The notes: generated from the letters alone by a model not told the origin. A stretch of DNA of 64,000 nucleotides from an uncultured Chloroflexia bacterium (GCA_963750025.1 CAVVPF010000036.1:69523-133522); one strand, 5' to 3'. Numbered from the stretch's first letter, positions 1 through 64,000 are shown. A program made the numbers and translations.

Positions 1-41
1 GGCTTCTCGCATGCCGAGCGCTTGGATCTCCCCGCGCATGG

Positions 42-350
42 TCACAGTTCTTCCTCCGAATCCGGCTGCTGCTCCATGAGTTCGGACGGCACGGGAGCCA
101 GTACGACCGAGTCACGGCCATGCCAGGTGATGAGATGCGGGCGCTGCTGCGCTTGGCGCAACGAACGGGCGATGTGGCGCCGGAACGTTTCGATCGGCAC
201 CCGACGCAGATCCTCCTCGGGGCGGGCCTTGCGGAGCAGAGCGACCGGACGGCCATGGTGCGTCACCACAAAGGCCTCGCCCGCCACGGCGCGCTCTGCC
301 AGATCCAGGATGTCCCGTCGGAGTTCGCGGGTCGTGACGAGCGGTTGCAT
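42..350 (-). CDS. Type II antitoxin, Phd/YefM family
   Basis: 102-aa ORF. The N-terminus 'TTRELRRDILDLAERAVAGEAFVVTHHGRPVALL' matches the Phd/YefM antitoxin signature. An ATG at 39..37 (minus strand), 2 nt after its stop, opens an ORF that runs off the window, which is the expected toxin position. Confidence 0.75.
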   Translation of the reverse strand: MQPLVTTRELRRDILDLAERAVAGEAFVVTHHGRPVALLRKARPEEDLRRVPIETFRRHIARSLRQAQQRPHLITWHGRDSVVLAPVPSELMEQQPDSEEEL

Positions 351-802
351 GCCGCTAGGCTACGACCGTGGCGGCTGGAGAGCAAGACCTAATGTGTGAG
401 GAAGTGTGTGAGGAATTCCCCGCAGTTCGGGGCGAATGCCTAGTGGAGCAGCTCGCTGTAGGGCTGGTGTGCGCGGACCCACGCGCCGACCTGATCCTCC
501 GACTGGGCGCCCATGCTCCCGCGCCAGATAAGCGTCCAACCGGTCGCGCAGCTAAGCGAGCCGCTCCCCGTACGAGGCTTTCGCGTCTGCCACCCGGTCG
601 GGATCGCTGCTGATCGTCTGCATGCGAGGAGAAGGAGCTTAACGACGTCGTCGATGCGAGCCAGCAGCGCGCTGTCGGTCCCGCTCGGCGCGACCGGAGC
701 CGCCGCCGGCTGCTTGCCCGGACCGCGCGAACGAGACATCAGGCTTCCCCTGTGGTTGGCAGCGGCCACCCTCCGAGCGCGGCCTGAAGGTTCGTCACTT
801 GG

Positions 803-1923
803 TCACGCTGCTTCGGTCCAATCTTCTTGAACGATCGCTCTCGTGGACCAGCTGGCCACCTCGCGCGCAACGAACGCCCGGACACCGATCTCATCCGCTC
901 GCGTCAGGACGTCGCTTTGCCAGGCCGGGACCTTCGCCGGCCCGTCCACCTGGAACGGTGCGATCATGAACCCGAGGTCGACCTCGAGTCGCGTGGCCGC
1001 GACGAGAACGCCCAGCGCGATGTCGACCGGGGCGAGCTCGCGCGGCAGCAGCCGATCGAGTTCGAGGGCAACCTTCGTGGGCTCCGGGAGTCGCGATCGT
1101 GCCCAGTCCTCGAACCAGTAGCGCTCGTTCGGGGGCAGCCGGCGCAGTCGACCGAAGAGCACCAGCGCCGCGTGGTGTAGGGTCCAATGCGCGGGCGCCG
1201 ACTCGGCCTCTGTTATCTCGCGGGCGTGGTCGAGGGTGTCGGCGAAGTCGAAGCCGACTGCCTGAGTCGCCGGTCGACCTCGACGTCGAGGATCCCGCAG
1301 AGCGGCATGATCGTGTCGACCTCCTCGCAGCCGACAAAGCGCAGTGCGTTCGGATAGCCCTCGTCGGCGAGGACGATGTGCATCAGCTCGTGGCCGAGAT
1401 CCTCCGGATCGGGATCAGCGCACAGCCCGATGTGTACGCCGCCGTTCTCGGTCCAGGCGTGGTGACTGATGAGTGTCCCGACGTTTGGAGGCGACTCGCT
1501 TGCGGGGTGCACCTCGATCCGACGCCGGCGTCCGACCTGGCGCCAGAGCTCGCGGACACGCGGGTCTCGACGGACCCTTCGGATCTGCTCTGGACCGGCG
1601 TCGGTGCCGACCACGAGCTCCCAGCCATGCTCGCCCAGAGCGTCGCGCATTGCCGAGACATCGGCCGGGCTCGGCCCGGCGAGCGTCGCCGACGGTAGAA
1701 GCACGACACCTCCTGCTTCCTCGGTGTCGAGCGCGAGCAGGTGGCGCCAACTGCGCCGCCGGTCGAAGCGCAAATCTGCCTCGGCATGGTGGATGAGGTA
1801 AACCCCGAGCAGCCGCCCTCGCGAGTCGTGACCGGCAGCAACGAGCGATCCGTGGCGGCCGAGACGGCGCATCCCAAGATCGGCCGTCCGACGGTGGTCG
1901 ACGCGTTCGAGGAGTCGGCGCAT
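803..1923 (-). CDS. Hypothetical protein with HExxH motif (possible zinc metallopeptidase), interrupted by an apparent frameshift near 1261-1266
   Basis: ATG at 1923. Contains 'EDLGHELMHIVLADEGYP' (HExxH). The frame of ORF 1213..2037 ends in low-complexity 'STSPTPSTTPAR'. The frame of ORF 803..1162 stays open and protein-like upstream of its listed start ('QAVGFDFADTLDHAREITEAESAPAHWTLHHAALVLFGRL'). The two frames join at 'VEVDRRL|QAVGF'. Confidence 0.5.
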
Positions 1924-1955
1924 CGACCAGATCGGAAACGGGTGATGGCGCCCGC

Positions 1956-2420
1956 TCACGCTCGTGCCTCGTCTTCGCCGTCGGCCTCGATCGCCGCCAG
2001 CTCGGCCTCGACCCGCGTCGGAATGACTCTGAGCCACGGCGCCATCAGTTCGCGCCGCCGCGCGTCTGAGATCTCATATCGGAGGAAGAACGCGTAGAGG
2101 TGATTGGCGATCGTCAGCAGTGCGCCGTCGCGCTCGGAGCGGGTGAGCTCGGCCTCGCCCGGCGCGCCGAGCACGATGACGGCCGAGCCCGCGACCGCCT
2201 CCTCGGCAGCGTACTGCTCCTCTCGATCCATGTCGTAGGCGATGGCCATGAGCTCCGCCATCGGAACGAGGTCGACGCCAGCCCCCGCAGTCGCGTAGCG
2301 CCGGAGCGTCTCTGAATCGCCCATATCGGCGAGCAGCTGGGCGACCTGCGAGACATACAGGTTGAGGTAGGCCACGCCACCCTGACCACCAGTCTCAGGA
2401 GTCATCTCACCTTCGTTCAT
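1956..2420 (-). CDS. Hypothetical protein (154 aa)
   Basis: ATG at 2420 overlaps the TGA of the upstream nuclease gene (ATGA). The translation 'MNEGEMTPETGGQGGVAYLNLYVSQVAQLLADMGDSETLRRY...' has a balanced, protein-like composition. No family recognised. Confidence 0.6.
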   Translation of the reverse strand: MNEGEMTPETGGQGGVAYLNLYVSQVAQLLADMGDSETLRRYATAGAGVDLVPMAELMAIAYDMDREEQYAAEEAVAGSAVIVLGAPGEAELTRSERDGALLTIANHLYAFFLRYEISDARRRELMAPWLRVIPTRVEAELAAIEADGEDEARA

Positions 2421-4244
2421 CGATACGCGCGGAGCCAGCCGACGACCTCGGCCATCACGCGGCAGTCGACTTCGTTGTAGGCGCCGATCTCGCGCATCAG
2501 CTCGAGCTCGGTCATCGGCACCCCGGTCCGGCGCGCCTCGCCGTCGCACCACCAGGCACCGACCATCGCGCCGAGACCGTCGGTCGGCCCGTCGCCCCAG
2601 GTCGTCTCGATCAGCCCGGCGGCTCGCATCGCCTTGGCGATCGACTTGAGGCCGAAGTTGAAGGCGCCCGTGACGCTGACCGGCTCCGCCCGGACAACTC
2701 GCGACAGAAAGTCGAACCATGGCAGCTCGATCGGCCAGGCGGCCTCGGCGTGGCGGGTCCGAGCGGCGTTGTAGGCGGTCTCGAGGTTGACGGGCTCGGC
2801 CGGCGACCAGTGGATGATCCGGGCATCGGCGAGCGTCGCGCCGGCATCGGCGACGACCGTGCCCATCGTCGCGAGCCAAGCCTCGATGATCCGACCCTCG
2901 AACGCGGGATCCAGCCGCTCGGCGGTCCACTGGGCGAACTGCCAGGCGCCGTTGCCGAACCAGCCACAGCCAATCTGGAAGATCGAGCGCCTGGCCGCCC
3001 ATCGCCGGCAAGCGGGTGAAGTCGTCGCCGAGGTTGTTGACCGTCTCGAAGTCGACGAAGAACTCGACTCGCGCGGCCGTCCGCCAGGCGGGATCGGCAC
3101 GACCAACCCGGCCGGGGAGAACGGTTCGTACGAGCGACTGATTCGCGGCGAGGACGGCGTTGCAGAGGGCAACGCCGTCCTGGGTCGTGATGCCCAGCTG
3201 GGCCGCCGACAGGCCGGGTTCGTCCCAGCGCTGGATCCCGGCGGCGTGGGCAAGTGCTCGCCGGTCGGAGTTCATCCGGGGAAGGACCGTGAGCTCGCCG
3301 AGCGCGCTGCCGATCTCGGCCTTCGCCGCGTGCCACGGCGCGTCCTCGGTGTTCCGCAGGTGGGGATAGAGCTCGGGCACGGACGGGCGGGGCACGACGT
3401 CCCAACCGGCGCCCCCGGCCCGCAGCCGGCGGATCCAGTCAACGCCCCGGAGGGCGAGTTCCTCGAGGCTCAGGTCGCGGCTGTCGAGCCAGCGATCCTC
3501 GTCGACCCGTGCGAGCCGCTCGAGGCAGCCGCCGCCGCGCTCGTCCCCGCCGCGCGCGGTCCAGTTCCGGCCGAGGAGATAGGCCGACTTCGGGCGGTAG
3601 CCCTGAAGCCGCCCGAGCATCCGGTTGTAGAGCCAGACCTGGACGAGATACGGCAGCGAATCGCCCTCGCCCGCCGAGCCGTCGGCCCGGACCTCGAACG
3701 TGTGGAACTTGATGTCGACTACCCGGTAGTGATGGTGGGCGGCCCCGATCAGCGGCGCGCCCATTGCGACGTCGTCGTCGGGGATCGCGTCGGGAAAGAG
3801 CCGGGCGAGGACGTCAGAACGAACGAGTAGGTCGGCCACCCCGTAGGTCCGGCTCGGCTCGTCGCGCAGGACGGCGCCGGCGATGATCGGGACCCCGGCG
3901 CGCATCGCCGCCAGCGTCGCGTCGAGGCGCTCACGGGAGCGCGAATGCGCGGGCTCGGTGGCGATCCGGACGATCTGGTCGTGCGTCTCAAACAGGGCGA
4001 CGACGGCCGCTTCGAAGCGCTCGCCCTGGGCCCGGACGAAGGCGCCGAAGTCGGTCCGCGGGTCGAATCCGTCGCGCTCGTCGTCGGGCACGAAGCCTCG
4101 CTCCCGACCGTGGCGACCGAGCCAGTCGAGGAGCGGGTCGCCGAGGGCGAAGGCCCGCGTTCGGGTCGGGCTGATCCAGGTGTCCCAGTCGGCGCTGGTC
4201 GTCGGCTCGTGAACGGTCGGTCCGGCGCCGGCCGCGCTCGGCAT
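2417..4244 (-). CDS. RecB-like nuclease, TM0106 type: PD-(D/E)xK nuclease plus RNase H-fold 3'-5' exonuclease module. It is in frame with jetD and carries a frameshift near 2986-2990.
   Basis: PD-(D/E)xK-like 'GVADLLVR...HHHYRVVDIKFHT'. Exonuclease motifs 'VEFFVDFET', 'SIFQIGCGW', 'IIHWSPAEP' and 'YNEVDCRVM'. The N-terminal part lies in the frame of ORF 1956..5570 and the C-terminal part in ORF 2417..3253. An internal ATG at 4244 is possible, but there is no stop between it and jetD. Confidence 0.7.
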
Positions 4245-4304
4245 GCTCGCCGCTCGCTCGCCGGCGACGAGGATCGGATCGATCGCCAGGCGCGACGCGG
4301 TCGA

Positions 4305-5570
4305 GAGGTCGTCGATCAGCGCCTCGATCGTCTGCTCCTCGAAGACCGCGAGCCCGCGCTCGGCCATCGCCGCGGCGAGAGCGGGGTCCCACGGCGAGGC
4401 TGCACGGTCACCGACGAGCGGCCGCAGCACCGCGCCGGATCGGCCAACGGCTGCCCGATAGTCGCTGGCCCGGAAGCGCCACGGCCGGGCGCCGACACGC
4501 TCGATCACGAGGCGCGCGATGCGGAGCCCCGGCCAGTCGAAGTCACCGTGATAACGAAGGGTGACACCCTGCTCGCGGAGAGTGCGCAGGAGAAGACGGG
4601 CAGCGGTCGACGGCTGGCCTTCGGTCGCGATCAGGGGAACGCGAAGGTCCGGAACGGCCTCGACCGCAGCGCGCACGACAGACGGGTTCTCGCAGACGTA
4701 GACCGTCCGGGCCTCGCTTCGGAGCGCGCCCACGTCGACGAGCCCGGTGATCGTCCGGAGCGTAAGGCGCGCGGGCTGGCCGGACTCCGCGAAACCGCTG
4801 ATCGCTCGGGCGAGCGGATCGGCGGAGGACAGCCGCAGACCGGCGACGAGCACGACCGAGGCGAGATCGTCAACGGCGACGCCGGCCGCCGACCACAGCT
4901 CGCGTCGACTCTCCGCGTCGGTCGCAAACGGCAGCCCGGTCCGGGCGGCGACCGCCTTAAGTACGAGGGTCGCGAGCGGCATGCCGTCGTCGAGCGCGTG
5001 GGCGTCGCCGGTCACCGCCGTCGCGAGCCGCTCGAGCGAGCGCGGCTCGTCAAGCCTCCGAAGAACGTCGAGGGCGGTTTGCAGGAGCTTCTCCTCACGC
5101 CCGGACGGACCGCCGAGCCGGCGGACGAGGCCGGTCCGGCGCAGCTCGCCCAGCCATATCGCAAGGGCGGGATCGGCCGCGACGAGAGGATCGCCGAAGG
5201 CCTCCGACCAGAGCGCGTCGCGAGCCTCGGTCGCAGCCGTCCGCTCCGCCCGCCGAAGGGCGATCGGCCCACCGAGCGCCTCGACCGCGTCGCGGATCCC
5301 ACAGCCGAGCCGACTCGCCCGGAGGGCGGCGTCGAGCCGAGCGATGGCCAGACGACCTCCTTCCTGGGGAGTCCGCTTGGCCGAGATGAGCCCGGCGAGG
5401 CCCACGAGCTCGTCGGCATCGAGCCCGGCGAGGCTGATCGAGCCGGTCGGCTCGCCGTCGGTCCGCTCGAGTGCGCCCCGGGCGCGTTCGAAGATGCGCG
5501 CGTGGCGCGATCCGCCCAGCAACGAGCGGATTGCCTCGGGATCAGGAGCGGGACCGAGCGGGAGGGCCAC
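4305..5570 (-). CDS. jetD: Wadjet JetD (TIGR02679/DUF2399, Toprim nuclease) module
   Basis: GTG at 5570, 3 nt after the jetC stop. Contains 'RTVYVCENPSVVRAA', 'PLIATEGQPSTAARLLL', 'LRYHGDFDWPGLRIA' (Toprim E and DxD) and a C-terminal 'FEEQTIEALIDDL'. No stop codon follows in this frame, and the ORF runs on to 1956. Confidence 0.85.
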
Positions 5571-5573
5571 CGA

Positions 5574-8500
5574 CTAGGACGCCCCCGCGGCGGCGAGCTC
5601 GGACGCGTGGAGGAACTCCGATCCTGTCCAGATGAAGTGCTCGGCGTGGACGGCCTGGAGCTCGGCCCGATGGACGAGGTGATAGACAGCCGTCCCCGAC
5701 AGCTCCGCATACATTCCCCACTCCCCGAAGGCGGTCGCGAAGAAGCTGAAGTCGAACTGGTCAAGAAGGCCATAGAGACGGCCCCGTACGACGTCGTCGA
5801 TGCCGGCGAACGCCTCGTCGAGGAGGAGCAGCCGCGGCGCGAACAGGGCGGCCGACCTGTAGTGGGCGGCGAGCGCGGCGAGGAGCGGCAGGTGGAGCTT
5901 GACCGACTTCTCGCCGCCCGATCCGGTCCCGTGACTCTTCTTGGTCAGGAAGCGATGGTGACCGGCCGCGTCGACCTCCTCGATCTCGAACCGGTGCCAG
6001 TGGCGGTAGTCGATCGCCCGCGCGAGGCGCTCTGCCCAGGTGCCGTCGCTGTCCTTCTCCCGAGCGATCTCCACCTGAGATCGGAAGAACTCGATGATCG
6101 ACTCCCAGTGGCCCTCGTCGAGCAGGGTCGGGTCACGTCGAAGCAGCCCGACCGCCTCGCCGACGCCGGCCGCGGACAGCGGGTCGACCGCCCAATGGAG
6201 GCGGACTCGATCGCCATCGGGTAGCTTCACCTGGGCGAGGACGTCGTTCATGGCATCGACGAGATCGTGTGCCTCGCGGATCCGCTCACCGAGGTGGCGC
6301 CCGACCTGGCCGAGCAGGAAGTCCTCGAAGACCTCGCGTTCGCGCTTGCTCAGATCGGCCGTCATCTGGTCGACGTCGTGATCGAGCCCGGCGCGAAGGC
6401 TGACGATCGTCTGGGGCTGGCCGGCGCGATGGACGACCGGCACGAACATTCCGTCGTCGATCTGCTGCTCGAGCCGGTAGTCGTCGCCGAGCTGGCTCTG
6501 GAGCGTTCGGTAGCGGGTGTAGACCTCGTTCGTCGCCGCGTTGAGCTCGGTCCGATCGACGTTTCGACTGCCGGTCGCGCGGAAGACCGCCCGGGCGACG
6601 TCGACGGTCTGGGTGACCGACCAGTCGCTGGTCGGTCCGTCGGGCGGAGCGTCGATGACGAGACCGAGGAGATCGGGCACGGCCGCGAGCGTCCGGAACC
6701 GCTCGGCGGCCCCGTTGCGCTCCTGCTCGCGCTCGCCCTGCAGCCCGCGCTCGCCCTCGAGCCTGGTCTCGGCTCCGGCCACCGCCCGGAGCGCGTCCTC
6801 CTTGTCGCGCTGGGCAGACGCGTCATCGTCCTTGAGCTTGTCGTGCCTGCCCCGTGCCGCTTCGAGCTCAGTCAGGATCTGCGCGACCGACGCGCCGACC
6901 GTCCGCTTGAGGGTGTCGTAGGTCGACTGGCGTGTCTCAGCCTGCAGGCCAGCCTCGCCCGCCTCCCTCGCGGCGCTTTCGAGCGCCTTCTGTGCCGCGG
7001 TCACGGCGCTCTCGGCCTCGGCCAGGTCGGTGGTGTCCTGGGTGAGGAGCACGAGAAGTGAAGCCAGCTCTCCGAGCGAGCCGCGATACGTCGTGAGGCC
7101 GTCGTGCAGCTCGTCGAGCCGCTCGAGCTGATCGGCCAGCCCCGACGTTGCAGCCATCGCCCGGAGCTCGTCCCGCGCCAGGCCGAGCGCCGCGCCGGCT
7201 GTGGCGTGCCGGGTCGCGGCCTCGAGCCCCGTCGCGAGCTCGAAGACGCTTCTGTGCCGACCGCTCGGCCGCGCGTGCGTCGACGAGCGCTTGATCGTCT
7301 GGTGCCGCCGTCCGCTCCCGGGCCAGACGCTCCTCGCGCCTGACGACCTGCTGGAGCTTGGCGTCGACACTCGCGATCGAGTCATCGATCTCGCTGATCC
7401 GTGCCTCGAGCCTCGCGATCGCTCGCTCGCGGGTCAGCTCTCGGGCGCCGGCCCCGATGAACTCGGCGTCGGTCTTCTCGAACCGGCCGACGAGTGGCCC
7501 GATCCGGTAGCTCCCGTCGAGCCCGACGGCGACCGATGCGGGCCGATCGCTCCCGAGCGCGATCGCATCGAGCGCGCGGGCGACGAGTTCGGTCGGGACC
7601 GCGAGACCATCGACCGGCCGGAGCGCCGACCGCAGCGTCGCGCCGGTCCCGGCCCGCGGGCTCGCCGGATCGAAGGCGGCATCGAGGACGTCGGGTCCGA
7701 GCAGGCTCCCGTCGGGCATCATCCAGGCATCGAGGATGCCTCCCGCTTCGAGGGCGGCCTCGAGGCCAGCCTGGTCGCTCGCCGTCAGGCCCGGGACGAA
7801 GTCAACGAGGGCGTAGAACGGCGCCCCGTCGCGCCCGGCCCGCGAGGCAGGCCGGGTCGGGGATGATTCGGGTCCGATCGACGCCGAGGCGTGGACCGCC
7901 TCGAGTTCCGCCTCGACCTGGTCGCGCTGGCCGACGAGGCCACTGCGCTCGAGTTCGGCTCGCGCTCGGGCCGCAGCGAGACCGACCTTGGCCGGTTCGG
8001 CGACCGCCTCGAGCCGTGGCCGAAGGGCCTCGCCGGCCGTCAGCTGCTCGTCGAGATCATCGAGAGCACCCGGTTCGACGACGATCTCTCGAAGGCTCTC
8101 GGCCCACGTGGTCACCCGTTCGGCGAGCGCGCGGAGCACAGCGCCTGTTCCGGCCTCGGCGGTCATCGCCTCATCGGCGGCAGCCTCGCGTTCCGAGCTC
8201 GCGCGGCGAGCGGCATCGGCGGCGAGTGTCTCGGCCCGCTCGAGCGGCTCGATCTCTCGCCGTCGCCGGCGAAGGTCATCGACGACGACCGCGCGCGCCT
8301 GCTCGAGCTGCGTCGCTTCGGTCAGCGCGAGCTGGGCGACCTCGGGATCGTCATCGGCGAGCAGGCCGTCCAGCCCGCGATGCTCATCCGCGAGGCTCGC
8401 CATCTGGGCCGCGGTCGCCGCCGTTCGGAGCTTCGCGCCGAGCTCCTGGCGGTTGCGATCCCGTCGCTTGACAAGCCTGTCGTGCCGCTCGGTCTGGGCC

Positions 8501-9675
8501 CGGTGGGCGGTCGTCGCGGCCGTCTCGCGGCTGGCCGCGCTCACGGCGAGTCGGCGCGCCTCATCGGCCGCCTGACCGGCCTGCTCGAGCGCCTGTGCGT
8601 TCCGGAACGCCTCCGAGCGCTCGAGTGCGCCGATCTCGCCGGTGATCCGGGCGGTCTCGTCGGCGATCTGGCGACGCCGGTCCTTCGCAGCGGTCTCGGT
8701 GATCGTCGCCGCCTCGAGGGACTGCGCGGCTGCCGTGACCTTCTCGCGTCCGGCGTCATACGCGGAGTGGGCGGTCCGGAGCTCGGCGCCGCGGAGTGCC
8801 AGCTGGCCCGTCGCGTAGTCCCGATAGACGCCGAGGAACTCGCCGACGGCCCGCGCGGCGGCCTTCGTCTCGTCGAGCACCTCCTCGCGCTGGCGGAGCC
8901 CCTCGAGCGAGTCGGCCTGCTCGGCGACGATGACGGAGTCGAGGGGCGGGAGCGCGGTGTCCAGGAACTCGCGCAGCGCCTCGGGTTCGAGCCGTTGGCT
9001 GAGCTGCGGGCGGCGCACCGCGAGGAGAAGGGTGATCAGCGCCTCGTAACGCTCGGGCCCGAGACCGAACAGGCGCTCGTCGACAACGTTCCGGTAGCGT
9101 TCTCGTCGGCCGCCGATCCGGGTGTCGAAGATCTCGCCCCGCTGACCGATCCGCTCGGCCAGTCCGTCGGCGCTCAGTGCGTGGCGACCGCCGGCCTCGT
9201 CGCTCTCCCACAGCTCGAGCTCCTCGCCGATCCGCTGGTCAGTGATGAAGTAGTGGATGAGCTCTGACTTCGCGCCGCGGGTCGCCCGCAGCCGCGCACC
9301 GATCGTCACGCAGACCGGCTCGCCACCGTCGTCAAGACGGCCGAACTCGAGCCACAGCCAGCTGTTCCGCTGCTCCTGCTCGGGTTCAGCCTCGGTCCCG
9401 CCCAGAAGGTTCCAGCGCATCCGCCGGTCGCCATGACCGAACGGATCGAGGCGGCGGGCATCGGTCGAGGCATCGAGGAGGAACGGCAGCAGGAGTTCGA
9501 GCGCCTTCGTCTTGCCCGACTCGTTCGCACCGCGAAGGATGAGGTTGCCCCGGTAGAACTCGAAGACCTGGTCGTCGTAGTGCCAGATGTCGCCGAGCCC
9601 GGCGCGGAGCGGGCGCCAGCGCGCGTCGATCGCCTGGGGCAGCATCGACGCGCACGGCAGGGCGGTGACGGTCAT
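5574..9675 (-). CDS. jetC: Wadjet JetC (TIGR02680 SMC-like ATPase), with an apparent frameshift at about 7247-7253
   Basis: ATG at 9675 overlaps the jetB stop (ATGA). N-terminus 'RWRPLRAGLGDIWHYDDQVFEFYRGNLILRGANESGKTKALELLLPFLLD' (Walker A). Long coiled-coil middle region. C-terminus 'GSGGEKSVKLHLPLL...LLLLDEAFAGID' (signature motif and Walker B). The two halves lie in different frames (ORFs 6937..10125 and 5574..7385). Confidence 0.85.
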
Positions 9676-10958
9676 GACGGCGTGGCCTCCGGATCGGGGA
9701 ACGTGAGCCCGAGCTGCTCGCCAACACCCGCTCGCTCGGGCACGGCTACGGCTCGGAACCGAGCGATGGCCGGCATCGGCCGAACGCCGGACGGGGTGAA
9801 ACGGACGAGCCGGTAGGCGACGAGGATCGCGAGTGCGTCGGCCGTCAGCACCTCGACGAGGTCGGTCCTCGCGAGATAGGTCGGCGGCCAGTGGGCCCGA
9901 TGCTCCTCGATGAGCTCGGCGACCAGGGCTTCGATCTCGGCCACCGGCACGACGAGGATCGGGTCCGTGGCGACCCGGAGCCGCTCCGCCAGCCACTCGG
10001 CGACCAGGAGCGCGGCATGGGGTCGGACGCCTTCGCCCGGGAAGTGGATGCGGTCGACGAGCTCGTCGGCCTCGTCGATCGCCGCGATACCCTCGGCCCG
10101 GCGCTCGAGGACCATCCCCGTCCATGCCATGAGTTCGTCCTCCAGGCCTCGGCGCTGGAGGAGGTGTATCCGTTCGCCCTCGCCGAGGTCCTCCTCGTAG
10201 ACGGCCGGCTCGTCGACGAGCCGGCGCATGACCGCGTGACGATCGCGCGCCTGGCGGCCACGCTCGGTCGGCGGATAGGGCTCGTCGAGCAGCTCGTCCG
10301 CCCCTCCCGCCTGCGACGGGATCTTCGTGCCCCCGACCGCGACGAGGTGACCGAGCAGGCCTCGATCGATATCGTAGAACGCGTCGTCCTCGGCAACGCC
10401 CGAGAAGTAGCGCTCGGCATCGCCTTCCCGGAGGGTCAGGACGCCCAGGCCCTCGAGCATGGCGAGGACGTCGATGAACGCCTTGCGCTCGGCATAGACC
10501 GTTGGCTCGAACGTGTCAATCGCGGCCTCGACCTGGGTCCGGGCACGAACGCCGTCGGCGAGCCGCGAAAGGATCGTCTGCTGGGCCCCCGACGCATCGA
10601 GCTCGGCGGAGGTGACGCAGAAGAGGACGTAGCGACGGACGTCGAAGGGTCGCTCGCGCCCGGGCGCGACCGCCGGGTGGGTCGGATCCGCGGCGGCCGC
10701 GACGCGCTTGTGGAGCCGGGCGAAGCGACCCCGTGGATCCACGACGAGGGTCCAGCCAAGCTGCTCGCGGAACCAGCGCCCGACGGGCTCGGCATGGCGA
10801 CGAACGAGGATGAAACCGACGGGGTCGGGATCATGCGGGCGGACGAGCGGCGAGCGGAGAAGGAGGCGGACCGCCCGCCGGCGCTCCTCGTCAGCCCGCT
10901 CGGTCGCGGTCGCAAGCGCTGGCACGGCGGCGACCCGCGCGACGGTCGACGTCGCCAC
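9672..10958 (-). CDS. jetB: Wadjet JetB (TIGR02678/DUF2398)
   Basis: 'RAVRLLLRSPLVRPHDPDPVGFILVRRHAEPVGRWFREQLGWTLVVDPRGRFARLHKR' is typical of TIGR02678. Start is GTG at 10958 (or GTG at 10925), overlapping the end of jetA. The stop overlaps the jetC ATG. Confidence 0.8.
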   Translation of the reverse strand: MATSTVARVAAVPALATATERADEERRRAVRLLLRSPLVRPHDPDPVGFILVRRHAEPVGRWFREQLGWTLVVDPRGRFARLHKRVAAAADPTHPAVAPGRERPFDVRRYVLFCVTSAELDASGAQQTILSRLADGVRARTQVEAAIDTFEPTVYAERKAFIDVLAMLEGLGVLTLREGDAERYFSGVAEDDAFYDIDRGLLGHLVAVGGTKIPSQAGGADELLDEPYPPTERGRQARDRHAVMRRLVDEPAVYEEDLGEGERIHLLQRRGLEDELMAWTGMVLERRAEGIAAIDEADELVDRIHFPGEGVRPHAALLVAEWLAERLRVATDPILVVPVAEIEALVAELIEEHRAHWPPTYLARTDLVEVLTADALAILVAYRLVRFTPSGVRPMPAIARFRAVAVPERAGVGEQLGLTFPDPEATPS

Positions 10959-12516
10959 GCTCGTGACCTCGGACCGAAGTCGCGGCTCCGGAGATTGCCG
11001 CGCGGCGCCCGGATCGTGGCCCAGGTCGCCTGAGCAGGCTCGACGAGTCGGATCGCCAGGCGGCCGTCTGCGCTCGGGGCTTCGCGGACACCGTCCGTCG
11101 CCGGATCCGAGAAGGCGCGGGCCGGAGCTCGAGGAGTGCGTCGAGTTCGTCGTCGGAGACCACGCCGAGCTCCGACAGGCGGAAGGCGCCCTGGTCGACG
11201 AATCGGGCGAGCGCGATCGCCCGCCGCTCGCGTCGGACGCGCTCCTGCTCGGCGATGAGGGCCCGCTCGCGTGAGCGGTCGGTCGCCGGGCCGAACCGGC
11301 CGGCCGAGGACGCTCGACCGACCGCGCGCAGCCGTGGAGCGACGTGGACCGGTGGCACGTCCAGCCACGACGGTCGCCCGCGGACGAGTTCGGGGTCGGG
11401 CACGGCGAGCGTGAAGTGGCGCGTTCCAGACAGACCAAAGGCGGTCCGCCACAGCCGATGCGCGTCGTCTGCGTCGTCGAGAGCGGCGAACCAGCGGGCG
11501 AGGGCCATGAAGTCGGCGGCTCGCGGGATCCGGCCGCGGCTCGCCTCCCAGATCCGCTCGAGGACACGGATGAGGCTCGCGATCGCCGTCTGGGCCTGGC
11601 CCTCGAGCGCGCGGTAGCGGGCCGGCTCGGACCGGCTACCGACGAACCAGACTCGGAGCCCCGCCCACGACGCCTCGATCTCGGCGATTCGCGCGGCGAC
11701 CGGGTCCTCTCCTTCCCGGAGCCCGCCGGCGAGCTCGGTCTCGGCGGCAGCTGCCTCGGCGAGTCGGCGCACGTCGTCTTCGGCCAGGCCGGTCGCGATC
11801 GCGCCGATCGCCGGGGCCTTCGTCTGGAGCTCACGAACGAAGTCGGTGACGTATTCGACGATCCGGGTCTTGGCGAGCAGGAACCGCTCGCGGTCGATGT
11901 CGGCCGCGCTCGTCAGCTCGTCGAGGTTGGCGATGAACCGCGCCGCGTTGTCGGTCATGTTCGTGAACGCGGCATCGAGGCGGCCGAAGACGCTTGCGGC
12001 GCTTGTTCCGACTGATGGATCGCCAACGGCCCCGGCGAGACCTCGAAGATATGTCAGATCGGCGGCGATGTCGGCGAGGAGGACCTTCTGGAGCGAGCCC
12101 GTTCGGGCAAGGGCCGCATCGACCCGAACGACCGCCTCGTGAGCGGCGAGGCCGGTCTCGGTGATCTGCCAGATCTCGCGCCGGCTGAGATATTCGGCCT
12201 TCGTATGGACCGGCGCATTGTCCTCGGTCCGCCGAAGCAGCTCCCAGTCCTTGAGCTGGCCGAGGATCGTGTCAAGGCCGTCACCGCCCTCAAGATCGGT
12301 CGCAAACGGTGAGCGCTCCAGGAGATCGAGCACCTCGTGAGCGCGAAGCGACGGCACATAGCGGACGCGTGATTCTGCGAACGCGGCGAGTACCGCCCGA
12401 TACGTCCCGGCCTTCTGCGCGGTCGCGAACGACAACGCCCGGACGGGACCGAGCGAACGCCTGCCTGGCGGCTGGGCGATCGATCGTGCCTCATATGCAC
12501 AGAACGCAGCCTGCAC
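10891..12516 (-). CDS. jetA: Wadjet JetA (TIGR02677/DUF2397)
   Basis: 'RALSFATAQKAGTYRAVLAAFAESRVRYVPSLRAHEVLDLLE...KAEYLSRREIWQITETGLAAHEAV' matches the TIGR02677 N-terminus. The start is uncertain: there is no ATG, GTG at 12516 is possible, and an in-frame TTG about 70 nt downstream of it is an alternative. The upstream part of ORF 10891..13221 is Arg/Pro-rich nonsense. Confidence 0.75.
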   Translation of the reverse strand: MQAAFCAYEARSIAQPPGRRSLGPVRALSFATAQKAGTYRAVLAAFAESRVRYVPSLRAHEVLDLLERSPFATDLEGGDGLDTILGQLKDWELLRRTEDNAPVHTKAEYLSRREIWQITETGLAAHEAVVRVDAALARTGSLQKVLLADIAADLTYLRGLAGAVGDPSVGTSAASVFGRLDAAFTNMTDNAARFIANLDELTSAADIDRERFLLAKTRIVEYVTDFVRELQTKAPAIGAIATGLAEDDVRRLAEAAAAETELAGGLREGEDPVAARIAEIEASWAGLRVWFVGSRSEPARYRALEGQAQTAIASLIRVLERIWEASRGRIPRAADFMALARWFAALDDADDAHRLWRTAFGLSGTRHFTLAVPDPELVRGRPSWLDVPPVHVAPRLRAVGRASSAGRFGPATDRSRERALIAEQERVRRERRAIALARFVDQGAFRLSELGVVSDDELDALLELRPAPSRIRRRTVSAKPRAQTAAWRSDSSSLLRRPGPRSGRRAAISGAATSVRGHERGDVDRRAGRRRASACDRDRAG

Positions 12517-12637
12517 TCCCGCCGTGTCAGCTCTGTTGTCACGAAACGCCCCCCGGAACAGATGATGCTCGAATGGGTGTGGCGGCCTGCCCGCCCGCTG
12601 CCGGCCTGGGATGGCGAGGATACGCCCGTGTCGACGT

Positions 12638-13690
12638 TCATCGAGCCGCTTCAGCGGCTGCCTTCGAGCGCGCGTAGCGACGCCGTTGGTAGTCCCGCCA
12701 GTAGGCCAGCTTCTGGGCCTCGGCGCAGTCCTCGTGGTAGACGCGCCGGCCTCGGTCCGCCTGGCCAATCTGCCGGTCGCTGAGCCGGAATGGCCGCCCG
12801 CACCGACCGCAGATCCCCGTCGTTCGGCCGATCCCGAGCTGCTCTGAGTAGTCGAGCGCGACGAGGCCGCACAACGATTCCGGCAGCGAGGTGGCGAAGG
12901 CGGCGCGCTTGAACCAGAGCGTGCGATCGGGGCCCGTGTCGTCATCGTCGACCGGGTCCTCGAAGGTCGTGAGCGAGACGATGCGCCGTCGCACGTCACG
13001 CCGCAGGATCTCGTCGAGCTGGATCGCGGTGGCTGTGTCCTTGGCTTCCAGGCCGATCTTGATCTGGAACGTGCGGTCGTCGTCAGGCAAGGGGCCGATC
13101 GCGCGGGTGACGAGCTCCTGCATCGCGCCGAGATCGGCGAGGGCGGCCGGGTTCGGCGACGGGCGGTGGTAGCCGCCGCCGACCTCCAGCGGCCGCGGAG
13201 TCGAGAGCCCGAGCAGTCCATGGACCAGGTGGGCGATCGCCTCGTAGGGTCGAAGCATGAGCTCGGTCGAGTCCGCCAGAAACGCGTAACCCGGGAGGTG
13301 GAGGATGGCCTCTGCGCTCAGCCTCGGCGGCACGCTCTCTGGGAAGAGCCAGGCGAAGAGGAGGAGCCCCCGGACGACCGGGTCGAAATGGGCGACCGAC
13401 TCGTCCAGGTGCCACTGCCCGATGTGGTTGATGCGCAGGCCGCCCGGTCCGATCTCGCTGCGCTCGACAAAGAAGCCGCGACCCTCGCCACGTCGCGGCG
13501 CGGGCAGGGACCAGGCCGCCCGGGCGGGCGCCAGGGTGTGGGCGATGACCAGCGAGGCGAGGGTCCCCGGATTTCCGAGATCGACCTTGACGAGGTCGAG
13601 GGCGAGGCTTCGGGCGGATCGTTGGCGCATGGCTGGCACGGTAGGCGACCGATCATCACCTTGTCGATGGTGAGAAACGGTGAGAATCAT
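12638..13690 (-). CDS. Hypothetical protein with C-terminal Cys-rich zinc-ribbon-like motif
   Basis: Protein-like translation from ATG 13690 (alternative 13630). C-terminus 'TTGICGRCGRPFRLSDRQIG...RRVYHEDCAEAQK' (CxxC...H-x2-C). No family recognised. Lies about 120 nt upstream of jetA on the same strand. Confidence 0.5.
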   Translation of the reverse strand: MILTVSHHRQGDDRSPTVPAMRQRSARSLALDLVKVDLGNPGTLASLVIAHTLAPARAAWSLPAPRRGEGRGFFVERSEIGPGGLRINHIGQWHLDESVAHFDPVVRGLLLFAWLFPESVPPRLSAEAILHLPGYAFLADSTELMLRPYEAIAHLVHGLLGLSTPRPLEVGGGYHRPSPNPAALADLGAMQELVTRAIGPLPDDDRTFQIKIGLEAKDTATAIQLDEILRRDVRRRIVSLTTFEDPVDDDDTGPDRTLWFKRAAFATSLPESLCGLVALDYSEQLGIGRTTGICGRCGRPFRLSDRQIGQADRGRRVYHEDCAEAQKLAYWRDYQRRRYARSKAAAEAAR

Positions 13691-13914
13691 GGCGCCGTCC
13701 TTGCCCGCTTCCGATCGCGTTGGTGGTTGCGGGATGTAGCCGACGATCGCGGCCATCTTGCCGCTGATCGCCGAGAAGCGGTCGGGGTGGAGCTTGCTGG
13801 CGAGAGTCACCGTGGGCTCACGATAGCAGCCGAAGCCTGATCCGAGCTGCGCCTGCCGGAGGACACTCAGACGCGGGCACGGCCCCCAACCGATCCACAG
13901 GCGAAGCGTCCCGG

Positions 13915-14193
13915 GTGCACGACGCGAAGGTCGTCGTCGAGGAGGTCGACATAGCACTGGAGCGACGTTTGACTGTAGCCGACGATGCGCTGGCAACTCG
14001 AGCGATGTTTGTGACGTGGATGGGAAGCCAGTCCTCGCACTGCGAGTGCATCCGGACCAGCTTTGAGAAGGCTGACCCCGCGGCCGATCCGAGTGCTGAA
14101 GCCGTCCGGCAGGCGGGCGTTCGCATCTTTGGCGAGATGCGGGACAAAGAGGCCGCTAAGGAGGAGCAGAAGCGGATCACCGGCGACCTGTAA
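13915..14193 (+). CDS. Small hypothetical protein (92 aa)
   Basis: ORF ends 12 nt before the next plus-strand gene. Its composition is acceptable, but it lies opposite a long shadow ORF. Weak call. Confidence 0.3.
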   Translation: MHDAKVVVEEVDIALERRLTVADDALATRAMFVTWMGSQSSHCECIRTSFEKADPAADPSAEAVRQAGVRIFGEMRDKEAAKEEQKRITGDL

Positions 14194-14205
14194 GGTCTTC
14201 GAATC

Positions 14206-15087
14206 ATGGAACTGCCGCCGTCCGTACCTGCCGCCCTGCAGGACAAGGCATGGCTGAACGAGACCTACCGAGAGGACCGGATCCTTGTTCCTGATCCGTC
14301 CCAGTTCGACGTCGAGTCTTACCGCCAGGGCTCGGTCGATTGGGCGCTCGCGCACATCGACGACTGGAATCGCGAGGACGCCGCCGACCCGCTCCAGTAC
14401 TGCGAGTACAACTGGGTCGAGAACATCGACGGGCAGGTCCGCTGGCGACGCGCCTACGGCTCGCCGACCGACGGGATCCATCGGGCGGCGGCGGCGAAAC
14501 GCGCTGGTGTTCCGACGTGGGTCACCGTGGTCGCCTACTACTTCGAGAAGGAGGCGATCGAGAAGCACGGCCTGCCGGTCGGGCGCGAGGAGCTGGCGCC
14601 GTGGCTTGTGGATGTCGGCGATCCGCCGCGGCCGCGTCACGAGGTGCTGACCCTGCCGCGCTACCAGCCGCGCGACTTCCTCAGAACAGAGTCCCCGATC
14701 GAAGACGGCCTGCTCGGCTTCGACCGGCGAGGCGGCGTCGCCCGCGTCCGGATCTTCGAGCTGCCCGAACGGACCGAGGTCCTGTTCTCGCGTGTCCGTC
14801 GAGCGCTTGGGCCATCCCCTTACGCGACGCTCGGCGGTCAGCTCGAGGCGATGGCAGCGATCTGGAGTTGCCTGCTCGTCGGGCGGCTCAGGCATCCCTG
14901 GGATGCCGAGTGGTGGGCGGACCCCGGCGGAGCTGGCAAGGTCTGGGACGACGCGACGAAACACGTCACGCTCGCTACCGACAAGTTCGGGCGGTTCCGC
15001 TTTCTGGCGCTTGAGCTACCCGACGACGATATGTCCGGCCCTACGCTCGTCGTCCCTCTTTCGCCATCGCGAGGAGGGCGCTGCTGA
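14206..15087 (+). CDS. Hypothetical protein with ParB/sulfiredoxin-like nuclease-domain motif
   Basis: The 293-aa translation is rich in W/Y/D/E, unlike the opposite-strand shadow ORF 13867..14964. 'SPTDGIHRAAAAKRAGVPTWVTVV' resembles the ParB-N/Srx 'DGxHRxxAAxxxG....V.V' core. Confidence 0.55.
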   Translation: MELPPSVPAALQDKAWLNETYREDRILVPDPSQFDVESYRQGSVDWALAHIDDWNREDAADPLQYCEYNWVENIDGQVRWRRAYGSPTDGIHRAAAAKRAGVPTWVTVVAYYFEKEAIEKHGLPVGREELAPWLVDVGDPPRPRHEVLTLPRYQPRDFLRTESPIEDGLLGFDRRGGVARVRIFELPERTEVLFSRVRRALGPSPYATLGGQLEAMAAIWSCLLVGRLRHPWDAEWWADPGGAGKVWDDATKHVTLATDKFGRFRFLALELPDDDMSGPTLVVPLSPSRGGRC

Positions 15088-15748
15088 TCGCCGCTGCGGG
15101 CGCGCTCGTCCTCACACTTCCGGCCGGACGCCTCGCGTGACCCGGACGTAGTTCCACTCTATCGATGGCCGTAACGAGATCCAGGGGAGCGCCGACAAGG
15201 CGAGCGATCACGCGGCATTGCTCCCCGGTCGCCGCCATGAAGCGGACGTACCGAGCCGCATTCGATCCGCGATTGCCGAGGCCGCAGCCATAGGCTGCCG
15301 CGATCGTCCGATCCCAGATCGGGAAGAAGGCCGAGCGGAGGAGATGGAGCGCCTTCGCCGCGCCGACCGGCCCGAGGAGGGTCTCGAAGTCGACGAACAA
15401 GGCCTCGACGCTCGGCTCGTCGGCCTCCGCGAACGAGGCCAGCGACCGCGGTCGCAGCTCCTCAAGCAGACCGGCGTGCCGGTCGATGAGCGCCTCGATT
15501 TCGGCGACGTGTGTGGCATTTGCCGGGTGGTACTGGTAGTAGGCGCGGTTCCAGGTGAACAAGAGGACGGCGAGCGCCTCGCCGAGCGTCAGGCTCGTGT
15601 CGCGGCCCGCAGCGGCGCGGGCGACGAGCTCGGTCGCCGCGCGATAGAACAGGTCGCGCGGCTCGATCTCGCGATAGCGTTGCCGTGCCCAGGCCAGTTC
15701 CTGGAGGGTTGGGGCTTCAGGACCCGTCCTACGAAGGCGAGAACTCAT
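15041..15748 (-). CDS. Hypothetical protein (about 235 aa)
   Basis: ATG at 15748. 'MSSRLRRTGPEAPTLQELAWARQRYREIEPRDLFYRAATELV...LFTWNRAYYQYHPANATHVAEIEALIDRH...' is helical and protein-like. No family recognised. The last ~30 codons may be read-through. Confidence 0.5.
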   Translation of the reverse strand: MSSRLRRTGPEAPTLQELAWARQRYREIEPRDLFYRAATELVARAAAGRDTSLTLGEALAVLLFTWNRAYYQYHPANATHVAEIEALIDRHAGLLEELRPRSLASFAEADEPSVEALFVDFETLLGPVGAAKALHLLRSAFFPIWDRTIAAAYGCGLGNRGSNAARYVRFMAATGEQCRVIARLVGAPLDLVTAIDRVELRPGHARRPAGSVRTSAPAAAISSALLAMAKEGRRA

Positions 15749-16069
15749 TCGAGCGACGAAAGCTCGGCGAGGCCGCAAGACGGCAGCCAGATCCAGCCCT
15801 CGACGAGCGCGATCGTCCGCTGATCGCCCGTCGGCGCGACGGCCTTGCCGCACCGGTAGGCGCGTCCGACAACGCCCGCCAACAGCGCATCGACGGGGTT
15901 GATCCGTGACAACCAGCCGCGCGCGGTCGGAGTCAGCGACATCGAGGTCGAGCGTCTCAACGATCGTCGCGATCGCGCGTTGGCGGTCGGCCAGCCCCGT
16001 CGCATCCTTGTAGCGTCCGGGGTCGATCTGCCAGCAGCGCAGCGCTCCGGCTGGATAGACCTCGATCAC
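15745..16069 (-). pseudogene. Truncated, frameshifted DUF429-like (predicted RNase H-fold) fragment
   Basis: 'IEVYPAGALRCWQIDPGRYKD...' (frame of ORF 15041..16069) and 'NPVDALLAGVVGRAYRCGKAV' (frame of ORF 15745..16005) resemble the middle and C-terminal DUF429 motifs. The N-terminal ~70 aa are absent because cobT ends at 16066. Confidence 0.4.
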
Positions 16070-17160
16070 GTCATCCGAGCCGTCCCAGATGCGGGCAGAA
16101 CGTCCGCCAGCGAGGCCATCGTTGTGAGCGTCGAGGCGGCCGCTCGCACAATCGGGATCGCCAGCGCCGCACCCGAGCCCTCGCCGAGGCGCATGTCGAG
16201 CCTGAGCAACGGGCGCAGCCCCAGGGTGGACAGGGCGATGCGATGCCCGGGTTCGACCGACTGATGGCCGGCGATGAGGTACGCGGGCAGGGCCGGCGCC
16301 ATCGCTGCGGCGACCAGCGCGGCCGCGGTCGAGATGAGCCCGTCGAGAAGAACCGGCACCCGCCGGCTCGCTGCCCCAAGACAGAGCCCCGCGAGACCTG
16401 CGATCTCGAATCCGCCGACGGCCGCGAGCACGCCGAGCGGGTCGCCAAGGCGGTCGCGATGGAGCCGGAGCGCGCGCTCGATGACCGAGCGCTTGTGCAC
16501 GAGGGTGACCCGATCGATGCCCGTGCCGCGCCCGGTCACCCGGGCGGCAGGCAGACCCGAGAGCGCGGCGACGATGCAGCTCGCGCTCGTCGTGTTCCCG
16601 ATCCCCATGTCGCCGGGGACGATGAGGTCGACGCCGCTGGCCGCCAGTTCCGTGGAGATCTCGATCCCGGCCATGAGCGCCGCATGAGCCTGAGCCCGGC
16701 TGATCGCCGGTTCAACGGCGAGATTGCGTGTGCCGTCCCCGATCCGGCGCACGACGAGCCCCGAGACCTCAATCGGGGTGGCCGTCCCCATGTCGACCAC
16801 GACCAGACTGGCGCCCACGGTGGCCCCGATCGCGTTGATCGCCGCTCGGCCGGCCAGGAACGTCTGGACCATCTGAACGGTCACGGACGCGGGATACGCA
16901 GAGACCCCTTCAGCAACCACGCCGTGATCGGCGGCCATGACGACAATCGCTGGGTGTTCGATTGGGAGCGCCGCCCCACGGATTCCGGCGAGCTGGACTC
17001 CGAGGGTCTCGAGCCGTCCGAGGCTGCCGGGCGGCTTGGCGAGCGAGGCCTGGCGGGCTCGTGCGGCGGCCAGAACGCCGGCGTCGAGTGGCTTGATGGC
17101 CGCGATCGTCCGGGCGAGTACGCTCACCGGGTCGTTGACCGCAGGGGACGCGCGCACCAA
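16066..17160 (-). CDS. cobT: Nicotinate-nucleotide--dimethylbenzimidazole phosphoribosyltransferase
   Basis: 'LAKPPGSLGRLE', 'VMAADHGV', 'PGDMGIGNTTSAS' and 'MRLGEGSGAALA' are hallmark CobT motifs. Confidence 0.9.
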   Translation of the reverse strand: MVRASPAVNDPVSVLARTIAAIKPLDAGVLAAARARQASLAKPPGSLGRLETLGVQLAGIRGAALPIEHPAIVVMAADHGVVAEGVSAYPASVTVQMVQTFLAGRAAINAIGATVGASLVVVDMGTATPIEVSGLVVRRIGDGTRNLAVEPAISRAQAHAALMAGIEISTELAASGVDLIVPGDMGIGNTTSASCIVAALSGLPAARVTGRGTGIDRVTLVHKRSVIERALRLHRDRLGDPLGVLAAVGGFEIAGLAGLCLGAASRRVPVLLDGLISTAAALVAAAMAPALPAYLIAGHQSVEPGHRIALSTLGLRPLLRLDMRLGEGSGAALAIPIVRAAASTLTTMASLADVLPASGTARMT

Positions 17161-17711
17161 GCTGCCGAAGCGCTCTTGGTGAGCACAATGCCCGCGCCCG
17201 CACCCAGGAAGCGGCGGGTCGCCGCCCCTCCGAGGAGTTCCTGAAGCACGAATCCGATCGGCCCGCCGTGGGTGACGACGACCGTCGTGCCATCGCCGAG
17301 CGCGACGTCGCCAAGCGCGGACGCGACTCGCCCGCGGAAGGCCTCGCCGCGCTCGCCTTCGGGCCAGTCGACGTCGAGGTTCCCCCTGGCCAGCTCTGCC
17401 GCGAACTCGGCATCCCGCCCCGCGATCTGGGCGAACGTCGATCCCTCGTAACGGCCCACGTCCACCTCCGCCCAGCGCTCGTCGATCTCGTATCGGCCGT
17501 CGGTCGACCGGGCGAGCTGTTCCGCCAGCGCCTGGGCTCGGCGCAGCGGACTCGTTACGATCCGGGCCGGGGCGTCGATTCGCGACCGGAGATCGGCGAC
17601 GAGCTCGACGGCCTGGTGTGCCCCGCTACGAGACCAACCGAGGTCGCGTCGGCCGAGGTAGCGAACGCCCGTCCACGGGGTAGCTGGGTGTCGGACGAGG
17701 ATGATCGTCAT
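17124..17711 (-). CDS. cobC: Histidine phosphatase family protein, probable alpha-ribazole phosphatase
   Basis: ATG at 17711 overlaps the cobU stop (ATGA). 'MTIILVRHPATPW' (RHG-type catalytic His), 'IVTSPLRRAQ' and 'VVVTHGGPI'. Sits between cobU and cobT. Confidence 0.75.
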   Translation of the reverse strand: MTIILVRHPATPWTGVRYLGRRDLGWSRSGAHQAVELVADLRSRIDAPARIVTSPLRRAQALAEQLARSTDGRYEIDERWAEVDVGRYEGSTFAQIAGRDAEFAAELARGNLDVDWPEGERGEAFRGRVASALGDVALGDGTTVVVTHGGPIGFVLQELLGGAATRRFLGAGAGIVLTKSASAAWCARPLRSTTR

Positions 17712-18220
17712 GGCTTGAGCGGAACGGGGATCCCAGCGACGACAAGAACGGCCTCGTCGGCGAGCTGGGCCGCGCGCTGGTTGGCCCAGCCGAGCGCATC
17801 GACGAACCGGCGGCCCGTCGCCGTCAGGGCGACTGGCGCGAGTCCGGTTTCGTCCGACACCAGGATCCAGCCGGCGGCCCGGTCCTGCAGCGCGGCTTGC
17901 AGGTCGGCCCACCGCGCTTCGACCGAGAGGCCACGCTCGACGAGCGAGCCGACCCAGAGAGCGAGCGAATCGAGCAGGACGAGGCGGTCCGCGGGGATCG
18001 CCGTCACGCCGCCCGCCGGATCGTCCCAGGCCTCCACGGTCAGCCAGCCGGGCGGCCGCTCGGCCCGGTGGCGGGCGATCCGGTCCGCGAACTCGTCGTC
18101 GTCCAGCCGGGCGGTCGCCACGAACCCGACGTGGTCGCCCGCGGCCGTCTCCGCTCGGCGAAGGGCGACCCCGCTCTTGCCGCTGCGGACGCCGCCTAGG
18201 ACGAACAGGTGGGTGCTCAC
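17708..18220 (-). CDS. cobU: Adenosylcobinamide kinase / adenosylcobinamide-phosphate guanylyltransferase
   Basis: 170 aa. P-loop 'LVLGGVRSGKS', 'DEFADRIARHRAER' and 'VSDETGLAPV'. Confidence 0.85.
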   Translation of the reverse strand: MSTHLFVLGGVRSGKSGVALRRAETAAGDHVGFVATARLDDDEFADRIARHRAERPPGWLTVEAWDDPAGGVTAIPADRLVLLDSLALWVGSLVERGLSVEARWADLQAALQDRAAGWILVSDETGLAPVALTATGRRFVDALGWANQRAAQLADEAVLVVAGIPVPLKP

Positions 18221-19248
18221 GCCGCCCGCCGTCCGAGGCGATCGAGGGCCGCCAGGAGACGGGCCCGGCCGTCCGCATCCGGGACCGCGATCCTCACCAC
18301 CCCGGGCAGGCCGAAGCTCGCGCAGGCGCGGATCGCGATCGACTGGGCTGCGAGATCCCTGAGCAACCCGTCGGTGTCGGCCCTGACCCCGACCAGGACG
18401 AAATTCGTCGTCGATGACCCAGGTTCGAAGCCGCGTTCTCGCAGCCCGTCGACCAGGCCGTCGCGCCAGGCGGCGGTCTGCGATCGGGCCGAATCGGTCA
18501 GACCCCAGCCGCCGGCCCCGGCCGCGGCGAGGGCGTGGCTACCGACGGCCCAGGGGTCTTGGAGTCGGCGGAGGTCGGCGGCGAGCGTCTCGGTCGCGAC
18601 CACGAACCCCACGCGAATCCCGGGGATCGCCAGGACCTTCGTCAGCGAGCGGACCACGACGACGCGATCGTCGTCGAGCGGGAAGCGCGAGGCGGCCGAT
18701 CGGAACGGGGCGAACGACTCGTCGACGACGACGTGCGCCCTGCCGGCCGCCGCCAGCAGCGCCGCGGCGTCGGCTTCGGTCAGGCTCTGTCCGGTGGGGT
18801 TGTTCGGATCGCACACGACGATCAGGTCCGGTTTGGTTGCCCGGATGGCCGCGACCGCCTCGGAGACGGGCGGTGCAAATGAGGGGCTTGCGGCGCGGAC
18901 CTCGTGGATCGAGGCCCGCCGCAGGTACCCGAGTCGGGCGTACTCGCCGTAGGTTGGGCCGAGCACGAGCATCCGCCCGCCCGGAGGCAGGAGCCGATCG
19001 ATCGTTAGGCGTAGGCCTTCGGTGGCGCCCGCGGTCAGCACCACGCGCGAGCGGTCGACGCCACTATCCGCAGCCAGCCGATCGATCGCCGGCTCGGGGT
19101 GGAGGTCGGCGTAGGCGCCGTAGCCGGCCGCCGCGACGGCGGCGACGACGCTCGGCGGGGTTCCGAGCGGGTTGAGGTTGGCGCTGAGGTCGAGGAACCC
19201 GGCCGGCGCGCCGCCGTGCGCAACCGGGGCAGGAACGGGTTCGTTCAT
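18217..19248 (-). CDS. cobD: Class I/II aminotransferase-fold L-threonine-O-3-phosphate decarboxylase
   Basis: 'LDLSANLNPLG', 'VCDPNNPTG' and 'RSLTKVLAIPGIRVG' (PLP lysine motif). Lies within the cob operon. Confidence 0.8.
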   Translation of the reverse strand: MNEPVPAPVAHGGAPAGFLDLSANLNPLGTPPSVVAAVAAAGYGAYADLHPEPAIDRLAADSGVDRSRVVLTAGATEGLRLTIDRLLPPGGRMLVLGPTYGEYARLGYLRRASIHEVRAASPSFAPPVSEAVAAIRATKPDLIVVCDPNNPTGQSLTEADAAALLAAAGRAHVVVDESFAPFRSAASRFPLDDDRVVVVRSLTKVLAIPGIRVGFVVATETLAADLRRLQDPWAVGSHALAAAGAGGWGLTDSARSQTAAWRDGLVDGLRERGFEPGSSTTNFVLVGVRADTDGLLRDLAAQSIAIRACASFGLPGVVRIAVPDADGRARLLAALDRLGRRAA

Positions 19249-20157
19249 CGCGTGCCCTCCCAGATGACGTAGCCGATGGTGGCGATGGCGGCCGCCGCCA
19301 AAACGATCGCGCGGGCCGAGCGGATGTCGGAGGCATCGGGCGACCGGCCGGCTCCGAGCCGGTATGTGCCCGGTTTCTCGAGCCAGACGCCGAGCGCTCC
19401 CGCCATGGCAGCCATCGGCCAGCCGGCGTTGGGGCTCGCCGTCCGACCCGCCTCGCGGTGCGCGGTGCGCGCCGCGCCTCCGGCGGATCTGCCGGTCGCG
19501 CTGGCCCCGCCGACCAGGGCGAGCGCGGTCAGGCGGGCGGGCAGGAGGTTGATGACGTCGTCGAGTCGGGCAGCCGGCTTGCCGAGGAACTCGCGGTCAT
19601 CGCGGTAGCCGATCATGGCGTCGGCGGTGTTGATGACGCGGTAGACCAGGGCGGCCGGAAGCCCGCCTACGGCATAGGCACACAGCGGCGCGACGTAGGA
19701 ATCGGCGAGGTTCTCGGCGAGTGATTCGATCGCCGCCGAGGCGATGTGGGCGCGATCGAGTTCGGCGATGGGACGGGAGACCAGCCAGGGGAGCGCCGCG
19801 CGGGCGGCGTCGAGGTCGTCGACCTCCAGCGCGCCGGCCACGCGGTCGGCCGCCTCGATCAGCGCCCGCAGGGCGAACGAGGACTTCAGGAGCCAGATCA
19901 TGCCGATGCAGCCCAGCGGGCCCCGGGCGTGGCGCTCCAGCCCGCGCCCGATCAGCCAGGCGATGACACTCGGGGCCAGCACCGCGAGCGTGCCCCGCAG
20001 CAGATCGCGGCTACGCCGACCGGACGGTCGACCGGCCAGGAGGTCGATTGCGCGGCCCATGAGCACGACGGGGTGGCCTGGCTCCGGCAGTTCACCCCAG
20101 GTCAGGTCCAGGGCGAGACCCGCGAGCAGCGCTGCGCTCCGGTTCATCCGGCCACCC
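19245..20157 (-). CDS. cbiB: Adenosylcobinamide-phosphate synthase
   Basis: ATG at 20157. 'LALDLTWGELPEPGHPVVLMG', 'ADAMIGYR' and 'NAGWPMAAMAGALG' are typical of CbiB/CobD membrane proteins. The upstream part of the listed ORF is Arg-rich nonsense. Confidence 0.85.
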
Positions 20158-20842
20158 GGGTTGCCGTCTCGCCGCGGATCGTCCGCCCGATCGCAGCGCC
20201 GATGATCCGGCCGACGGCGGTGCCCAGCTCGGTCGCGGATCCCGCGTGGCGGAACTGGTGGAGCCCAGAGCGGTGCCACAGGATGGCCACGGCGTCGGTG
20301 CTCGTGCCGCTGGCCAGCGCGCCGCCCGGAGTCCGGATCCCGGCCTCGACGAGAGCCGCCGCCTTCGCCTCGGCCACGAGCATGGCCAGCTCCACCGCGG
20401 CGGCCTCGGCGAGCTTGCGGCCACACAGGACGATGATGTTGATTGTCCCCGGACCGGTCGGCCCGCGCGCGCCCGGACGAGAGGCGTTGCTGAGCCCGAC
20501 GGTGATGACCGCGCGCAGCGCGACCCCGTCGGCGAGCCCGGCCACGAGCTGTGTCTCCGTGAGGTCGACGGCGGTCATGAGCCCGACCGTCGGACCGGGC
20601 AGCCCGAGGTCACGCGATGCCTTCCGCAGGTCGCGCTCCGGGCGGTCGCAGCGGTAGGTCTTGGGGACCTGGAGATGCAGCAGCGAGTGGGCGTGCCGCC
20701 GCCCGCCGCCCAGGACGGCGCTGCTCAGCACCTGCCACGGTGCGGCTAGGATCAGGACCACCGAGCCCGGCCGCCGTTCATAGGCCACGCCATCGAGCAG
20801 CTCGTGGCGCTCGATCACGGGGCCCAAGACGACGGCGCTCAT
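20144..20842 (-). CDS. cbiZ: Adenosylcobinamide amidohydrolase
   Basis: ATG at 20842 overlaps the cobS stop (ATGA). 'LSSAVLGGG', 'GLMTAVDL', 'GTINIIVL' and 'GTSTDAVAI' are CbiZ-family motifs. Confidence 0.75.
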   Translation of the reverse strand: MSAVVLGPVIERHELLDGVAYERRPGSVVLILAAPWQVLSSAVLGGGRRHAHSLLHLQVPKTYRCDRPERDLRKASRDLGLPGPTVGLMTAVDLTETQLVAGLADGVALRAVITVGLSNASRPGARGPTGPGTINIIVLCGRKLAEAAAVELAMLVAEAKAAALVEAGIRTPGGALASGTSTDAVAILWHRSGLHQFRHAGSATELGTAVGRIIGAAIGRTIRGETATRVAG

Positions 20843-21569
20843 CGAACGACGACCTCCGCCACCAGCGCGGCGAGGAAGGCCAGCTCGGCCGCCGCCCCAT
20901 AGCTGTCCCCGCTCACCACGCCGAACCGCCGGCCGAGGACCGCGACCGCGATCAGACCGGTGAGGAGCGAGGCCCCTGCCGTCACGAGGTGCGTCGGCCC
21001 AGCCACCAGCCCGAGCCCGAGAACGACCGCGGCGCAGACGCCGACGTCGACCGCCCGGACCGACCGCCCCCACCACGCGCCGAGGCCGGCTTCGCCGTGT
21101 GACGCGAGTGGCGCGGCGAGGACGGGCACCGAGCGCGAGGCCGCGCCGCCGAGGACGAGGGCCGGCAGGAGGCTCGACCACGGCAGGGCCGCGAGGGCCG
21201 CGCAGTCCGCGATCAAGACCAGCGCGGTACCGGCGGCTCCCAAGGCTCCCACGGCCGGATCGCGACGCGCCCGTTCGGCCCGATCGGGCGAGGGTGCGGC
21301 GAGGGCATCGATCGTGTCGGCCAGACCGTCCAGATGCAAGCCGCCCGACATGAAGGCCAGCACGGCGATCGCCGCCGTCGCGGCCAGCAGGGGAGCCGAG
21401 GCGTGCAGCACCAGGGCCGGCACCGCCGCAGCAGCGCCGAGCGCCCCCCGACGAGGGCGAAGGCGGCGGCTCCGCCGCCCTCGACGGGCGACCGCACCGG
21501 GAGGCGCGTCAGCATGGCCACGGCCGCTCGCACCGTGAGCAGCCCGGCGCCGAAGCCGATCTGCGCCAT
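20839..21569 (-). CDS. cobS: Adenosylcobinamide-GDP ribazoletransferase (cobalamin synthase), with an apparent frameshift in a C6/G6 run at 21444-21449
   Basis: N-terminus 'MAQIGFGAGLLTVRAAVAMLTRLPV' is in ORF 21213..21569. The remainder, 'MSGGLHLDGLADTIDAL...VVSGDSYGA', is in ORF 20839..21423. Adding one G to the run restores 'FALVGGALGAAAAVPALV'. Confidence 0.85.
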
Positions 21570-22114
21570 CAGAACTCGATCCCGAGCTGCGCCGGGACTC
21601 CCCGAGTGTGGTGATGGCGAACTAGGCGCACCTCACTGACGAGGTCGGCGGCCGCGATAAGCTTGGCCGGCGCGTTGCGTCCGGTGAGTAGGACGTGGAC
21701 GCCATCCGCGCGCGTCGTGATCAGCTCAAGCACGTCCTCGGCGTCGACCAGTCCCGCTGCGATGGCTCCCAGGATCTCGTCGAGCACGACCAGTCCGACC
21801 TCACCCGAGCGGAGATGGACGCGGGCCCGTTCGAGACCATCACGTGCCGCGGCGCCGTGGGCTTCCATCGGGATCCGGGGATCTCGGAGCCGCTCGATCG
21901 TGAATCCGAGCCCGACCCGCTCCACCGTAATCGGCAGATCCGTCCGCGCCAGGGCTCGGACCTCTCCGGTCTGCCAGGAGCCCTTGATGAACTGGACGAT
22001 CGCCACCCGCATCCCGGAGCCGGAAGCCCGGAGGGCCTGGCCGAAGGCAGACGTCGTCTTGCCCTTGCCGTCGCCGGTCATGATCATCACGAGCGACTTG
22101 CGCCGCCGGCTCAC
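21569..22114 (-). CDS. cobO: Cob(I)yrinic acid a,c-diamide (corrinoid) adenosyltransferase
   Basis: GTG at 22114 overlaps the upstream stop (GTGA). 'VMIMTGDGKGKTTSAFG', 'IVQFIKG', 'VLDEI' and 'LLTGRNAP'. Its stop overlaps the cobS ATG. Confidence 0.85.
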   Translation of the reverse strand: MSRRRKSLVMIMTGDGKGKTTSAFGQALRASGSGMRVAIVQFIKGSWQTGEVRALARTDLPITVERVGLGFTIERLRDPRIPMEAHGAAARDGLERARVHLRSGEVGLVVLDEILGAIAAGLVDAEDVLELITTRADGVHVLLTGRNAPAKLIAAADLVSEVRLVRHHHTRGVPAQLGIEF

Positions 22115-22890
22115 TGGAGCGTCTCGTAGTCGACGACGAGCGCCCGATGCCGTCGGGCGACGAGCGCCGGTGCCAGCGCGACGCCGAAGATCGATCCGAC
22201 CATGCCGAGATCGAGCTGGTCGACCTGGTGGTCGAGGATCAGCCGGCCGCCGGCGAGGACGACGATCCGGTCGGCGGCGGCGAGCGCGGCATCGAGATCG
22301 TGGAGGACCGCGACCACGGCCCGGCCCTCCTCCGCCCAGCGACGCAGGGCCCCGAGCGTGTCCGCCACGTGCGCGACATCGAGGTGGCTGGTCGGCTCGT
22401 CGAGGAGAAGCACATCGCTGCCCTGGGCCTCGAGGGCGGCCAGCCAAACGCGCTGACGCTCGCCGTCGGAGAGCCCGCCGATCCGGCGGCCGGCGAACGC
22501 CCCCAGGCCGAAGCGCGCAACGGCCGCCCCGACCGCCGGCTCGTCCTGGCCGGTGGTTCGCCACCAACTGCGGTGGGCGAACCGCGCGAGCGCCACCACG
22601 TCTCGCACCGGATAGGCCATCGGCACGGCGATGCGGGCGGGCGCCAGGAAGGCGATTCGTCGGCTGCGCTCCCGAGCGGTCAGCTCCCCGATGGGGCGTC
22701 CATCGAGGAGCGCCGCTCCACGTGCCGGGCGGAGCAGGCCGGCAAGGACCCGCAGCAGGGTCGTCTTGCCCGCCCCGTTGGGACCGACGATGGCGACAAA
22801 CTCGCCGGCCCGGACCTCCAGGCTCACCCCGGTGAGAATCTCAACCTCCCCGATCCGGATGGTCACGCCCGCGAGTTGCATGGTCGTCAT
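22111..22890 (-). CDS. ABC transporter ATP-binding protein, FecE/BtuD type
   Basis: Walker A 'GPNGAGKTTLL', signature 'LSDGERQRV' and Walker B 'LLLDEPTSHLD'. Confidence 0.9.
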   Translation of the reverse strand: MTTMQLAGVTIRIGEVEILTGVSLEVRAGEFVAIVGPNGAGKTTLLRVLAGLLRPARGAALLDGRPIGELTARERSRRIAFLAPARIAVPMAYPVRDVVALARFAHRSWWRTTGQDEPAVGAAVARFGLGAFAGRRIGGLSDGERQRVWLAALEAQGSDVLLLDEPTSHLDVAHVADTLGALRRWAEEGRAVVAVLHDLDAALAAADRIVVLAGGRLILDHQVDQLDLGMVGSIFGVALAPALVARRHRALVVDYETLQ

Positions 22891-23927
22891 CCCACGCGCT
22901 CCCGGCGGAGGTGCAGCAGGACCAGGAAGAACGGCCCACCCACCGCCGCGGTCACGACCCCGACCGGGAGGTTTCCCTCCGGCAGCGCGGTGCGCGCGAC
23001 GAGATCGGCCAGGACGAGGAAGGCCGCCCCACCGAGCGCCGAAAGGAGCAGGAGCGGCCGGTGCTGCGGCCCGACGAGGAGGCGGACGACGTGCGGCGCG
23101 ACGAGGCCAACGAACGCGATCAGCCCGCTCGCCGAGACGGCGGCCGCCGTGACCAGCGTGGCGGCGGCCACCGTTCCGAGCTTGGCGACCTCGACGCGGA
23201 GGCCCATCGCGGCGGCCGCCTCCTCGTCGAGCTGGAGGAGATCCAGGCTGGGGGCGAGGACCAGGAGACCGACTACGCCGACCCCGACCGGGATCGCCAC
23301 CCGCAGCACCAGCTCCCAGCTCGCGGTATTGAAGCCGCCGAGCAGCCAGGCGTAGGCGGCGAAGATCCGATCGCCCGACGAGAACAGGACGAATGAACTG
23401 ACGGCCCCGCCGATGGCCGCCACCGCGATGCCGGCGAGGAGCAGCGCGGCGACCGAGGTCTGGCCGCCGGCCTGTGCGAGGAGGAGCGCGAGAACCACCG
23501 CCACGATGCCCCCGACAAAGGCGGCGAGCTGGACCGCCCCGAGCGCGTAGGCGAACGGCGGCAGGCTGGCCGTCAGGACGAGGACCGCGCCGGCGCTGGC
23601 GCCCGATGAGATCCCCACCAGATACGGATCCGCGAGCGGGTTGCGGAAGAGGCCCTGGAGGGCCGCGCCCGCGATCGCCAGGGCGGCCCCGGTGATGGCG
23701 GCCAGGACCACCCGGGGCAGCCGAACGTCGAGCAGGATCGGGACGAGGCTGCTGTCGCCGCGGTACGATCCGCCGCCGAGCCTCGCTGCCACGATTGCCA
23801 GCTGGTCGCCGAGCGGGATCGTCACCCGACCCACGGCCGCCCCGATCACCACGCTCGCGGCCAGGGCGGTCACGAGGGCGAGGATCGCGAATCCTCTCCG
23901 GCGGTCGTGGATGGCGAGCCTCGACAC
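22887..23927 (-). CDS. FecCD/BtuC-family ABC transporter permease
   Basis: 346-aa polytopic membrane protein. 'PRVVLAAITGAALAIAGAALQGLFRNPLADPYLVGISSGA' is the FecCD family signature. Confidence 0.9.
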   Translation of the reverse strand: MSRLAIHDRRRGFAILALVTALAASVVIGAAVGRVTIPLGDQLAIVAARLGGGSYRGDSSLVPILLDVRLPRVVLAAITGAALAIAGAALQGLFRNPLADPYLVGISSGASAGAVLVLTASLPPFAYALGAVQLAAFVGGIVAVVLALLLAQAGGQTSVAALLLAGIAVAAIGGAVSSFVLFSSGDRIFAAYAWLLGGFNTASWELVLRVAIPVGVGVVGLLVLAPSLDLLQLDEEAAAAMGLRVEVAKLGTVAAATLVTAAAVSASGLIAFVGLVAPHVVRLLVGPQHRPLLLLSALGGAAFLVLADLVARTALPEGNLPVGVVTAAVGGPFFLVLLHLRRERVG

Positions 23928-23932
23928 GAGGC

Positions 23933-24880
23933 TCAGGGCGTCGGGTGGAGGGCGGCGGCGATCTGCTCGAGAGCGTCGACGACGCGCGGTCCCGGGCGGG
24001 AGCCGATGTCGGCGTCGATGGCCACGATCCGCTTCGTCACGACGGCACTCACCTTCGACCAGCCCGGTCGCGCTGCGACGGCGTCCGCGGTCACCCCGGC
24101 GACCTCGTCGGCCAGGATGATGACCGCCGGGTTGGCCGCGATCACCTCCTCTGAGCTGAGCTGCGGGTAGGCGGTCGTGGCGCCGGCCGCGATGTTGCGG
24201 CCGCCGGCCCGCCGAATGATGTCGTCGATGAAGGTACCGGGGCCGGGCGTGAACAGCGTCGGATCGAGCTCGTAGAAGACCGAGACCGGATCGCTGCTCG
24301 CCACCTTGGCCTCGACCGCAGCGATCCGCGCCCGGAGTTGGGATACGAGCTCGTCGGCCTTGGTTTGCTGGCCACCGACTCGGCCCAAGAGCGCGAGGTC
24401 GACCAAGACCCCCTCGATGCTCTTGGCCGCCAGGACAAGCGTGGGAATCTTCTGTGCATCGAGCCAGGGCACGAGGTCGGCGACGTGGACGTCGGTCACG
24501 AGCACGAGATCGGGCTTGGCGCCCAGGATCGCCTCCAGGTCGGGCTGGGTGTAGCTGCCGATCGAAGTCCGCGACGCGGCCGCGGGCGGGTAGTTCGAGA
24601 ACTTGTCGACGGCCACGACCTCGTCCCCGAGCCCGACGGCAAAGGCGAGTTCGGTGGCGGAGGGGGCGGCCGAGACGATGCGCTGCGGCGGGGTGGTGAA
24701 TGTGACCGTTCGGCCGGCGTCGTCACGAACTGTGACGGGGGACGGTGAGGTCGTCGCTGTCGGGGTCGCGGTTACCGCCGTCGGCGAGGAGACCGCCGTG
24801 GGACTGACGGCGGCACCCGTGCAGCCGGCGACGATCGCCAGCACCAGGGCCAACAGGAACATGCGAACGCAGGCGAGCAC
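23933..24880 (-). CDS. BtuF-like ABC substrate-binding lipoprotein
   Basis: GAGGAGG lies 6 nt upstream of GTG 24880. Signal peptide with lipobox 'LAIVAGC'. 'RIVSAAPSATELAFAVGLGDEVVAVD' is the periplasmic-binding-protein (PF01497-type) motif. Confidence 0.85.
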   Translation of the reverse strand: MLACVRMFLLALVLAIVAGCTGAAVSPTAVSSPTAVTATPTATTSPSPVTVRDDAGRTVTFTTPPQRIVSAAPSATELAFAVGLGDEVVAVDKFSNYPPAAASRTSIGSYTQPDLEAILGAKPDLVLVTDVHVADLVPWLDAQKIPTLVLAAKSIEGVLVDLALLGRVGGQQTKADELVSQLRARIAAVEAKVASSDPVSVFYELDPTLFTPGPGTFIDDIIRRAGGRNIAAGATTAYPQLSSEEVIAANPAVIILADEVAGVTADAVAARPGWSKVSAVVTKRIVAIDADIGSRPGPRVVDALEQIAAALHPTP

Positions 24881-24984
24881 GAGCCACCTCCTCGGGTGAG
24901 CGACTGCATGGACGTCGCCCGCTCGAGCGGGACCGAACCGAGGGCACAGAAAACCCTCGGCCCGGGAGGGGACGAGGGCGGTGC

Positions 24985-25165
24985 GGACGGATGCCGGACG
25001 GCCCGCGCCTTTCTCTCGAAGGCGACGCGTGGACCAAGCGCAGAGGCCGGTGATCTGGCTCCCGCCCGGCTGGGCGGATACAGTTGCGGGACAGCGCCGG
25101 CTTCGCACCGGCTTCCCCGTTGCTCTCGCCTTGCGGCGAGCGCACCTCTGTCGCTATTCAGTTGT
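24985..25165 (-). promoter_or_regulatory. Cobalamin (B12) riboswitch in the leader of the btuF-cobT operon
   Basis: The minus strand reads '...AACGGGAAGCCGGTGCGAAGCCGGCGCTGTCCCGCAACTGTA...' followed by the B12 box 'GGGAGCCAGATCACCGGCC' (25046-25063). P1-like pairing CAGAGG/CCTCTG is present. A downstream hairpin CCGAGGG-N9-CCCTCGG lies at ~24938-24960, before the RBS. Confidence 0.85.
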
Positions 25166-25233
25166 AGCCGCGATGCTAACCGATTGCGGCCGCCCATCGC
25201 AAGCCCGAAGCCCGCGCCGCGAGGAGACCGATC

Positions 25234-26731
25234 GTGCAGAAGCCCAGCCGTCTCGCGCCCTGTCTGATGGTCCAGGGATCGGCATCGGGCGTGGGTAAGA
25301 GCGTCGTCGCGACGGCGCTCTGCCGAGTCTTGCGCGAAGAAGGATTCCGCGTCGCGCCGTTCAAAGCGCAGAACATGTCGAACAACGCGGCGGTCACCGC
25401 CGACGGCGGCGAGATCGGCCGAGCGCAGGCTGCCCAGGCGGAGGCGGCGGGGATCGAACCCACCGTCGAGATGAATCCGATCCTGCTCAAACCCGAAGCG
25501 GACGACCGCGGCCAGCTCGTCGTCCGGGGCCGTGTGGTGGGTAGCTACGCCGCGCGTGACTACTGGCGGCACCGCGGGGAGCTGTGGCCGGTGGTCACCG
25601 CCTCCCTGGACACCTTGCGGCGCGGCTACGACGTCGTGGTCGTCGAGGGGGCGGGCAGTCCGGCCGAGCTCAACCTGCGCCGGAGCGACCTCGCGAACAT
25701 GCGCGTGGCCCGGCATGCCGGGGCACGAGTGCTTCTCGTCGGCGACATCGAGCGGGGCGGAATCTTCGCGCAACTGCTTGGAACGCTCGACCTGCTCCCC
25801 GCGAGTGAACGCCGACTGGTTCGCGGCCTGATTGTGAACAAGTTCCGAGGCGACCGGACGCTGTTCGACGATGGCGCCCGAATCCTCGCCCGGCGGGCTG
25901 GCGTGCCCGTGTTGGGCGTCCTCGCCTACGAACCGCGTCTACCGGTCCCGCCGGAGGATACGCAGTCTCTCGAGACACGCCCGGCGGTTGACGCCACGGC
26001 AAGCCTCCACGCCGCGCTCATCGCCTACCCGCGGCTCAGCAACTTCGACGACCTCGATCCGTTGCAGGCTGCTGGCGTCGACGTCCGCGTGGTCCGCTCG
26101 CCAGGGGAGCTCGGGCTCCCGGACCTCATCGTCCTGCCGGGTAGCAAGGCGACGATCGCCGATTTGACATGGCTCCGGGGCAGCGGTTTGGCGACCGCCA
26201 TCGTCCGGGCCGGGGGCCAGGGCGTCCCGATCATGGGCATCTGTGGAGGGTTCCAGATGCTCGGGGACTGGATCGAGGATCCAGACGGGGTCGAAGGGCC
26301 GTCTGCCTCGGTGCCCGGGCTCGGCCTGCTCCCGGTCCGGACGCGCCTCACCGAAGTGAAGACGACCAGCCTGGTGGAGGGCACCACCAGCAGTGGCACG
26401 TCACTCGTTCCGAGCGGGACTCCCGTCCACGGCTACGAGATCCACGTCGGCGTCTCGGAGTTGGGCTCGGCCGTGCCGTTTGCCAGCATCAGACCGATCA
26501 GCGGGGGCGGCGAGCCCCGATGGGGCCGTTGCTGAGAGCGGACTCGTCTTCGGCACGTATGTCCACGGAGCGTTTCGGAACCCGGAGTTTCTGCGGAGAG
26601 CCCTACGCTCGCTTGCCTTCCGCCGCGGGATCGGCGTGCCGACACGCTCGGCCGACGACGGCGACCACCTGTCCCGCTGGTTCCGCAGCGGGGCCGACGT
26701 CGAACGGATGGTGAGCTGGCTCCGTCCGTGA
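25234..26731 (+). CDS. cobQ: Cobyric acid synthase, with an apparent frameshift at about 26503-26518
   Basis: 'LMVQGSASGVGKS', 'APFKAQNMSNNA', 'VVVVEGAGSPAE' and 'GICGGFQMLG' (glutaminase Cys). The C-terminal 'GLVFGTYVHGAFRNPEFLRR' is in the frame of ORF 26393..26731. Confidence 0.9.
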
Positions 26732-27362
26732 GTCGGGAGAGGCGAATATCGCGGAGATCGGTGCCTGATCCCGACTGGAGGTCCCGGGCTCGTGACACCG
26801 TTATCCGCGGAAGCCAGCGGCGTTGCCAGGCACCCTCGGGCAAGTCGGGCCCGTCTCGGCCGCGACACCAACGGTCACGGCCGACGGAGAAGCAGTCAAC
26901 TCCGTGCCACAACTGGCCACAACGTGTTCCGCATCCCTCGCGCAGAAGGTCCGCCACCGTTGTGCGTCGCGACCCGGCGACGGCCTCGAGTCGGGCTGCG
27001 AGTTCCCGCGGCAGGACGACGCTTGCCCTCGGTCCGATAACCCACTACTCGACCCGAACGCCGCCACGGTCGCTGCCGCCGAACGTCACATCGCGGTGGC
27101 GGAGGCTCGTCCGGACGCCCTATCGCCGTGATCCGCTCGCGTCGGCGTTCGAGCAGGCGGCGTCCCTGACCGCTCGGGGTGGAGGGCTACGCACTGTTTT
27201 AGCCCTGAGGAGCCTACGGCCAGGGTGAACCCGAGTCGCTTGGCGGGTGCGCCAGTTATGTCAAGAGGCGCGCAGTGGCTAAGGTTTGTCCGGGGGCGTA
27301 ACTCGCCGACCACCTCCGGCGTGGCGCCGACTGATCCACCGTCGTGACGTAAGCTGGCCGAC

Positions 27363-28352
27363 ATGGGCGCGACCAAGGCCAGCCAACCCTTCACCCTCGA
27401 GCATCCGGCATTCCGCCTGTCCGGCGCTGGCCATCTCGATCGTCCGGCACGCCGCATCATCTCGCTCCTGCCGTCCGCGACGGAGATCGTCTGCGCTCTC
27501 GGTCTGGCCGACCGATTGGTGGCCGTCACCCATGAGTGCGACTTCCCGCCCAGTGCGCTGGTGGGATTGCCGCGGATCACCGCTAATCGCCTCCCCACCG
27601 AGATGCGCCGCTCAGGCGAGATCGACATCGCGGTCCGTGCCGCGGTCGGCAGTGGCCACGGCCTATACGCGCTTGATGAGAGGCTCATGACAGAGCTGGA
27701 GTCGGACGTCGTGCTGACCCAGGAGCTGTGCCACGTCTGTGCTGTCTCGTACCCCACGGTGCTGCAGGCGGCGCGCACCGCCGGTGGCCAGAACGGTCCC
27801 GTGGTTGTTTCACTGGAGCCACACACGGTGACCGACGTGCTGGAGACCATTAGGCTGGTCGCCCGCCTGGCGGGCGTCGATGCGCGCGGCAAGCGCCTGG
27901 CAGCCGCGCTGTCCCGCAGCCTGGCAGCGATCAGGCGACCGCCGCGACGCCCGCGTATTGCCCTTATTGAGTGGCTAGAGCCGCTCTTCGCCCCGGGTCA
28001 TTGGGTCCCGGAGCAAATCGTGTTGGCCGGCGGCGAGCCAGCCGTCGGCGTGGCCGGGGCGCGTTCACGTGAGATGAGCTGGGAGACCTTGGTGGGCTCA
28101 GATCCGGAGGTCATCGTCCTCGGCCTGTGCGGCTTCGACCTGGCGCGGACCATCGATGAATGGGCGACCTTCGAAGCGCCTCAGGCGCTCGCCCAGACTC
28201 CCGCCTGGCGTGATGGCCAGCTCTGGGCTATCGACGGTTCGGCCTACATCTCGCGGCCGGAGCCTCGCCTGGTGGACGGCGTCGCGATCTTGGCCGCGAT
28301 CCTCGCGGGGCGTTCGGATCCCCGCGCGGTCCGCCTACCGCGAGCAGGGTGA
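27363..28352 (+). CDS. Periplasmic-binding-protein family (BtuF/FhuD-like) protein without an obvious signal peptide
   Basis: 'RRIISLLPSATEIVCALGLADRLVAVTHECDFP' and 'VIVLGLCGFD...DGSAYISRPEPRLVDGV' are typical of the PF01497 cobalamin/siderophore-binding fold. The N-terminus is not hydrophobic. Confidence 0.75.
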   Translation: MGATKASQPFTLEHPAFRLSGAGHLDRPARRIISLLPSATEIVCALGLADRLVAVTHECDFPPSALVGLPRITANRLPTEMRRSGEIDIAVRAAVGSGHGLYALDERLMTELESDVVLTQELCHVCAVSYPTVLQAARTAGGQNGPVVVSLEPHTVTDVLETIRLVARLAGVDARGKRLAAALSRSLAAIRRPPRRPRIALIEWLEPLFAPGHWVPEQIVLAGGEPAVGVAGARSREMSWETLVGSDPEVIVLGLCGFDLARTIDEWATFEAPQALAQTPAWRDGQLWAIDGSAYISRPEPRLVDGVAILAAILAGRSDPRAVRLPRAG

Positions 28353-28364
28353 ACGCGCCTCAAT

Positions 28365-28379
28365 CGGGGCTTGGCCCCG
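28365..28379 (+). terminator. Short GC hairpin after the BtuF-like gene (weak terminator candidate)
   Basis: CGGGGC-TTG-GCCCCG lies 13 nt after the stop. There is no U-tract. Confidence 0.25.
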
Positions 28380-28437
28380 AGGTCTGTGGTCAGGTCCTTG
28401 ACGAGAACCTGGATGTCCTGACAAGCTCCTATGGTTG

Positions 28438-29463
28438 TCAAGCGGCGCGAGCCCACGCTGATTGGCCCGCTTGGAGTAGGCGAAAGACCGGCCGAGCCAC
28501 CCGGTGCTTGAGGCAGCGCAGCGCCTCGGCCCAGCTCTTGCCGCTGGCACGCTTGCGGGCCATGTACGCCTTGGCCGGCTCGTGATGCCAAGCCTGGCTC
28601 AGGGCGATCGTGTACAGCGCCCGGTTCAGCCGCCGGTTGCCACCCCGGTTGAGGCGCATCCGCTGGACCTCGCCCGAGCTGGCCGGGATGGGCGCCACCC
28701 CCGCCAGCATCGCGAAGGCGGCGGGCGAGCGGAAGCGGGCGACGTCACCGGTCTCGGCCACCAGGCGGGCGGCGGTCAGGGCCCCGACCCCGGGCAACGC
28801 AAGGAGGGGATGACCGGCGACGAGGGCAGAGATCGACCGCTCGAGCTCGGCCGCCCGCCGACCCAGATCACGGACCTCAGTCAGGAGCGCCCGGGCGAGC
28901 TCGGCTCGAACGCCAGTCGAACCGGCGAGGGCACGCTCGATCGCCTCGAGCTGGCGGCCACTGACCAGCTGAGCGGCCGTCCGGCGGTAGCCGGGCAGCA
29001 GGACCACGAGGTGGGCGTGGAGGCGGTTGCGGGCCTGGGTCTGGGCACCGACGAGATCGTCGCGCGCATCGGCGAGCAGGCCGAGCTCGGTCGAGCGGTC
29101 CTCGAGCCGGACCGGCGGCAGGTCGGGCTCGCGGAGGGTCACCCGGGCGATCGCGAGGGCATCGCCCGGGTCGCTCTTGCCGGGCCGTCGGCTGCGACCT
29201 CGTTCGCGCCGGCTCAGGTGGGGCGGGACCTCGCGGACGACGAACCCGGCCGCCACGAGATGGTGGGCCACGGGTGCACCGTACGAGGCCGAGCCCTCGA
29301 TCCCGATCCTTCCCTCCGGAGCGACGCCTCCGGCCCAGGCCGCGAGCTCGATGAAGCCCGCCGGATCGCAGCTGAACGTCCGCTCGTCGATGACGCTCCC
29401 GACCTCGTCGACGGCACACGCCGCGAGGGTCCGCTTGTGGGTATCGATCCCGATGGCTGGCAT
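28438..29463 (-). mobile_element. IS110-family transposase gene (element ends not defined)
   Basis: 'MPAIGIDTHKRTLAACAVD' (DEDD N-terminal domain), 'LLALPGVGALTAARLVAETGDVARFRS' and 'SGEVQRMRLNRGGNRRLNRALY' are the IS110 family signature. IS110 elements lack clear terminal repeats, so the borders were not called. Confidence 0.9.
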
Positions 29464-30055
29464 GGCTGACCTCCGGCCGGTGGCCGCGTACGATGGCTGT
29501 GGGCCGGCCGGGCAGCAGTGCGTTGAGTCAAAGCCACGCTCCTATGAGGCCACGGCCGGTCCGCTCGCTCCGGGGACGAGGGCACTTGTCAAGGAACGAG
29601 CCATCCCCCGTGGGCACTACGTATCAGGGCCAACCCGTCCCCGGTCGCGAGCACCTTCCCACGTCGTGGGAGGGCCGGCGTCAGTTACGCACTGCGTATC
29701 AGGCACCCGGCACAGCGGCATCCCTATGCTTGGTCGTGAGTCAGCTGGCGGTATCAAAGCGCCTCTGTGGGTGGCGAAACCGCGGAGGAATCTCAACTTC
29801 GATACTGCCTTTCGTCGGTATCGATGCTACCCGTGCGGTGACAGCGGTGGCGAAGCCGATCCGGTTTCTGGCGACGGAGACGTATGCTTGGCCCCATGCC
29901 CTCGATGCTGGCCCTCATCGGCCGACCGCCCCTCGATCTTTCACGGCTGGGCACGCTGCGCAGCAACGTGGCCGCACTGACTCGTTTGACGGGGATTGCT
30001 GCAACCGCGGCGCGGATCCGGCTGCTAGCCTTCGGCACGGCTGTGTCAGAGGGGA

Positions 30056-30804
30056 TGGCCGAGACCTACCGCGAGATGCTCGCGTTGCGCCTGGCCCTGC
30101 TCGGGCGCGGCTGGTACCTCAGCCCGGACGTGAGCTTCGGCGCCGTAGTCCAGCTCGTGACGACGCAGCGGAGCCTACATCCAGATGGGCTCGACCGGGC
30201 GATGGCCCAGATCACGAGGACCCGCGTGCCGGCGATAGTGGAGACCGCGACTCGGGGATGGCCGCATCGGGCCGCACTGATCACCGAGGCGTTGGACGCG
30301 CATGCAGGTGGCCGGTACGGCTCGAGCGTTCTTCTGCTCTTGTCGCAGGCAGACGGGATGTCGCGCGAGATGTTCGGCGAGGGACTCTTTGCGACGGAGT
30401 ACGTTAGCGGCGAGCGCCGGCCGCGCGTGGCCAAGGCCATGGATCGAAAGCTGGACGAGATCCGAGCCCGGCTCGGAGAGGCGATGCTCCAGGAGTACTT
30501 CGGTTACTTCCTCCAGCACCTATCGGCGCTCCAGCTCGGACAAGTGGAATTGCCGGCGCCTAGGTCGGGCATGCTTGGCCCCCTGAATAGGCACGCGATC
30601 ATGCACGGCGACGACCTCGAATTCGCGACGGAGCTGAACTCACTGCGGGCCCTTTCGCTGCTGGACTACCTCGTGAGCTTTAGGCGGCTCCACGGTCACC
30701 CGATGCTGCAGCCTGGCCTCGCCTTGAGCCTGACAGTGTTCGGCGCGGTGTCGACGGCACGTCAGATGGGCTCATTGGCCAAGGATGGACGAGCCTCGGA
30801 GTGA
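30056..30804 (+). CDS. Hypothetical helical protein with HEPN-like RHxxxHG motif
   Basis: Part of ORF 29884..30804. The most plausible start is ATG 30056 ('MAETYREML'). 'GMLGPLNRHAIMHGDDLEF' carries R-H-x3-H. No family recognised. Confidence 0.55.
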
Positions 30805-31215
30805 TCGGCGGCGGGCACCGAACTCGGGAGCAGGCCGCTTGCATCGGCGGGCGATAACCTGCGATGGGCCGAAGGAGGCCGGGTACGCGATGTACTACGC
30901 ACTGCGCGATCGGGACTCCGGGGCCGGCAAGCGGCGAAGTCGGCGGTAGGTGGCTGCGCCCAGGGCCTCAGGCGAGGTCTGCGCTTGCCGCGCAGAGCAA
31001 TGGAACGATCCGATCTCACAGAGATTCACTACATCTGATACCGGCGTGCGCTCTCGCCAGCTCGTGGTCCGCCTCGACGGAGTCGCGCCCGAGTTCAGCC
31101 TCCTAGATGCCGAGGCGGCGGGATTGCCCGTCCTCCTGCGCTGGCCGCTCACCCGCCACGCCGACGACGCGCGGGCCCCATCGCCGCCCGACCCGGATGA
31201 CGGAGCCCCGGCCTG

Positions 31216-32340
31216 ATGGGTCAGCACATCCTCAGTGAGTGGCTGATCAAGCCCTTCACGCATCCGACGAAGCGCGGCGATCGGCTTACGACCTACAACA
31301 AGGCGACCAACGAGTACGGGGAGGTGGCGCCGCGACATTTCCTGGCGCCCGAGAACGACCACTCGGACGAGATCGAGCAGGAGCTGAACAGGATTGAGTC
31401 GCCGGCTGCTGCTGCTGCCAGGCACCTCCATGACCTGACGACCAGCCTTCCACCGGGCATCTGTCGGGTGGGCGATCGTGACGAGCCGGACCTGGACAAC
31501 CCCAATGCGCCGGTGCGTGCCGGTGGCCGAGCTGCCGGTTTCGAGCTCCTCGTTGTCGATCGACAGATCGCGCAGCTGCCCCCCGCCGAGAAGAAGGCGC
31601 TGGCCAAGTTCGTCGCGCTGATGTTCACGCGGGCGCCGAAGGTCGAACGCGCCATCACCATCCAGGCCGCCGCCTTCTCGCGCGGAGTGGATAAGGCGCT
31701 CATGGAGCGTGGCCTGATGAGTGACGAAAGGGCGGCGATTGAGCTGGCCGTTGCCGTCGAGTCCGCACGCTGGTTGGGGCTCCGCGACGCCGCGACCTAC
31801 GCGGAGCGCTTGGCCGCCAGGCAATGGTGGGTGCTGAAGGCCGACGAAGACCAGAAGGAGGAGTTCATCCTTGGCGACACCCCCGTCGTCCCCACCCTGG
31901 CTCTCGGACACGACGACGAGTGGCGGCCACTATTCCACGCCGCGACTTCGGCCGTCGTCATGCCGTTGAGTCCGTCGCTGACGCTGATGATCGCGGACTT
32001 GATCCCCGTCGGCGGCAACTCGCTGGACTTCGTGGCCTCGATCAATCGGCTGTCGTGGAAGCACGCAGATGAGCAGGTTATCGGCGTCAGCCGGGCGAAG
32101 CTGGAAGAGGTCCGAGGCGACCTGGCCGCGCATGGGTGGCGCGAGAGCGCCCCGGTGCCCATCGCCGACGAGATGGCGACGGAGATGCGCGGGCGCCGCT
32201 ACTCGGCGCTGTGGTCGCTGGAGTGGCAGTGGAGACAAGGGATGCTGCCCGGCCAACCGATCTACCTCCCGCTTCGGTTCCCCGACTGGCCGATGTGGCT
32301 TGAGGATCGAGCAGCGGAGAGACAGAAGCGGCGGCGGTAG
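31216..32340 (+). CDS. DUF4238-like protein
   Basis: N-terminus 'MGQHILSEWLIKPF' resembles the DUF4238 'HyvPqfyLknF' start. The 374-aa translation is protein-like, unlike the opposite shadow ORF 30895..31911. Confidence 0.55.
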   Translation: MGQHILSEWLIKPFTHPTKRGDRLTTYNKATNEYGEVAPRHFLAPENDHSDEIEQELNRIESPAAAAARHLHDLTTSLPPGICRVGDRDEPDLDNPNAPVRAGGRAAGFELLVVDRQIAQLPPAEKKALAKFVALMFTRAPKVERAITIQAAAFSRGVDKALMERGLMSDERAAIELAVAVESARWLGLRDAATYAERLAARQWWVLKADEDQKEEFILGDTPVVPTLALGHDDEWRPLFHAATSAVVMPLSPSLTLMIADLIPVGGNSLDFVASINRLSWKHADEQVIGVSRAKLEEVRGDLAAHGWRESAPVPIADEMATEMRGRRYSALWSLEWQWRQGMLPGQPIYLPLRFPDWPMWLEDRAAERQKRRR

Positions 32341-32341
32341 C

Positions 32342-33425
32342 TCAGGCAGCCGGTCGCCAGTCGGTCCAGGGCACCTCGGTGAGCAGCGCGAGCGGTGCCT
32401 TCAGCTCGGCGAGGAGCGCTCTTGCGGTGATCCCTTCGAGCTGGCGAATGCCGCGAACCACGCGGTCGACGCCGTTCGGCATCTCGTGGATGACCAGCGA
32501 GCCGTCGTGGACCGTCGTGTTGCGCCATTTGATGGTGTCGGTTAGGAGGGCCTCGAGTTCCTCCTCAACTGGCTGAGCAGGATAGGGCTCGAAGAGCGTT
32601 CGGAGGTACTCCAGGACAATGCCCTTCATTGGCCGGCGTTGGAGTTCAGCCGCCTTGTCGCGGAGTGCCTGGCGGTCTTTGTCGTCGAGTCCTTCACGGT
32701 CCGCGAGCTCGTCGAGGCAGTCCCGTGCCGAACTGACCAACTTGGCGTTGAGTAGCTTGTTCCTCTCGTTCGCCTTCGCCCAGCGAGCCGCCAGGATCTT
32801 CGAGGGCGATCCAGTGGTGGGCGAGCTGGATGTCGAGGTAGTGGAGGCCGTGACCACCGCGTGCGAAGTTGTGCCACTCCATCGCCTGGGGGATGCCGCT
32901 CTCCTCGAAGCCTTCCTCATCGAGCCGCGGCCATGCGGCGTCGAAGAAGGTCCTGAGATCGCCCCGCATGCGGAACATGTGGGAGCCCCTGCGCCGCCCG
33001 TACTTCGGCAGACCGATGTTCGTGCGGAGCCGTTCCCAGCGCCCGCCCGGCTCACCGCCGCGCGTGATGAGCGCATCCGTGTAGGTCGGTGAGCGGGTGA
33101 TGAATGACAGCAGGGACGACATCCACGCCAGGTCCGGGACGAGCTGCTCCTCGAACTTGTTGGTCTCGAGGTAGGCGACAGCCGTGGCGATCGGCGTGTC
33201 GCGGTCGCCCTGTCGGACCCTCTCCGCGTCGAGTGCGAACGGATCGCCGTCAGGGAACTCCACCCGGAAGGGGAGCACCTCGGCTTCGTCCGGCCGAAGG
33301 AAGAGGTTGATGAGCCGGACCTCGGCCGGCGACTCGTCGGCGCGACCAACCCCGTTCTTGTCTGTCGTTGTGTCGGTTTCGGACTCCGACCGACGCTCGG
33401 CGGCGCGATTGCTCACGCCGCGCAT
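32342..33425 (-). CDS. Hypothetical protein with C-terminal HEPN-like domain (RNxxxH), with an apparent frameshift at about 32795-32806
   Basis: The N-terminal part is in ORF 32694..33425 and the C-terminal part in ORF 32342..33349. They join at 'AHHWIALE|KILAARWAKANERNK'. The C-terminal helical region contains 'LLTDTIKWRNTTVHDGSL'. Confidence 0.55.
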
Positions 33426-33684
33426 GCTACGGCGACGGCGGTGGCACTACCTCGCCTTCCGCGTCGGCATGGTGGCGGACGTGGAGACGACCGCGGAGCG
33501 GCGCGCGCTCGTACTTCCCGAGGCGAGGAGCACGTGGTGACGCTCACGGTCCTCGCATTCCAGGCCTCCGGGGCGTATAGAAGTGGCTGATGGCATCACG
33601 GTGGCAGCGCAGCGCTCGGCGGCAGACTTCGACGAAGTCGTGACGGGCTGATAACAGCGGTGACCTTCGACTGACTTCGAGTTC

Positions 33685-35250
33685 TTAACCCGGCGCCGTT
33701 TGTTGTCCCCCGGCCGAGACCGGATATGCCCACGCATCACGCGCCGTCCAGGCTTCGACCGTGGGTTGGGCGTAGTCCACCACACCGGACAGCGGGCTCA
33801 AAAGAACGGCCAATTGGCCATCCTCGGCACGGAAAGGGAACCGGGGTCCAGGCCGTGCGTCGAGGTCCTCTCGCCACTTGTTCTTTAGGCGACCGTCCTC
33901 CTCGGCACCTAGCAGCGGCACTATTTCATTCACAACGGCTGCTGTCTGCGCAACGAGGCGTACGGCGAAGGGCAGGGGGTCCAGCTCCGCCCACTCAGGC
34001 TCATCGATCTCGTAGCGGGTCACGCCCCGCCTTCCATGAGTGCTGACAGGCACCCGCGCCGGCGAATGCGTCTTGCCGAGCCCCCACGCAGCAGGATCCT
34101 GCGCCATCTCAGACAGCCTCTCCCGAATCCAAAGGAGCAGATCCCCACGCACGGCGAGCCTAGCGACCGTGGGCTCCCGCTCGTTCTGGACGGTTAGCTT
34201 TCGAACGCGTTCGCGATGGATCGCGTGATGTCGCAGCCGCAGCGACAACTCGATGTGGGGAAGATGCTCCTCGACATACGCCCGCACCGCAACTCCGGCT
34301 GGTCCGACTCTGCCCACTTCACGCTGCCACCAGCGGCTCCTTAGCGCCCAATCGAGATCGCGGCCAGCGGGGATCGACAGATAGGTGCCCACCAAGCGGG
34401 CAAGCGTGTCCAAGATCGCATTCGAGACGAGCACGCAGTTGTCGAATTCGTCGGCGAGTTCGTCCAGTTGGTCATTGTTGGTGGGTAACTGCCAGGCAGC
34501 AACCATGCGATCTAATCGCAGGGTCAAGGCGTCTATCCGGCTAAGGATCGACTGCCCAAGGTCCTCCAGCAGTTCGCCTTCGGGCACGAGGTAGCGGAGT
34601 CCGCTCATCGCAGCCAGTCCGGAGTGAAGGCCGGGCGTGAGCGCGCTGCCGAGTGCCCGATAGTAGAAGCCCCGGTTAAGCCCTATGAGTCCAATGAAGG
34701 CGCAATTTGCCACACGCGACCAGGGACCCAAGATCGTCAGGGCTTCAGAAGGTGTGACCACGTTGGCAGCCCCGAGTTTCCCGCTAGCTGCTAACAAGGT
34801 CGTGTCGAGTGTGACAAAGAGATCGGCAGCGATGCTTTCGCCGACCAGCGCTTCAAGCACACGCCATCGGGCCTCGGGATCTCCGAAAACGCGCTCTGCA
34901 GCCGCGGTCGCGGCTCGAAGCCCGTCTAGGTGGGACATTGCCTCCGTATTCGCGTCCGGGTAGTACCGCACGTAGGCGATGTCGGCCGCGGCATCCTCAA
35001 TGACCTGCACGGCCGGGCAGCTGAGCGCGACGTCGTCACCTGGCGTGCGGAAGGCCTCAAAATCGCGCGAGCGGAGATGGGTGAGCTGCCAAAGGGCTAG
35101 CCTTTCGGAACGAGGCACATTAGCTAGGCCGGCAGTGTGTAGGCACACGCGGAACGGACGAAGGCGGGCGGGGGTCTCAGCCCACTCAAATGGGTTCAGG
35201 GGCGGATCCGAGGGGTATCTGGTCCTCTTGGAGTAGTCCAGCCTTCTCAT
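33685..35250 (-). CDS. Hypothetical protein (521 aa) with HEPN-like RHxxxH motif
   Basis: Single clean ORF with protein-like composition. Contains 'HIELSLRLRHHAIHRERV'. No family recognised. Confidence 0.6.
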   Translation of the reverse strand: MRRLDYSKRTRYPSDPPLNPFEWAETPARLRPFRVCLHTAGLANVPRSERLALWQLTHLRSRDFEAFRTPGDDVALSCPAVQVIEDAAADIAYVRYYPDANTEAMSHLDGLRAATAAAERVFGDPEARWRVLEALVGESIAADLFVTLDTTLLAASGKLGAANVVTPSEALTILGPWSRVANCAFIGLIGLNRGFYYRALGSALTPGLHSGLAAMSGLRYLVPEGELLEDLGQSILSRIDALTLRLDRMVAAWQLPTNNDQLDELADEFDNCVLVSNAILDTLARLVGTYLSIPAGRDLDWALRSRWWQREVGRVGPAGVAVRAYVEEHLPHIELSLRLRHHAIHRERVRKLTVQNEREPTVARLAVRGDLLLWIRERLSEMAQDPAAWGLGKTHSPARVPVSTHGRRGVTRYEIDEPEWAELDPLPFAVRLVAQTAAVVNEIVPLLGAEEDGRLKNKWREDLDARPGPRFPFRAEDGQLAVLLSPLSGVVDYAQPTVEAWTARDAWAYPVSAGGQQTAPG

Positions 35251-35589
35251 GCACGACTAACCTTACGGTGCGCGCCATGTTGCGCGGGTGGTGGCTACGG
35301 TAGATGGGCACGACCTTCCGGCTGTGGGACCAGCGAATCGCGATGTCCTAACTGTGAGTAATGTGCTCGCTCTGGGAAGCGGATGACCCCGGGTACCTCG
35401 TCGGACCGGGACGCTCAGCGCCCTCTGTCGAACACGCCTTCGAAGCGGGGCAGGAACGTCGGTGCGGGCCCCGCGTCTCTCAAGGCAAAGGGCTCTAGAT
35501 TGACGCTACCCGGATTGGCGTCTGAGTCGAGGGGCCCTGGCGATTCCACGCAGAGTCAGTTGGCCTGAGCCCCGTTTCTGCGATGAATG

Positions 35590-36165
35590 TCAGCACTCCG
35601 AACCTGGCGTGGATGGGTCGTCAAGGACGACCACCATCTGGATGCGACCTTCCTCGATCACGCTGCCGCCACCGATCTTCCCGCAGAGCGGAGCCTCCTC
35701 GCTAAAGCTGATCTCATCGTCATCGCTGGATTGGGTGCCGCCTCGAGCTTCGATCTGCCACCGAATGACGTAGCCCTTCTCGGCGGCCATCGCGGCAGCC
35801 TCGACCGGTGAACGGTCGAAGATGTTGGTGCCCCAGAACGGCTGGCCGAAATTCGTCAGGCCCGGCCGCTCGATGACACCCTCTCTGAAGAGGATCCCGT
35901 CCACAAAAACGATCCCGTCCCCGAGAACCCGCTGAGCGACTGCACCGCCCGCAAATGCCACGGCCGCGACGAGCGACACGCTGGCTGCGAGCAGCAGGGT
36001 CCGACGACGCGGCGAACGAGCCGGTCGCGCGCGATAGCGCTCCCGAGCCGTGGCAACCCGTCCGTCGATCAGGGCAGTCACGCGCGCCGGCGGGCGGTCC
36101 ACCCGGTAAATCTCGCTGAGCTCGCTCTCGAGCGAGGACGTGGTTCGAGGAGTGGGTGCAGTCAT
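35590..36165 (-). CDS. Putative anti-sigma factor / membrane-anchored protein
   Basis: ATG 36165 overlaps the sigma-factor stop (ATGA). One transmembrane segment, 'LLLAASVSLVAAVAFAGGAVA', follows an Arg-rich N-terminal region. Confidence 0.6.
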   Translation of the reverse strand: MTAPTPRTTSSLESELSEIYRVDRPPARVTALIDGRVATARERYRARPARSPRRRTLLLAASVSLVAAVAFAGGAVAQRVLGDGIVFVDGILFREGVIERPGLTNFGQPFWGTNIFDRSPVEAAAMAAEKGYVIRWQIEARGGTQSSDDDEISFSEEAPLCGKIGGGSVIEEGRIQMVVVLDDPSTPGSEC

Positions 36166-36737
36166 GAGTAGGTCTCCCGCAGCCGGCCTAACGCCCGGCT
36201 GATCATCTTCTGAGTCGCCGCTTCGCTCTTGCCGATCACCGCACCGATCTCGCGCGTACTAAGGCCAGCGCCATAGCGGAGAGCGAGGCACTCTCGCTGC
36301 AGCGGAGGCAGCTGGCGCACGTGCTTGGCGAGTTCGCGGCTGGCCTCGGCCCGTAGGAGCTCCGGCTCGGGCCGTCCCTGCTCGCTGAATGGATGCTGCT
36401 CGGGCCTGATGAGCTCGAGCGGACGGAGTGGTCGGCGACGTCGTGTCGCATCGACGGCTTGACTGCGAGCGATGCGGAACAGCCAAGCGGCAAGGCCGTC
36501 GCGTCCACCCCGATAGGACGACAGCTTGACGAGCGCCCGCTCGAAGGTCTTGGCGGTGAGATCCGCCGCCTCGTCATCGTCTACCGCGAAGCGGCGCACG
36601 TAGTGGAAGAGCGGATCTCGGAAGCTTAGGTACGCCTCCTCGAAGGACGCGTCGATTGCGCCGGCCAACGCGCCTGAGCTTTGGAGCTTCTTGCCTTCGG
36701 CTGCCGCGCCGGTGTCCATCGTCCCTCCCGAGTCCAA
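36162..36737 (-). CDS. ECF (sigma-70 family, group 4) RNA polymerase sigma factor
   Basis: Region 2 'DEAADLTAKTFERALVKLSSYRG...LAAWLFRIARSQAVD'. Region 4 'LPPLQRECLALRYGAGLSTREIGAVIGKSEAATQKMISRA'. Confidence 0.85.
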   Translation of the reverse strand: MDSGGTMDTGAAAEGKKLQSSGALAGAIDASFEEAYLSFRDPLFHYVRRFAVDDDEAADLTAKTFERALVKLSSYRGGRDGLAAWLFRIARSQAVDATRRRRPLRPLELIRPEQHPFSEQGRPEPELLRAEASRELAKHVRQLPPLQRECLALRYGAGLSTREIGAVIGKSEAATQKMISRALGRLRETYS

Positions 36738-37188
36738 TTGTCACCCATACAGACGCATGAGCGACCCAAACCCGGACATCTGGGTACGCAGACACCCGTG
36801 TCACGCTGGGCAGGCACCTTCGGTCAGAGCGGCGACCACACCGGTCGATCCCTTTGGCGGCATCCGACGGGAACGGGGAGAATTCAGTGCCGCTCCTTGG
36901 AGTCCTGAGTCGAAGTCAGGAGATCAGCGAGCCACAGAGCCGAGGGCAGACATCACACTAATACCCATTATCGTGCGGGCCTCGCGAACGAGCGTCACAC
37001 GAATCCCCTTCGTCCTTGAGGTGATGGAAGGCCCACCAGTCCCGTCGTGCTGACCTAGAGGCTCGGCCGCACGGTCGCTACCGAGGCGCCCATGATTGGT
37101 GGGACGCGAGCGGACGCATCCAGCAGCTCCGAAAGGGGCGCCGCGGAAGACCGTCTAATTCGTGACTCAGGCGGTCACGCTTTAAGGT

Positions 37189-37208
37189 CGATCAGAAGGA
37201 GGTCCTTT
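37189..37208 (+). repeat. Copy A of the 20-nt motif CGATCAGAAGGAGGTC[C/A]TT[T/A]
   Basis: Reads CGATCAGAAGGAGGTCCTTT. Lies ~270 nt upstream of, and co-oriented with, the gene at 37464. Confidence 0.7.
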
Positions 37209-37463
37209 CGGTTCGGCGGGCCGGCCGTCGACTAGGGCGTCTTATCCCGTGACGGGTAGGCTTCTCGCCCTGTCGGCATCGCCCGCCGCTGGTAAACGAC
37301 CAGTCCACCTAAAGAAGCGTCTTGTGCCTCGGCCGCCGCCCACTGGTCCGCCAAGTGCGTTCCCTGAAACACCTCGGGCTGCGGAGGACCTTTATGCGGG
37401 CCCCCAAACCCGCGGCCCTGACGCCCTCACTGGGCTGGCTGGCCGCAGCCGGCGCTGGGATCG

Positions 37464-38927
37464 ATGCGCGACCGCGGGACAGCTACGCGCGGCCGACCGA
37501 TAATTGTCGCCGTGACGTTGCAGGTTGACACGAGCCGAGCGATCCGAACGCTGGCAGAGCAGCATCTCCTGATCCAGTCGATCGTTGATGCGCCGCCCAG
37601 CGAGCAGGAAACCGAGTGGTTGGAGTGGAAGACCGACGTTGACCTAGGAAGCAAGGAGTGGCAGGCGACGACTTCTCGCCACGTCCTCGGCTTCGCGAAT
37701 CGCCATCCTGATTTGGCTGTTCAGTGGTGTGAGGGCTCCGCCTACATCGTCCTCGGCGCAGCTCCCGGAAGTCTTCAGGGCGCGAAGGTCTACGACATTG
37801 CGAAACTCAACGCCTGGCTGTCGGCGTATCTGGGCTCCGCACCGGACGCACCGCAGTGGTCCGCTACGTACCTAGAGCTGGGAACTGTCCAAGTTCTGCT
37901 AATCACGATAGAGAAGCCGCGGTGGGGCGACCCAATTTGGACCCTCCGGAAGGAGTACACACCACTAAAGCCTCTCGCGCCGTTGCGGGCTGGGACAATC
38001 TACGTGCGAAGAAGGGGAAGCACAGACCAGGCCGACCCCGGAGAGGTCCGGATGCTCACCCTCCGGGCGGGATCAGGGCCACGACGCTTGAGCGTATCGC
38101 TTCGCATTCCGGAAGACGAGAACGCCATTCCGATCGATGCCGGGGAGACGTTGATCAAGAGCTGGGCAGCGGCCGAACGTGCCGCTCTCGGGGCACCTCC
38201 ACGGCCGGCGTCGCGTCAGAGATCTGATCCGGCGTCAACCATCAAGGTGAGTCTTGCCGAGAGCCTGTCGGCTGCCCAAAACGCGATACTGGCTTCAGCG
38301 ACCTTCGGCGAAACGCGAACAGTCGACGCATTCAGGGCCGAGGTCGATGCTTATCTGGCCAAGGCTAAGAATGCCATTCCGGCGGCATTGAAGCGCGGCG
38401 CGGTCCGCCACAAGCTCGGCAGGCTTCATTTCTGGCTCGACAACCAAACCGAGCACAACTTCAGCCAAGTTGTCGTCGAGCTCTCCTTCGACCAGCCGGC
38501 AGTGATGGCATGCTTCGATCAGAGGGGTGTCGGAGGTCCGGAGTTCCCGAACCGTCCCGCTCCCTGGGGCTCCTACAACCTGAGTCGCCTCTTGGGCGGC
38601 TCGCTCTTCGACGTGCGCATGCCGATGGTTGCTCCGATGAACGTACCGCATATTCCTCGAGGCACAATCGATAACAGCGGTTCGACTCACATCCGCTTCG
38701 CCCCCGTCGATGTGAGGCCGGGATACTCGCACCGGCTCGAAACGATCTACCTCATTGTCGGTCCGGAACACGCGAATGAACTCCTGGGCGGTGTATGGCT
38801 AGCGACCGCGGCAGACACCAGTGGAGTCGTGCGCGGCAATATCGACGTCCCGGTCTCGCCCAAAATTCCGGGCTTCAAGGAGCTCCTGTCGGAACCCGTT
38901 CGCGATGTCGACGATAAGGACGACTGA
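37464..38927 (+). CDS. Hypothetical protein with N-terminal AlbA_2/Schlafen-like (putative DNA-binding) domain
   Basis: 'SEQETEWLEWKTDVDL...SRHVLGFANRHPD...GSAYIVLGA' resembles the AlbA_2 (PF04326) 'E.e.lEfK' core. The C-terminal ~300 aa are unassigned. An alternative GTG start lies at 37512. Confidence 0.55.
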   Translation: MRDRGTATRGRPIIVAVTLQVDTSRAIRTLAEQHLLIQSIVDAPPSEQETEWLEWKTDVDLGSKEWQATTSRHVLGFANRHPDLAVQWCEGSAYIVLGAAPGSLQGAKVYDIAKLNAWLSAYLGSAPDAPQWSATYLELGTVQVLLITIEKPRWGDPIWTLRKEYTPLKPLAPLRAGTIYVRRRGSTDQADPGEVRMLTLRAGSGPRRLSVSLRIPEDENAIPIDAGETLIKSWAAAERAALGAPPRPASRQRSDPASTIKVSLAESLSAAQNAILASATFGETRTVDAFRAEVDAYLAKAKNAIPAALKRGAVRHKLGRLHFWLDNQTEHNFSQVVVELSFDQPAVMACFDQRGVGGPEFPNRPAPWGSYNLSRLLGGSLFDVRMPMVAPMNVPHIPRGTIDNSGSTHIRFAPVDVRPGYSHRLETIYLIVGPEHANELLGGVWLATAADTSGVVRGNIDVPVSPKIPGFKELLSEPVRDVDDKDD

Positions 38928-39208
38928 TTCGCGGGGCGGGGAGCCTCATCCCCGGAACGTCATGCTCCACGGACCCAAGCAGCTCGCGGCACGGAAAACG
39001 GCTGGCGGCGACCACACTCGTCGGCCACAAGCCGCGCCAGAGTGAGGTCCTTTCGGACGAGTCACCCAATCGGTCGGATGCCGACGCGATTCGACACCCG
39101 AGCCGGTGATGACCGAATCCGCGCATACACTGTTCGGGTGAGTGCGCGAATGGTGATCGCAGGAATGAGCATCAGAACCACTGCAACCTGCCAAAAGGTA
39201 GGTAAGCC

Positions 39209-39502
39209 GTGACTCGTTGGCGTGCGGCAACGTCGGCGATGGTGATGTGGGTGGTCCTACTGCCGGTCGCATATTTCGCCGCGATCATCTTCAATCTAAA
39301 CATCGGCCCCACAGAACTTCTCCTGGCTCTCGTCCTTTGGCTTGTCGGGTTTCTGGTACTCGCGCTTGTCTGGTTCATGACCAGTCCTAGCGAGAGTGTT
39401 GTCGTGTACGGTCCGGAGGGCCAGCAGGTAACGGTCTCCGAGAAGGAGGCGAAGCGGCGAGTCGGGAAGGGTTGGCGATACCAGCCTCCGGATCGCACCT
39501 GA
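39209..39502 (+). CDS. Small membrane protein (97 aa, two TM segments)
   Basis: 'MVMWVVLLPVAYFAAIIF' and 'LLLALVLWLVGFLVLALVWFM', followed by a charged tail. GTG start. Confidence 0.45.
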   Translation: MTRWRAATSAMVMWVVLLPVAYFAAIIFNLNIGPTELLLALVLWLVGFLVLALVWFMTSPSESVVVYGPEGQQVTVSEKEAKRRVGKGWRYQPPDRT

Positions 39503-39806
39503 TCGTAGGAACGTCCGGAGTCCGCAGTGGGCTCCGAGGATGGCGCCGTACTGTTCGAGCCCGGTGGCACGCTCGTCAACGACGTGAAGATCGGCACCTG
39601 GGACATGCCGTGGAACGCGAAGTCCGCCGCGGGTCGTCTGGCTGACGCCGTACGCCAGGGACGCCTCTGGGCGTCCTGAAGCGCACCGACCGCGTCCTCG
39701 ACACCCGCGGTATGCGATGTTGCTACGTTGCGCTCCGCGCTTCGCGCGACGGCAAGAATCGGACTGGCGACGGCGGTGACTGAAGGCCAAACGATAGGAC
39801 CGTACG

Positions 39807-41510
39807 GTGTCGCAGCCTGCTAGCCTCTCGACCATGCAGCCGAACTCGCTCTACTTCGGCGACAACCTTAAGGTCCTGAGCGAGAAGCTGCCCGACGGGA
39901 CGTACGTCTTCCCGAGCGAAAGCGTCGACCTCGTCTACCTCGACCCGCCGTTCAACTCGAACCGCGACTACAGCGTCATCTTCAAGGAGGCGGGCGGCGG
40001 AGGCGCCGACGCGCAGATCAAGGCGTTCACCGACTCCTGGCACTGGGGACCCGAGGCGCGCGATGCCTTGGAAGAGCTGACGGTCACGGGCGTGAACGAA
40101 GGGCGAATCCCGGATAACGTCGGCCGGCTCGTTGACGCGCTCGTTCGCGGCATCGGCCACAACGACATGAGCGCCTACCTAGTGATGATGGCGCCGCGAT
40201 TGGTGCAGCTACATCGAGTCCTAAAGAAGACGGGCTCCCTTTACCTGCACTGTGACCCGACCGCGTCGCATTACCTGAAGCTCGTCCTCGACGCGCTCTT
40301 TGGGCCGAAGAATTTTGTGAACGAGATCGTCTGGAAGCGCCAGACCTCGCATAACGACGCGGCCCAGGGCGCCAAGCACTTCGGGCGTCTTCAAGACGTG
40401 CTTCTGCTGTACTCGAAGGGTCCTGGCTATTACTGGGAGCAGCCGTACCGACCGTACGACGAGGAATACGTCGAGAAGTTCTACCGAAACGTTGAGCCGG
40501 GCACCGGGCGCCGATTCACCCTGAGCGATACCACCGCACCGGGCGGCGCGTCACCGGAGAAGCGCAATCCCTACTACGAGTTCCTGGGGGTGAAGCGCTA
40601 TTGGCGGTTCAGCGAAGACCGGATGAAGGAGTTGTACGAGGCTGGGCGGATCGTGCAATCAAAGCCCGGTGCCATCCCTCGCCAGAAGCGCTACCTCGAT
40701 GAGATGCCGGGGATGCCGATCGGTACGTGGTGGGATGACATTCGACCGGTGCAGGCCCAGGGATCGGAGAGGCTCGGGTACCCCACCCAGAAGCCGTTGG
40801 CCTTGCTCGAACGAATCATCTCGACCTCCTCGCGACCGGGCGATCTGATCCTCGACCCGTTCTGCGGCTGCGGCACCGCCACGATCGCGGCGGAGAAGCT
40901 GAGGCGGAAGTGGGTCGGGATCGACATTACGCATCTCGCCATCGCGGTCATGCGGAGCCGTCTGTTCGACAGTTTCGGCTTGGTAGCCGTCCCGGTTCAC
41001 GGCGTGCCTGCCGATCTGGAGAGTGCTCGGCTACTGGCCGCTGAAAGCAAGGACGGTCGCTACGAGTTTCAGTGGTGGGCACTGTCCTTGGTCGAGGCGA
41101 GGCCGCTCGGCGGCGAGCGCAAGAAGGGCGCTGATCGTGGCATCGACGGCGTTATGACGTTCTCCGAGCGCGACTCGATCCAACGCATCCTGGTCAGCGT
41201 CAAGTCGGGCCACCCGAGCCTGCTCCACGTCAAGGAGCTCATCGCGACGCTAGAGACGGAGAAGGGTGCGATCGGCGTGCTGATCGAGCTGGACGAGCCG
41301 ACCAGCGAAATGAAGCGCGCTGCTGTCGAAGCCGGGCAATACGAGTCACTGCTGTGGGGCGGCAAGTACGAGCGGGTCCAAATCCTAACGGTGAGCCAGT
41401 TGCTGGCCGGGGAGAAGCCGACTGTGCCGAAGTTCCTGCCGGCGTACCAGAAGGCGGCCAGAATCGATGCGACGGCCGGCGAGCAGCAGGAGCTGTTTGG
41501 AGGCGGTTAG
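39807..41510 (+). CDS. Beta-class N6-adenine (DPPF) DNA methyltransferase fused to a C-terminal PD-(D/E)xK (Mrr-cat-like) domain
   Basis: Motif IV '[10 protein letters not shown]' is near the N-terminus. Motif I '[27 protein letters not shown]' comes later, which is the beta-class order. '[14 protein letters not shown]' is present. The C-terminus has 'ADRGIDGV...ILVSVKSG'. An alternative ATG start lies at 39834. Confidence 0.85.
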
Positions 41511-41538
41511 AAGGTCGCTGCGCCACCGAAAGGAGGGG

Positions 41539-42763
41539 TGGGTTCAGGGGGTCGACGCAACGATCGCTGCCAGCATAGCGGCGGGCGTCTGGTACTCAAG
41601 CGTCTTGCGAGGCCTGGCGTTGAGCCGTGCCGCCACGACGTCGAGATCCGCCTGGCTGTAGGGCGACAGGTCGGTCCATTTGGGGAAGTACTGGCGGAGC
41701 AGCCCGTTAGTGTTCTCATTGGTGCCGCGCTGCCAGGGGCTGCGCGGGTCACAGAAGTAGACCGCGACGTCGGTGGCGACGCTGAAACGCCGATGGTCGG
41801 CGAGCTCCACGCCGCGGTCCCAGGTCAGGCTGGCCCACAGCTGCCGGGGCAGCGTCTGAATCTGGGCGGCCAGGGCGTCGACCACCCTCGCGGAGTTCTT
41901 GCCCGGCACCTTGACGAGGAGCAGGTAGCGGGTGCTGCGCTCGACGAGCGTGGCGATGTGGCTGTTGGCGGAGCCCGCCAGCAGGTCACCCTCCCAATGG
42001 CCGGGCACCGCCCGATCGTCGGCCTCGGCCGGGCGCTCCCGGATGGAGACCGCGTCGACGATCCCGCCGCGGCCCTGGCCCTTGGTGGTGGCGAGGCGCG
42101 AGCGGCGGACGGAGCGGCGGGTGCGGAGATGGGCCATGAGCTCCTTGCGCAGGACGCCGCGGGCCTGCACGAAGAGGCTCCGGTAGATCGTCTCGGTCGA
42201 CACCTGCAGAGCCTGCTCCCCGGCATGGGTCCGGGCAAGCCAGCCCGAGATCTGTTGGGGCGACCAGTCGAGCGCGAGCTTGGCCGCCACGAGCTCCCGC
42301 AGCTGCGGTGATGTCGCGAGCTTGCATGGCCTCGGCCGCCGGGCACGCTGCCAGGCCCGCTCGTCGGCCCCGATCGCACGGTAGCGGAGGCGGCCACCGT
42401 GCCGGGCGATCTCGCGGCTGATCGTCGAGGCCGCCCGGCCCGAGCGGCGAGCGATCGTGCGCAGCGAGACGCCCTGCGCCAGGCCGCGCGAGATCTCCTC
42501 CCGCTCGGCCAGCGACAGCACCCGTGACGAGCGACGCTGAGTCGCCGGCACGTAGCCGCCGTTCGACGCCACCATCCGGTGGATGGAGCCACGCTCTTTA
42601 CCGAGTGCCCGTCCAATCGCGCTGAGCGACTGGCCTGCCTTCCAGCGTGACCACATCTCCCGCTTCTGCTCAGCCGTCAACCCTGGCCTGTCCAAATGCG
42701 CCATGAGCCCACCTCCCGATCGACACTGCACCAACCGTGGTGTTGCGTCGATGGGTGGAACCC
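41539..42763 (-). mobile_element. IS30-family insertion sequence
   Basis: Imperfect terminal inverted repeats: GGTTCAGGGGGTCGACGCAAC (41539-41559) versus GTTGCGTCGATGGGTGGAACC (42743-42763), matching at 15/21 positions. They enclose the transposase gene. The element starts ~30 nt after the methyltransferase stop. Confidence 0.8.
41544..42704 (-). CDS. IS30-family transposase
   Basis: N-terminal HTH 'LTAEQKREMWSRWKAGQSLSAIGRALGKERGSI'. DDE core 'PGHWEGDLL', 'LTWDRGVELA' and 'PWQRGTNENTNGLLRQYFPK'. Confidence 0.9.
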   Translation of the reverse strand: MAHLDRPGLTAEQKREMWSRWKAGQSLSAIGRALGKERGSIHRMVASNGGYVPATQRRSSRVLSLAEREEISRGLAQGVSLRTIARRSGRAASTISREIARHGGRLRYRAIGADERAWQRARRPRPCKLATSPQLRELVAAKLALDWSPQQISGWLARTHAGEQALQVSTETIYRSLFVQARGVLRKELMAHLRTRRSVRRSRLATTKGQGRGGIVDAVSIRERPAEADDRAVPGHWEGDLLAGSANSHIATLVERSTRYLLLVKVPGKNSARVVDALAAQIQTLPRQLWASLTWDRGVELADHRRFSVATDVAVYFCDPRSPWQRGTNENTNGLLRQYFPKWTDLSPYSQADLDVVAARLNARPRKTLEYQTPAAMLAAIVASTP

Positions 42764-42872
42764 GCGGGTCATTCCGGATCCGTCAAGCAAGCAGGTGATC
42801 AGGGGTCACAGGTTAGCGAAGAAAAGGATACGGCGTCCCGTATTTACAAACGGAATCCGGCCGGCTATCCTT

Positions 42873-43124
42873 ATGACCATGGCGATGACCGAACCGCTCA
42901 CCTACATCGACCTTGGCGTCGGCGGGATGACTTGCGACGACTGCGTGGTGCATGTCACGCAGTCCCTGGAATCGGTCCCAGGGGTGAAACGGGCGGTGGT
43001 GGACCTCGAGACGCGGAGTGCCGTGGTGGAAGCCGGCGACGGCGTCAGCAGCGCGGCGCTCGGCGCGGCCGTTCGGGCCTCCGGCAAGTACAACGCCTTC
43101 GAGCGCGGGCGCAGGCGTGCGTGA
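42873..43124 (+). CDS. Heavy-metal-associated (HMA) domain protein
   Basis: 83 aa. '[24 protein letters not shown]' carries the GMTCxxC metal-binding motif. Its end overlaps the merA start. Confidence 0.8.
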
Positions 43125-44553
43125 GGTGGCGGGCTCCTTCGACCTGCTCATCCTCGGTTCGGGCTCGACGGCCTTCGCGGCGGCCATCCGCGCCACCGAG
43201 CTCGGGGCGCGGGTTGGGATGGTGGAGCGACGGACGCTAGGCGGGACCTGCGTCAATCGCGGCTGCCTCCCATCCAAGAACCTGATCGAGGCGGCTCGCA
43301 TCGTCTACGACGCCTCCCATCCACGCTACTCCGGCCTCGCATCAGCCACCGTGGGCGTCGACTTCGCGGCCCTCATCGCGCAGAAGGACGTCGTGGTGCG
43401 CGACTACCGCGCGAAGAAATATGCCGCCGTGGCCGAAGGACTGGCCGAGCTCGAGGTGATCGACGGCGACGCAGTTTTCGAGGGACCCAACACGGTGCTC
43501 GTCGGCGAGCGCCGGATCGAGGCGGACCGATTCCTCATCGCCACCGGCAGCCGCCCTGCCGTCCCGCCAATCCCGGGCCTTGATACGGTCCCCTACCTGA
43601 CCAGCGACCTCCTTGACGCGGACGAGGTCGGTCGAATGACCGCCCTGCCGGCCTCGATCGTCGTCCTTGGCGGCGGAGCCGTCGCCGTCGAGCTGGCCCA
43701 GATGTTCAAGCGCCTCGGCAGCCGGGTCACCATGGTCGCGCGGTCCGGGCTGTTGTCCGGGCTCGAGCCGGAACTCGGGCGGACCCTTGCCGACGTGTTG
43801 TGGGCAGAGGGCATCGAGGTCCTGCTTGATGCCCGGGTCAAGCGCACTTCCGGCGACGAGAAGTCGGTCTCGGTGGAGGTCTCATTTGCTAGCAAGAACC
43901 GGAAGATCCATGTCGATCGCCTCGTGGTCGCGACCGGACGCACGCCGAATACCGATTCGCTCGCTCTCGAGCGCGCAGGGGTAGCCGTCGACAGGGCAGG
44001 TTTCGTTCAAGTCGATGCTCGACTTCGAACCGATCACACCCACATCTGGGCCGCTGGCGACGTCATCGGCCGACAGCACGGGTCGCACTTCGCCACTCCG
44101 GTCGGTGCGCGCCAGGGCCGCATCGTGGCCGACAACGCCTTCGCCGACGCCGGACGGGTGTTCGACGGGACCATCGTCCCGCGTGCCATCTTCACCGACC
44201 CGCCCATCGCCACGGTCGGTCTGACCGAGGCCCAGGTGCGCGCCAAGCACGCGCCGGCGGTGTCCGCCACGACGCCCCTCAAATACGTCCCCCGAGCTGG
44301 AGCCGTCCACCGAACGACGGGCTTCGTGAAGTTCATCGCGTCCACGATCGACGAGCGGGTGCTGGGCGTCCACGTCATCGGCGAATCCGCACCCGAGATC
44401 ATCCACGAGGCGGCGATGGCGATGAAGTTCAAGGCGACCCTGCCTGACTTCGTCGATCTGATCCACGTCTACCCGACCATGAGCGAGGCGCTCAAGATCG
44501 GTGCCCAGGCCTTCAGCCGCGACGTGACCAAGCTATCGTGCTGCGCCGAGTGA
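43117..44553 (+). CDS. merA: Mercuric reductase
   Basis: FAD site '[14 protein letters not shown]'. Redox-active '[13 protein letters not shown]'. The diagnostic C-terminal vicinal cysteines 'KLSCCAE' are present. GTG start at 43117 or 43126. No fused NmerA domain. Confidence 0.85.
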
Positions 44554-44575
44554 TCTGCCCCATGAAGCAAAGAGG

Positions 44576-44953
44576 ATGGGATGTTCGATGACCAGTAATC
44601 TGCCGGCCGCCGCACTGCGCGGCGCCGACCTCGCCCGGCCGGAGGTTCTGGCCTCGTTCTTCCAGGGCCTGGCCGACCCGACCCGGGTCCGAATTCTTGA
44701 ACTCCTGGCGGGTAGGCCACGGACCGTCACCGAACTCACCGCCGACCTCGGCCTTGCCCAGGGGCGGGTGTCCAGCCACCTGTCGTGCCTGCGCTGGTGC
44801 GGCTACGTCGAGGCGATGGTGGATGGGAGATTCAATCGCTATCGGCTTGTCGACGAACGCGTCCGGGAGATCCTGCGCTTGGGGGAAGAGATCGTGCGCG
44901 ACAACGCCGACCGCCTGACCTCGTGCCTGGTCCTCGCCACCGAAGCCGAGTGA
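44576..44953 (+). CDS. ArsR/SmtB-family metalloregulator
   Basis: 'FFQGLADPTRVRILELLAGRPRTVTELTADLGLAQGRVSSHLSCLRWCGYV' is an ArsR wHTH. Cysteines are in 'CLRWC' and the C-terminal 'TSCL'. Confidence 0.85.
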   Translation: MGCSMTSNLPAAALRGADLARPEVLASFFQGLADPTRVRILELLAGRPRTVTELTADLGLAQGRVSSHLSCLRWCGYVEAMVDGRFNRYRLVDERVREILRLGEEIVRDNADRLTSCLVLATEAE

Positions 44954-45088
44954 TGCCTCGAGGTACGGATGTCACGGCCCGATCGGAGTGGGCGGGTCGC
45001 AGCCTTCGGCGTTAGCAACTCGCAACGACTAACGAGGCGGGTCGGCTCCTCGAACAGGATCTCCTTCGCGCGGTCCAGTTCTTCAGGC

Positions 45089-45108
45089 CGATCAGAAGGA
45101 GGTCCTTA
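45089..45108 (+). repeat. Copy B of the 20-nt motif
   Basis: Reads CGATCAGAAGGAGGTCCTTA. Lies ~190 nt upstream of, and co-oriented with, the rhodanese gene. A 13-codon ORF follows directly at 45108-45149. Confidence 0.7.
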
Positions 45109-45189
45109 TGGCACGGCAGCGGGACGGGTGTGTCGGTGCCCAATGTTAGGGCTTGAGGGCGCGCTTGATCGGCGCGAGCACCTGCGTAA

Positions 45190-45214
45190 TAATCCGACTA
45201 GATTGGTCGGATAT
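45190..45214 (+). promoter_or_regulatory. Inverted repeat (candidate operator) upstream of the rhodanese gene
   Basis: ATCCGAC-N7-GTCGGAT (arms at 45192-45198 and 45206-45212) sits in an A/T-richer patch ~80 nt upstream of ATG 45294. Confidence 0.3.
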
Positions 45215-45293
45215 CACCAGACCGACGCTTATTTCGCCCGCGCGGCAAGAGCCCGTGCGCCCGTCGTTCAAGACCCGAAGGAAGTCTTCACCC

Positions 45294-46160
45294 ATGTCCG
45301 TTGCCAATGAGACCATCATGGCCAACCGAACCGATGCCACCGTCACTGTTGGCTGGGCCCGCGAGCACCTGGACGACCCGAAGGTGCGGCTCGTCGAGGT
45401 GGATGTCGACACCGGGGCCTATGAGACCGGACATCTGCCGGGTGCTGTCGGCTTCAACTGGGTCACCCAGCTGACCGACACCGTGAAGCGCGACCTGGTC
45501 TCGCGCGAGGACCTCCAGGCACTGCTACGCCAGGCAGGGATCGACGACGACACGACCATCGTCTTCTACGGCGACAACAGCAACTGGTTCGCGGCCTGGG
45601 CCTACTGGCAGCTGCGCTACCAGGGGCTCGACAACGTGAAGCTGCTGGACGGCGGGCGCAAGAAGGTCGAGGCGGCCGGGCTGCCGCTGACCACCGAGGC
45701 CGCCCACCACGCTCCGGGCAAGATCACGCTGCCGGAGAACACGCGCGAGGAGCTGCGCGCCTACCGCGACCAGGTGCTGGCCGGCATCGGGACCGAGCGA
45801 GGCCTGGTCGACGTCCGCTCACCGGAGGAGTACCGCGGCGAGCTGGCGGCGCCGGCCCATCTGCCCCAGGAGGCGGCTCAGCGCAAGGGACACATCCCCG
45901 GCGCGGTCAATGTGCCGTGGGCGAGCGCAGTGGCCGACGACGGCACCTTCAGGCCGATTGACGAGCTCCGTGAGCTTTATCGCGCGAGGGGGATCTCGCC
46001 CGAGAGCGAGGTAGTCGCCTACTGCCGGATCGGGGAGCGATCGAGTCACAGCTGGTTCGTCTTGTCCGAGATGCTCGGCTACCCGCGGGTCCGCAATTAC
46101 GACGGCTCGTGGACCGAGTACGGCTCGCTCGTCGGTGCCCCGATCGAGACCGGCGGTTGA
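45294..46160 (+). CDS. Thiosulfate/3-mercaptopyruvate sulfurtransferase (tandem rhodanese domains)
   Basis: 'VRLVEVDVD...YETGHLPGAVGFNW' and the active-site loop 'VAYCRIGERSSHSWF'. 'YDGSWTEYG' lies at the C-terminus. Confidence 0.85.
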   Translation: MSVANETIMANRTDATVTVGWAREHLDDPKVRLVEVDVDTGAYETGHLPGAVGFNWVTQLTDTVKRDLVSREDLQALLRQAGIDDDTTIVFYGDNSNWFAAWAYWQLRYQGLDNVKLLDGGRKKVEAAGLPLTTEAAHHAPGKITLPENTREELRAYRDQVLAGIGTERGLVDVRSPEEYRGELAAPAHLPQEAAQRKGHIPGAVNVPWASAVADDGTFRPIDELRELYRARGISPESEVVAYCRIGERSSHSWFVLSEMLGYPRVRNYDGSWTEYGSLVGAPIETGG

Positions 46161-46409
46161 AATCATGGCCAGTCGTTGCCGCGCCTGCCGCCACCTGCTG
46201 CCGAAGCCCAACCCGGTCATGCCGCCGCTCGGGTTGCTGGCCGCCCTGGCGCCCCTAATGGCGCCCCTGATGGACGTCGCCGGCGAATTCGAGGGCTACG
46301 GCAACGGCACCCCGTCCGAGTTCCTGCGCTGGCTCGATGTAGATGTGCAGCGTGCTGTTGGCATCCTGGGCGGCCGGCGCTCCGGGATTCCAGCCACCCA
46401 GGGAGCCGC

Positions 46410-46540
46410 ATGACCACTGCCCTGCGCCTGCTGATCGTCGACCAGCGCCGCGAGGATGTCCTTGTGCAGCTTCGCACCACCCCGGCCCACCTCCCGATCG
46501 AGACTGCACCACCATGGTGTTGCATCGACCGGTTGAACTC
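46410..46540 (-). mobile_element. Solo IS30-like end (inverted repeat plus transposase leader and degenerate N-terminal codons)
   Basis: 46486-46543 aligns with the transposase-proximal end of the intact IS30 (42708-42766) at ~51/59 positions with one 1-nt gap. The aligned block includes CCCACCTCCCGATCGA, ACTGCACCA and GGTGTTGC-TCGA--GGT-GAAC. No transposase body follows. Confidence 0.65.
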
Positions 46541-46581
46541 GCGCCTCCTTTTGGGAGCGGAGCCGATCTTCCGCGCTTGCG

Positions 46582-47115
46582 CTACCCGTTGGTCTGGAGC
46601 AGGTCGGCTGAGATCACGTGGCCGGTCTGAGCATCGATCAGCGCCCAGCCGGTCGCGCGCACGAACGTGGCCGATTTGCCACGCACCTTGAAGACCCAGG
46701 CATCGACCGGCTCCGACGATGAGAACTTGCGTTGTCCGTCGGGATCCGTGACGGTGAAGACGCCGGCTACCTGCCGGACGGAGGTCACCTGAAGGTCGGT
46801 CACCGAGGGGTCGAATGACCCGATCTTGTCCAGCGCGGTCTTCTCGGCCTGCGCTTGCGGCACGGTGCCGCTCCACGCGGCGGTCGGGTCGTGGGCGATG
46901 TGTACGCCAGCGACGCTCACCACGGCGAGCGTGGGCCGTGACAGGCGAGGAACGCCAACGGCAACCGCCACAAGGACGGCACACACGGCGATCGCCCCTA
47001 CCAGGAGCAGCCGGGCGGGCACGCGGGTCCTGGCCAGGGCAGGCGGTGTGGCGCTGGGAGCCGCCGCTGACAGCCGCAGCAGCCGCTGCTGCACTCGAGT
47101 CTCGAACGTATCCAT
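46582..47115 (-). CDS. Putative anti-sigma factor / membrane-anchored protein
   Basis: The start overlaps the sigma-factor stop by 1 nt. It has a single TM segment, 'LLLVGAIAVCAVLVAVAVGV', and an extracytoplasmic C-terminal domain. Confidence 0.6.
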   Translation of the reverse strand: MDTFETRVQQRLLRLSAAAPSATPPALARTRVPARLLLVGAIAVCAVLVAVAVGVPRLSRPTLAVVSVAGVHIAHDPTAAWSGTVPQAQAEKTALDKIGSFDPSVTDLQVTSVRQVAGVFTVTDPDGQRKFSSSEPVDAWVFKVRGKSATFVRATGWALIDAQTGHVISADLLQTNG

Positions 47116-47618
47116 CAGCCTTCCTCGCTCAACTCTCGTCGCAGCGCAGCCTTGGCACGACTGAGCCAGCTGGCGACGGTTCCCGCTGGCACGCCCAGGA
47201 TTTCGGCGACTTCCGCGAGCGTGTAACCCTCAACCAGGGTGAGCACCAGCGCCGTTCGTTGTCGTCGGTCGAGCTGGTCCAGAGCGGCCCACAGGTCCGG
47301 ATCGGTCTCCAAGACCCACGTGTCTGACGGGGCATGGTCACCCAACCAGCGCCGCCACCTGCGCCGTCGCCGGGTCTCGTTCAAGGCCAGGCGAATGCCG
47401 ATCGTGAAGAGCCACGCCCGCGCATCGCCGCCGGAGAACCGACGCCGGTGTTCATAGGCCTTGAGAAAGGCCGACTGGGCGAGGTCTCGGGCTTCCTCGT
47501 GATCGCCCACGATGAGAGCCAACCGCCGAACCAGGTGATCGTAGTGCTGGCTGACGGCGGCCTCGAAGGCAGATCGCTCGGCAAGTGGCGCAATGGCCTT
47601 GGTCAGGTGAGATTCCAT
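47115..47618 (-). CDS. ECF sigma factor
   Basis: Region 2 'HEEARDLAQSAFLKAYEHRRRF...ARAWLFTIGIRLALNE'. Region 4 'LDRRQRTALVLTLVEGYTLAEVAEILGVPAGTVASWLSRA'. Confidence 0.85.
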   Translation of the reverse strand: MESHLTKAIAPLAERSAFEAAVSQHYDHLVRRLALIVGDHEEARDLAQSAFLKAYEHRRRFSGGDARAWLFTIGIRLALNETRRRRRWRRWLGDHAPSDTWVLETDPDLWAALDQLDRRQRTALVLTLVEGYTLAEVAEILGVPAGTVASWLSRAKAALRRELSEEG

Positions 47619-47790
47619 CAGTTAGATAACACCTGAGTGACCCTCAGCCTTGCGTTTAGCTCGCGGCTGAGCGTGGGCCTGCCCACCGCTGTCTACGCCG
47701 CGGCTGATCCGACGGCAAGGCGGTCCATCGAAAGGACCGCATTCTGGCGACGTCATCGTCACTCGCCCGAGCGCGGTGCAGCGGAGGCGA

Positions 47791-48210
47791 TCAGCGCGAC
47801 GGCCGCGTCCGAAGCAGGGCCGACACCATCAGGATCAAACCCGCTATCAGGAGCCCGACCGCCGGGATGGCCAGCCAAGCCACCTCGCTGGTGGTACAGG
47901 GCCGGTACAGCATGTCGGACTGGCACAGGCTCAGAGGCTGGGCCTCGCGGAGCGCCCAGGCGGCACCGCCTCCGACAAGCAACGCGGCTGCCTCAATGAC
48001 GCGTCCTCTGCGGACGATGACAGCGCCACCGAGGAGCAGCACGAGCAGGCTTGCGACCTTGCCTGCCTCGTTCGGGACGACGAGCACTTGGGGGACGACT
48101 GACTCTGCCAGCCACATCGCGACCAAGACGATCGCGGCGCCCACGAGGGCGGCCGCGAGGAAGCGATACAGCGGCTTCACGTCCCCTTCACTTCCAGTTC
48201 GCTCCCGCAA
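47791..48210 (-). CDS. Hypothetical integral membrane protein
   Basis: Four hydrophobic segments, for example 'FLAAALVGAAIVLVAMWL' and 'VAWLAIPAVGLLIAGLILMV'. The true start is probably the GTG ~30 nt downstream of the listed TTG. Confidence 0.55.
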   Translation of the reverse strand: MRERTGSEGDVKPLYRFLAAALVGAAIVLVAMWLAESVVPQVLVVPNEAGKVASLLVLLLGGAVIVRRGRVIEAAALLVGGGAAWALREAQPLSLCQSDMLYRPCTTSEVAWLAIPAVGLLIAGLILMVSALLRTRPSR

Positions 48211-48263
48211 GTAATGGCCTCATGGTAGCGGCTGGTGGCGCTCGTTCGGACATTGCCCGCCCG

Positions 48264-48283
48264 AAATGACCTCCTTCTGATCG
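48264..48283 (-). repeat. Copy C of the 20-nt motif
   Basis: The minus strand reads CGATCAGAAGGAGGTCATTT. Lies ~55-85 nt upstream of, and co-oriented with, the membrane-protein gene at 48210. Confidence 0.7.
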
Positions 48284-48391
48284 GCCCGCAAGCCTAGCGC
48301 TTGGCCGCGAGGATCGGCGGCCTACGCGCGACTCCGGCCTACACTGCACCCGTGAGCTACTCGGCGAAGCACCAGGCAGGAGGCACGCGCG

Positions 48392-48817
48392 ATGTGGAAG
48401 ACGGAGCATGCTGAGATCACGACCGCGTCGCCCGAGGCGGTCTGGGGAGTGGTCGCCGACGTGGCGCACTGGCCGACCTGGAATCCAGGGTATTCAGCGG
48501 CGAGTCTCGACGGCCCGGCCAGCGCCGGCACGACCGGGACCGTGACCCTGCCGAATGGGATGCGCCGAGCATTCACGGTCGTCGAAGCTCGAGCGGCGTC
48601 CGCCTTCGTCATTGGCGCTAGCGGACCCGGGGTTCGCCAGCGATTCATCCATCGGATCGAGCCGCTCGACGACGGCCGGACCAGAGTGACGATGGCTGCG
48701 ACGATGGACGGCCTGCTGTCGGCCGTCTTCGCTCGACTCTTCGGAAAGGTCATTGCCGGCTACACACCGACCGCCGTGCGGCAACTGGTCGAGAAGGCCG
48801 AGGCGGGGGTCCGCTAG
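48392..48817 (+). CDS. SRPBCC (polyketide cyclase/dehydrase-like) family protein
   Basis: 'ITTASPEAVWGVVADVAHWPTWNPG' is the typical SRPBCC N-terminal motif. 141 aa. Confidence 0.75.
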   Translation: MWKTEHAEITTASPEAVWGVVADVAHWPTWNPGYSAASLDGPASAGTTGTVTLPNGMRRAFTVVEARAASAFVIGASGPGVRQRFIHRIEPLDDGRTRVTMAATMDGLLSAVFARLFGKVIAGYTPTAVRQLVEKAEAGVR

Positions 48818-49025
48818 GCTGCCCGCCCGAACCCCTTGCGCTGCGCGCCGACGAACTACCGCACCCGCCAGGCTCGGTGACCGGGTAAGAGAGATCCTCG
48901 GTAGCATCGCGCCGTAGCAACAGGGGCGGACACATGCGGTCAACGGCTTGCGCGGATGGGCTGCGCCGAACGTGGGAGGGGCTTCCACGGATGTTCGCGA
49001 ACGTTAGGGCCGGGACTGCAAAACC

Positions 49026-49307
49026 GTGTCCACGGGCTCCTTGGCTAAGAACTACCTAATGGCTAGACTTGAGATTCGCGACCCTGACGACAGAACAACC
49101 CGCACGCTGCGGGTCTCTGCAGATGGTCAGATCGAGACAGAGCCTGTTGACACGGCGTGGGAAAGCGAGCTGCTGGGCCTGAGCGTCGTTGACCCGCGAG
49201 ATGATCCGCGTGTCAGGCTGACGCCCGAGGATGGCGATCGCTGGCTCTACGGGCTCCAGGTCAACTACCGCGGGATCTACTTCCGCGGCGTCTATATCGA
49301 CGAGTAG
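49026..49307 (+). CDS. Small hypothetical protein (93 aa)
   Basis: Clean ORF in a locally lower-G+C stretch with balanced composition ('LEIRDPDDRTTRTLRVSADGQIETEPVD'). No family recognised. Confidence 0.4.
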   Translation: MSTGSLAKNYLMARLEIRDPDDRTTRTLRVSADGQIETEPVDTAWESELLGLSVVDPRDDPRVRLTPEDGDRWLYGLQVNYRGIYFRGVYIDE

Positions 49308-49592
49308 CCACTACCAGCTCAGCCCCATTCCGCCGTGCTGTGCTCATCCGCCATCAAACACTAAACACCCTTAGTGGAACAATGCGCGGGCGGCCGCCGA
49401 ACTCGTTGAGGCTCGACGCGCCAGGGCGATACCCTGACTCACAGTCAGGTCGCTTGACGTAAGTCGGCGAAGACAGAGCCATCAGCTGCCTTTCCAGAAG
49501 ACTCTCACCGGGTTGAGATATGCCACAAAGCGAGGCACATCCACCGGCTCGTAAGGACGGCCGACACCGCCCTGAGGTCTGATGCCTGCTCC

Positions 49593-49620
49593 CCACTTGT
49601 ACGGACGACCGAACAAGTGG
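49593..49620 (+). promoter_or_regulatory. Perfect 8-bp inverted repeat upstream of the GntR gene (candidate operator)
   Basis: CCACTTGT-N12-ACAAGTGG ends 33 nt before ATG 49654. Confidence 0.3.
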
Positions 49621-49653
49621 TAAGTTAGCGGCCCCCCGAGGAGATCCGGGCAC

Positions 49654-50439
49654 ATGGTCCTCAGCGCCGAGATCGATCGCGCCAGCGGCGTCCCGCTCTA
49701 CCTGCAGATCCGCGAGCAGGTGCTGGCGCTCATCGACAAGCGCCAGTTGGGTGCGGGTGATGCGCTGCCCTCCGAGAACGAGCTGCAGGATCTGTTCCGG
49801 GTCAGTCGCGCCACGATCCGGCATACGCTGGCGCTCCTGGAGCGCGACGGCGTCGTCGAGCGGCACCAGGGCCGCGGCACGTTCGTCGCGCTACCCCGCC
49901 TGAGCCGCACACTCCCCGACCTCACCTCGTTCACCGAGCACCTGACCGAGCAGCGGATCCGTTCCTCGAGCCAGCTGGTGGCCTTCGAGCAGCTGGCGCC
50001 GGGCGAATCACCGCGACACTCCGTCTCCGACGATGAACCGCCGCCCGCCGAGCACTTTCCAGACCTGGAGGTCGTCCGATTCGTGCGCCTGCGGATCGCC
50101 AACGACACGCCTGTCGGCGTCCACACCACGCTCACCCCAGCCTGGTTCGCCAAGGCGATCGGCCTGACGGAGGCCGAGCTGATGCGCGAGCCTGGCTTCT
50201 CGTTCTACGCCGCCATCGAGGGCTCCGGGCATCGCCTGGCATGGGCCGAAGAGCATCTTGTAGCGCGTGGCACCGGGGCCCGGGAGTCGGCGCTGCTCGG
50301 GGTGCCGAGACGAACCCCGGTGATGAGCGTCCTGCGGCTCAGCCGATCGGCCGACGACGAGCTCATCGAAGCGGTAAGGGCGGTCTACCTCGGTGGCAAG
50401 TACGACTACGTGGTTCAGCTTGAGCGACGACACCGGTAG
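49654..50439 (+). CDS. GntR-family (HutC/UTRA subfamily) transcriptional regulator
   Basis: 'PLYLQIREQVLALIDKRQLGAGDALPSENELQDLFRVSRATIRHTLALLERDGVVERHQGRGTFV' is a GntR wHTH, followed by a ~170-aa effector domain. Confidence 0.85.
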   Translation: MVLSAEIDRASGVPLYLQIREQVLALIDKRQLGAGDALPSENELQDLFRVSRATIRHTLALLERDGVVERHQGRGTFVALPRLSRTLPDLTSFTEHLTEQRIRSSSQLVAFEQLAPGESPRHSVSDDEPPPAEHFPDLEVVRFVRLRIANDTPVGVHTTLTPAWFAKAIGLTEAELMREPGFSFYAAIEGSGHRLAWAEEHLVARGTGARESALLGVPRRTPVMSVLRLSRSADDELIEAVRAVYLGGKYDYVVQLERRHR

Positions 50440-50452
50440 AAGGAGCAAACCC

Positions 50453-51535
50453 ATGAGATCCATCCCGCGCTTTGCCACAGTGGTGCCGGTGGCGGCCCTG
50501 CTCTTGGCCGCCTGCACGACCGGCGGCTCGCCCTCGCCGGGCGCAACGGGGACAGCAGCAGCGACTCCCACCGAGTCGGCCGCGGTGAGTCTCAAGGTGG
50601 CGATGATCATCGCCCAGGGCGGCCTGGGAGACCAGAGCTATAACGACCTGGCCAACGAGGGGCTGACCCGGGCCGAGGATGAGTTCGGCATCAAGGCGCA
50701 GCGGATCGAGTCCCCCGACATCGTCAGCCAAGGCGAAGCGGTCCTTCGCCAGGCCGCCCAAGCCGGCTTCGGTGTCGTCATCGACCTCGAGTTCAGCACG
50801 GCCGATGCGCTGACCGCCCTCGCCGGCGAGTTCCCCGATACCCAATGGACCTTCATGAACCTGCCGCTCGAGGGCGACAACATCACCAGCTTCGTCTTCG
50901 CCGAGCACGAGGGTGGCTACCTCGCCGGCGCCCTAGCCGCGTTGGCCACGGCCGACACGTCGATTCCGGGCATGAATAAAGAGCTGGTCATCGGCGCCGT
51001 GGGCGGCACGAAGTCGACCGGCATCGACAAGTTCATCGTGGGCTTCATACAGGGCGCCAAGGACATCAATCCCGATGTGCAGGTCCTGGTGAGCTACACG
51101 AACGACTTCGGCGATGCGACGAAGGGCCAGCAGGCGGCTGAGGCCATGTTCGAGCAGGGGGCCGACATCGTTTACCAGATCGCGGGCGGCGCCGGTCTCG
51201 GCGTCATCCAGGCCGCCAAGGATGCTGGCAAGTGGGCCATCGGCGTCGATACCGATCAGTCGGGCATCGCGCCGGACGCCGTCCTCACCAGCATGATCAA
51301 GCGGACCGATGAGGCCGTCTACCAATCCGTCAAGCGCGGCGTGGAGGGCACGCTGGGCGGAGAGATCGTGAACCTCGACCTTGCAGCGGGAGGCGTGGAG
51401 CTCGGGCCGATCCACAAATCGGTGCCGAGCAAGTACATCGACCAGGTCGACCAACTGCGGCAGCAGATCATCAACGGTGAGATCAAGGTCTGGAACGTGA
51501 TTGAGCAGGGGTATCCAGACTTCTTCCCCGAATGA
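50453..51535 (+). CDS. BMP-family (PnrA/Med-like) ABC substrate-binding lipoprotein
   Basis: AGGAG lies 7 nt upstream of ATG 50453. Lipobox 'LLLAAC'. 'GGLGDQSYNDLANEG', 'AVGGTKSTGIDKFIVGF' and 'AIGVDTDQS' are BMP family motifs. Confidence 0.85.
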   Translation: MRSIPRFATVVPVAALLLAACTTGGSPSPGATGTAAATPTESAAVSLKVAMIIAQGGLGDQSYNDLANEGLTRAEDEFGIKAQRIESPDIVSQGEAVLRQAAQAGFGVVIDLEFSTADALTALAGEFPDTQWTFMNLPLEGDNITSFVFAEHEGGYLAGALAALATADTSIPGMNKELVIGAVGGTKSTGIDKFIVGFIQGAKDINPDVQVLVSYTNDFGDATKGQQAAEAMFEQGADIVYQIAGGAGLGVIQAAKDAGKWAIGVDTDQSGIAPDAVLTSMIKRTDEAVYQSVKRGVEGTLGGEIVNLDLAAGGVELGPIHKSVPSKYIDQVDQLRQQIINGEIKVWNVIEQGYPDFFPE

Positions 51536-53074
51536 ACGCTCCGCACTTGGAGGTCCGCGGGCTGACAAAGCGGTTCGACGCCGTCGTGGCCAACGACGGC
51601 GTCGACCTCTCCATCCCGCGCGGCTCGGTCCACGCCATCGTGGGCGAGAACGGGGCGGGCAAGACGACCCTGGTCCGCATCGTCTACGGGCTCGAGCACC
51701 CCGACAGCGGTGAGATCCTGATCGACGGCGAGACCGTGCGTCTCGACTCGCCGCAGGCCGCCATCGCCCGCGGGATCGGCATGGTCCAGCAGCATTTCCA
51801 GCTCATCCCCGGGCTCTCGGCCCTCGAGAACCTGGTGCTTGGAGCCGAACCGCGACGTGGGGGCATGCTCGACCGCGGGGAGGCCCGTCGTCGCGGGAAG
51901 AGCCTGGCGGAGCAGCTGCGGGCCCGCATCGACTGGGACGCGCCAGTCGGCCGGCTCTCCGTGGGGGCGCGCCAGCGGCTCGAAGATCATGCGGCTCCTG
52001 TATCGGGACGCGCAGCTGCTCATCTTCGACGAGCCCACCACCGTGCTGACCCCCGGCGAGGTCGAGGACCTGTTCGCCGTGCTGCGCGAGCTCGCCGCCG
52101 ATGGCCGGACGATCGTGTTCATCAGCCACAAGCTCGGCGAGGTTCTGGCCATCGCCGATCGGGTGACGGTCATGCGCCGGGGCCGCGCCGTGGCCACGGT
52201 CAACGCCGCCGAGACCGATGCCGGCCAGTTGGCCGGCTTGATGGTGGGCGATCCCGGCCTGGCCCTCGCGCTCGAGCAGCCCCACGCCCGTGCCGCCACG
52301 TCCAGCGTGGGCGAGCCGATGCTGGAGCTGGAGGACTGCGGCCTCGTCGGAGACGGCGGCCGGCGGGTGCTCGACGGGGTCACGCTCCAGGTCCGGGCCG
52401 GCGAGATCGTGGGCATCGCCGGGGTGGAGGGCAACGGCCAGCGCGAGCTGATCGACGTGGCGCTCGGCTTCCGCTCGCCGGACGCGGGGCGCGTCCTGCT
52501 TGGCGGGCGGGAAGCCACGCGCCTCGGCGTTCGCCAGCGGCGCCGGATGGGGTTGGCCTACATTCCCGAGGACCGCAACACGGAGGGCCTGGACCGGCAG
52601 GGGCCGATTACCCGTAGCGCCATCGCGCTTCGGTACGACCGGGCACCCATCGCCCAGCGCGGCGTCATCGACGCCGCTGCGGCGCGCGCGTACGCCAGCG
52701 AGCTGATCCAGCGCTACGACGTGGTGGCCGCCGGCCCCGACGCGCCGGTGCGCTCGCTGTCCGGAGGCAACGCCCAGCGGCTGGTGGTCGGCCGAGAGCT
52801 GGATGAGGGTCGGGCCGTGCTCGTTGCCGCTGATCCGAGCCGCGGGGTGGACGTCAAGGGCACCGCCTTCATCCATGAGCAGATCCTGGGACTCCGCGAC
52901 CAGGGTGCCGCCGTCCTGCTCATCAGCGAGGAGCTGACCGAGCTGGTGCGGCTCTCGGATCGGATCGCGGTCCTCTACGAGGGCCGGATCGTCGGCACCT
53001 TCGATCGCGGCGCGATCGACATCCATCGGCTGGGTCGATTGATGACGGGCGCGGAAGAGGCGCCAGCGGCATGA
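51532..53074 (+). CDS. Duplicated-domain ABC transporter ATP-binding protein, with an apparent 1-nt insertion at about 51983-51986
   Basis: Walker A 'GENGAGKTTLV'. 'LSVGARQRLE' (frame of ORF 51532..52617) continues as 'IMRLLYRDAQLLIFDEPT' (frame of ORF 51839..53074). The second domain has 'GVEGNGQREL', 'LSGGNAQRL' and 'VLVAADPSRGVD'. Confidence 0.85.
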
Positions 53075-54183
53075 GCGTCGAGGCGGGGCGCGCCCCGGCG
53101 ACCGTGGTCTCGCCGCTGCGTGGCACGGCGGCCGGCGCCGCCTGGGCACTTCTGCCCTTCGTCGTCGCCCTCGTCGCCGGGGCGCTCGTGCTGCTCGTCA
53201 CCGGCCGCGATCCGGTGGCGACCTACGGCCTGCTGCTCGAGCAGTCGCTGGGCAGCACGCAGTCCATCGCCAACACCCTGGTGCAGACAACGCCGGTGCT
53301 CTTTACCGGGCTGGCTACGGCATTCGCCTTTCGGGCTGGCGTCTTCAACGTCGGTGTCGAGGGTTCCCTCTACGTCGGCGCCTTCGCCGCGGCCTGGGTC
53401 GGCTTCACGTTCCTGGGCGTGCCGGGCCTGATCCTCATCCCTGCGGCCCTGCTGTTGGCGGCCGTGGTGGGCGCCGCTTGGTCCTTCGTCCCGGGGTTCC
53501 TGCGCGCGCGCTGGCAGGTGGACGAGGTGGTCACCACCTTGATGCTCAACTTCGTGGCGATCCAGCTCACCTCGTACCTAGTCAACGGCCCGTTCCTGGC
53601 CGTGGGAACGGCGAACTCGATGAGCCCGCTGATCGCTCCGGAGGCGCGCCTCGGGTCGCTCGCGCCGCCCAGCCAGCTCAGCATCGGGTTCCCGCTGGCC
53701 ATCGCCGGCGCCGTCGCCTTCTGGTTCGTATTCCGCAGAACCACCCTGGGCTACGAGCTCAACCTGGTCGGCTCCAGCTCGCGGTTCGCGGCCACGGCGG
53801 GGATCAGCCTGGTCCGCGTCATCGTGCTGGCGATGGTCATCTCCGGCGTCATCGCCGGGATCGCGGGCGCGGTCCAAGTCCTGGGCGTCAACGGCCGCTT
53901 CATCGACCACTTCTCCCCCGGCTTCGGCTTCACCGGCATCGCGGTGGCACTGCTCGGACGCAACACGGCCATCGGCTGCGTGCTGGCAGCCCTCTTCTTC
54001 GGCGCCCTCAGCAACGGCTCGGCGATGATGCAGCTGTTCAGCGACATCCCGCTCGACCTGGTCTACGTGCTGTCGGGGCTGGTGATGATCCTGGCAGTGG
54101 TAAATTTCGCCGGACTGCGCCCACGGCGCATCGTGGCGGCCGCCGCGCTCGCCCCGGCCGATGAGCATCAGGAGCCCGGCTGA
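53071..54183 (+). CDS. ABC transporter permease (BMP/nucleoside-type)
   Basis: The start overlaps the ATPase stop (ATGA). 370-aa polytopic membrane protein with 'GVFNVGVEGSLYVGAF'. Confidence 0.85.
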   Translation: MSVEAGRAPATVVSPLRGTAAGAAWALLPFVVALVAGALVLLVTGRDPVATYGLLLEQSLGSTQSIANTLVQTTPVLFTGLATAFAFRAGVFNVGVEGSLYVGAFAAAWVGFTFLGVPGLILIPAALLLAAVVGAAWSFVPGFLRARWQVDEVVTTLMLNFVAIQLTSYLVNGPFLAVGTANSMSPLIAPEARLGSLAPPSQLSIGFPLAIAGAVAFWFVFRRTTLGYELNLVGSSSRFAATAGISLVRVIVLAMVISGVIAGIAGAVQVLGVNGRFIDHFSPGFGFTGIAVALLGRNTAIGCVLAALFFGALSNGSAMMQLFSDIPLDLVYVLSGLVMILAVVNFAGLRPRRIVAAAALAPADEHQEPG

Positions 54184-55091
54184 TGGATCTGCTCGTCAAT
54201 ATCCTGGTCGCCACGGCCACCGTCAGCACGCCGCTGCTGTTGGCGGCCATGGGCGGCCTCATCAACCGGCAGGGCGGGATCGTCAACATCGGCCTCGAGG
54301 CGAAGATGCTGACCGGCGCCTTCGTGGCGGTGCTCATCACCTGGCAGACGGGCAACCTGTGGCTGGCGGTCGCCGGCGCAGCCCTGGCCGGCGCCGCGGT
54401 TGGGCTGCTCTTCTCGCTGCTCGTGACGCGCCTGGGGGCGAACGAGATCATCGCCGGGCTGGGGCTCAACATCGCGGTCGCGGGCTTGATCGGCTACCTG
54501 CTGCCGGTCGTCTTCGACGTCTTCGGCACCCTGCGCCCGCCCGACCTCGCGCGCCTCCCCCGCCTGGAGATCCCGCTGCTGCACGATGTGCCGGTGCTTG
54601 GCCGCATCCTGTCCGGCAAGGACCCACTGACCTACGCCAGCTGGATCAGCGTCCCGATCGTGGCTTGGTTCCTGTACCGCACGGTGTGGGGCCTCCGCCT
54701 GCGGGCCAGCGGCGCCGATCTGGAGGCGGCGCGCGCCGCGGGGGTCCCAGCCATGCGCTGGCGGGACATCTCGACCGTCATCGCCGGGGCGTTCGCCGGC
54801 CTGGCCGGTGCGCAGCTGTCGATCGGGCTGATCGGCCTCTTCGCGGTTGGCATGACCGGCGGCCGTGGGTTCATCGCGCTGGCGGCCTTTTACTTCGGGG
54901 CTGCTCGCCCGTGGCCGACCGCCGGCGCCGCCATCCTGTTCGGTTTCTTCGACGCCGCCACTGCGCGCGTGCAGGGCTTCGGCGTGCCGGTCCAACTCGT
55001 GCAGATGCTGCCCTACCTGGCGGTGGTGCTGGCGCTAACCCTGATCGCGATCGCGCGGCGACATCGCGAGCCCGCATGGGTGACGACATGA
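54183..55091 (+). CDS. ABC transporter permease (second subunit)
   Basis: 302-aa polytopic membrane protein. 'GGIVNIGLEAKML' parallels the first permease. Overlapping start and stop. Confidence 0.85.
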   Translation: MDLLVNILVATATVSTPLLLAAMGGLINRQGGIVNIGLEAKMLTGAFVAVLITWQTGNLWLAVAGAALAGAAVGLLFSLLVTRLGANEIIAGLGLNIAVAGLIGYLLPVVFDVFGTLRPPDLARLPRLEIPLLHDVPVLGRILSGKDPLTYASWISVPIVAWFLYRTVWGLRLRASGADLEAARAAGVPAMRWRDISTVIAGAFAGLAGAQLSIGLIGLFAVGMTGGRGFIALAAFYFGAARPWPTAGAAILFGFFDAATARVQGFGVPVQLVQMLPYLAVVLALTLIAIARRHREPAWVTT

Positions 55092-55669
55092 CCGACGAGC
55101 GGACCGATCGTCACCGGGCGCTGGTGTTGGTCGACGTCAACAACGCTTTCTTCGACGAGCGCGGCCAGTTCCACTACCCCGCGGCGGCTGAGGTGCTGCC
55201 CGGGATCCGCGCGCTGCTCGATGCGGCCCGTCGCGCCGGCACGCTCGTCGTCCACGTCCGCGAGGCCCACCACCCCGGGCTCGACGACTTCGAGTCGACG
55301 AAGCTTCCCGCCCACTGCATCAGCGGCGAGTTCGATGCCGCGCCGTACCCCGGCTTCGAGGCCGCTCGCGGAGAGCCCGAACTGGGGAAGCGGCGCTACT
55401 CCGCCTTCTTCGCCACCGACCTGGAGCTGCTGCTGCGCGAGCAGGGCATCGAGGAGGTGATCTTCGCCGGGGTGAAGACCAACGTCTGCATGCGCGCGTC
55501 GGTTCAGGACGCCTTCGCCCACGGCTTCCGCCCGGTGCTGGTGCGCGGGGCGGTCAACTCGAACCGGCCGAATCTGCACGAGGCGTCGCTGGAGGACGTG
55601 GAGCGCTACTTCGGCGAGGTGATCGACCTCGACGAGGCGGTCGTGCGCTTGGGCGGTGGTGACCGATGA
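55088..55669 (+). CDS. Isochorismatase-family cysteine hydrolase
   Basis: ATG 55088 overlaps the permease stop (ATGA). 'ALVLVDVNNAFF', 'KRRYSAFFATDLELLLREQGIEEVIFAGVKTNVCMRAS' (catalytic Cys). Confidence 0.8.
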   Translation: MTDERTDRHRALVLVDVNNAFFDERGQFHYPAAAEVLPGIRALLDAARRAGTLVVHVREAHHPGLDDFESTKLPAHCISGEFDAAPYPGFEAARGEPELGKRRYSAFFATDLELLLREQGIEEVIFAGVKTNVCMRASVQDAFAHGFRPVLVRGAVNSNRPNLHEASLEDVERYFGEVIDLDEAVVRLGGGDR

Positions 55670-56557
55670 GCGCGCCAGAGGTGGTGGTCAGCGGCTACGC
55701 CAGCATCGACGAGGCGTACACCGTCTCGCGGCTGGCCGGCGCGGCGCAGACGGGCATCCTCTCCGGACCGGTACGCCCCGACGCCCGACCGGGCGGCTGC
55801 GGACCGAACACCGCGCGCACCCTCGCCCGCCTGGGCGTGCGGACCGGGCTCGTGACCTGGGTCGGCGACGATCCGCAGGGCCGCGCCTTCCTGACCGGCC
55901 TGCAAGAGGCCGGCGTCGACGTCACCGGCGTCGAGATGGGCCGCGGGCCGTCGCCGCGCAGCCTGCTCATCTACGACCCCAACGGCGACGCCGCCTGCTA
56001 CTTCCACCCATCTGGCTCGGGCGGCCAGCGGATCGGCCCCGCGGTGGAGCCGCAGCTGGAAGCGGCAGCCTGGCTCGCGATCACCGTTGGTTCGAGCTTG
56101 CTGACCGGGCAGATTCTCGATCGACGCGGCCCCGAGACGCGCCTGGCCTGGAACGTCAAGGCCGATCCGGACGCCTTCCCGCCCGAACTCTGCCGACGCC
56201 TGGTCGGCGCCGACCTGGTCTGTCTCAACCGCGGCGAGCTCGCCTTCGTGGCCGCTGCGCTTCAGCTCCCCTCCGCAGCGGAGCCGATGCAGCTGGTGGA
56301 GCACGGGGCGGGCTGCGTGGTCCTGACGCGCGGCGCCGATGGCTACCTCGTGGCCACCGCCGACGGGCGCCGTCGAGCGCCCGGTGCAGCAGATCGCCAG
56401 CGACGATCCCACGGGCGCCGGCGATGCCTTCTTCGCCGGGGTTCTCGCTGGCCTGCTTCGTGGCGAACCACCGACCGACGCCGCGGCTGCAGGCGCCCGT
56501 GTCGCGGCCGACTTCCTGGCGGCGCGCGGCCGACCGCCGGCAGAGATGCCCTCATGA
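55666..56557 (+). CDS. PfkB-family carbohydrate/nucleoside kinase, with an apparent frameshift at about 56364-56372
   Basis: 'GGCGPNTARTLARLG' is in the frame of ORF 55666..57309. The PfkB signature 'DPTGAGDAFFAGVLAGL' is in the frame of ORF 56339..56557. Confidence 0.8.
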
Positions 56558-57309
56558 GCGGCGAGACCGCCTGGTACCTAGGCGTCGGCCGCGATGAGGT
56601 CGCCGATCGGGCGATCGTGGTGGGCGATCCGGGCCGGGTCGACCTCTTCGCCGAGCGGCTGACCAACGTGACTGCCAACGGCGGCGACCGGGCGCTGCGC
56701 ACCGTGACTGGCAACTTCCGCGACCGCCGCGTCACGGTCTGCTCCTTCGGCATGGGCGCGCCGATCGCGGTCGTGGTCCTGGAGGAGCTCGCCGGGCTGG
56801 GCGTGCGGACCGTCCTGCGCGCGGGGACGATGATGAGCCTGGGCGAGGTGCCGCTCGGCACGCTGGTCCTGGCCGACGCCGCGCTGCGCGGCGAGGCGAC
56901 CTCGGCCACCTACCTGCCGCCGGATGGACCGGCGCACGCGGACGGTGCCCTGACCGACTGCCTGGCGCACGTCCTGACCGAGTCCGGGGCGCCCTACCGC
57001 CGCGGCCTGGTCGCCAGCTACGACGGCTTCTACAGCCAGCTCTTTGCCATCCACGAGGACCGCCGCGGACGAATCGAGGCACTGGCCGACGAGCTGCGCC
57101 ATCGGGGCGTCATCGCCGCCGACATGGAGACCTCCGCGCTACTCGCGGTCGCCCCGCTCCTGGGCGTTCGTGCGGCGTCGCTCTGCCTGGCCAGCGTCGA
57201 CGGCCCCACCCAGCGCCGCCTCGATCCCGAGCGCCGCGACGACGACGAGCGCCGCCTGGTGGAGGTGGCGCTCGAGGCCATTCATCGCTTCGAGAAGGAG
57301 GAACCGTGA
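56554..57309 (+). CDS. Nucleoside phosphorylase (PNP_UDP_1 family)
   Basis: ATG 56554 overlaps the PfkB stop (ATGA). 'AIVVGDPGRVD', 'VCSFGMGAPIAVVVLEEL', 'VLRAGTMMS' and 'AADMETSAL'. Confidence 0.8.
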   Translation: MSGETAWYLGVGRDEVADRAIVVGDPGRVDLFAERLTNVTANGGDRALRTVTGNFRDRRVTVCSFGMGAPIAVVVLEELAGLGVRTVLRAGTMMSLGEVPLGTLVLADAALRGEATSATYLPPDGPAHADGALTDCLAHVLTESGAPYRRGLVASYDGFYSQLFAIHEDRRGRIEALADELRHRGVIAADMETSALLAVAPLLGVRAASLCLASVDGPTQRRLDPERRDDDERRLVEVALEAIHRFEKEEP

Positions 57310-58067
57310 CCGCCAACCGCTTCTTCGACGCCGCCATCGGTCTGCTCCAGCAAATCCAAGCCAGTCAGGCCGAGCCGATTCGGCGGGCAGCCGAGGCCAG
57401 CGCCGACAGCATCGGCTCCGGCAAGCTGGTGCACACGTTCGGCACCGGCCATGGCGCCATCCCGGCGCTGGAGGCCTTCCCGCGCAGCGGCAGCCTGGTC
57501 GGCTTCCACCCCATCGCCGAGACGCCGATCACGCTGCTACACCACGTGTGGGGCGACATGGGCGTGGCGCAGTACCGCTTCCTGCATCGACAGGAGGGCT
57601 ACGGCAGGGCGATCCTCGAGGCGCACCGGCTCGACCCGGACGATGCGCTGATCCTCTTCAGCCACTCCGGGATCAATGCCGTCATCCTCGACATGGCGCT
57701 GATGGCGAAGGAAGCCGGGCTGACGGTGGTGGGGGTGACATCACGGCCGCACTCGGAGGCGGTGAAGCCGCGGCACTCATCCGGGCTGCACCTGTACGAG
57801 GCTGCCGACGTGGTGATCGACACCGGCGCCCCGCTCGGGGACGCGGCGGTCCAGGTGGAAGGCCTCGACGACCCGGTGGGCGCCGTGTCCACCGTGCTGA
57901 CCGTGGCGGTCATGCACGCGATCATCAGCGAGACGGCAGCGGTCATGGTCGCCCGCGGCCAGACGCCGCACGTGGAGGTGAACATGAACCTGCCGCGCGA
58001 GGGCTCGGCCCGCGAGCAGAACGACGCCGGCTACGCCGAGCTGTGGCGGCGTCTCAGCTCCCGCTGA
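57306..58067 (+). CDS. SIS-domain protein (UPF0309-like)
   Basis: GTG start lies behind GAAGGAGG. 'GKLVHTFGTGHG', 'ALILFSHSGINAVILDMAL' and 'VVGVTS'. Confidence 0.7.
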   Translation: MTANRFFDAAIGLLQQIQASQAEPIRRAAEASADSIGSGKLVHTFGTGHGAIPALEAFPRSGSLVGFHPIAETPITLLHHVWGDMGVAQYRFLHRQEGYGRAILEAHRLDPDDALILFSHSGINAVILDMALMAKEAGLTVVGVTSRPHSEAVKPRHSSGLHLYEAADVVIDTGAPLGDAAVQVEGLDDPVGAVSTVLTVAVMHAIISETAAVMVARGQTPHVEVNMNLPREGSAREQNDAGYAELWRRLSSR

Positions 58068-59512
58068 TGTTGCACGCCGACCTGTTCATCGGTGGCGCCT
58101 GGCGACCGGCAGCCTCCCGCGAGACGGTCAGCATCCCCGATCCGGCGACCGGCGAGCCGGTCGGGACGGCGGCGCTCGGCGGCGTCGAGGACGCCCGGGC
58201 CGGCCTGGCGGCGGCGCAGGATGCCTTCCCGGGCTGGTCGCAGACGCCGGCTGCGGAGCGCGCGGCCATCCTGCATGAGGCCGCGCGCCTGATCCGCCAA
58301 CGCATGGAGGCGATCGCCCGCACCCTGACCCTGGAGCAGGGCAAGCCGCTGGCCGACTCGCGCAAGGAGATCGCCTTCGCTTGCGACGTCATCGACTATT
58401 ACGCCGATGCGGCGCAGCGCGTCGGTGGCGACTGGCGCCCGACTCGCCAGGCGAACATCCGCAGCCTGGTCATCCGCCAGCCGGTGGGCGTGGTGGTGGC
58501 GATCGTGCCCTGGAACTACCCCATCGACCTGCTGAGCTGGAAGATCGGCCCGGCGTTGGCCGCCGGGTGCACGGTGGTGGCCAAGCCGGCGACCGAGACG
58601 CCGCTGGCGACGGCGCAGGTCGTCCAGGCCTACGCCGATGCCGGGCTGCCGCCCGGCGTGCTCAACCTGGTCATCGGTCGTGGCTCGGTGGTGGGCGACG
58701 AGCTGGTGCGCAACCCCATCAGCCGCCTGATCACCATCACCGGCTCGACCGAGACCGGTCGCCACGTCATGCGCCTGGCGGCCGACCACATCAAGCGCCT
58801 CTCGCTGGAGCTGGGCAGCCAGACCCCGCTCATCGTCCTCGACGATGCCGACCTCGACGCCGTGGTCCCGGCCGCCGTGCGGCGCAGCTACTCGAACATG
58901 GGGCAGATCTGCATCGCGGTGAACCGCCTCTTCGTGGCCGATGCGGTGGCCGACGCCTTCACCGATGCCTTCGCGCAAGGGGCGCGCGACCTGCGCCTGG
59001 GCCATGGCCTGGACCCCGAGGTCGAGTACGGCCCGCTGCTGAACGAGGCCACCCGCCAGCGGTCGGTCGCCCACGTCACCCAGGCGGTGGGTGCCGGGGC
59101 GCGGCTGGTCGCCGGGGGGCACGTCCCGGACGGCGACCGATACGCTCACGGCTGGTTCTACGAGCCGACCGTGCTGGTCGACGTCGAGCCCGACATGCGC
59201 GTCATGCGCGAGGAGACCTTCGGCCCGGTGGCCGCCATCCGCCGCTACCGCTCGCTCGACGAGGCGATCGCCATGGCCAACGACTCACCCTACGGTCTGG
59301 CGGCCTACGTCTTCGGCCGCGACCTGGAGCGCTGCCTCTACGTGGCCGAGCGCCTAGAGGTCGGCGGCGTGGGCGTGAACGTCAACGACGTCACCGAGCT
59401 GGCCGCCCCCTTCGGTGGCTGGAAGGAATCAGGCTTCGGCCGTGAGCTCGGCCCCGAGGGCCTCGAGCACTGCTACGAGCTGAAGCACATCCGCATCGGA
59501 CTCCGAGATTGA
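58067..59512 (+). CDS. NAD(P)-dependent aldehyde dehydrogenase family protein
   Basis: 'VVAIVPWNYPI', 'AAGCTVVAKPATETP', 'LELGSQTP', catalytic 'NMGQICIAVNR' and 'EETFGPV'. Confidence 0.85.
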   Translation: MLHADLFIGGAWRPAASRETVSIPDPATGEPVGTAALGGVEDARAGLAAAQDAFPGWSQTPAAERAAILHEAARLIRQRMEAIARTLTLEQGKPLADSRKEIAFACDVIDYYADAAQRVGGDWRPTRQANIRSLVIRQPVGVVVAIVPWNYPIDLLSWKIGPALAAGCTVVAKPATETPLATAQVVQAYADAGLPPGVLNLVIGRGSVVGDELVRNPISRLITITGSTETGRHVMRLAADHIKRLSLELGSQTPLIVLDDADLDAVVPAAVRRSYSNMGQICIAVNRLFVADAVADAFTDAFAQGARDLRLGHGLDPEVEYGPLLNEATRQRSVAHVTQAVGAGARLVAGGHVPDGDRYAHGWFYEPTVLVDVEPDMRVMREETFGPVAAIRRYRSLDEAIAMANDSPYGLAAYVFGRDLERCLYVAERLEVGGVGVNVNDVTELAAPFGGWKESGFGRELGPEGLEHCYELKHIRIGLRD

Positions 59513-59639
59513 CACCCCCAGCATGCGCTGGCCGGTCCGGGCTGTCAGCCCGTGCCGGGCCTCGAAGTTGGGCACGAGGCGGCGCGGCGCAGCCGAGACC
59601 TGCCCAAGCGCGTCAGCCGCGCGTACCGCTCGAAGTGGC

Positions 59640-59800
59640 GCCACCACAACGACCCCGGCGGTCGGGCCGCGCTCGGCTTCACCCGAGAGGCGCAGCCGCC
59701 CCGGCGCGTCGTGGTCGACCCGGCGACCATCGGCACCGTCATTAGCATCTTTGAACGCTATGCGACCGGGGCCGTGTCGACGATCGGGTGGGCCGTTCTC
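59640..59800 (+). pseudogene. Possible fragment of a large serine recombinase (recombinase domain)
   Basis: 'DPGGRAALGFTREAQPPRRVVVDPATIGTVISIFERYATGAVSTIGWAVL' resembles the 'G..aPfGY....l.vd..eA..Vr.IF..y..G.s...Ia..Ln' segment. No catalytic domain or continuation is present. Confidence 0.3.
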
Positions 59801-59882
59801 CCGCCTCGCCGTGGGGGACCTGATACGCAGTCAGAACCATCTTCCCGCGTAATGAGGGCCAGGCCCGTGGGGCTTGCGTACG

Positions 59883-60260
59883 TCAGGGGTCCCCGAAGAG
59901 TTCCCCGACGACAGCGTATTGAACCTCCAAGCCTGCCGCCGCCAGCCCCTCCTTGACGTGGTCCAACTCAGCCAAGCTTCCAACCGGGAAGCGGACGCTA
60001 AAGTAACTATCGAACGTCGTGGTCAGGATCTGTCCGCCGTAGACCGCGACAGCAGCCTCAACCTTGTCTGGCTCTCTCGACGTGACGAGCAGTTGGTCGG
60101 GGAGAATGCAGGTGCCGGCGGGCATATGAAGAACGCTACCGTCCGGGCAGCCGTCGTCCACGGCAAGGACGCCCCCGACGACGACAGCCACCACGACTAG
60201 AACGAGCGCTACAAACACCGCAATTCGCCGCTTGCCCAGCCTGTTGACGAGATCGATCAT
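59883..60260 (-). CDS. Hypothetical membrane-anchored protein
   Basis: From ATG 60260: 'MIDLVNRLGKRRIAVFVALVLVVVAVVVGGVLAV', then a ~85-aa soluble domain. Confidence 0.45.
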   Translation of the reverse strand: MIDLVNRLGKRRIAVFVALVLVVVAVVVGGVLAVDDGCPDGSVLHMPAGTCILPDQLLVTSREPDKVEAAVAVYGGQILTTTFDSYFSVRFPVGSLAELDHVKEGLAAAGLEVQYAVVGELFGDP

Positions 60261-60690
60261 GACTCCGATTATGCGATAACAAGGGGCCTCCATCCACAAT
60301 CGCATCCACGACTTATAGAACAGACGTTCGCATGTGTCCACTCCGTCCCGGTCACGATCCGAGCATTGCACCGATCCGGGGCAAGTTGCTAGCGGTCATC
60401 GGTCAAACGACCGGCATCGGCCGGGCCGTCGCTCCGGGCGATTCCCACCAGCTCGGCAGCACTGACGCGGGCACCGGCAGCTGCCACGGACAGCGTGCCC
60501 AGGGCATCTCCCCCGCCGACTGAGCCGTACACGACCGCCTCGGCACGACCCCAGGCGGCGAGCACCAGCCGGATCAGTCGGTCCACCTCCGTCGGCGCGT
60601 GGTCGAGCATGACCAGGGTCTTCTCGACCTGGATGGTGTGTCGCGGTTCCCGGCAGCATCGACGACCGGACGCCATGCGAAACTCAGAGG

Positions 60691-61452
60691 ATGACGAGCT
60701 TCCGCTACGATCCGGCGGTCCTTCAGCGCTTTCCGGCGGTGGTCGGCGGTGTCATCCACGCGACCGGCGTCACGAATGGCCCCACCCCACCAGACCTCGC
60801 AGCGGCTTTCGACGCCGAGTCGATCGCAGTCTGCGCGCGAATTGGCAATACGCCGCTCAGCGAGCTGCCAACGCTGGCCACGTGGCGGCGCATCTTCCGC
60901 GGGTTCGGCGTGGACCCGACCCAGTACCGCTCTGCGGCCGAGGCCCTGCTGCGCCGCTTGACAAAGCAGGGCCAGCTGCCCTCCATCAGCACGCTCGTGG
61001 ACCTAGCGAACCTGGTGAGCATCAGGCACGCGCTGCCTGTCGCCGTATTCGACCAGCGCGGCGTGGTCGGCGGCACGACGGTCCGGTTCGCTCGCGGCGA
61101 CGAGCGCTGGATGGACCTCGGCTCAAGCGCCGCGGAGCACCCCGAGCCGGGCGAGGTGATCTTTGCCGACGAAGCCGAGGTCGTAAGCGCCCGGCGGTGG
61201 TGCTGGCGACAGAGTGCCGCGAGCGCAGCTCGCCTCGACACCACGGAGATCCTGGTCATGGTGGAAGGGCACCATGAGACAGCCTCGGACGACGTCGCCC
61301 GGGCACTCGGTGAGCTGGAGTCGCTCCTCGGCACCTACGCGGCCCCGGCCACAATCCAGGGAGCGATCCTGAGCGCCCGCAGTCCGAGTTTCGAGCCTTC
61401 GCCGAATCCCGACGCAGCCGCACCGATCCTTGACGACCGCTCCAGCTCCTAG
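60691..61452 (+). CDS. B3/B4 tRNA-binding-domain protein (PheT B3_4-like)
   Basis: 'WRRIFRGFGVDPTQYRSAAEALLRRLTKQGQLPSISTLVDLANLVSIRHALPVAVFD' is the B3_4 domain core. Confidence 0.7.
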   Translation: MTSFRYDPAVLQRFPAVVGGVIHATGVTNGPTPPDLAAAFDAESIAVCARIGNTPLSELPTLATWRRIFRGFGVDPTQYRSAAEALLRRLTKQGQLPSISTLVDLANLVSIRHALPVAVFDQRGVVGGTTVRFARGDERWMDLGSSAAEHPEPGEVIFADEAEVVSARRWCWRQSAASAARLDTTEILVMVEGHHETASDDVARALGELESLLGTYAAPATIQGAILSARSPSFEPSPNPDAAAPILDDRSSS

Positions 61453-61590
61453 CTTTGGGGTCGCCAATCGACGCTGACATCGAGGTGGGCGCACAGCAGC
61501 GCGAGCGCCTCGGCATCTGACTCTTGATGGGACGGCGAGTCGACAGGCGACGGTTGTTGCCGAGGTAGGTCGCTCATTCGGGCGGCGACA

Positions 61591-61860
61591 TCAGATCCCG
61601 CCCGAGGGAGCCTCGTCGCTCGCCTCGCGGACGATCAGCCCGCGACGAAGGACGAAGTGCACATCGACCCGTTCATCGGGGATGCGGGCGTGGTCTTCAC
61701 ATTCCCGAATGAGGGCGTAGTTGTCGCCGTCATCGGGATCTCCGCCCATGAGCCACGTCCGCTCGTTCGCGGTGCGGTTGTCGCACTGCTCCCACTCAGA
61801 GACCTGCGGTCGCAGCGCGATCAGGCGCCTGAGTTCTTCCGGCGTCCACTGATCGCACAT
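61591..61860 (-). CDS. Small hypothetical protein (89 aa)
   Basis: Acidic, protein-like translation ('MCDQWTPEELRRLIALRPQVSEWEQCDNRTANERTW'). Overlaps the tail of the upstream ORF. Confidence 0.4.
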   Translation of the reverse strand: MCDQWTPEELRRLIALRPQVSEWEQCDNRTANERTWLMGGDPDDGDNYALIRECEDHARIPDERVDVHFVLRRGLIVREASDEAPSGGI

Positions 61861-62686
61861 CAGGATGGCGCACCCCAGCCACGATCAACGGCGCCAACCG
61901 GATCCCAACCGGCGCATCCAGCCCGGCAACCTTCTGACAGACGGCGCAGCCACGGGTCCGCGGCCGCCGCTCCGGCAGTGCCCACTTGGGCCGGGTGATC
62001 CCGCACAGCGTTGTCTTGCCGTCGCCAAGATGCCAGCCCTTCCTCCGAGTGACCTCGCCGCCACCGTCGTAGGTCACCACGGTGAGCATCGGCTTGATCT
62101 GCTTGGGGTTGAGCGGCGGTCGGTGCCGACGTTCGAGCTTCTTTAGTCTCATCCGATCGCGGATGCCCTCGCAGTCGCGGCACAGACGCGAGCCATACCA
62201 GGACTGAACGATGATCTCCCAGCGACCGCGCGCTTCGGCGCCGCACAGCGTGGTCTGGCCGTCGCCAAGGTGCCAGGAACTGGTGCGCTCGACCCGCTGG
62301 CCATTGCGGTAGGTGTAGGAGCGGCGGTCGCCCATGTAGCGCAGGCCCCATTGCTCCAGGTCACGACGCGCCTCGACCCATGCTCGAAGCTGGCCGGTAA
62401 GCAGCCGGCTAACGTAATCGTCGATCTCGGCTCGGGGGATCCGGCGCCGGCCGTAGGTCTGAACCGTCACCGCACGCATCTCCTGCTCGCTGACAAGCGA
62501 TCGAACTGTGTCCTCGCTCACGCCAAGCAGCTCCGCGGCTTGGCCGAAGGTCAGCAGCAACGGCGTCGGTGAGCGACGGTCGTGGTCGGCATCAACGCTG
62601 GCGCCCAGCAGATTCCTCAGGGTGTTGCATACATGGCAGTCGCAGCGTTCGTGCGTCTCCTCCTCGCGCACGAGGATTGTGTCCAT
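61796..62686 (-). CDS. Excisionase/MerR-type HTH protein with two tandem Cys-containing repeat modules
   Basis: ATG at 62686. HTH 'LLTFGQAAELLGVSEDTVRSLV'. Two modules 80 aa apart: 'SWHLGDGQTTLCG...CRDC' and 'GWHLGDGKTTLCG...CAVC'. The 3' end is uncertain. Confidence 0.5.
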   Translation of the reverse strand: MDTILVREEETHERCDCHVCNTLRNLLGASVDADHDRRSPTPLLLTFGQAAELLGVSEDTVRSLVSEQEMRAVTVQTYGRRRIPRAEIDDYVSRLLTGQLRAWVEARRDLEQWGLRYMGDRRSYTYRNGQRVERTSSWHLGDGQTTLCGAEARGRWEIIVQSWYGSRLCRDCEGIRDRMRLKKLERRHRPPLNPKQIKPMLTVVTYDGGGEVTRRKGWHLGDGKTTLCGITRPKWALPERRPRTRGCAVCQKVAGLDAPVGIRLAPLIVAGVRHPDVRSVDAGRTQAPDRAATAGL

Positions 62687-62813
62687 ACGAGCGAGTCTAT
62701 CGCCACCGCTTTCGAATGGGCGCGACTTAGGCAGCGTTGACGGCTTCGGACGCCCTGACCCACGATCAGGATGCCGTCGAGCACTTCCGCCTACGATGAG
62801 GCCATGTCGTTGA

Positions 62814-63110
62814 CCGCGAAGCTTCATCGCCGACAACGGTGAGCCCCTGACTGGATCCGGCGTCCAGAAGATCGTACGGCGTGCCGCCCTACGGGCCGGC
62901 CTGGAGGTCCGCTGCTCGCCACACATCCTGCGCTACACCTTCGCCCGCTCCTTCCTGGCGAATGGCGGGGACGTCTTCAGCTTGCAGCGCATCCTCGGCC
63001 ACAGTCCGGCCTCGCTCGCTGTCACCCAGCGCTACGTCGAACTCCTCGACGAAGACCTGCGGGAGGTGCACCGCCGAGCGTCGCCGATGGACCTCTTGCG
63101 TGGCCGCTGA
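62814..63110 (+). pseudogene. C-terminal fragment of a tyrosine recombinase (integrase)
   Basis: The in-frame translation after the stop at 62811 reads 'FIADNGEPLTGSGVQKIVRRAALRAGLEVRCSPHILRYTFARSFLANGGDVFSLQRILGHSPASLAVTQRYV'. It carries the H-x-LR, LGH and catalytic Y boxes. The N-terminal two thirds of the protein are missing. Confidence 0.75.
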
Positions 63111-63548
63111 AAACGATGTCCTGAGAAGGAATCAGGGCGTCACGCTGAATGGTTTAGGTTGCATGAGGATGAGTAATTCTCATTTGGCCGAAAGCGCGTA
63201 AACACGTTCAAGTTGCAGCGTCACCATCGCCGATGGGCCGTTGATCAACAGTTGACGGGCGTCTGGGCGCCACGAGCGGGATCTTTGCCCCAGCGGGTCG
63301 GCCACCAGGTTCAGCGAGCCGTGTGGGGTCCGAGTTGGGGTCCGGTGACCACCACCTAGTACAGTCGTTATGGTGTGGGCGCTTGTTGGCCAAGGTCAAG
63401 GAGGAGGTCCATCGCGGTGCAGTCGGTGATCCGGGACGGATCAGCAGCTCGCCAGCCGTGGACCGGAGCGCCCGCCGTGGCGGCGCCCCCGAGCCTCTGT
63501 CGCCAAGCGTCGCGGATCTTCTCGCCGATGCCAGGCCTCGTTTTCTGC

Positions 63549-64000
63549 CTACAGCGCGAACTGCTCCACGGCCCGCTCGGCGAGCACCCGGCCGATCGCC
63601 AGGGCAGCAGTCGCCGCCGGTGACGGCGCACTCCGCACGTGGAGGACACGTCCCGATCCGGCGAGGTCAAAGTCGTCGAGGAGCGAGCCGTCACGGCCCA
63701 GGGCTTGCGCCCGGACGCCTGACGGCCCGAAGACCAGCTGGTCGCCGCGCAGCTCGGGAACGTAACGCCGCAGAGCCGCGAGGAACGCCGGCTTCGAAAC
63801 GTCGCGCCACATCTCGGCGAGCCCGGTGCGCAGGTACCTGCGAGCGAGGCGCAGGAAGCCGGGGAACGCAAGCGTCCCGGCCAAGTCCCGCGGCGAGAAG
63901 TCGGTACGGCGATAGCCGGCCCGCGAGAAGGCCAGCACAGCATTCGGGCCGGCCCATACCTCGCCATCAATCCGGCGTGTGAAGTGCACACCGAGGAACG
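63549..64000 (-). CDS. lhgO: L-2-hydroxyglutarate oxidase (C-terminal part; the gene continues past the window end)
   Basis: 'GPNAVLAFSRAGYRRTDFSPRDL...GVRAQALGRDGSLLDDFDL...LHVRSAPSPAATAALAIG' matches the LhgO/YgaF C-terminus. Confidence 0.75.
   Translation of the reverse strand, partial: FLGVHFTRRIDGEVWAGPNAVLAFSRAGYRRTDFSPRDLAGTLAFPGFLRLARRYLRTGLAEMWRDVSKPAFLAALRRYVPELRGDQLVFGPSGVRAQALGRDGSLLDDFDLAGSGRVLHVRSAPSPAATAALAIGRVLAERAVEQFAL

What the first reader, a model, noticed from the sequence alone, without database searches (positions are those of the whole stretch)
2417..5570. JetD reads through, with no in-frame stop, into a RecB-like PD-(D/E)xK plus DnaQ-like exonuclease module
The JetD-homologous region ends at '...FEEQTIEALIDDL' (about 4305). 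The same frame then continues through a ~20-aa linker into a TM0106-type nuclease. That module has 'GVADLLVR...YRVVDIKFHT', then 'FFVDFET', 'IFQIGCGW', 'HWSPAEP' and 'YNEVDCRVM'. I found no stop in this frame between 5570 and 2990. The other two frames offer no JetD-like continuation. As assembled, the Wadjet cleavage subunit is therefore fused to an end-processing nuclease/exonuclease. I am not aware of a described Wadjet with this architecture. One possible role is degradation of the plasmid right after Toprim cleavage. Because this assembly carries many indels, a separate nuclease gene starting at ATG 4244 with a lost jetD stop cannot be excluded.
Basis: partly seen in the sequence, partly recalled or inferred. 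Interest (0 to 1): 0.75.

Follow-up and report, generated by a model that had tools for sequence, protein, structure and literature searches.

The report
Wadjet JetD fused to dual nuclease
The DNA-cutting subunit (JetD) of this anti-plasmid Wadjet system really is one protein with a two-part DNA-degrading module on its tail; the same fusion recurs in all three Wadjet types in many uncultured bacteria and I found no paper describing it.

Summary
On the minus strand, jetD (type II, TIGR02679) ends its family match exactly at ...IDDL (window 4305). The same frame runs through a roughly 35-residue disordered linker into a roughly 600-residue module.

- **Assembly check.** An independent Logan contig matches window 528-7240 except for two substitutions and one base. 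The junction is the same in both, and the Logan contig lacks the window's extra base near 2985. It therefore encodes an intact 1050-aa protein.
- **Recurrence.** About 55 of the 120 closest homologues of the module are also JetD fusions (JetD2 or JetD3), sitting in complete jetABCD operons. More distant ones are JetD1 fusions.
- **Closest jetD relative.** It is 85% identical and unfused. Homology stops at window 4277, five codons before that relative's stop. The junction is therefore a recombination breakpoint, not a lost stop codon.
- **What the module is.** It has a RecB/Cas4/MGME1-like PD-(D/E)xK domain and a DEDDy 3'-5' exonuclease domain, remotely related to TM0106/TIGR03491. The catalytic residues are conserved.

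The most likely role (inferred) is degradation of plasmid ends straight after Toprim cleavage. I rate it a new variant of a known system.

The parts
10891..12440 (-). jetA (type II kleisin-like subunit, TIGR02677). The start is approximate.
   Evidence: ORF 10891..13221 matches TIGR02677 from ORF residue 264, E 9e-88.
9672..10874 (-). jetB (type II KITE subunit, TIGR02678). The start is approximate.
   Evidence: ORF 9672..11834, residues 321-696, matches TIGR02678 positions 1-373 of 376, E 1.6e-64.
5574..9680 (-). jetC (type II SMC ATPase, TIGR02680), split into two ORFs in this assembly.
   Evidence: ORF 6937..10125 covers profile positions 1-811 and ORF 5574..7385 covers 794-1353. tblastn with JetC2 of L088 changes frame between 7345 and 6974.
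7243..7247 (-). One extra base in jetC relative to the 85%-identical locus L091 (CGTCTTCG versus CGT-TTCG). It causes the jetC frame break.
   Evidence: Alignment A3 and three-frame reading. Logan contig L001 starts at 7240, so it cannot confirm or refute this.
4305..5570 (-). JetD2 part of the fusion (residues 1-422): CAP-like N-terminal domain (PF11796) plus Toprim domain (PF09664), with VCENPS and HGDFD motifs.
   Evidence: TIGR02679 314.5 bits against a cut-off of 196; PF11796 and PF09664. PADLOC JetD2 model PDLC00557, E 2.7e-128, residues 9-425. Foldseek match to topoisomerase VI-A, 1d3y.
4200..4304 (-). Linker (residues 423-457), predicted disordered. It contains the homology breakpoint with unfused jetD at 4277 and the internal ATG at 4244.
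   Evidence: pLDDT below 50 for residues 431-448. blastn homology to L091 ends at 4277, and P0121 ends ...STASRLAKDRPE*.
3396..4199 (-). RecB/Cas4/MGME1-like PD-(D/E)xK nuclease domain (residues ~458-725). Motifs: E520, G577-x-x-D580, D619-x-K621, Q644-x3-Y648.
   Evidence: Invariant or nearly invariant columns. Foldseek top matches are Cas4 8d3l_I and MGME1 5zyt. pLDDT ~96-98.
3081..3395 (-). Helical connector between the two nuclease domains (residues ~726-830).
   Evidence: Secondary structure of the AlphaFold model. Conserved columns W746, K750, T761, R771, N810.
2417..3080 (-). DEDDy 3'-5' exonuclease domain (RNase H-like fold, residues ~831-1050) plus stop codon. Motifs: Exo I D840-F-E842, Exo II-like H920-W-S-x-x-E925, Exo III Y1031-x3-D1035. 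It is read in two frames in this assembly.
   Evidence: Signature invariant in 120 of 120 homologues. Foldseek matches to E. coli ExoI, the DinG exonuclease domain, a DnaQ domain and PolB exonuclease domains. PF13482 is matched weakly by 37 of 58 relatives.
2984..2986 (-). One extra base in the window assembly that breaks the exonuclease frame. It is absent from the Logan contig.
1956..2420 (-). 154-aa ORF whose ATG overlaps the fusion's stop codon (ATGA). No family match. Not conserved next to other fusions, so membership in the system is doubtful.
   Evidence: Gene call in L001 at 4820-5284. No Pfam hit. Other fused loci have different downstream genes.

Best explanation
This is a complete type II Wadjet (jetABCD) operon. 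Its last gene encodes a single 1050-residue protein made of a full JetD2 subunit (CAP-like plus Toprim), a flexible linker, and a ~600-residue two-domain nuclease module. That module has a RecB-like PD-(D/E)xK nuclease domain followed by a DEDDy 3'-5' exonuclease domain.

**Shown.**
- The ORF is continuous.
- The fusion recurs with JetD1, JetD2 and JetD3.
- Both active-site signatures and the Toprim motifs are intact in the window protein.

**Inferred mechanism.**
1. JetABC loop-extrudes and recognises a small circular DNA.
2. The JetD Toprim dimer makes the double-strand cut. This is known for Wadjet types I and II.
3. The two tethered nuclease modules then attack the new ends directly. The DEDDy domain chews the recessed 3' strand, and the RecB-like domain removes the exposed 5' single strand.
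4. The cut therefore cannot be re-ligated or repaired by recombination, and destruction no longer depends on host RecBCD/AddAB-type enzymes.

The two 1-bp insertions in the window (near 2985 and 7245) are most likely assembly errors.
For: **Continuity.** The junction is identical in the independent contig L001, which encodes the intact 1050-aa protein P0001.

**Recurrence.**
- Among the 120 best homologues of the module there are 10 JetD2 fusions and 45 JetD3 fusions.
- JetD1 fusions P0241 and P0257, and further JetD2 and JetD3 fusions, turn up in the 50%-identity cluster library.
- Fused genes lie in full operons: L002 (JetA3/B3/C3), L088 (JetA2/B2/C2), L090 and L016.
- Fused modules group together and apart from standalone ones.

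**Active sites.**
- The DEDDy signature is invariant in 120 of 120.
- The PD-(D/E)xK signature is canonical in the window protein.
- The Toprim GDxD motif is kept in all 53 fusions with an N-terminal part of at least 300 residues.

**Fold.** The module is modelled at pLDDT 96-98 and the linker below 50. Foldseek gives Cas4 and MGME1, then ExoI, DnaQ and PolB exonuclease domains, and topoisomerase VI-A for the JetD part.

**Other partners.** The same module is also fused to SF2 helicases and AAA ATPases, which are typical partners of DNA-degrading nucleases.

**Background.** Wadjet I and II products are linear DNA with 1-4 nt 5' overhangs that need RecBCD for removal in vitro (bioRxiv 10.1101/2025.03.10.642339 and 10.1101/2022.10.04.510915).
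Against: - No activity data exist for this module or for any close relative. There is no solved structure by sequence search, and TIGR03491 and PF13482 are matched only below their cut-offs.
- Polarity and substrate are inferred from family resemblance alone.
- In five JetD fusions (P0021, P0241, P0257, P0268, P0275) the PD-(D/E)xK site is degenerate. The two-strand 'cut and chew' picture therefore cannot hold for every member.
- The fusion is rare among JetD2: none of the 120 closest JetD2 homologues has it, and the nearest relative (85% identical) lacks it.
- In this assembly both jetC and the module carry a frameshift. Only the one in the module is contradicted by another assembly.
Confidence: 0.6

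Rival explanations
1. jetD and a nuclease gene starting at ATG 4244 are two separate genes. The open frame between them would then be an assembly indel or a very recent loss of the jetD stop codon, with no functional meaning.
For: - The window assembly does carry 1-bp insertions.
- A stop-free 21-codon stretch is expected by chance 72% of the time at this composition.
- M443 lies about 20 residues upstream of the conserved WDxW, where standalone homologues start.
- The closest JetD2 relative is unfused.
Against: - The junction is identical in the Logan contig.
- Dozens of diverged homologues are fused in frame through linkers that have no internal Met.
- The window's module belongs to the fused clade.
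- Homology to the unfused relative ends before its stop codon, so the stop was replaced by recombination rather than mutated.
- Within the fused clade, only two contig-truncated fragments, P0016 and P0037, are not fused.
Confidence: 0.03
2. The locus is a decaying pseudogene system. On this reading the frameshifts near 2985 (module) and 7245 (jetC) are real mutations, so the fusion is a relic in this genome.
For: - There are two 1-bp insertions within about 4.3 kb of the operon.
- The jetC insertion could not be checked, because the Logan contig starts at 7240.
Against: - The insertion near 2985 is absent from the Logan contig, which otherwise differs by only two substitutions in 6.7 kb.
- All catalytic residues are intact, and no other stops or deletions were seen.
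Confidence: 0.1
3. The module is not an end-degrading enzyme in Wadjet. It might instead act as a DNA-binding or clamp-like accessory. Or only its DEDDy domain might work, for example by trimming 3' ends so that JetD turns over, or by removing nicked or blocked ends.
For: - The PD-(D/E)xK site has decayed in five JetD fusions while the DEDDy site is always kept.
- No helicase is present in the fusion.
Against: - 43 of 55 close fusions keep the fully canonical PD-(D/E)xK signature, and 54 of 55 keep D580, D/E619 and K621. The window protein is among them.
- The invariant DEDDy site argues for catalysis rather than a purely structural role.
Confidence: 0.15
4. The module widens or changes the target of Wadjet. 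It might attack linear phage DNA or replication intermediates, or degrade host DNA as an abortive-infection effector once JetABC is triggered.
For: - The same module is attached to other motors: ResIII/DEAD/Lhr-type helicases and AAA ATPases.
- A standalone copy lies next to a restriction-modification pair. The module therefore looks like a general-purpose effector.
Against: - The Toprim motifs are retained in all fusions, so the normal cleavage step is kept.
- Standalone copies have no conserved defence neighbourhood in 80 genomes.
- Nothing indicates toxicity control, such as an antitoxin or inhibitor gene.
Confidence: 0.12

Closest known systems
Type II Wadjet (JetABCD-II, e.g. Neobacillus vireti; TIGR02677-02680 gene set)
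   Same: - The four genes are in the same order.
- JetA2, JetB2 and JetC2 match the family models, and the JetD part scores above the TIGR02679 cut-off.
- The Toprim motifs are present.
   Different: - JetD here is 1050 residues rather than ~400-440, because it carries a ~600-residue dual nuclease at the C-terminus.
- None of the 120 nearest JetD2 homologues has this extension.
- Described systems leave a linear product that RecBCD must remove.
TM0106 family RecB-like putative nuclease (TIGR03491) / YprB-type RNase_H_2 proteins (PF13482)
   Same: - The order of domains is the same: PD-(D/E)xK domain, then an RNase H-like exonuclease domain.
- 56 of 58 standalone relatives give weak TIGR03491 matches (best E 7e-11) and 37 of 58 give weak PF13482 matches.
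   Different: - The window protein scores far below the curated cut-off (20.3 against 97.45 bits).
- The module is longer (~600 residues against a 462-position profile).
- It forms a family of its own: the A1 profile, which also includes ~270 JetD positions, finds 1640 clusters at E <= 1e-30.
- As far as I know, neither family has been characterised biochemically.
RecB nuclease domain / Cas4 / MGME1 (PD-(D/E)xK end-processing nucleases)
   Same: - The motif set E, GxxD, (D/E)xK and QxxxY is present.
- These are the best Foldseek matches (8d3l_I, 5zyt).
   Different: - There is no four-cysteine Fe-S cluster as in Cas4; only one conserved Cys lies in the domain.
- There is a ~38-residue insert between motifs II and III.
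- It is not attached to a helicase here.
DEDDy 3'-5' exonucleases (PolB proofreading domain, E. coli ExoI, DnaQ-like domains)
   Same: - Exo I DxE and Exo III YxxxD are invariant.
- It has the RNase H-like fold.
   Different: - The Exo II position carries Glu in an HWSxxE motif rather than the usual NxxxFD.
- Sequence similarity to curated families is marginal.
Helicase-nuclease end-resection machines (RecBCD, AddAB, AdnAB, Cas3)
   Same: - A DNA motor is coupled to a degradative nuclease that acts after target recognition.
- The same module is fused to SF2 helicases in other proteins.
   Different: Here the motor is an SMC complex and the link runs through the Toprim cleavage subunit. This is analogy only, not homology of the whole system.

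Membership tests
Wadjet JetD, type II (TIGR02679; PF11796 + PF09664) | Score above the curated family cut-off over the full profile | tested here: met
   TIGR02679 scores 314.5 bits against 196, covering profile positions 1-382 of 382. PF11796 scores 163.7 and PF09664 159.4 bits. PADLOC JetD2, E 2.7e-128.
Wadjet JetD, type II (TIGR02679; PF11796 + PF09664) | Toprim acidic motifs (conserved Glu, DxD) | tested here: met
   VCENPS and YHGDFD are read directly in the translation. GDxD is present in all 53 fusions with an N-terminal part of at least 300 residues.
Wadjet JetD, type II (TIGR02679; PF11796 + PF09664) | Last gene of a jetA-jetB-jetC-jetD operon | tested here: met
   TIGR02677, TIGR02678 and TIGR02680 matches lie directly upstream on the same strand.
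Wadjet JetD, type II (TIGR02679; PF11796 + PF09664) | Standalone protein of about 400-440 residues | tested here: not met
   This protein has 1050 residues. The 120 nearest JetD2 homologues have 394-510. It is therefore a variant architecture.
Wadjet JetD, type II (TIGR02679; PF11796 + PF09664) | JetABC- and ATP-dependent cleavage of circular DNA | not testable with these tools
   Needs biochemistry.
TM0106 family RecB-like nuclease (TIGR03491) | Score above the curated cut-off | tested here: not met
   20.3 bits against 97.45, and only residues 531-585 match. Relatives match with best E 7e-11.
TM0106 family RecB-like nuclease (TIGR03491) | PD-(D/E)xK domain followed by an RNase H-like exonuclease domain | tested here: met
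   Foldseek and motif analysis.
RecB-family PD-(D/E)xK nucleases (RecB / Cas4 / MGME1) | Motifs E, GxxD, (D/E)xK, QxxxY | tested here: met
   E520, G577/D580, D619/K621 and Q644/Y648 are invariant or at least 90% conserved.
RecB-family PD-(D/E)xK nucleases (RecB / Cas4 / MGME1) | Fold similarity to solved members | tested here: met
   8d3l_I (Cas4), E 3e-4 to 1e-3, probability 1.0. 5zyt (MGME1), probability 1.0.
Cas4 proper | Four conserved cysteines binding an Fe-S cluster | tested here: not met
   Only C682 is conserved within the domain.
DEDDy 3'-5' exonucleases / PF13482 RNase_H_2 | Exo I (DxE), Exo II acidic residue, Exo III (YxxxD) | tested here: met
   D840, E842, E925, Y1031 and D1035 are identical in 120 of 120. 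Exo II carries Glu rather than Asp.
DEDDy 3'-5' exonucleases / PF13482 RNase_H_2 | Pfam gathering score reached | tested here: inconclusive
   The window protein gives no hit. 37 of 58 relatives match weakly. More distant AAA-fused relatives pass: 31-37 bits against 22.
DEDDy 3'-5' exonucleases / PF13482 RNase_H_2 | 3'-5' exonuclease activity | not testable with these tools
   Needs biochemistry.

The most novel reading that the evidence does not exclude
A distinct 'cut-and-chew' class of Wadjet exists in all three types. In it, the SMC-guided Toprim nuclease carries its own end-destroying exonuclease module, which has been exchanged between JetD1, JetD2 and JetD3. This would make plasmid elimination independent of host RecBCD/AddAB and resistant to re-ligation, recombinational rescue and exonuclease inhibitors encoded by mobile elements. 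It would also point to an uncharacterised, widespread nuclease family (~1600 clusters; also in giant viruses, and fused to helicases and AAA ATPases) as a general DNA-destruction effector.
Probability: 0.45. Interest if true: 0.72.

Novelty: new variant of a known kind. Interest (0 to 1): 0.62.

Why it matters
Current Wadjet models stop at a single double-strand cut and leave the fate of the linearised plasmid to host exonucleases. A natural JetD-exonuclease fusion that recurs across all three types makes that missing step directly testable, because it suggests post-cleavage processing is under selection.

It offers three practical openings:
- A ready-made experiment: mutate one nuclease site at a time, with and without RecBCD.
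- A functional handle on a large, unstudied nuclease family related to TM0106/YprB.
- A correction for annotation pipelines, whose JetD models end at residue ~345-425 and therefore miss the extension.

Tried and rejected
- **Solved structures by sequence.** A profile of the module found nothing in the PDB.
- **Curated family libraries.** Pfam and PADLOC have no model for the module.
- **Conserved neighbours.** I looked for conserved neighbours of standalone homologues in 80 species-representative genomes. No gene cluster was shared by more than 9 loci, and none was Wadjet-related apart from the three fused loci.
- **Insertion test.** I asked whether the window's module is a clean insertion relative to the unfused relative L091. 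Downstream DNA and the M78 peptidase gene of L091 have no counterpart in the window, so gain and loss cannot be told apart.
- **Downstream ORFs.** The ORFs after the fusion have no family matches and are not conserved at other fused loci.
- **Literature.** Eight full-text searches and six papers read gave no description of a JetD-nuclease fusion. Krishnan et al. 2020 (NAR) and Deep et al. 2022 (Mol Cell) are not held and could not be checked.
- **Not pursued.** The host taxon. The window's genome is not among the GTDB representatives. The best named JetD2 relatives are Actinomycetota at 38-47% identity.
- **Rfam.** The scan found only a cobalamin riboswitch, which is unrelated to the finding.
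Full report
**1. The observation**

On the minus strand an ORF runs from GTG 5570 to 1956. Its first 422 residues are a full type II JetD:
- TIGR02679 scores 314.5 bits (cut-off 196) and covers profile positions 1-382 of 382. It ends at ...FEEQTIEALIDDL, which is window 4305.
- PF11796 and PF09664 match, and PF09664 also ends at residue 422.
- PADLOC model JetD2 PDLC00557 matches residues 9-425.

'IFQIGCGW', 'HWSPAEP' and 'YNEVDCRVM' sit in the adjacent frame because of one extra base near 2985. Removing one base gives a 1050-residue protein that ends at stop 2417-2419. A stop-free 21-codon linker is not significant by itself at this composition (P = 0.72), so I looked for outside evidence.

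**2. An independent assembly**

The homology search with residues 423-1050 returned P0001, a 1050-residue protein from a Logan assembly (ERR10750395), carrying PF11796 and PF09664. Its contig L001 equals window 528-7240 except for three differences:
- two substitutions, at 3464 and 986;
- the one extra base near 2985, which is present only in the window.

The junction is therefore identical in both, and the frameshift in the module is very likely an assembly error. The protein differs from my corrected translation only by E703K.

jetC is also broken in the window, by one extra base near 7245 relative to the related locus L091. L001 starts at 7240, so this one could not be checked.

**3. The operon**

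Directly upstream on the same strand lie jetA (TIGR02677), jetB (TIGR02678) and jetC (TIGR02680). This is a complete type II Wadjet operon with the fused gene last.

**4. The fusion is recurrent**

Architectures among the 120 best homologues of the module:

| Architecture | Count |
|---|---|
| Standalone, ~600 residues | 59 |
| JetD3 N-terminus | 45 |
| JetD2 N-terminus | 10 |
| Short N-terminal extension | 6 |

- The fused genes examined lie in full operons. P0021 follows JetA3/JetB3/JetC3. P0070 follows JetA2/JetB2/JetC2. P0023 and the L016 gene follow JetC3-type genes.
- A profile search of 1.84 billion cluster representatives found 1640 clusters at E <= 1e-30. Among the long hits are JetD1 fusions (P0241, P0257; PDLC00530, E 4e-136) and further JetD2 and JetD3 fusions.
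- All three Wadjet types therefore carry this module in some lineages.
- In neighbour-joining trees of the module, the JetD-fused copies group together and apart from the standalone copies. JetD1, JetD2 and JetD3 partners are interleaved within that group. This points to exchange of the module between Wadjet types, or repeated capture from one sub-lineage.
- The only unfused members of the fused clade are fragments on contigs of about 2 kb.

**5. The junction is a recombination breakpoint**

- The closest JetD2 relative, P0121, is 85% identical, 434 residues long and unfused.
- Its locus L091 is 85.8% identical at the DNA level to window 7387-4277, and homology stops there. P0121 reads ...STASRLAKDRPE-stop, whereas the window reads ...STASRLAIDPILVAG... 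and runs on into the module.
- Downstream DNA is unrelated.
- The stop codon was therefore replaced, not mutated. Whether the window's lineage gained the module or L091's lineage lost it cannot be decided.
- None of the other 119 nearest JetD2 homologues is fused, so the architecture is rare within JetD2.

**6. What the module is**

*Curated families.* The window protein gives no Pfam or PADLOC hit for the module, and only a 20-bit TIGR03491 match. Of 58 standalone relatives, 56 match TIGR03491 weakly and 37 match PF13482 weakly. The module is thus a remote sister of the TM0106/YprB-type proteins, not a member of the curated family.

*Models.* AlphaFold models are confident. The standalone P0068 model has pLDDT 93 and pTM 0.90. 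In the full fusion the module scores 96-98 and the linker (residues 431-448) is below 50.

*Foldseek against the PDB.*

| Part of the protein | Matches |
|---|---|
| First nuclease domain | Cas4 (8d3l_I), MGME1 (5zyt) |
| Second nuclease domain | E. coli ExoI, the DinG exonuclease domain, a DnaQ domain, PolB proofreading domains |
| JetD part | Topoisomerase VI-A |

*Conserved residues.*
- RecB-type motifs: E520, G577-x-x-D580, D619-x-K621, Q644-x3-Y648.
- DEDDy motifs: D840-x-E842, E925, Y1031-x3-D1035.
- The DEDDy signature is identical in 120 of 120 close homologues.
- The PD-(D/E)xK signature is canonical in 63 of 65 non-JetD sequences in that set and in 43 of 55 fused ones. The window protein is canonical.
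- The PD-(D/E)xK signature is clearly degenerate in five JetD fusions: P0021, P0241, P0257, P0268 and P0275.
- The Toprim GDxD motif is kept in all 53 fusions with an N-terminal part of at least 300 residues.

**7. Other contexts of the module**

- Standalone copies are common in Chloroflexota (Dehalococcoidia, Limnocylindria, Chloroflexia), with some in Acidobacteriota, Planctomycetota and others: 358 species-representative genomes in all. They have no conserved neighbours.
- Other fusion partners are ResIII/DEAD/Lhr-type SF2 helicases at the N-terminus and AAA ATPases at the C-terminus.
- Full-length structural relatives occur in giant viruses: TM 0.78-0.84, E as low as 2e-43.
- Repeated attachment to DNA motors fits a DNA-degrading effector.

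**8. Mechanism**

What is established for Wadjet I and II: JetABC recognises small circular DNA by loop extrusion. JetD then makes a sequence-independent double-strand cut with 1-4 nt 5' overhangs. The linear product persists until RecBCD is added.

What I infer here: the JetD dimer brings two dual-nuclease modules on flexible tethers to the two new ends. The DEDDy domain resects the recessed 3' strands and the RecB-like domain removes the 5' single strands. This blocks ligation and removes the 3' tails needed for recombination. It also makes destruction independent of host exonucleases and their inhibitors.

The decay of the PD-(D/E)xK site in some fusions suggests that the 3'-5' exonuclease is the indispensable activity. 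None of this has been tested.

**9. Novelty**

Full-text searches on Wadjet/JetD/MksG combined with fusion, exonuclease or Cas4, and reading of the main Wadjet papers held, turned up no description of this architecture. Two relevant papers were not available. I rate it a new variant of a known system. The fusion itself I hold at about 0.95 confidence and the proposed mechanism at about 0.5.

Noticed in passing
window 7243-7247 (jetC): One extra base relative to the 85%-identical locus L091 splits jetC into ORFs 6937..10125 and 5574..7385. The Logan contig begins at 7240, right next to the site, so it cannot settle whether this is an error.
   Followed up: partly
window 4277; L091 3116: DNA homology between the window and the nearest unfused Wadjet-II locus ends five codons before that locus's jetD stop. 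Downstream there is an unrelated Peptidase_M78 gene. The 3' end of jetD looks like a recombination point.
   Followed up: yes
P0021, P0241, P0257, P0268, P0275 (alignment A4): In these JetD-fused copies the PD-(D/E)xK catalytic residues are replaced, while the DEDDy residues are intact. No standalone, helicase-fused or AAA-fused copy shows this decay.
   Followed up: partly
P0245, P0247, P0290, P0312, P0340, P0353, P0372, P0355; L058 15-4520: The same ~600-residue module is fused to ResIII/DEAD/Lhr-type helicases, to C-terminal AAA ATPases, to a REase_II-like region, and (in a Planctomycetota MAG) to a ~900-residue N-terminal part with weak similarity to type III restriction enzymes.
   Followed up: partly
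BFVD hits A0A3G4ZWN9, A0A5K0U8I2, A0A3G5AGZ9, E3T4R0: Giant viruses (Faunusvirus, Yasminevirus, Sylvanvirus, Cafeteria roenbergensis virus) encode full-length structural relatives of the two-domain module (TM 0.62-0.84, 14-28% identity).
   Followed up: no
L004 1581-6669: A standalone copy (P0068, Limnocylindrales MAG) lies between an MvaI/BcnI-type restriction endonuclease gene and an HhH-GPD glycosylase gene followed by a C5 DNA methylase gene.
   Followed up: no
window 1956-2420 (-): A 154-aa ORF has a start codon that overlaps the fusion's stop (ATGA). It has no family match. The next ORF (1214-1924, 236 aa) contains an HELMH motif but also has no Pfam match.
   Followed up: partly
window 25028-25164 (-): Cobalamin riboswitch (RF00174, 60 bits). 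It was the only Rfam match in the window.
   Followed up: no
window 3464 and 986: Two substitutions relative to the Logan contig. The one at 3464 changes residue 703 of the fusion (E in the window, K in P0001). The two assemblies therefore represent slightly different variants, or one of them carries an error.
   Followed up: partly

Follow-up and report, generated by a model that had tools for sequence, protein, structure and literature searches.

Conserved Arg/His motifs in three proteins encoded beside a DUF4238 gene in a mobile island of an uncultured Chloroflexia bacterium

The locus and its island setting

The window, i.e., the whole stretch of 64,000 nt that was analyzed, comes from an uncultured Chloroflexia bacterium, and the genes at issue lie within 29884-35250. 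They comprise a DUF4238 gene and the genes of three further proteins, here called P1, P2 and P3, each of which carries an R[N/H]xxxH motif. The features referred to below are the following.

28438..29463, minus strand: IS110-family transposase (Pfam DEDD_Tnp_IS110, E 1.6e-27; Transposase_20, E 1.1e-24), at the left edge of the block
29884..30804, plus strand: P1, 306 aa, probable HEPN-superfamily protein with a fold similar to DUF4209/C6orf70
30589..30606, plus strand: P1 motif R236-H-A-I-M-H241, GPLNRHAIMHGDD
31216..32340, plus strand: DUF4238 gene, 374 aa, apparently intact (PF14022, E 8.3e-19, 68.5 bits versus a cut-off of 27)
32342..33425, minus strand: P2, frameshifted here, 360 aa in its intact form, with an N-terminal mixed alpha/beta part and a C-terminal helical domain bearing RNxxxHxGS
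32507..32524, minus strand: P2 motif R-N-T-T-V-H, DTIKWRNTTVHDGS, which lies past the frameshift, so that in the window it is not read in frame with the N-terminal part
32799, no strand assigned: extra T, one of the TT at 32799-32800, which breaks the P2 frame
33685..35250, minus strand: P3, 521 aa, intact, from a rare family whose distant relatives include proteins of Rhodococcus plasmids
34216..34233, minus strand: P3 motif R340-H-H-A-I-H345, LSLRLRHHAIHRER
41544..42734, minus strand: IS30-like transposase ORF, assigned to its family by eye from an HWEGDL motif, where the low-GC island ends on the right

The surroundings of P1-P3 are a mobile, defence-rich island, flanked by IS elements as an earlier note on this DNA had stated, with a GC content of 0.62-0.67 versus 0.70-0.74 in the flanks. 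The likeness of the window to two related loci, L001 and L002, begins at 29679 and 29693, just past the IS110 element, and metagenome contigs part from the window sequence at 29693 as well. P1, the DUF4238 gene, P2 and P3 are laid out on both strands with gaps of 259-411 bp; the DUF4238 gene and P2 stand tail to tail, their stop codons 1 base apart, an arrangement also found in L001 and L002.

Two of the gene boundaries given earlier required revision. P1 had been placed at 30056-30804; its end stands, and its start is most likely 29884 rather than ~30055, the 57 upstream codons being kept at the protein level in the homologue P0002 (71% identical). P2 had been treated as one gene, but its span is not a single ORF: the extra T at 32799 puts the N-terminal part (33425 to ~32800) and the motif-bearing C-terminal part in different frames, and the source record annotates them as pieces of 243 aa and 95 aa. 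This base is missing in L001, L002 and the contigs of metagenome runs X1, X2 and X3, and an intact homologue, P0005, is 99% identical. Besides P2 in the window, frameshifted copies include the DUF4238 gene in L002 and probably in L003, as well as P3 in L001, which may reflect gene decay or merely poor assemblies.

The gene between P1 and P2 is DUF4238-like, as noted earlier, its PF14022 match spanning profile positions 2-278 of 281. Its product had no PADLOC match at E ≤ 1, and tblastn at 1e-5 found nothing like it in the plasmid collection. The published DUF4238 anti-phage system bears the DefenseFinder name 'Rst_DUF4238'. A DUF4238 protein encoded in a P2-prophage hotspot confers strong T7 resistance on E. 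coli as a single gene (PMC9122126), and the gene in the window belongs to this family, for which protection against phage by one gene is thus already known.

Conserved Arg/His pairs and the HEPN link

All three R[N/H]xxxH strings reported in the earlier note were found at their places. Their presence alone is not significant, because shuffling each protein yields R[NHD]xxxH in 5-11% of cases, and 18 of the window's 85 open frames of ≥250 aa contain it. It is conservation in the aligned sequences, not occurrence, that raises the motif above chance: in each of the three families the homologues keep the Arg and the His without exception, or almost so. No kinship among the P1, P2 and P3 families was detectable by hhalign.

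Of the three proteins, only P1 can be linked to the HEPN RNase fold. The earlier note took it for an orphan gene; it belongs to an uncharacterised family of 3,638 representative clusters at E ≤ 1e-3, which Pfam, NCBIfam and PADLOC lack. The family is predicted to be all-alpha and has the invariant signature N-R-H-x-[VI]-[LM]-H-G. In an alignment of 99 diverse members (mean column identity 16%), R236, H237 and G242 are conserved in 99/99 and H241 in 98/99; R129 (99/99), H140 (96) and N235 (95) are further conserved columns, N252 is a further invariant residue, and two acidic positions within helix 145-164 are kept as D/E in 98 members (D157) and as E/D in 92 (E162). P1 matches phrog_28904 at E 9e-12 and has no Pfam, NCBIfam or PADLOC match. 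Likewise, when 152 members of the family were scanned against Pfam, no DUF4209 or other HEPN-clan family was among the matches listed, which comprise the top 25 families per scan. Relatives of P1 are solitary genes, carried by conjugative plasmids and a Clostridium phage or sitting in a chromosomal context.

The AF2 model of P1 (pLDDT 81.2, pTM 0.79) is mostly helical. As read from its DSSP string only, helices 127-141 and 145-164 form a hairpin, followed by a beta-hairpin insert (171-180) and helix 182-197, and the motif occupies a short helix (236-240) and a loop (241-249) ahead of the last long helix (250-271). The best fold match by Foldseek against BFVD is a phage protein annotated as DUF4209 (E 3.6e-9, probability 1.0, TM 0.62/0.70), with 275 columns superposed at 18% identity. 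DUF4209 constitutes the C6orf70 HEPN family, for which Rx4-6H is listed as conserved and which occurs in restriction-modification (R-M) related operons, and catalytic HEPN domains have a polar residue after the motif Arg (PMC3710099). The model agrees with the published HEPN description in helix order and insert, in the acidic residues on helix 2 (D157, E162), in the position of the motif and in the polar residue, H237, that follows the Arg. Against solved structures, Foldseek gave no significant HEPN match, the best being 1wol at E 6.2. Because neither the listed profile matches nor the solved structures included a significant HEPN match, the link comes from a single Foldseek match and the database label of that match; together with the modelled traits, it suggests that P1 is probably a HEPN-superfamily protein. 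By analogy with characterised HEPN enzymes, P1 would be a metal-independent endoribonuclease with Arg236, His237 and His241 as its putative active site, assisted by Asp157 and Glu162, the acidic residues of helix 2; it might work on its own as a toxin or as an effector of abortive infection.

The designation of all three proteins as HEPN-type does not extend as far for P2 and P3, neither of which has a significant HEPN profile match. In the case of P2, RNxxxHxGS is identical in 5/5 homologues that bear the domain (P0005, P0006, P0007, P0008 and P0010), a weak test given that they are 55-78% identical. The AlphaFold check proposed earlier, which for P1 placed the motif before the last long helix, produced a poor model for P2 (pLDDT 58.1), in which the C-terminal domain is helical and the motif (301-306) falls towards the end of helix 287-314, followed by a low-confidence break and helix 318-340. 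Foldseek of this model against PDB gave nothing below E 1, P2 had no match among PDB sequences, and the best profile was PF18731 (HEPN_Swt1), matched by P0010 only, at E 0.12-0.17 and 13.1 bits versus a cut-off of 27.5. P2 is a rare protein of two domains, and the helical one at its C-terminus, with its invariant RNxxxHxGS, is possibly a second HEPN-like nuclease with a putative HEPN fold.

P3 has four homologues identified by number (P0011-P0014), and its Rhodococcus relatives are 18-21% identical. In an alignment of eight sequences reaching down to 18% identity (A7), R340 and H345 are among just 12 invariant columns. The close clade has the motif RH(H/Q)A(I/V)H, whereas the Rhodococcus clade has LRN-SIH, one residue fewer between R and H. 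P3 had no Pfam, NCBIfam, PHROG, PADLOC or PDB match and no match to HEPN-family profiles. It is a rare protein of ~500 aa whose strictly conserved Arg/His pair possibly forms a nuclease center; here too, the HEPN fold is putative.

Distribution of the four genes and readings of the region

The four genes are contiguous in the window and in L001, at 93-99% identity. L002 matches positions 29693-33702 (P1, the DUF4238 gene and P2) at 98% identity and is without P3. Positions 33733-35361, which hold P3 by itself, align with L015 at 89% identity; in that locus P3 is preceded by a C5-methylase, an MvaI/BcnI endonuclease and Vsr, i.e., a complete type II R-M system plus Vsr. The gene ahead of P3 in L001 encodes a protein of 1,093 aa that matches N6_Mtase and Eco57I weakly. 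Outside the near-identical copies of the block, P1, P2 and P3 each stand alone by R-M, integrase or plasmid genes, and wherever more distant homologues of P1, P2 or P3 occur, the other two are absent in every case. The neighbours of P1-P3 relatives are repeatedly R-M, integrase, relaxase or toxin-antitoxin (TA) genes: relatives of P2 follow hsdM (L014), adjoin an integrase (L003) or lie in a T4SS element (L012), and those of P3 adjoin a relaxase, a Rep protein or a methylase. The only recurring neighbour pair is P2-DUF4238, adjacent in 3/5 lineages.

The single multi-gene module put first by the earlier note is not supported, because all four genes are found together only where the block is nearly identical; the note's alternative of several stacked modules fits the gene distribution. 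We regard it as somewhat likelier than an even chance (a probability of roughly 0.55) that this stretch is a patchwork of independent single-gene cassettes, each mobile on its own and probably for defence or toxicity, rather than one machine. More tentatively, and at lower odds, P1 could represent a very large clade (3,600 or more clusters when grouped at 50% identity) of solitary HEPN-like RNases acting as a one-gene abortive-infection (Abi) or toxin system and, separately, P2 could be a dedicated partner of DUF4238. If this were true, a HEPN-like clade spread over plasmids, prophages and chromosomes would be missing from Pfam, NCBIfam and PADLOC, and P2 would open a first way into the mechanism of defence by DUF4238.

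A different arrangement would be a conserved two-gene module in which DUF4238 has a sensing or effector role and is joined by P2, either a HEPN-like nuclease or a regulator, with P1 and P3 as unrelated neighbours. In line with this proposal, P2 and DUF4238 genes adjoin in three separately diverged lineages, the window, L001 and L002 together being one of them: in L003 (P2 58% and DUF4238 68% identical) the two are tail to tail ~38 nt apart, and in L014 a P2 of 55% identity is followed by a same-strand DUF4238 fragment of 99 aa (42% identity). However, the two genes converge in the window, such that no shared transcript is possible; their orientation varies between lineages; the DUF4238 copies beside P2 are often broken (L002, L003 and L014); and the comparison covered only five lineages. 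Moreover, P2 occurs without DUF4238 in L012 (54% identity), its C-terminal half stands alone in L022-L024 (75% identity), and a DUF4238 protein is protective alone in E. coli (PMC9122126). We consider this module rather unlikely.

It is also unlikely that the Arg/His pairs are not RNase centers at all and that the proteins are regulators, DNA- or nucleotide-binding proteins or other enzymes carried as mobile cargo, their HEPN likeness being superficial, above all in P2 and P3. Such a reading would accommodate the lack of a significant HEPN match for P1 and P2 in profiles or solved structures, and for P3 in profiles. A regulatory role would also fit HTH_3 and HTH_31, each of which matches 3/53 P1-family members, and one P1 relative, P0004, is adjoined by housekeeping genes. 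In P3, the invariant acids D247, D281 and D424 and a block almost invariant in the close clade, WQLPTNNDxLDELADxFD, could form a different, metal-dependent site, and the Rx3H spacing of the Rhodococcus clade falls outside the canonical Rx4-6H. Against these points stand the match of the P1 model to a DUF4209 protein, its published HEPN traits and the recurrent R-M, integrase, relaxase or TA genes beside relatives of P1-P3. As for a single system of abortive infection or toxicity that would integrate all four genes and have three HEPN RNases as subunits, the contiguity of the genes in the window and L001 and the motif kept by all three proteins speak for it, but L001 is essentially the same DNA and hence not independent evidence, and the gene distribution, the two-strand layout with its gaps and the lack of detectable relationship among the three families make it very improbable.

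Relation to known systems

PADLOC gave no match for P1, P2 or P3. HEPN-MNT (type VII) toxin-antitoxin systems resemble them in that a mobile element carries the putative HEPN toxin. Neither an NTase domain nor a small cognate gene adjoins P1, P2 or P3 in the window or the related metagenome loci, which sets them apart from such pairs.

HEPN abortive-infection and anticodon-nuclease genes are found within R-M loci, including PrrC, RloC, Abi_C/AbiD-F and Swt1-like HEPN proteins (PMC3710099). Similarly, P2 follows hsdM in L014 and P3 follows the type II R-M genes and Vsr in L015, and P1, P2 and P3 all have an R[NH]xxxH motif in which the Arg is followed by a polar residue. In contrast to PrrC and RloC, which have an ATPase/ABC domain, P1-P3 have none, and they show no significant profile match to the PrrC, RloC, Abi or Swt1 families.

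The DUF4238 gene has its counterpart in the system of the P2-prophage hotspot (Rousset et al., 2022; PMC9122126), to which it is likened by a nearly full PF14022 profile, a mobile island and defence-type neighbours. It differs in belonging to a high-GC soil or permafrost bacterium and in often having P2 as a neighbour, which is absent from the published system.

For P1, the closest comparison is C6orf70 (ERMARD)/DUF4209 (PF13910; Anantharaman et al., 2013; PMC3710099), with which it shares a conserved Rx4H and, as modelled, a superposable fold. Bacterial members of DUF4209 occur in R-M related operons, and P1 relatives likewise occur on plasmids, phages and islands. The two have no sequence-level match, and P1 has its own R129, H140 and N252 together with the N-R-H-x3-H-G signature; the P1 family is a separate, uncurated family apart from DUF4209.

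Gene content of the island and occurrence of the motif

The three uncharacterised proteins P1, P2 and P3 are encoded in a stretch of lower GC content (0.62-0.67, from about 30 to 42 kb) within a window of ~0.70-0.74, and a repeat scan of window 27.5-43.5 kb found no island-bounding repeats. The features of this region are as follows.

28438-29463, minus strand: IS110 transposase (Pfam, E 1.6e-27)
29884-30804, plus strand: P1
31216-32340, plus strand: DUF4238 gene (PF14022, E 8.3e-19, 68.5 bits)
32342-33425, minus strand: P2, in two frames
33685-35250, minus strand: P3
35590-36737, minus strand: ECF sigma factor (Pfam), followed downstream by the ORF of a putative anti-sigma factor
37464-38927, plus strand: 487-aa orphan
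39807-41510, plus strand: DNA methylase fused to a restriction-endonuclease-like domain
41544-42734, minus strand: IS30-like transposase ORF (family judged by eye)

The 487-aa orphan gave zero matches in Pfam, NCBIfam, PHROGs and PADLOC and has no homologue in any of the related loci compared. The 567-aa methylase-endonuclease fusion (N6/N4 DNA methylase, E 1.1e-37; C-terminal NA-iREase1, E 6.5e-7, and Mrr_cat, E 0.003) adjoins the IS30-like transposase. An 88-aa ORF abutting the start of the DUF4238 gene (30950-31216) was weighed as a partner gene and rejected because of its weak codon-position GC pattern and because its homologues occur only in the near-identical related loci L001 and L002. 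Elsewhere in the window, at about 9672-13221 on the minus strand, two neighbouring genes match DUF2398 (E 4.5e-89) and DUF2397 (E 7.6e-106), families that belong to the TIGR02677-02680 cluster, which is an anti-plasmid system of the condensin-like Wadjet type; if Wadjet-type, the pair would constitute another defence system near the cassette genes. Window segments 14142-15767 and 29679-35359 are ~280 bp apart in L001 and ~13.9 kb apart in the window, which suggests that an IS-linked rearrangement or insertion split an older island. The intervening ~13.9 kb holds cobalamin-type genes, the IS110 element and a cobalamin riboswitch (25028-25164, minus strand; Rfam RF00174, 60 bits), the last lying just upstream, by position, of a cobyric-acid-synthase-like ORF (25234-26535, plus strand) on the opposite strand.

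The motif strings on which the earlier note built its proposal of three adjacent HEPN-type RNases were all found, at 30589-30606 (P1), 32507-32524 (P2) and 34216-34233 (P3). Their mere presence does not go beyond chance: shuffling each protein produces R[NHD]xxxH 5-11% of the time, and of the 85 open frames with 250 aa or more in this Arg-rich window, 18 contain it. The case for the motif stands on its conservation, not its presence. No relationship among the three families was detected by hhalign (probability <=0.3%), and a common origin cannot be shown. Scans of P1-P3, their homologues and the trimmed motif domains against Pfam, NCBIfam, PHROGs and PADLOC retrieved no curated family, the sole exceptions being phrog_28904 (P1) and a sub-threshold HEPN_Swt1 match (one P2 homologue). 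Likewise, profile searches of PDB sequences with alignments A1, A2, A3, A4 and A7 returned coiled-coil or chance matches only.

P1 as a probable HEPN-superfamily protein

The motif of P1 lies where the earlier note had placed it, whereas the start proposed there is probably too late: the likeliest start is 29884, 57 codons upstream, because these codons are conserved at the protein level in a relative with 71% identity (P0002). AlphaFold2 models them as helices. An exhaustive profile search retrieved 3,638 representative clusters at E<=1e-3, and among 99 diverse members (mean column identity 16%) the motif is nearly invariant: R236, H237 and G242 are kept in 99/99 and H241 in 98/99. Other conserved positions are R129 (99 members), H140 (96), D157 (D/E, 98), G158 (95), E162 (E/D, 92), N235 (95), Y247 (Y/F, 99) and N252 (96).

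The HEPN fold is recognised by a four-helix core of two hairpins often with an insert separating helices 2 and 3, by an Rx4-6H motif that closes helix 3 or falls in the loop leading to helix 4 (PMC3710099), and by a polar residue after the Arg and an acidic residue on helix 2 (PMC3710099; Anantharaman et al., 2013). The AlphaFold2 model of P1 (53-sequence alignment as input; pLDDT 81.2, pTM 0.79) contains a helical hairpin (127-141 and 145-164) bearing D157 and E162, a beta-hairpin insert (171-180) followed by a helix (182-197), and the motif on a short helix (236-240) that leads through a loop into the last long helix (250-271). When compared by Foldseek with predicted viral structures, the model best matched a Siphoviridae protein annotated as DUF4209 (E 3.6e-9, probability 1.0, TM 0.62/0.70, identity 18%). 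DUF4209, the C6orf70 family, is one of the HEPN families, conserves Rx4-6H and is found in operons related to restriction-modification (R-M; PMC3710099). Against solved structures in the PDB, Foldseek found nothing significant, with the archaeal HEPN homologue 1wol at E 6.2 only, and among the matches listed for 152 family members in Pfam there was none to DUF4209 or another HEPN-clan family. One strong structure match and this agreement of features make it probable that P1 belongs to the HEPN superfamily, as a member of an uncurated family.

Analogy with the HEPN enzymes characterised so far suggests that P1 would be an endoribonuclease that needs no metal ion and serves as a stand-alone toxin or an abortive-infection effector. 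The PHROG that it matches (phrog_28904, E 9e-12) has no assigned function. A few family members carry HTH domains (HTH_3 in 3/53 and HTH_31 in 3/53), which would be compatible with self-regulation as well as with a regulatory role. Additionally, the close clade of P1 shares a conserved hydrophobic C-terminal tail, QPGLAL(G/S)LT(V/L)FGA(V/I)STAR (window 30712-30770, residues ~277-296), that is missing from the broad family. The tail, for which the model has low confidence, might anchor the protein in a membrane.

P2 and P3 as candidate nucleases

P2 is not the single ORF that had been described: ~200 N-terminal codons and the ~150 C-terminal codons that bear the motif are in different frames, and the public record of the 152-kb source contig annotates it as pieces of 243 aa and 95 aa. 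In the homologue P0005 (99% identity) the 360-aa frame is intact and reads ...HHWIALEILAARWA... across the break. DNA comparison places an extra T at window 32799 (ATCTTCGAG in the window vs ATCTCGAG in L001 and L002). Because this base is lacking in L001, in L002 and in all contigs covering the site from three independent soil metagenome runs, it is a private mutation or an assembly error.

P2 has only six homologues, and the RNxxxHxGS motif is kept in all five that bear the C-terminal domain, which is weak evidence at 55-78% identity. One of them, P0010, gives a 13-bit HEPN_Swt1 match over the motif region, far under the 27.5-bit cut-off. In the model, which is poor (pLDDT 58.1) and for which a fold search found no match, the C-terminal domain is helical and the motif sits towards the end of a long helix, ahead of a loop of variable length and a final helix; this arrangement is compatible with HEPN and proves nothing. 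The 214-aa gene of another homologue, P0008, comprises only the motif-bearing C-terminal half (75% identity); the helical domain is therefore able to stand alone. This gene adjoins DinB, NUDIX and HIT genes in three samples.

The close homologues of P3 keep RH(H/Q)A(I/V)H in 4/4, and four Rhodococcus plasmid proteins with 18-21% identity align with it end to end, R340 and H345 being two of only 12 invariant columns; in the Rhodococcus clade the string is LRN-SIH, where Arg and His stand one residue closer together. No relevant match to P3 was found in Pfam, NCBIfam, PHROGs, PADLOC or PDB sequences. A PIN-like domain, seen by eye in the N-terminal region ('LFVTxD...VVTP'), was dropped because no profile supports the resemblance. 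The distant relative on the Rhodococcus pyridinivorans SB3094 plasmid (L026:1997-2962) is arranged head to head with a protein of the TIGR02391 family, which presumably corresponds to the Ymh family, classed as HEPN by Anantharaman et al. (2013).

Searches by tblastn found no matches for P2 in plasmids and phages or for P3 in phages, and scans of genome, metagenome and viral contigs for homologues of either protein added just one locus, of the P0014 type (a P3 homologue). P2 and P3 are candidate nucleases, whose additional domains might sense infection, and a role in defence or addiction would fit their recurrent position next to R-M systems and on plasmids.

Independent distribution of the genes and known systems

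The suggestion that the four genes form one multi-gene system fails on co-occurrence. All four are found together in L001, which holds the same element as the one in the window, as indicated by 93-99% identity. P3 is absent from L002, which matches window 29693-33702 (P1, DUF4238 and P2) at 98% and belongs to an element that also encodes an integrase, an HTH protein, an M78 peptidase and a ParB-methylase. In L015 the match is confined to window 33733-35361 (P3, 89%), and upstream of it are the genes of a C5 methylase, an MvaI/BcnI endonuclease and Vsr. Recombination breakpoints can be mapped to within tens of bases, at ~29693 and 33702-33733. More distant P3 relatives adjoin a methylase and a Rep protein (L011, 49%), a relaxase (L007-L010 and L021, 34%) or, in Rhodococcus, the TIGR02391 protein (L026). 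P1 relatives follow a 1,645-aa unknown protein (L013) or a MauJ-like gene (L025), stand alone among Wood-Ljungdahl and cell-wall precursor genes (L004-L006), or occur on conjugative plasmids of Burkholderia, Xanthomonas and Cupriavidus and in Clostridium phage phiCp-B (L016-L019). By this distribution, the genes are single-gene cassettes that recombine independently.

The exception is the pairing of P2 with DUF4238, which are neighbours in three lineages: the window group, L003 (58% and 68% identity, respectively; tail to tail, as in the window group) and L014, where P2 (55%) directly follows hsdM and precedes a DUF4238 fragment on the same strand. P2 occurs without a DUF4238 neighbour in L012 and, as the C-terminal half only, in L022-L024. 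The DUF4238 family has a tested single-gene anti-phage member (PMC9122126), and later surveys count it as a defence system; tblastn with the window gene found no matches in plasmids. The DUF4238 gene is split over two frames in L002 (8709-8831) and probably also in L003 (2758-3972), and the L001 copy of P3 carries a 1-nt deletion close to the start and a 15-nt in-frame insertion (window-equivalent 35179 and 34948); such disrupted or altered copies in L001, L002 and L003 may reflect decay of the genes or noise in the assemblies.

Should P1 prove to be an active RNase, the HEPN superfamily would gain a widespread uncurated branch, and a new one-gene candidate would enter the catalogues of anti-phage and toxin genes, which at present miss it for want of a PADLOC, Pfam or NCBIfam model. 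The adjacency of P2 and DUF4238 offers a testable lead on the mechanism of DUF4238 and, together with the size of the unannotated P1 family, is the most useful outcome. The locus illustrates clearly how defence-type genes are shuffled as cassettes of one gene each. All of this extends known categories and does not overturn current ideas.

P1-P3 represent uncurated families in a known type of island, within a superfamily that is likewise known (a probable assignment for P1, a possible one for P2 and P3). The locus differs from a HEPN-MNT pair, since it has no nucleotidyltransferase neighbour. The closest known kind is the DUF4209/C6orf70 HEPN family for P1, the DUF4238 single-gene system for the DUF4238 gene and, for the setting of P2 and P3, the HEPN Abi and anticodon-nuclease genes found inside R-M loci.
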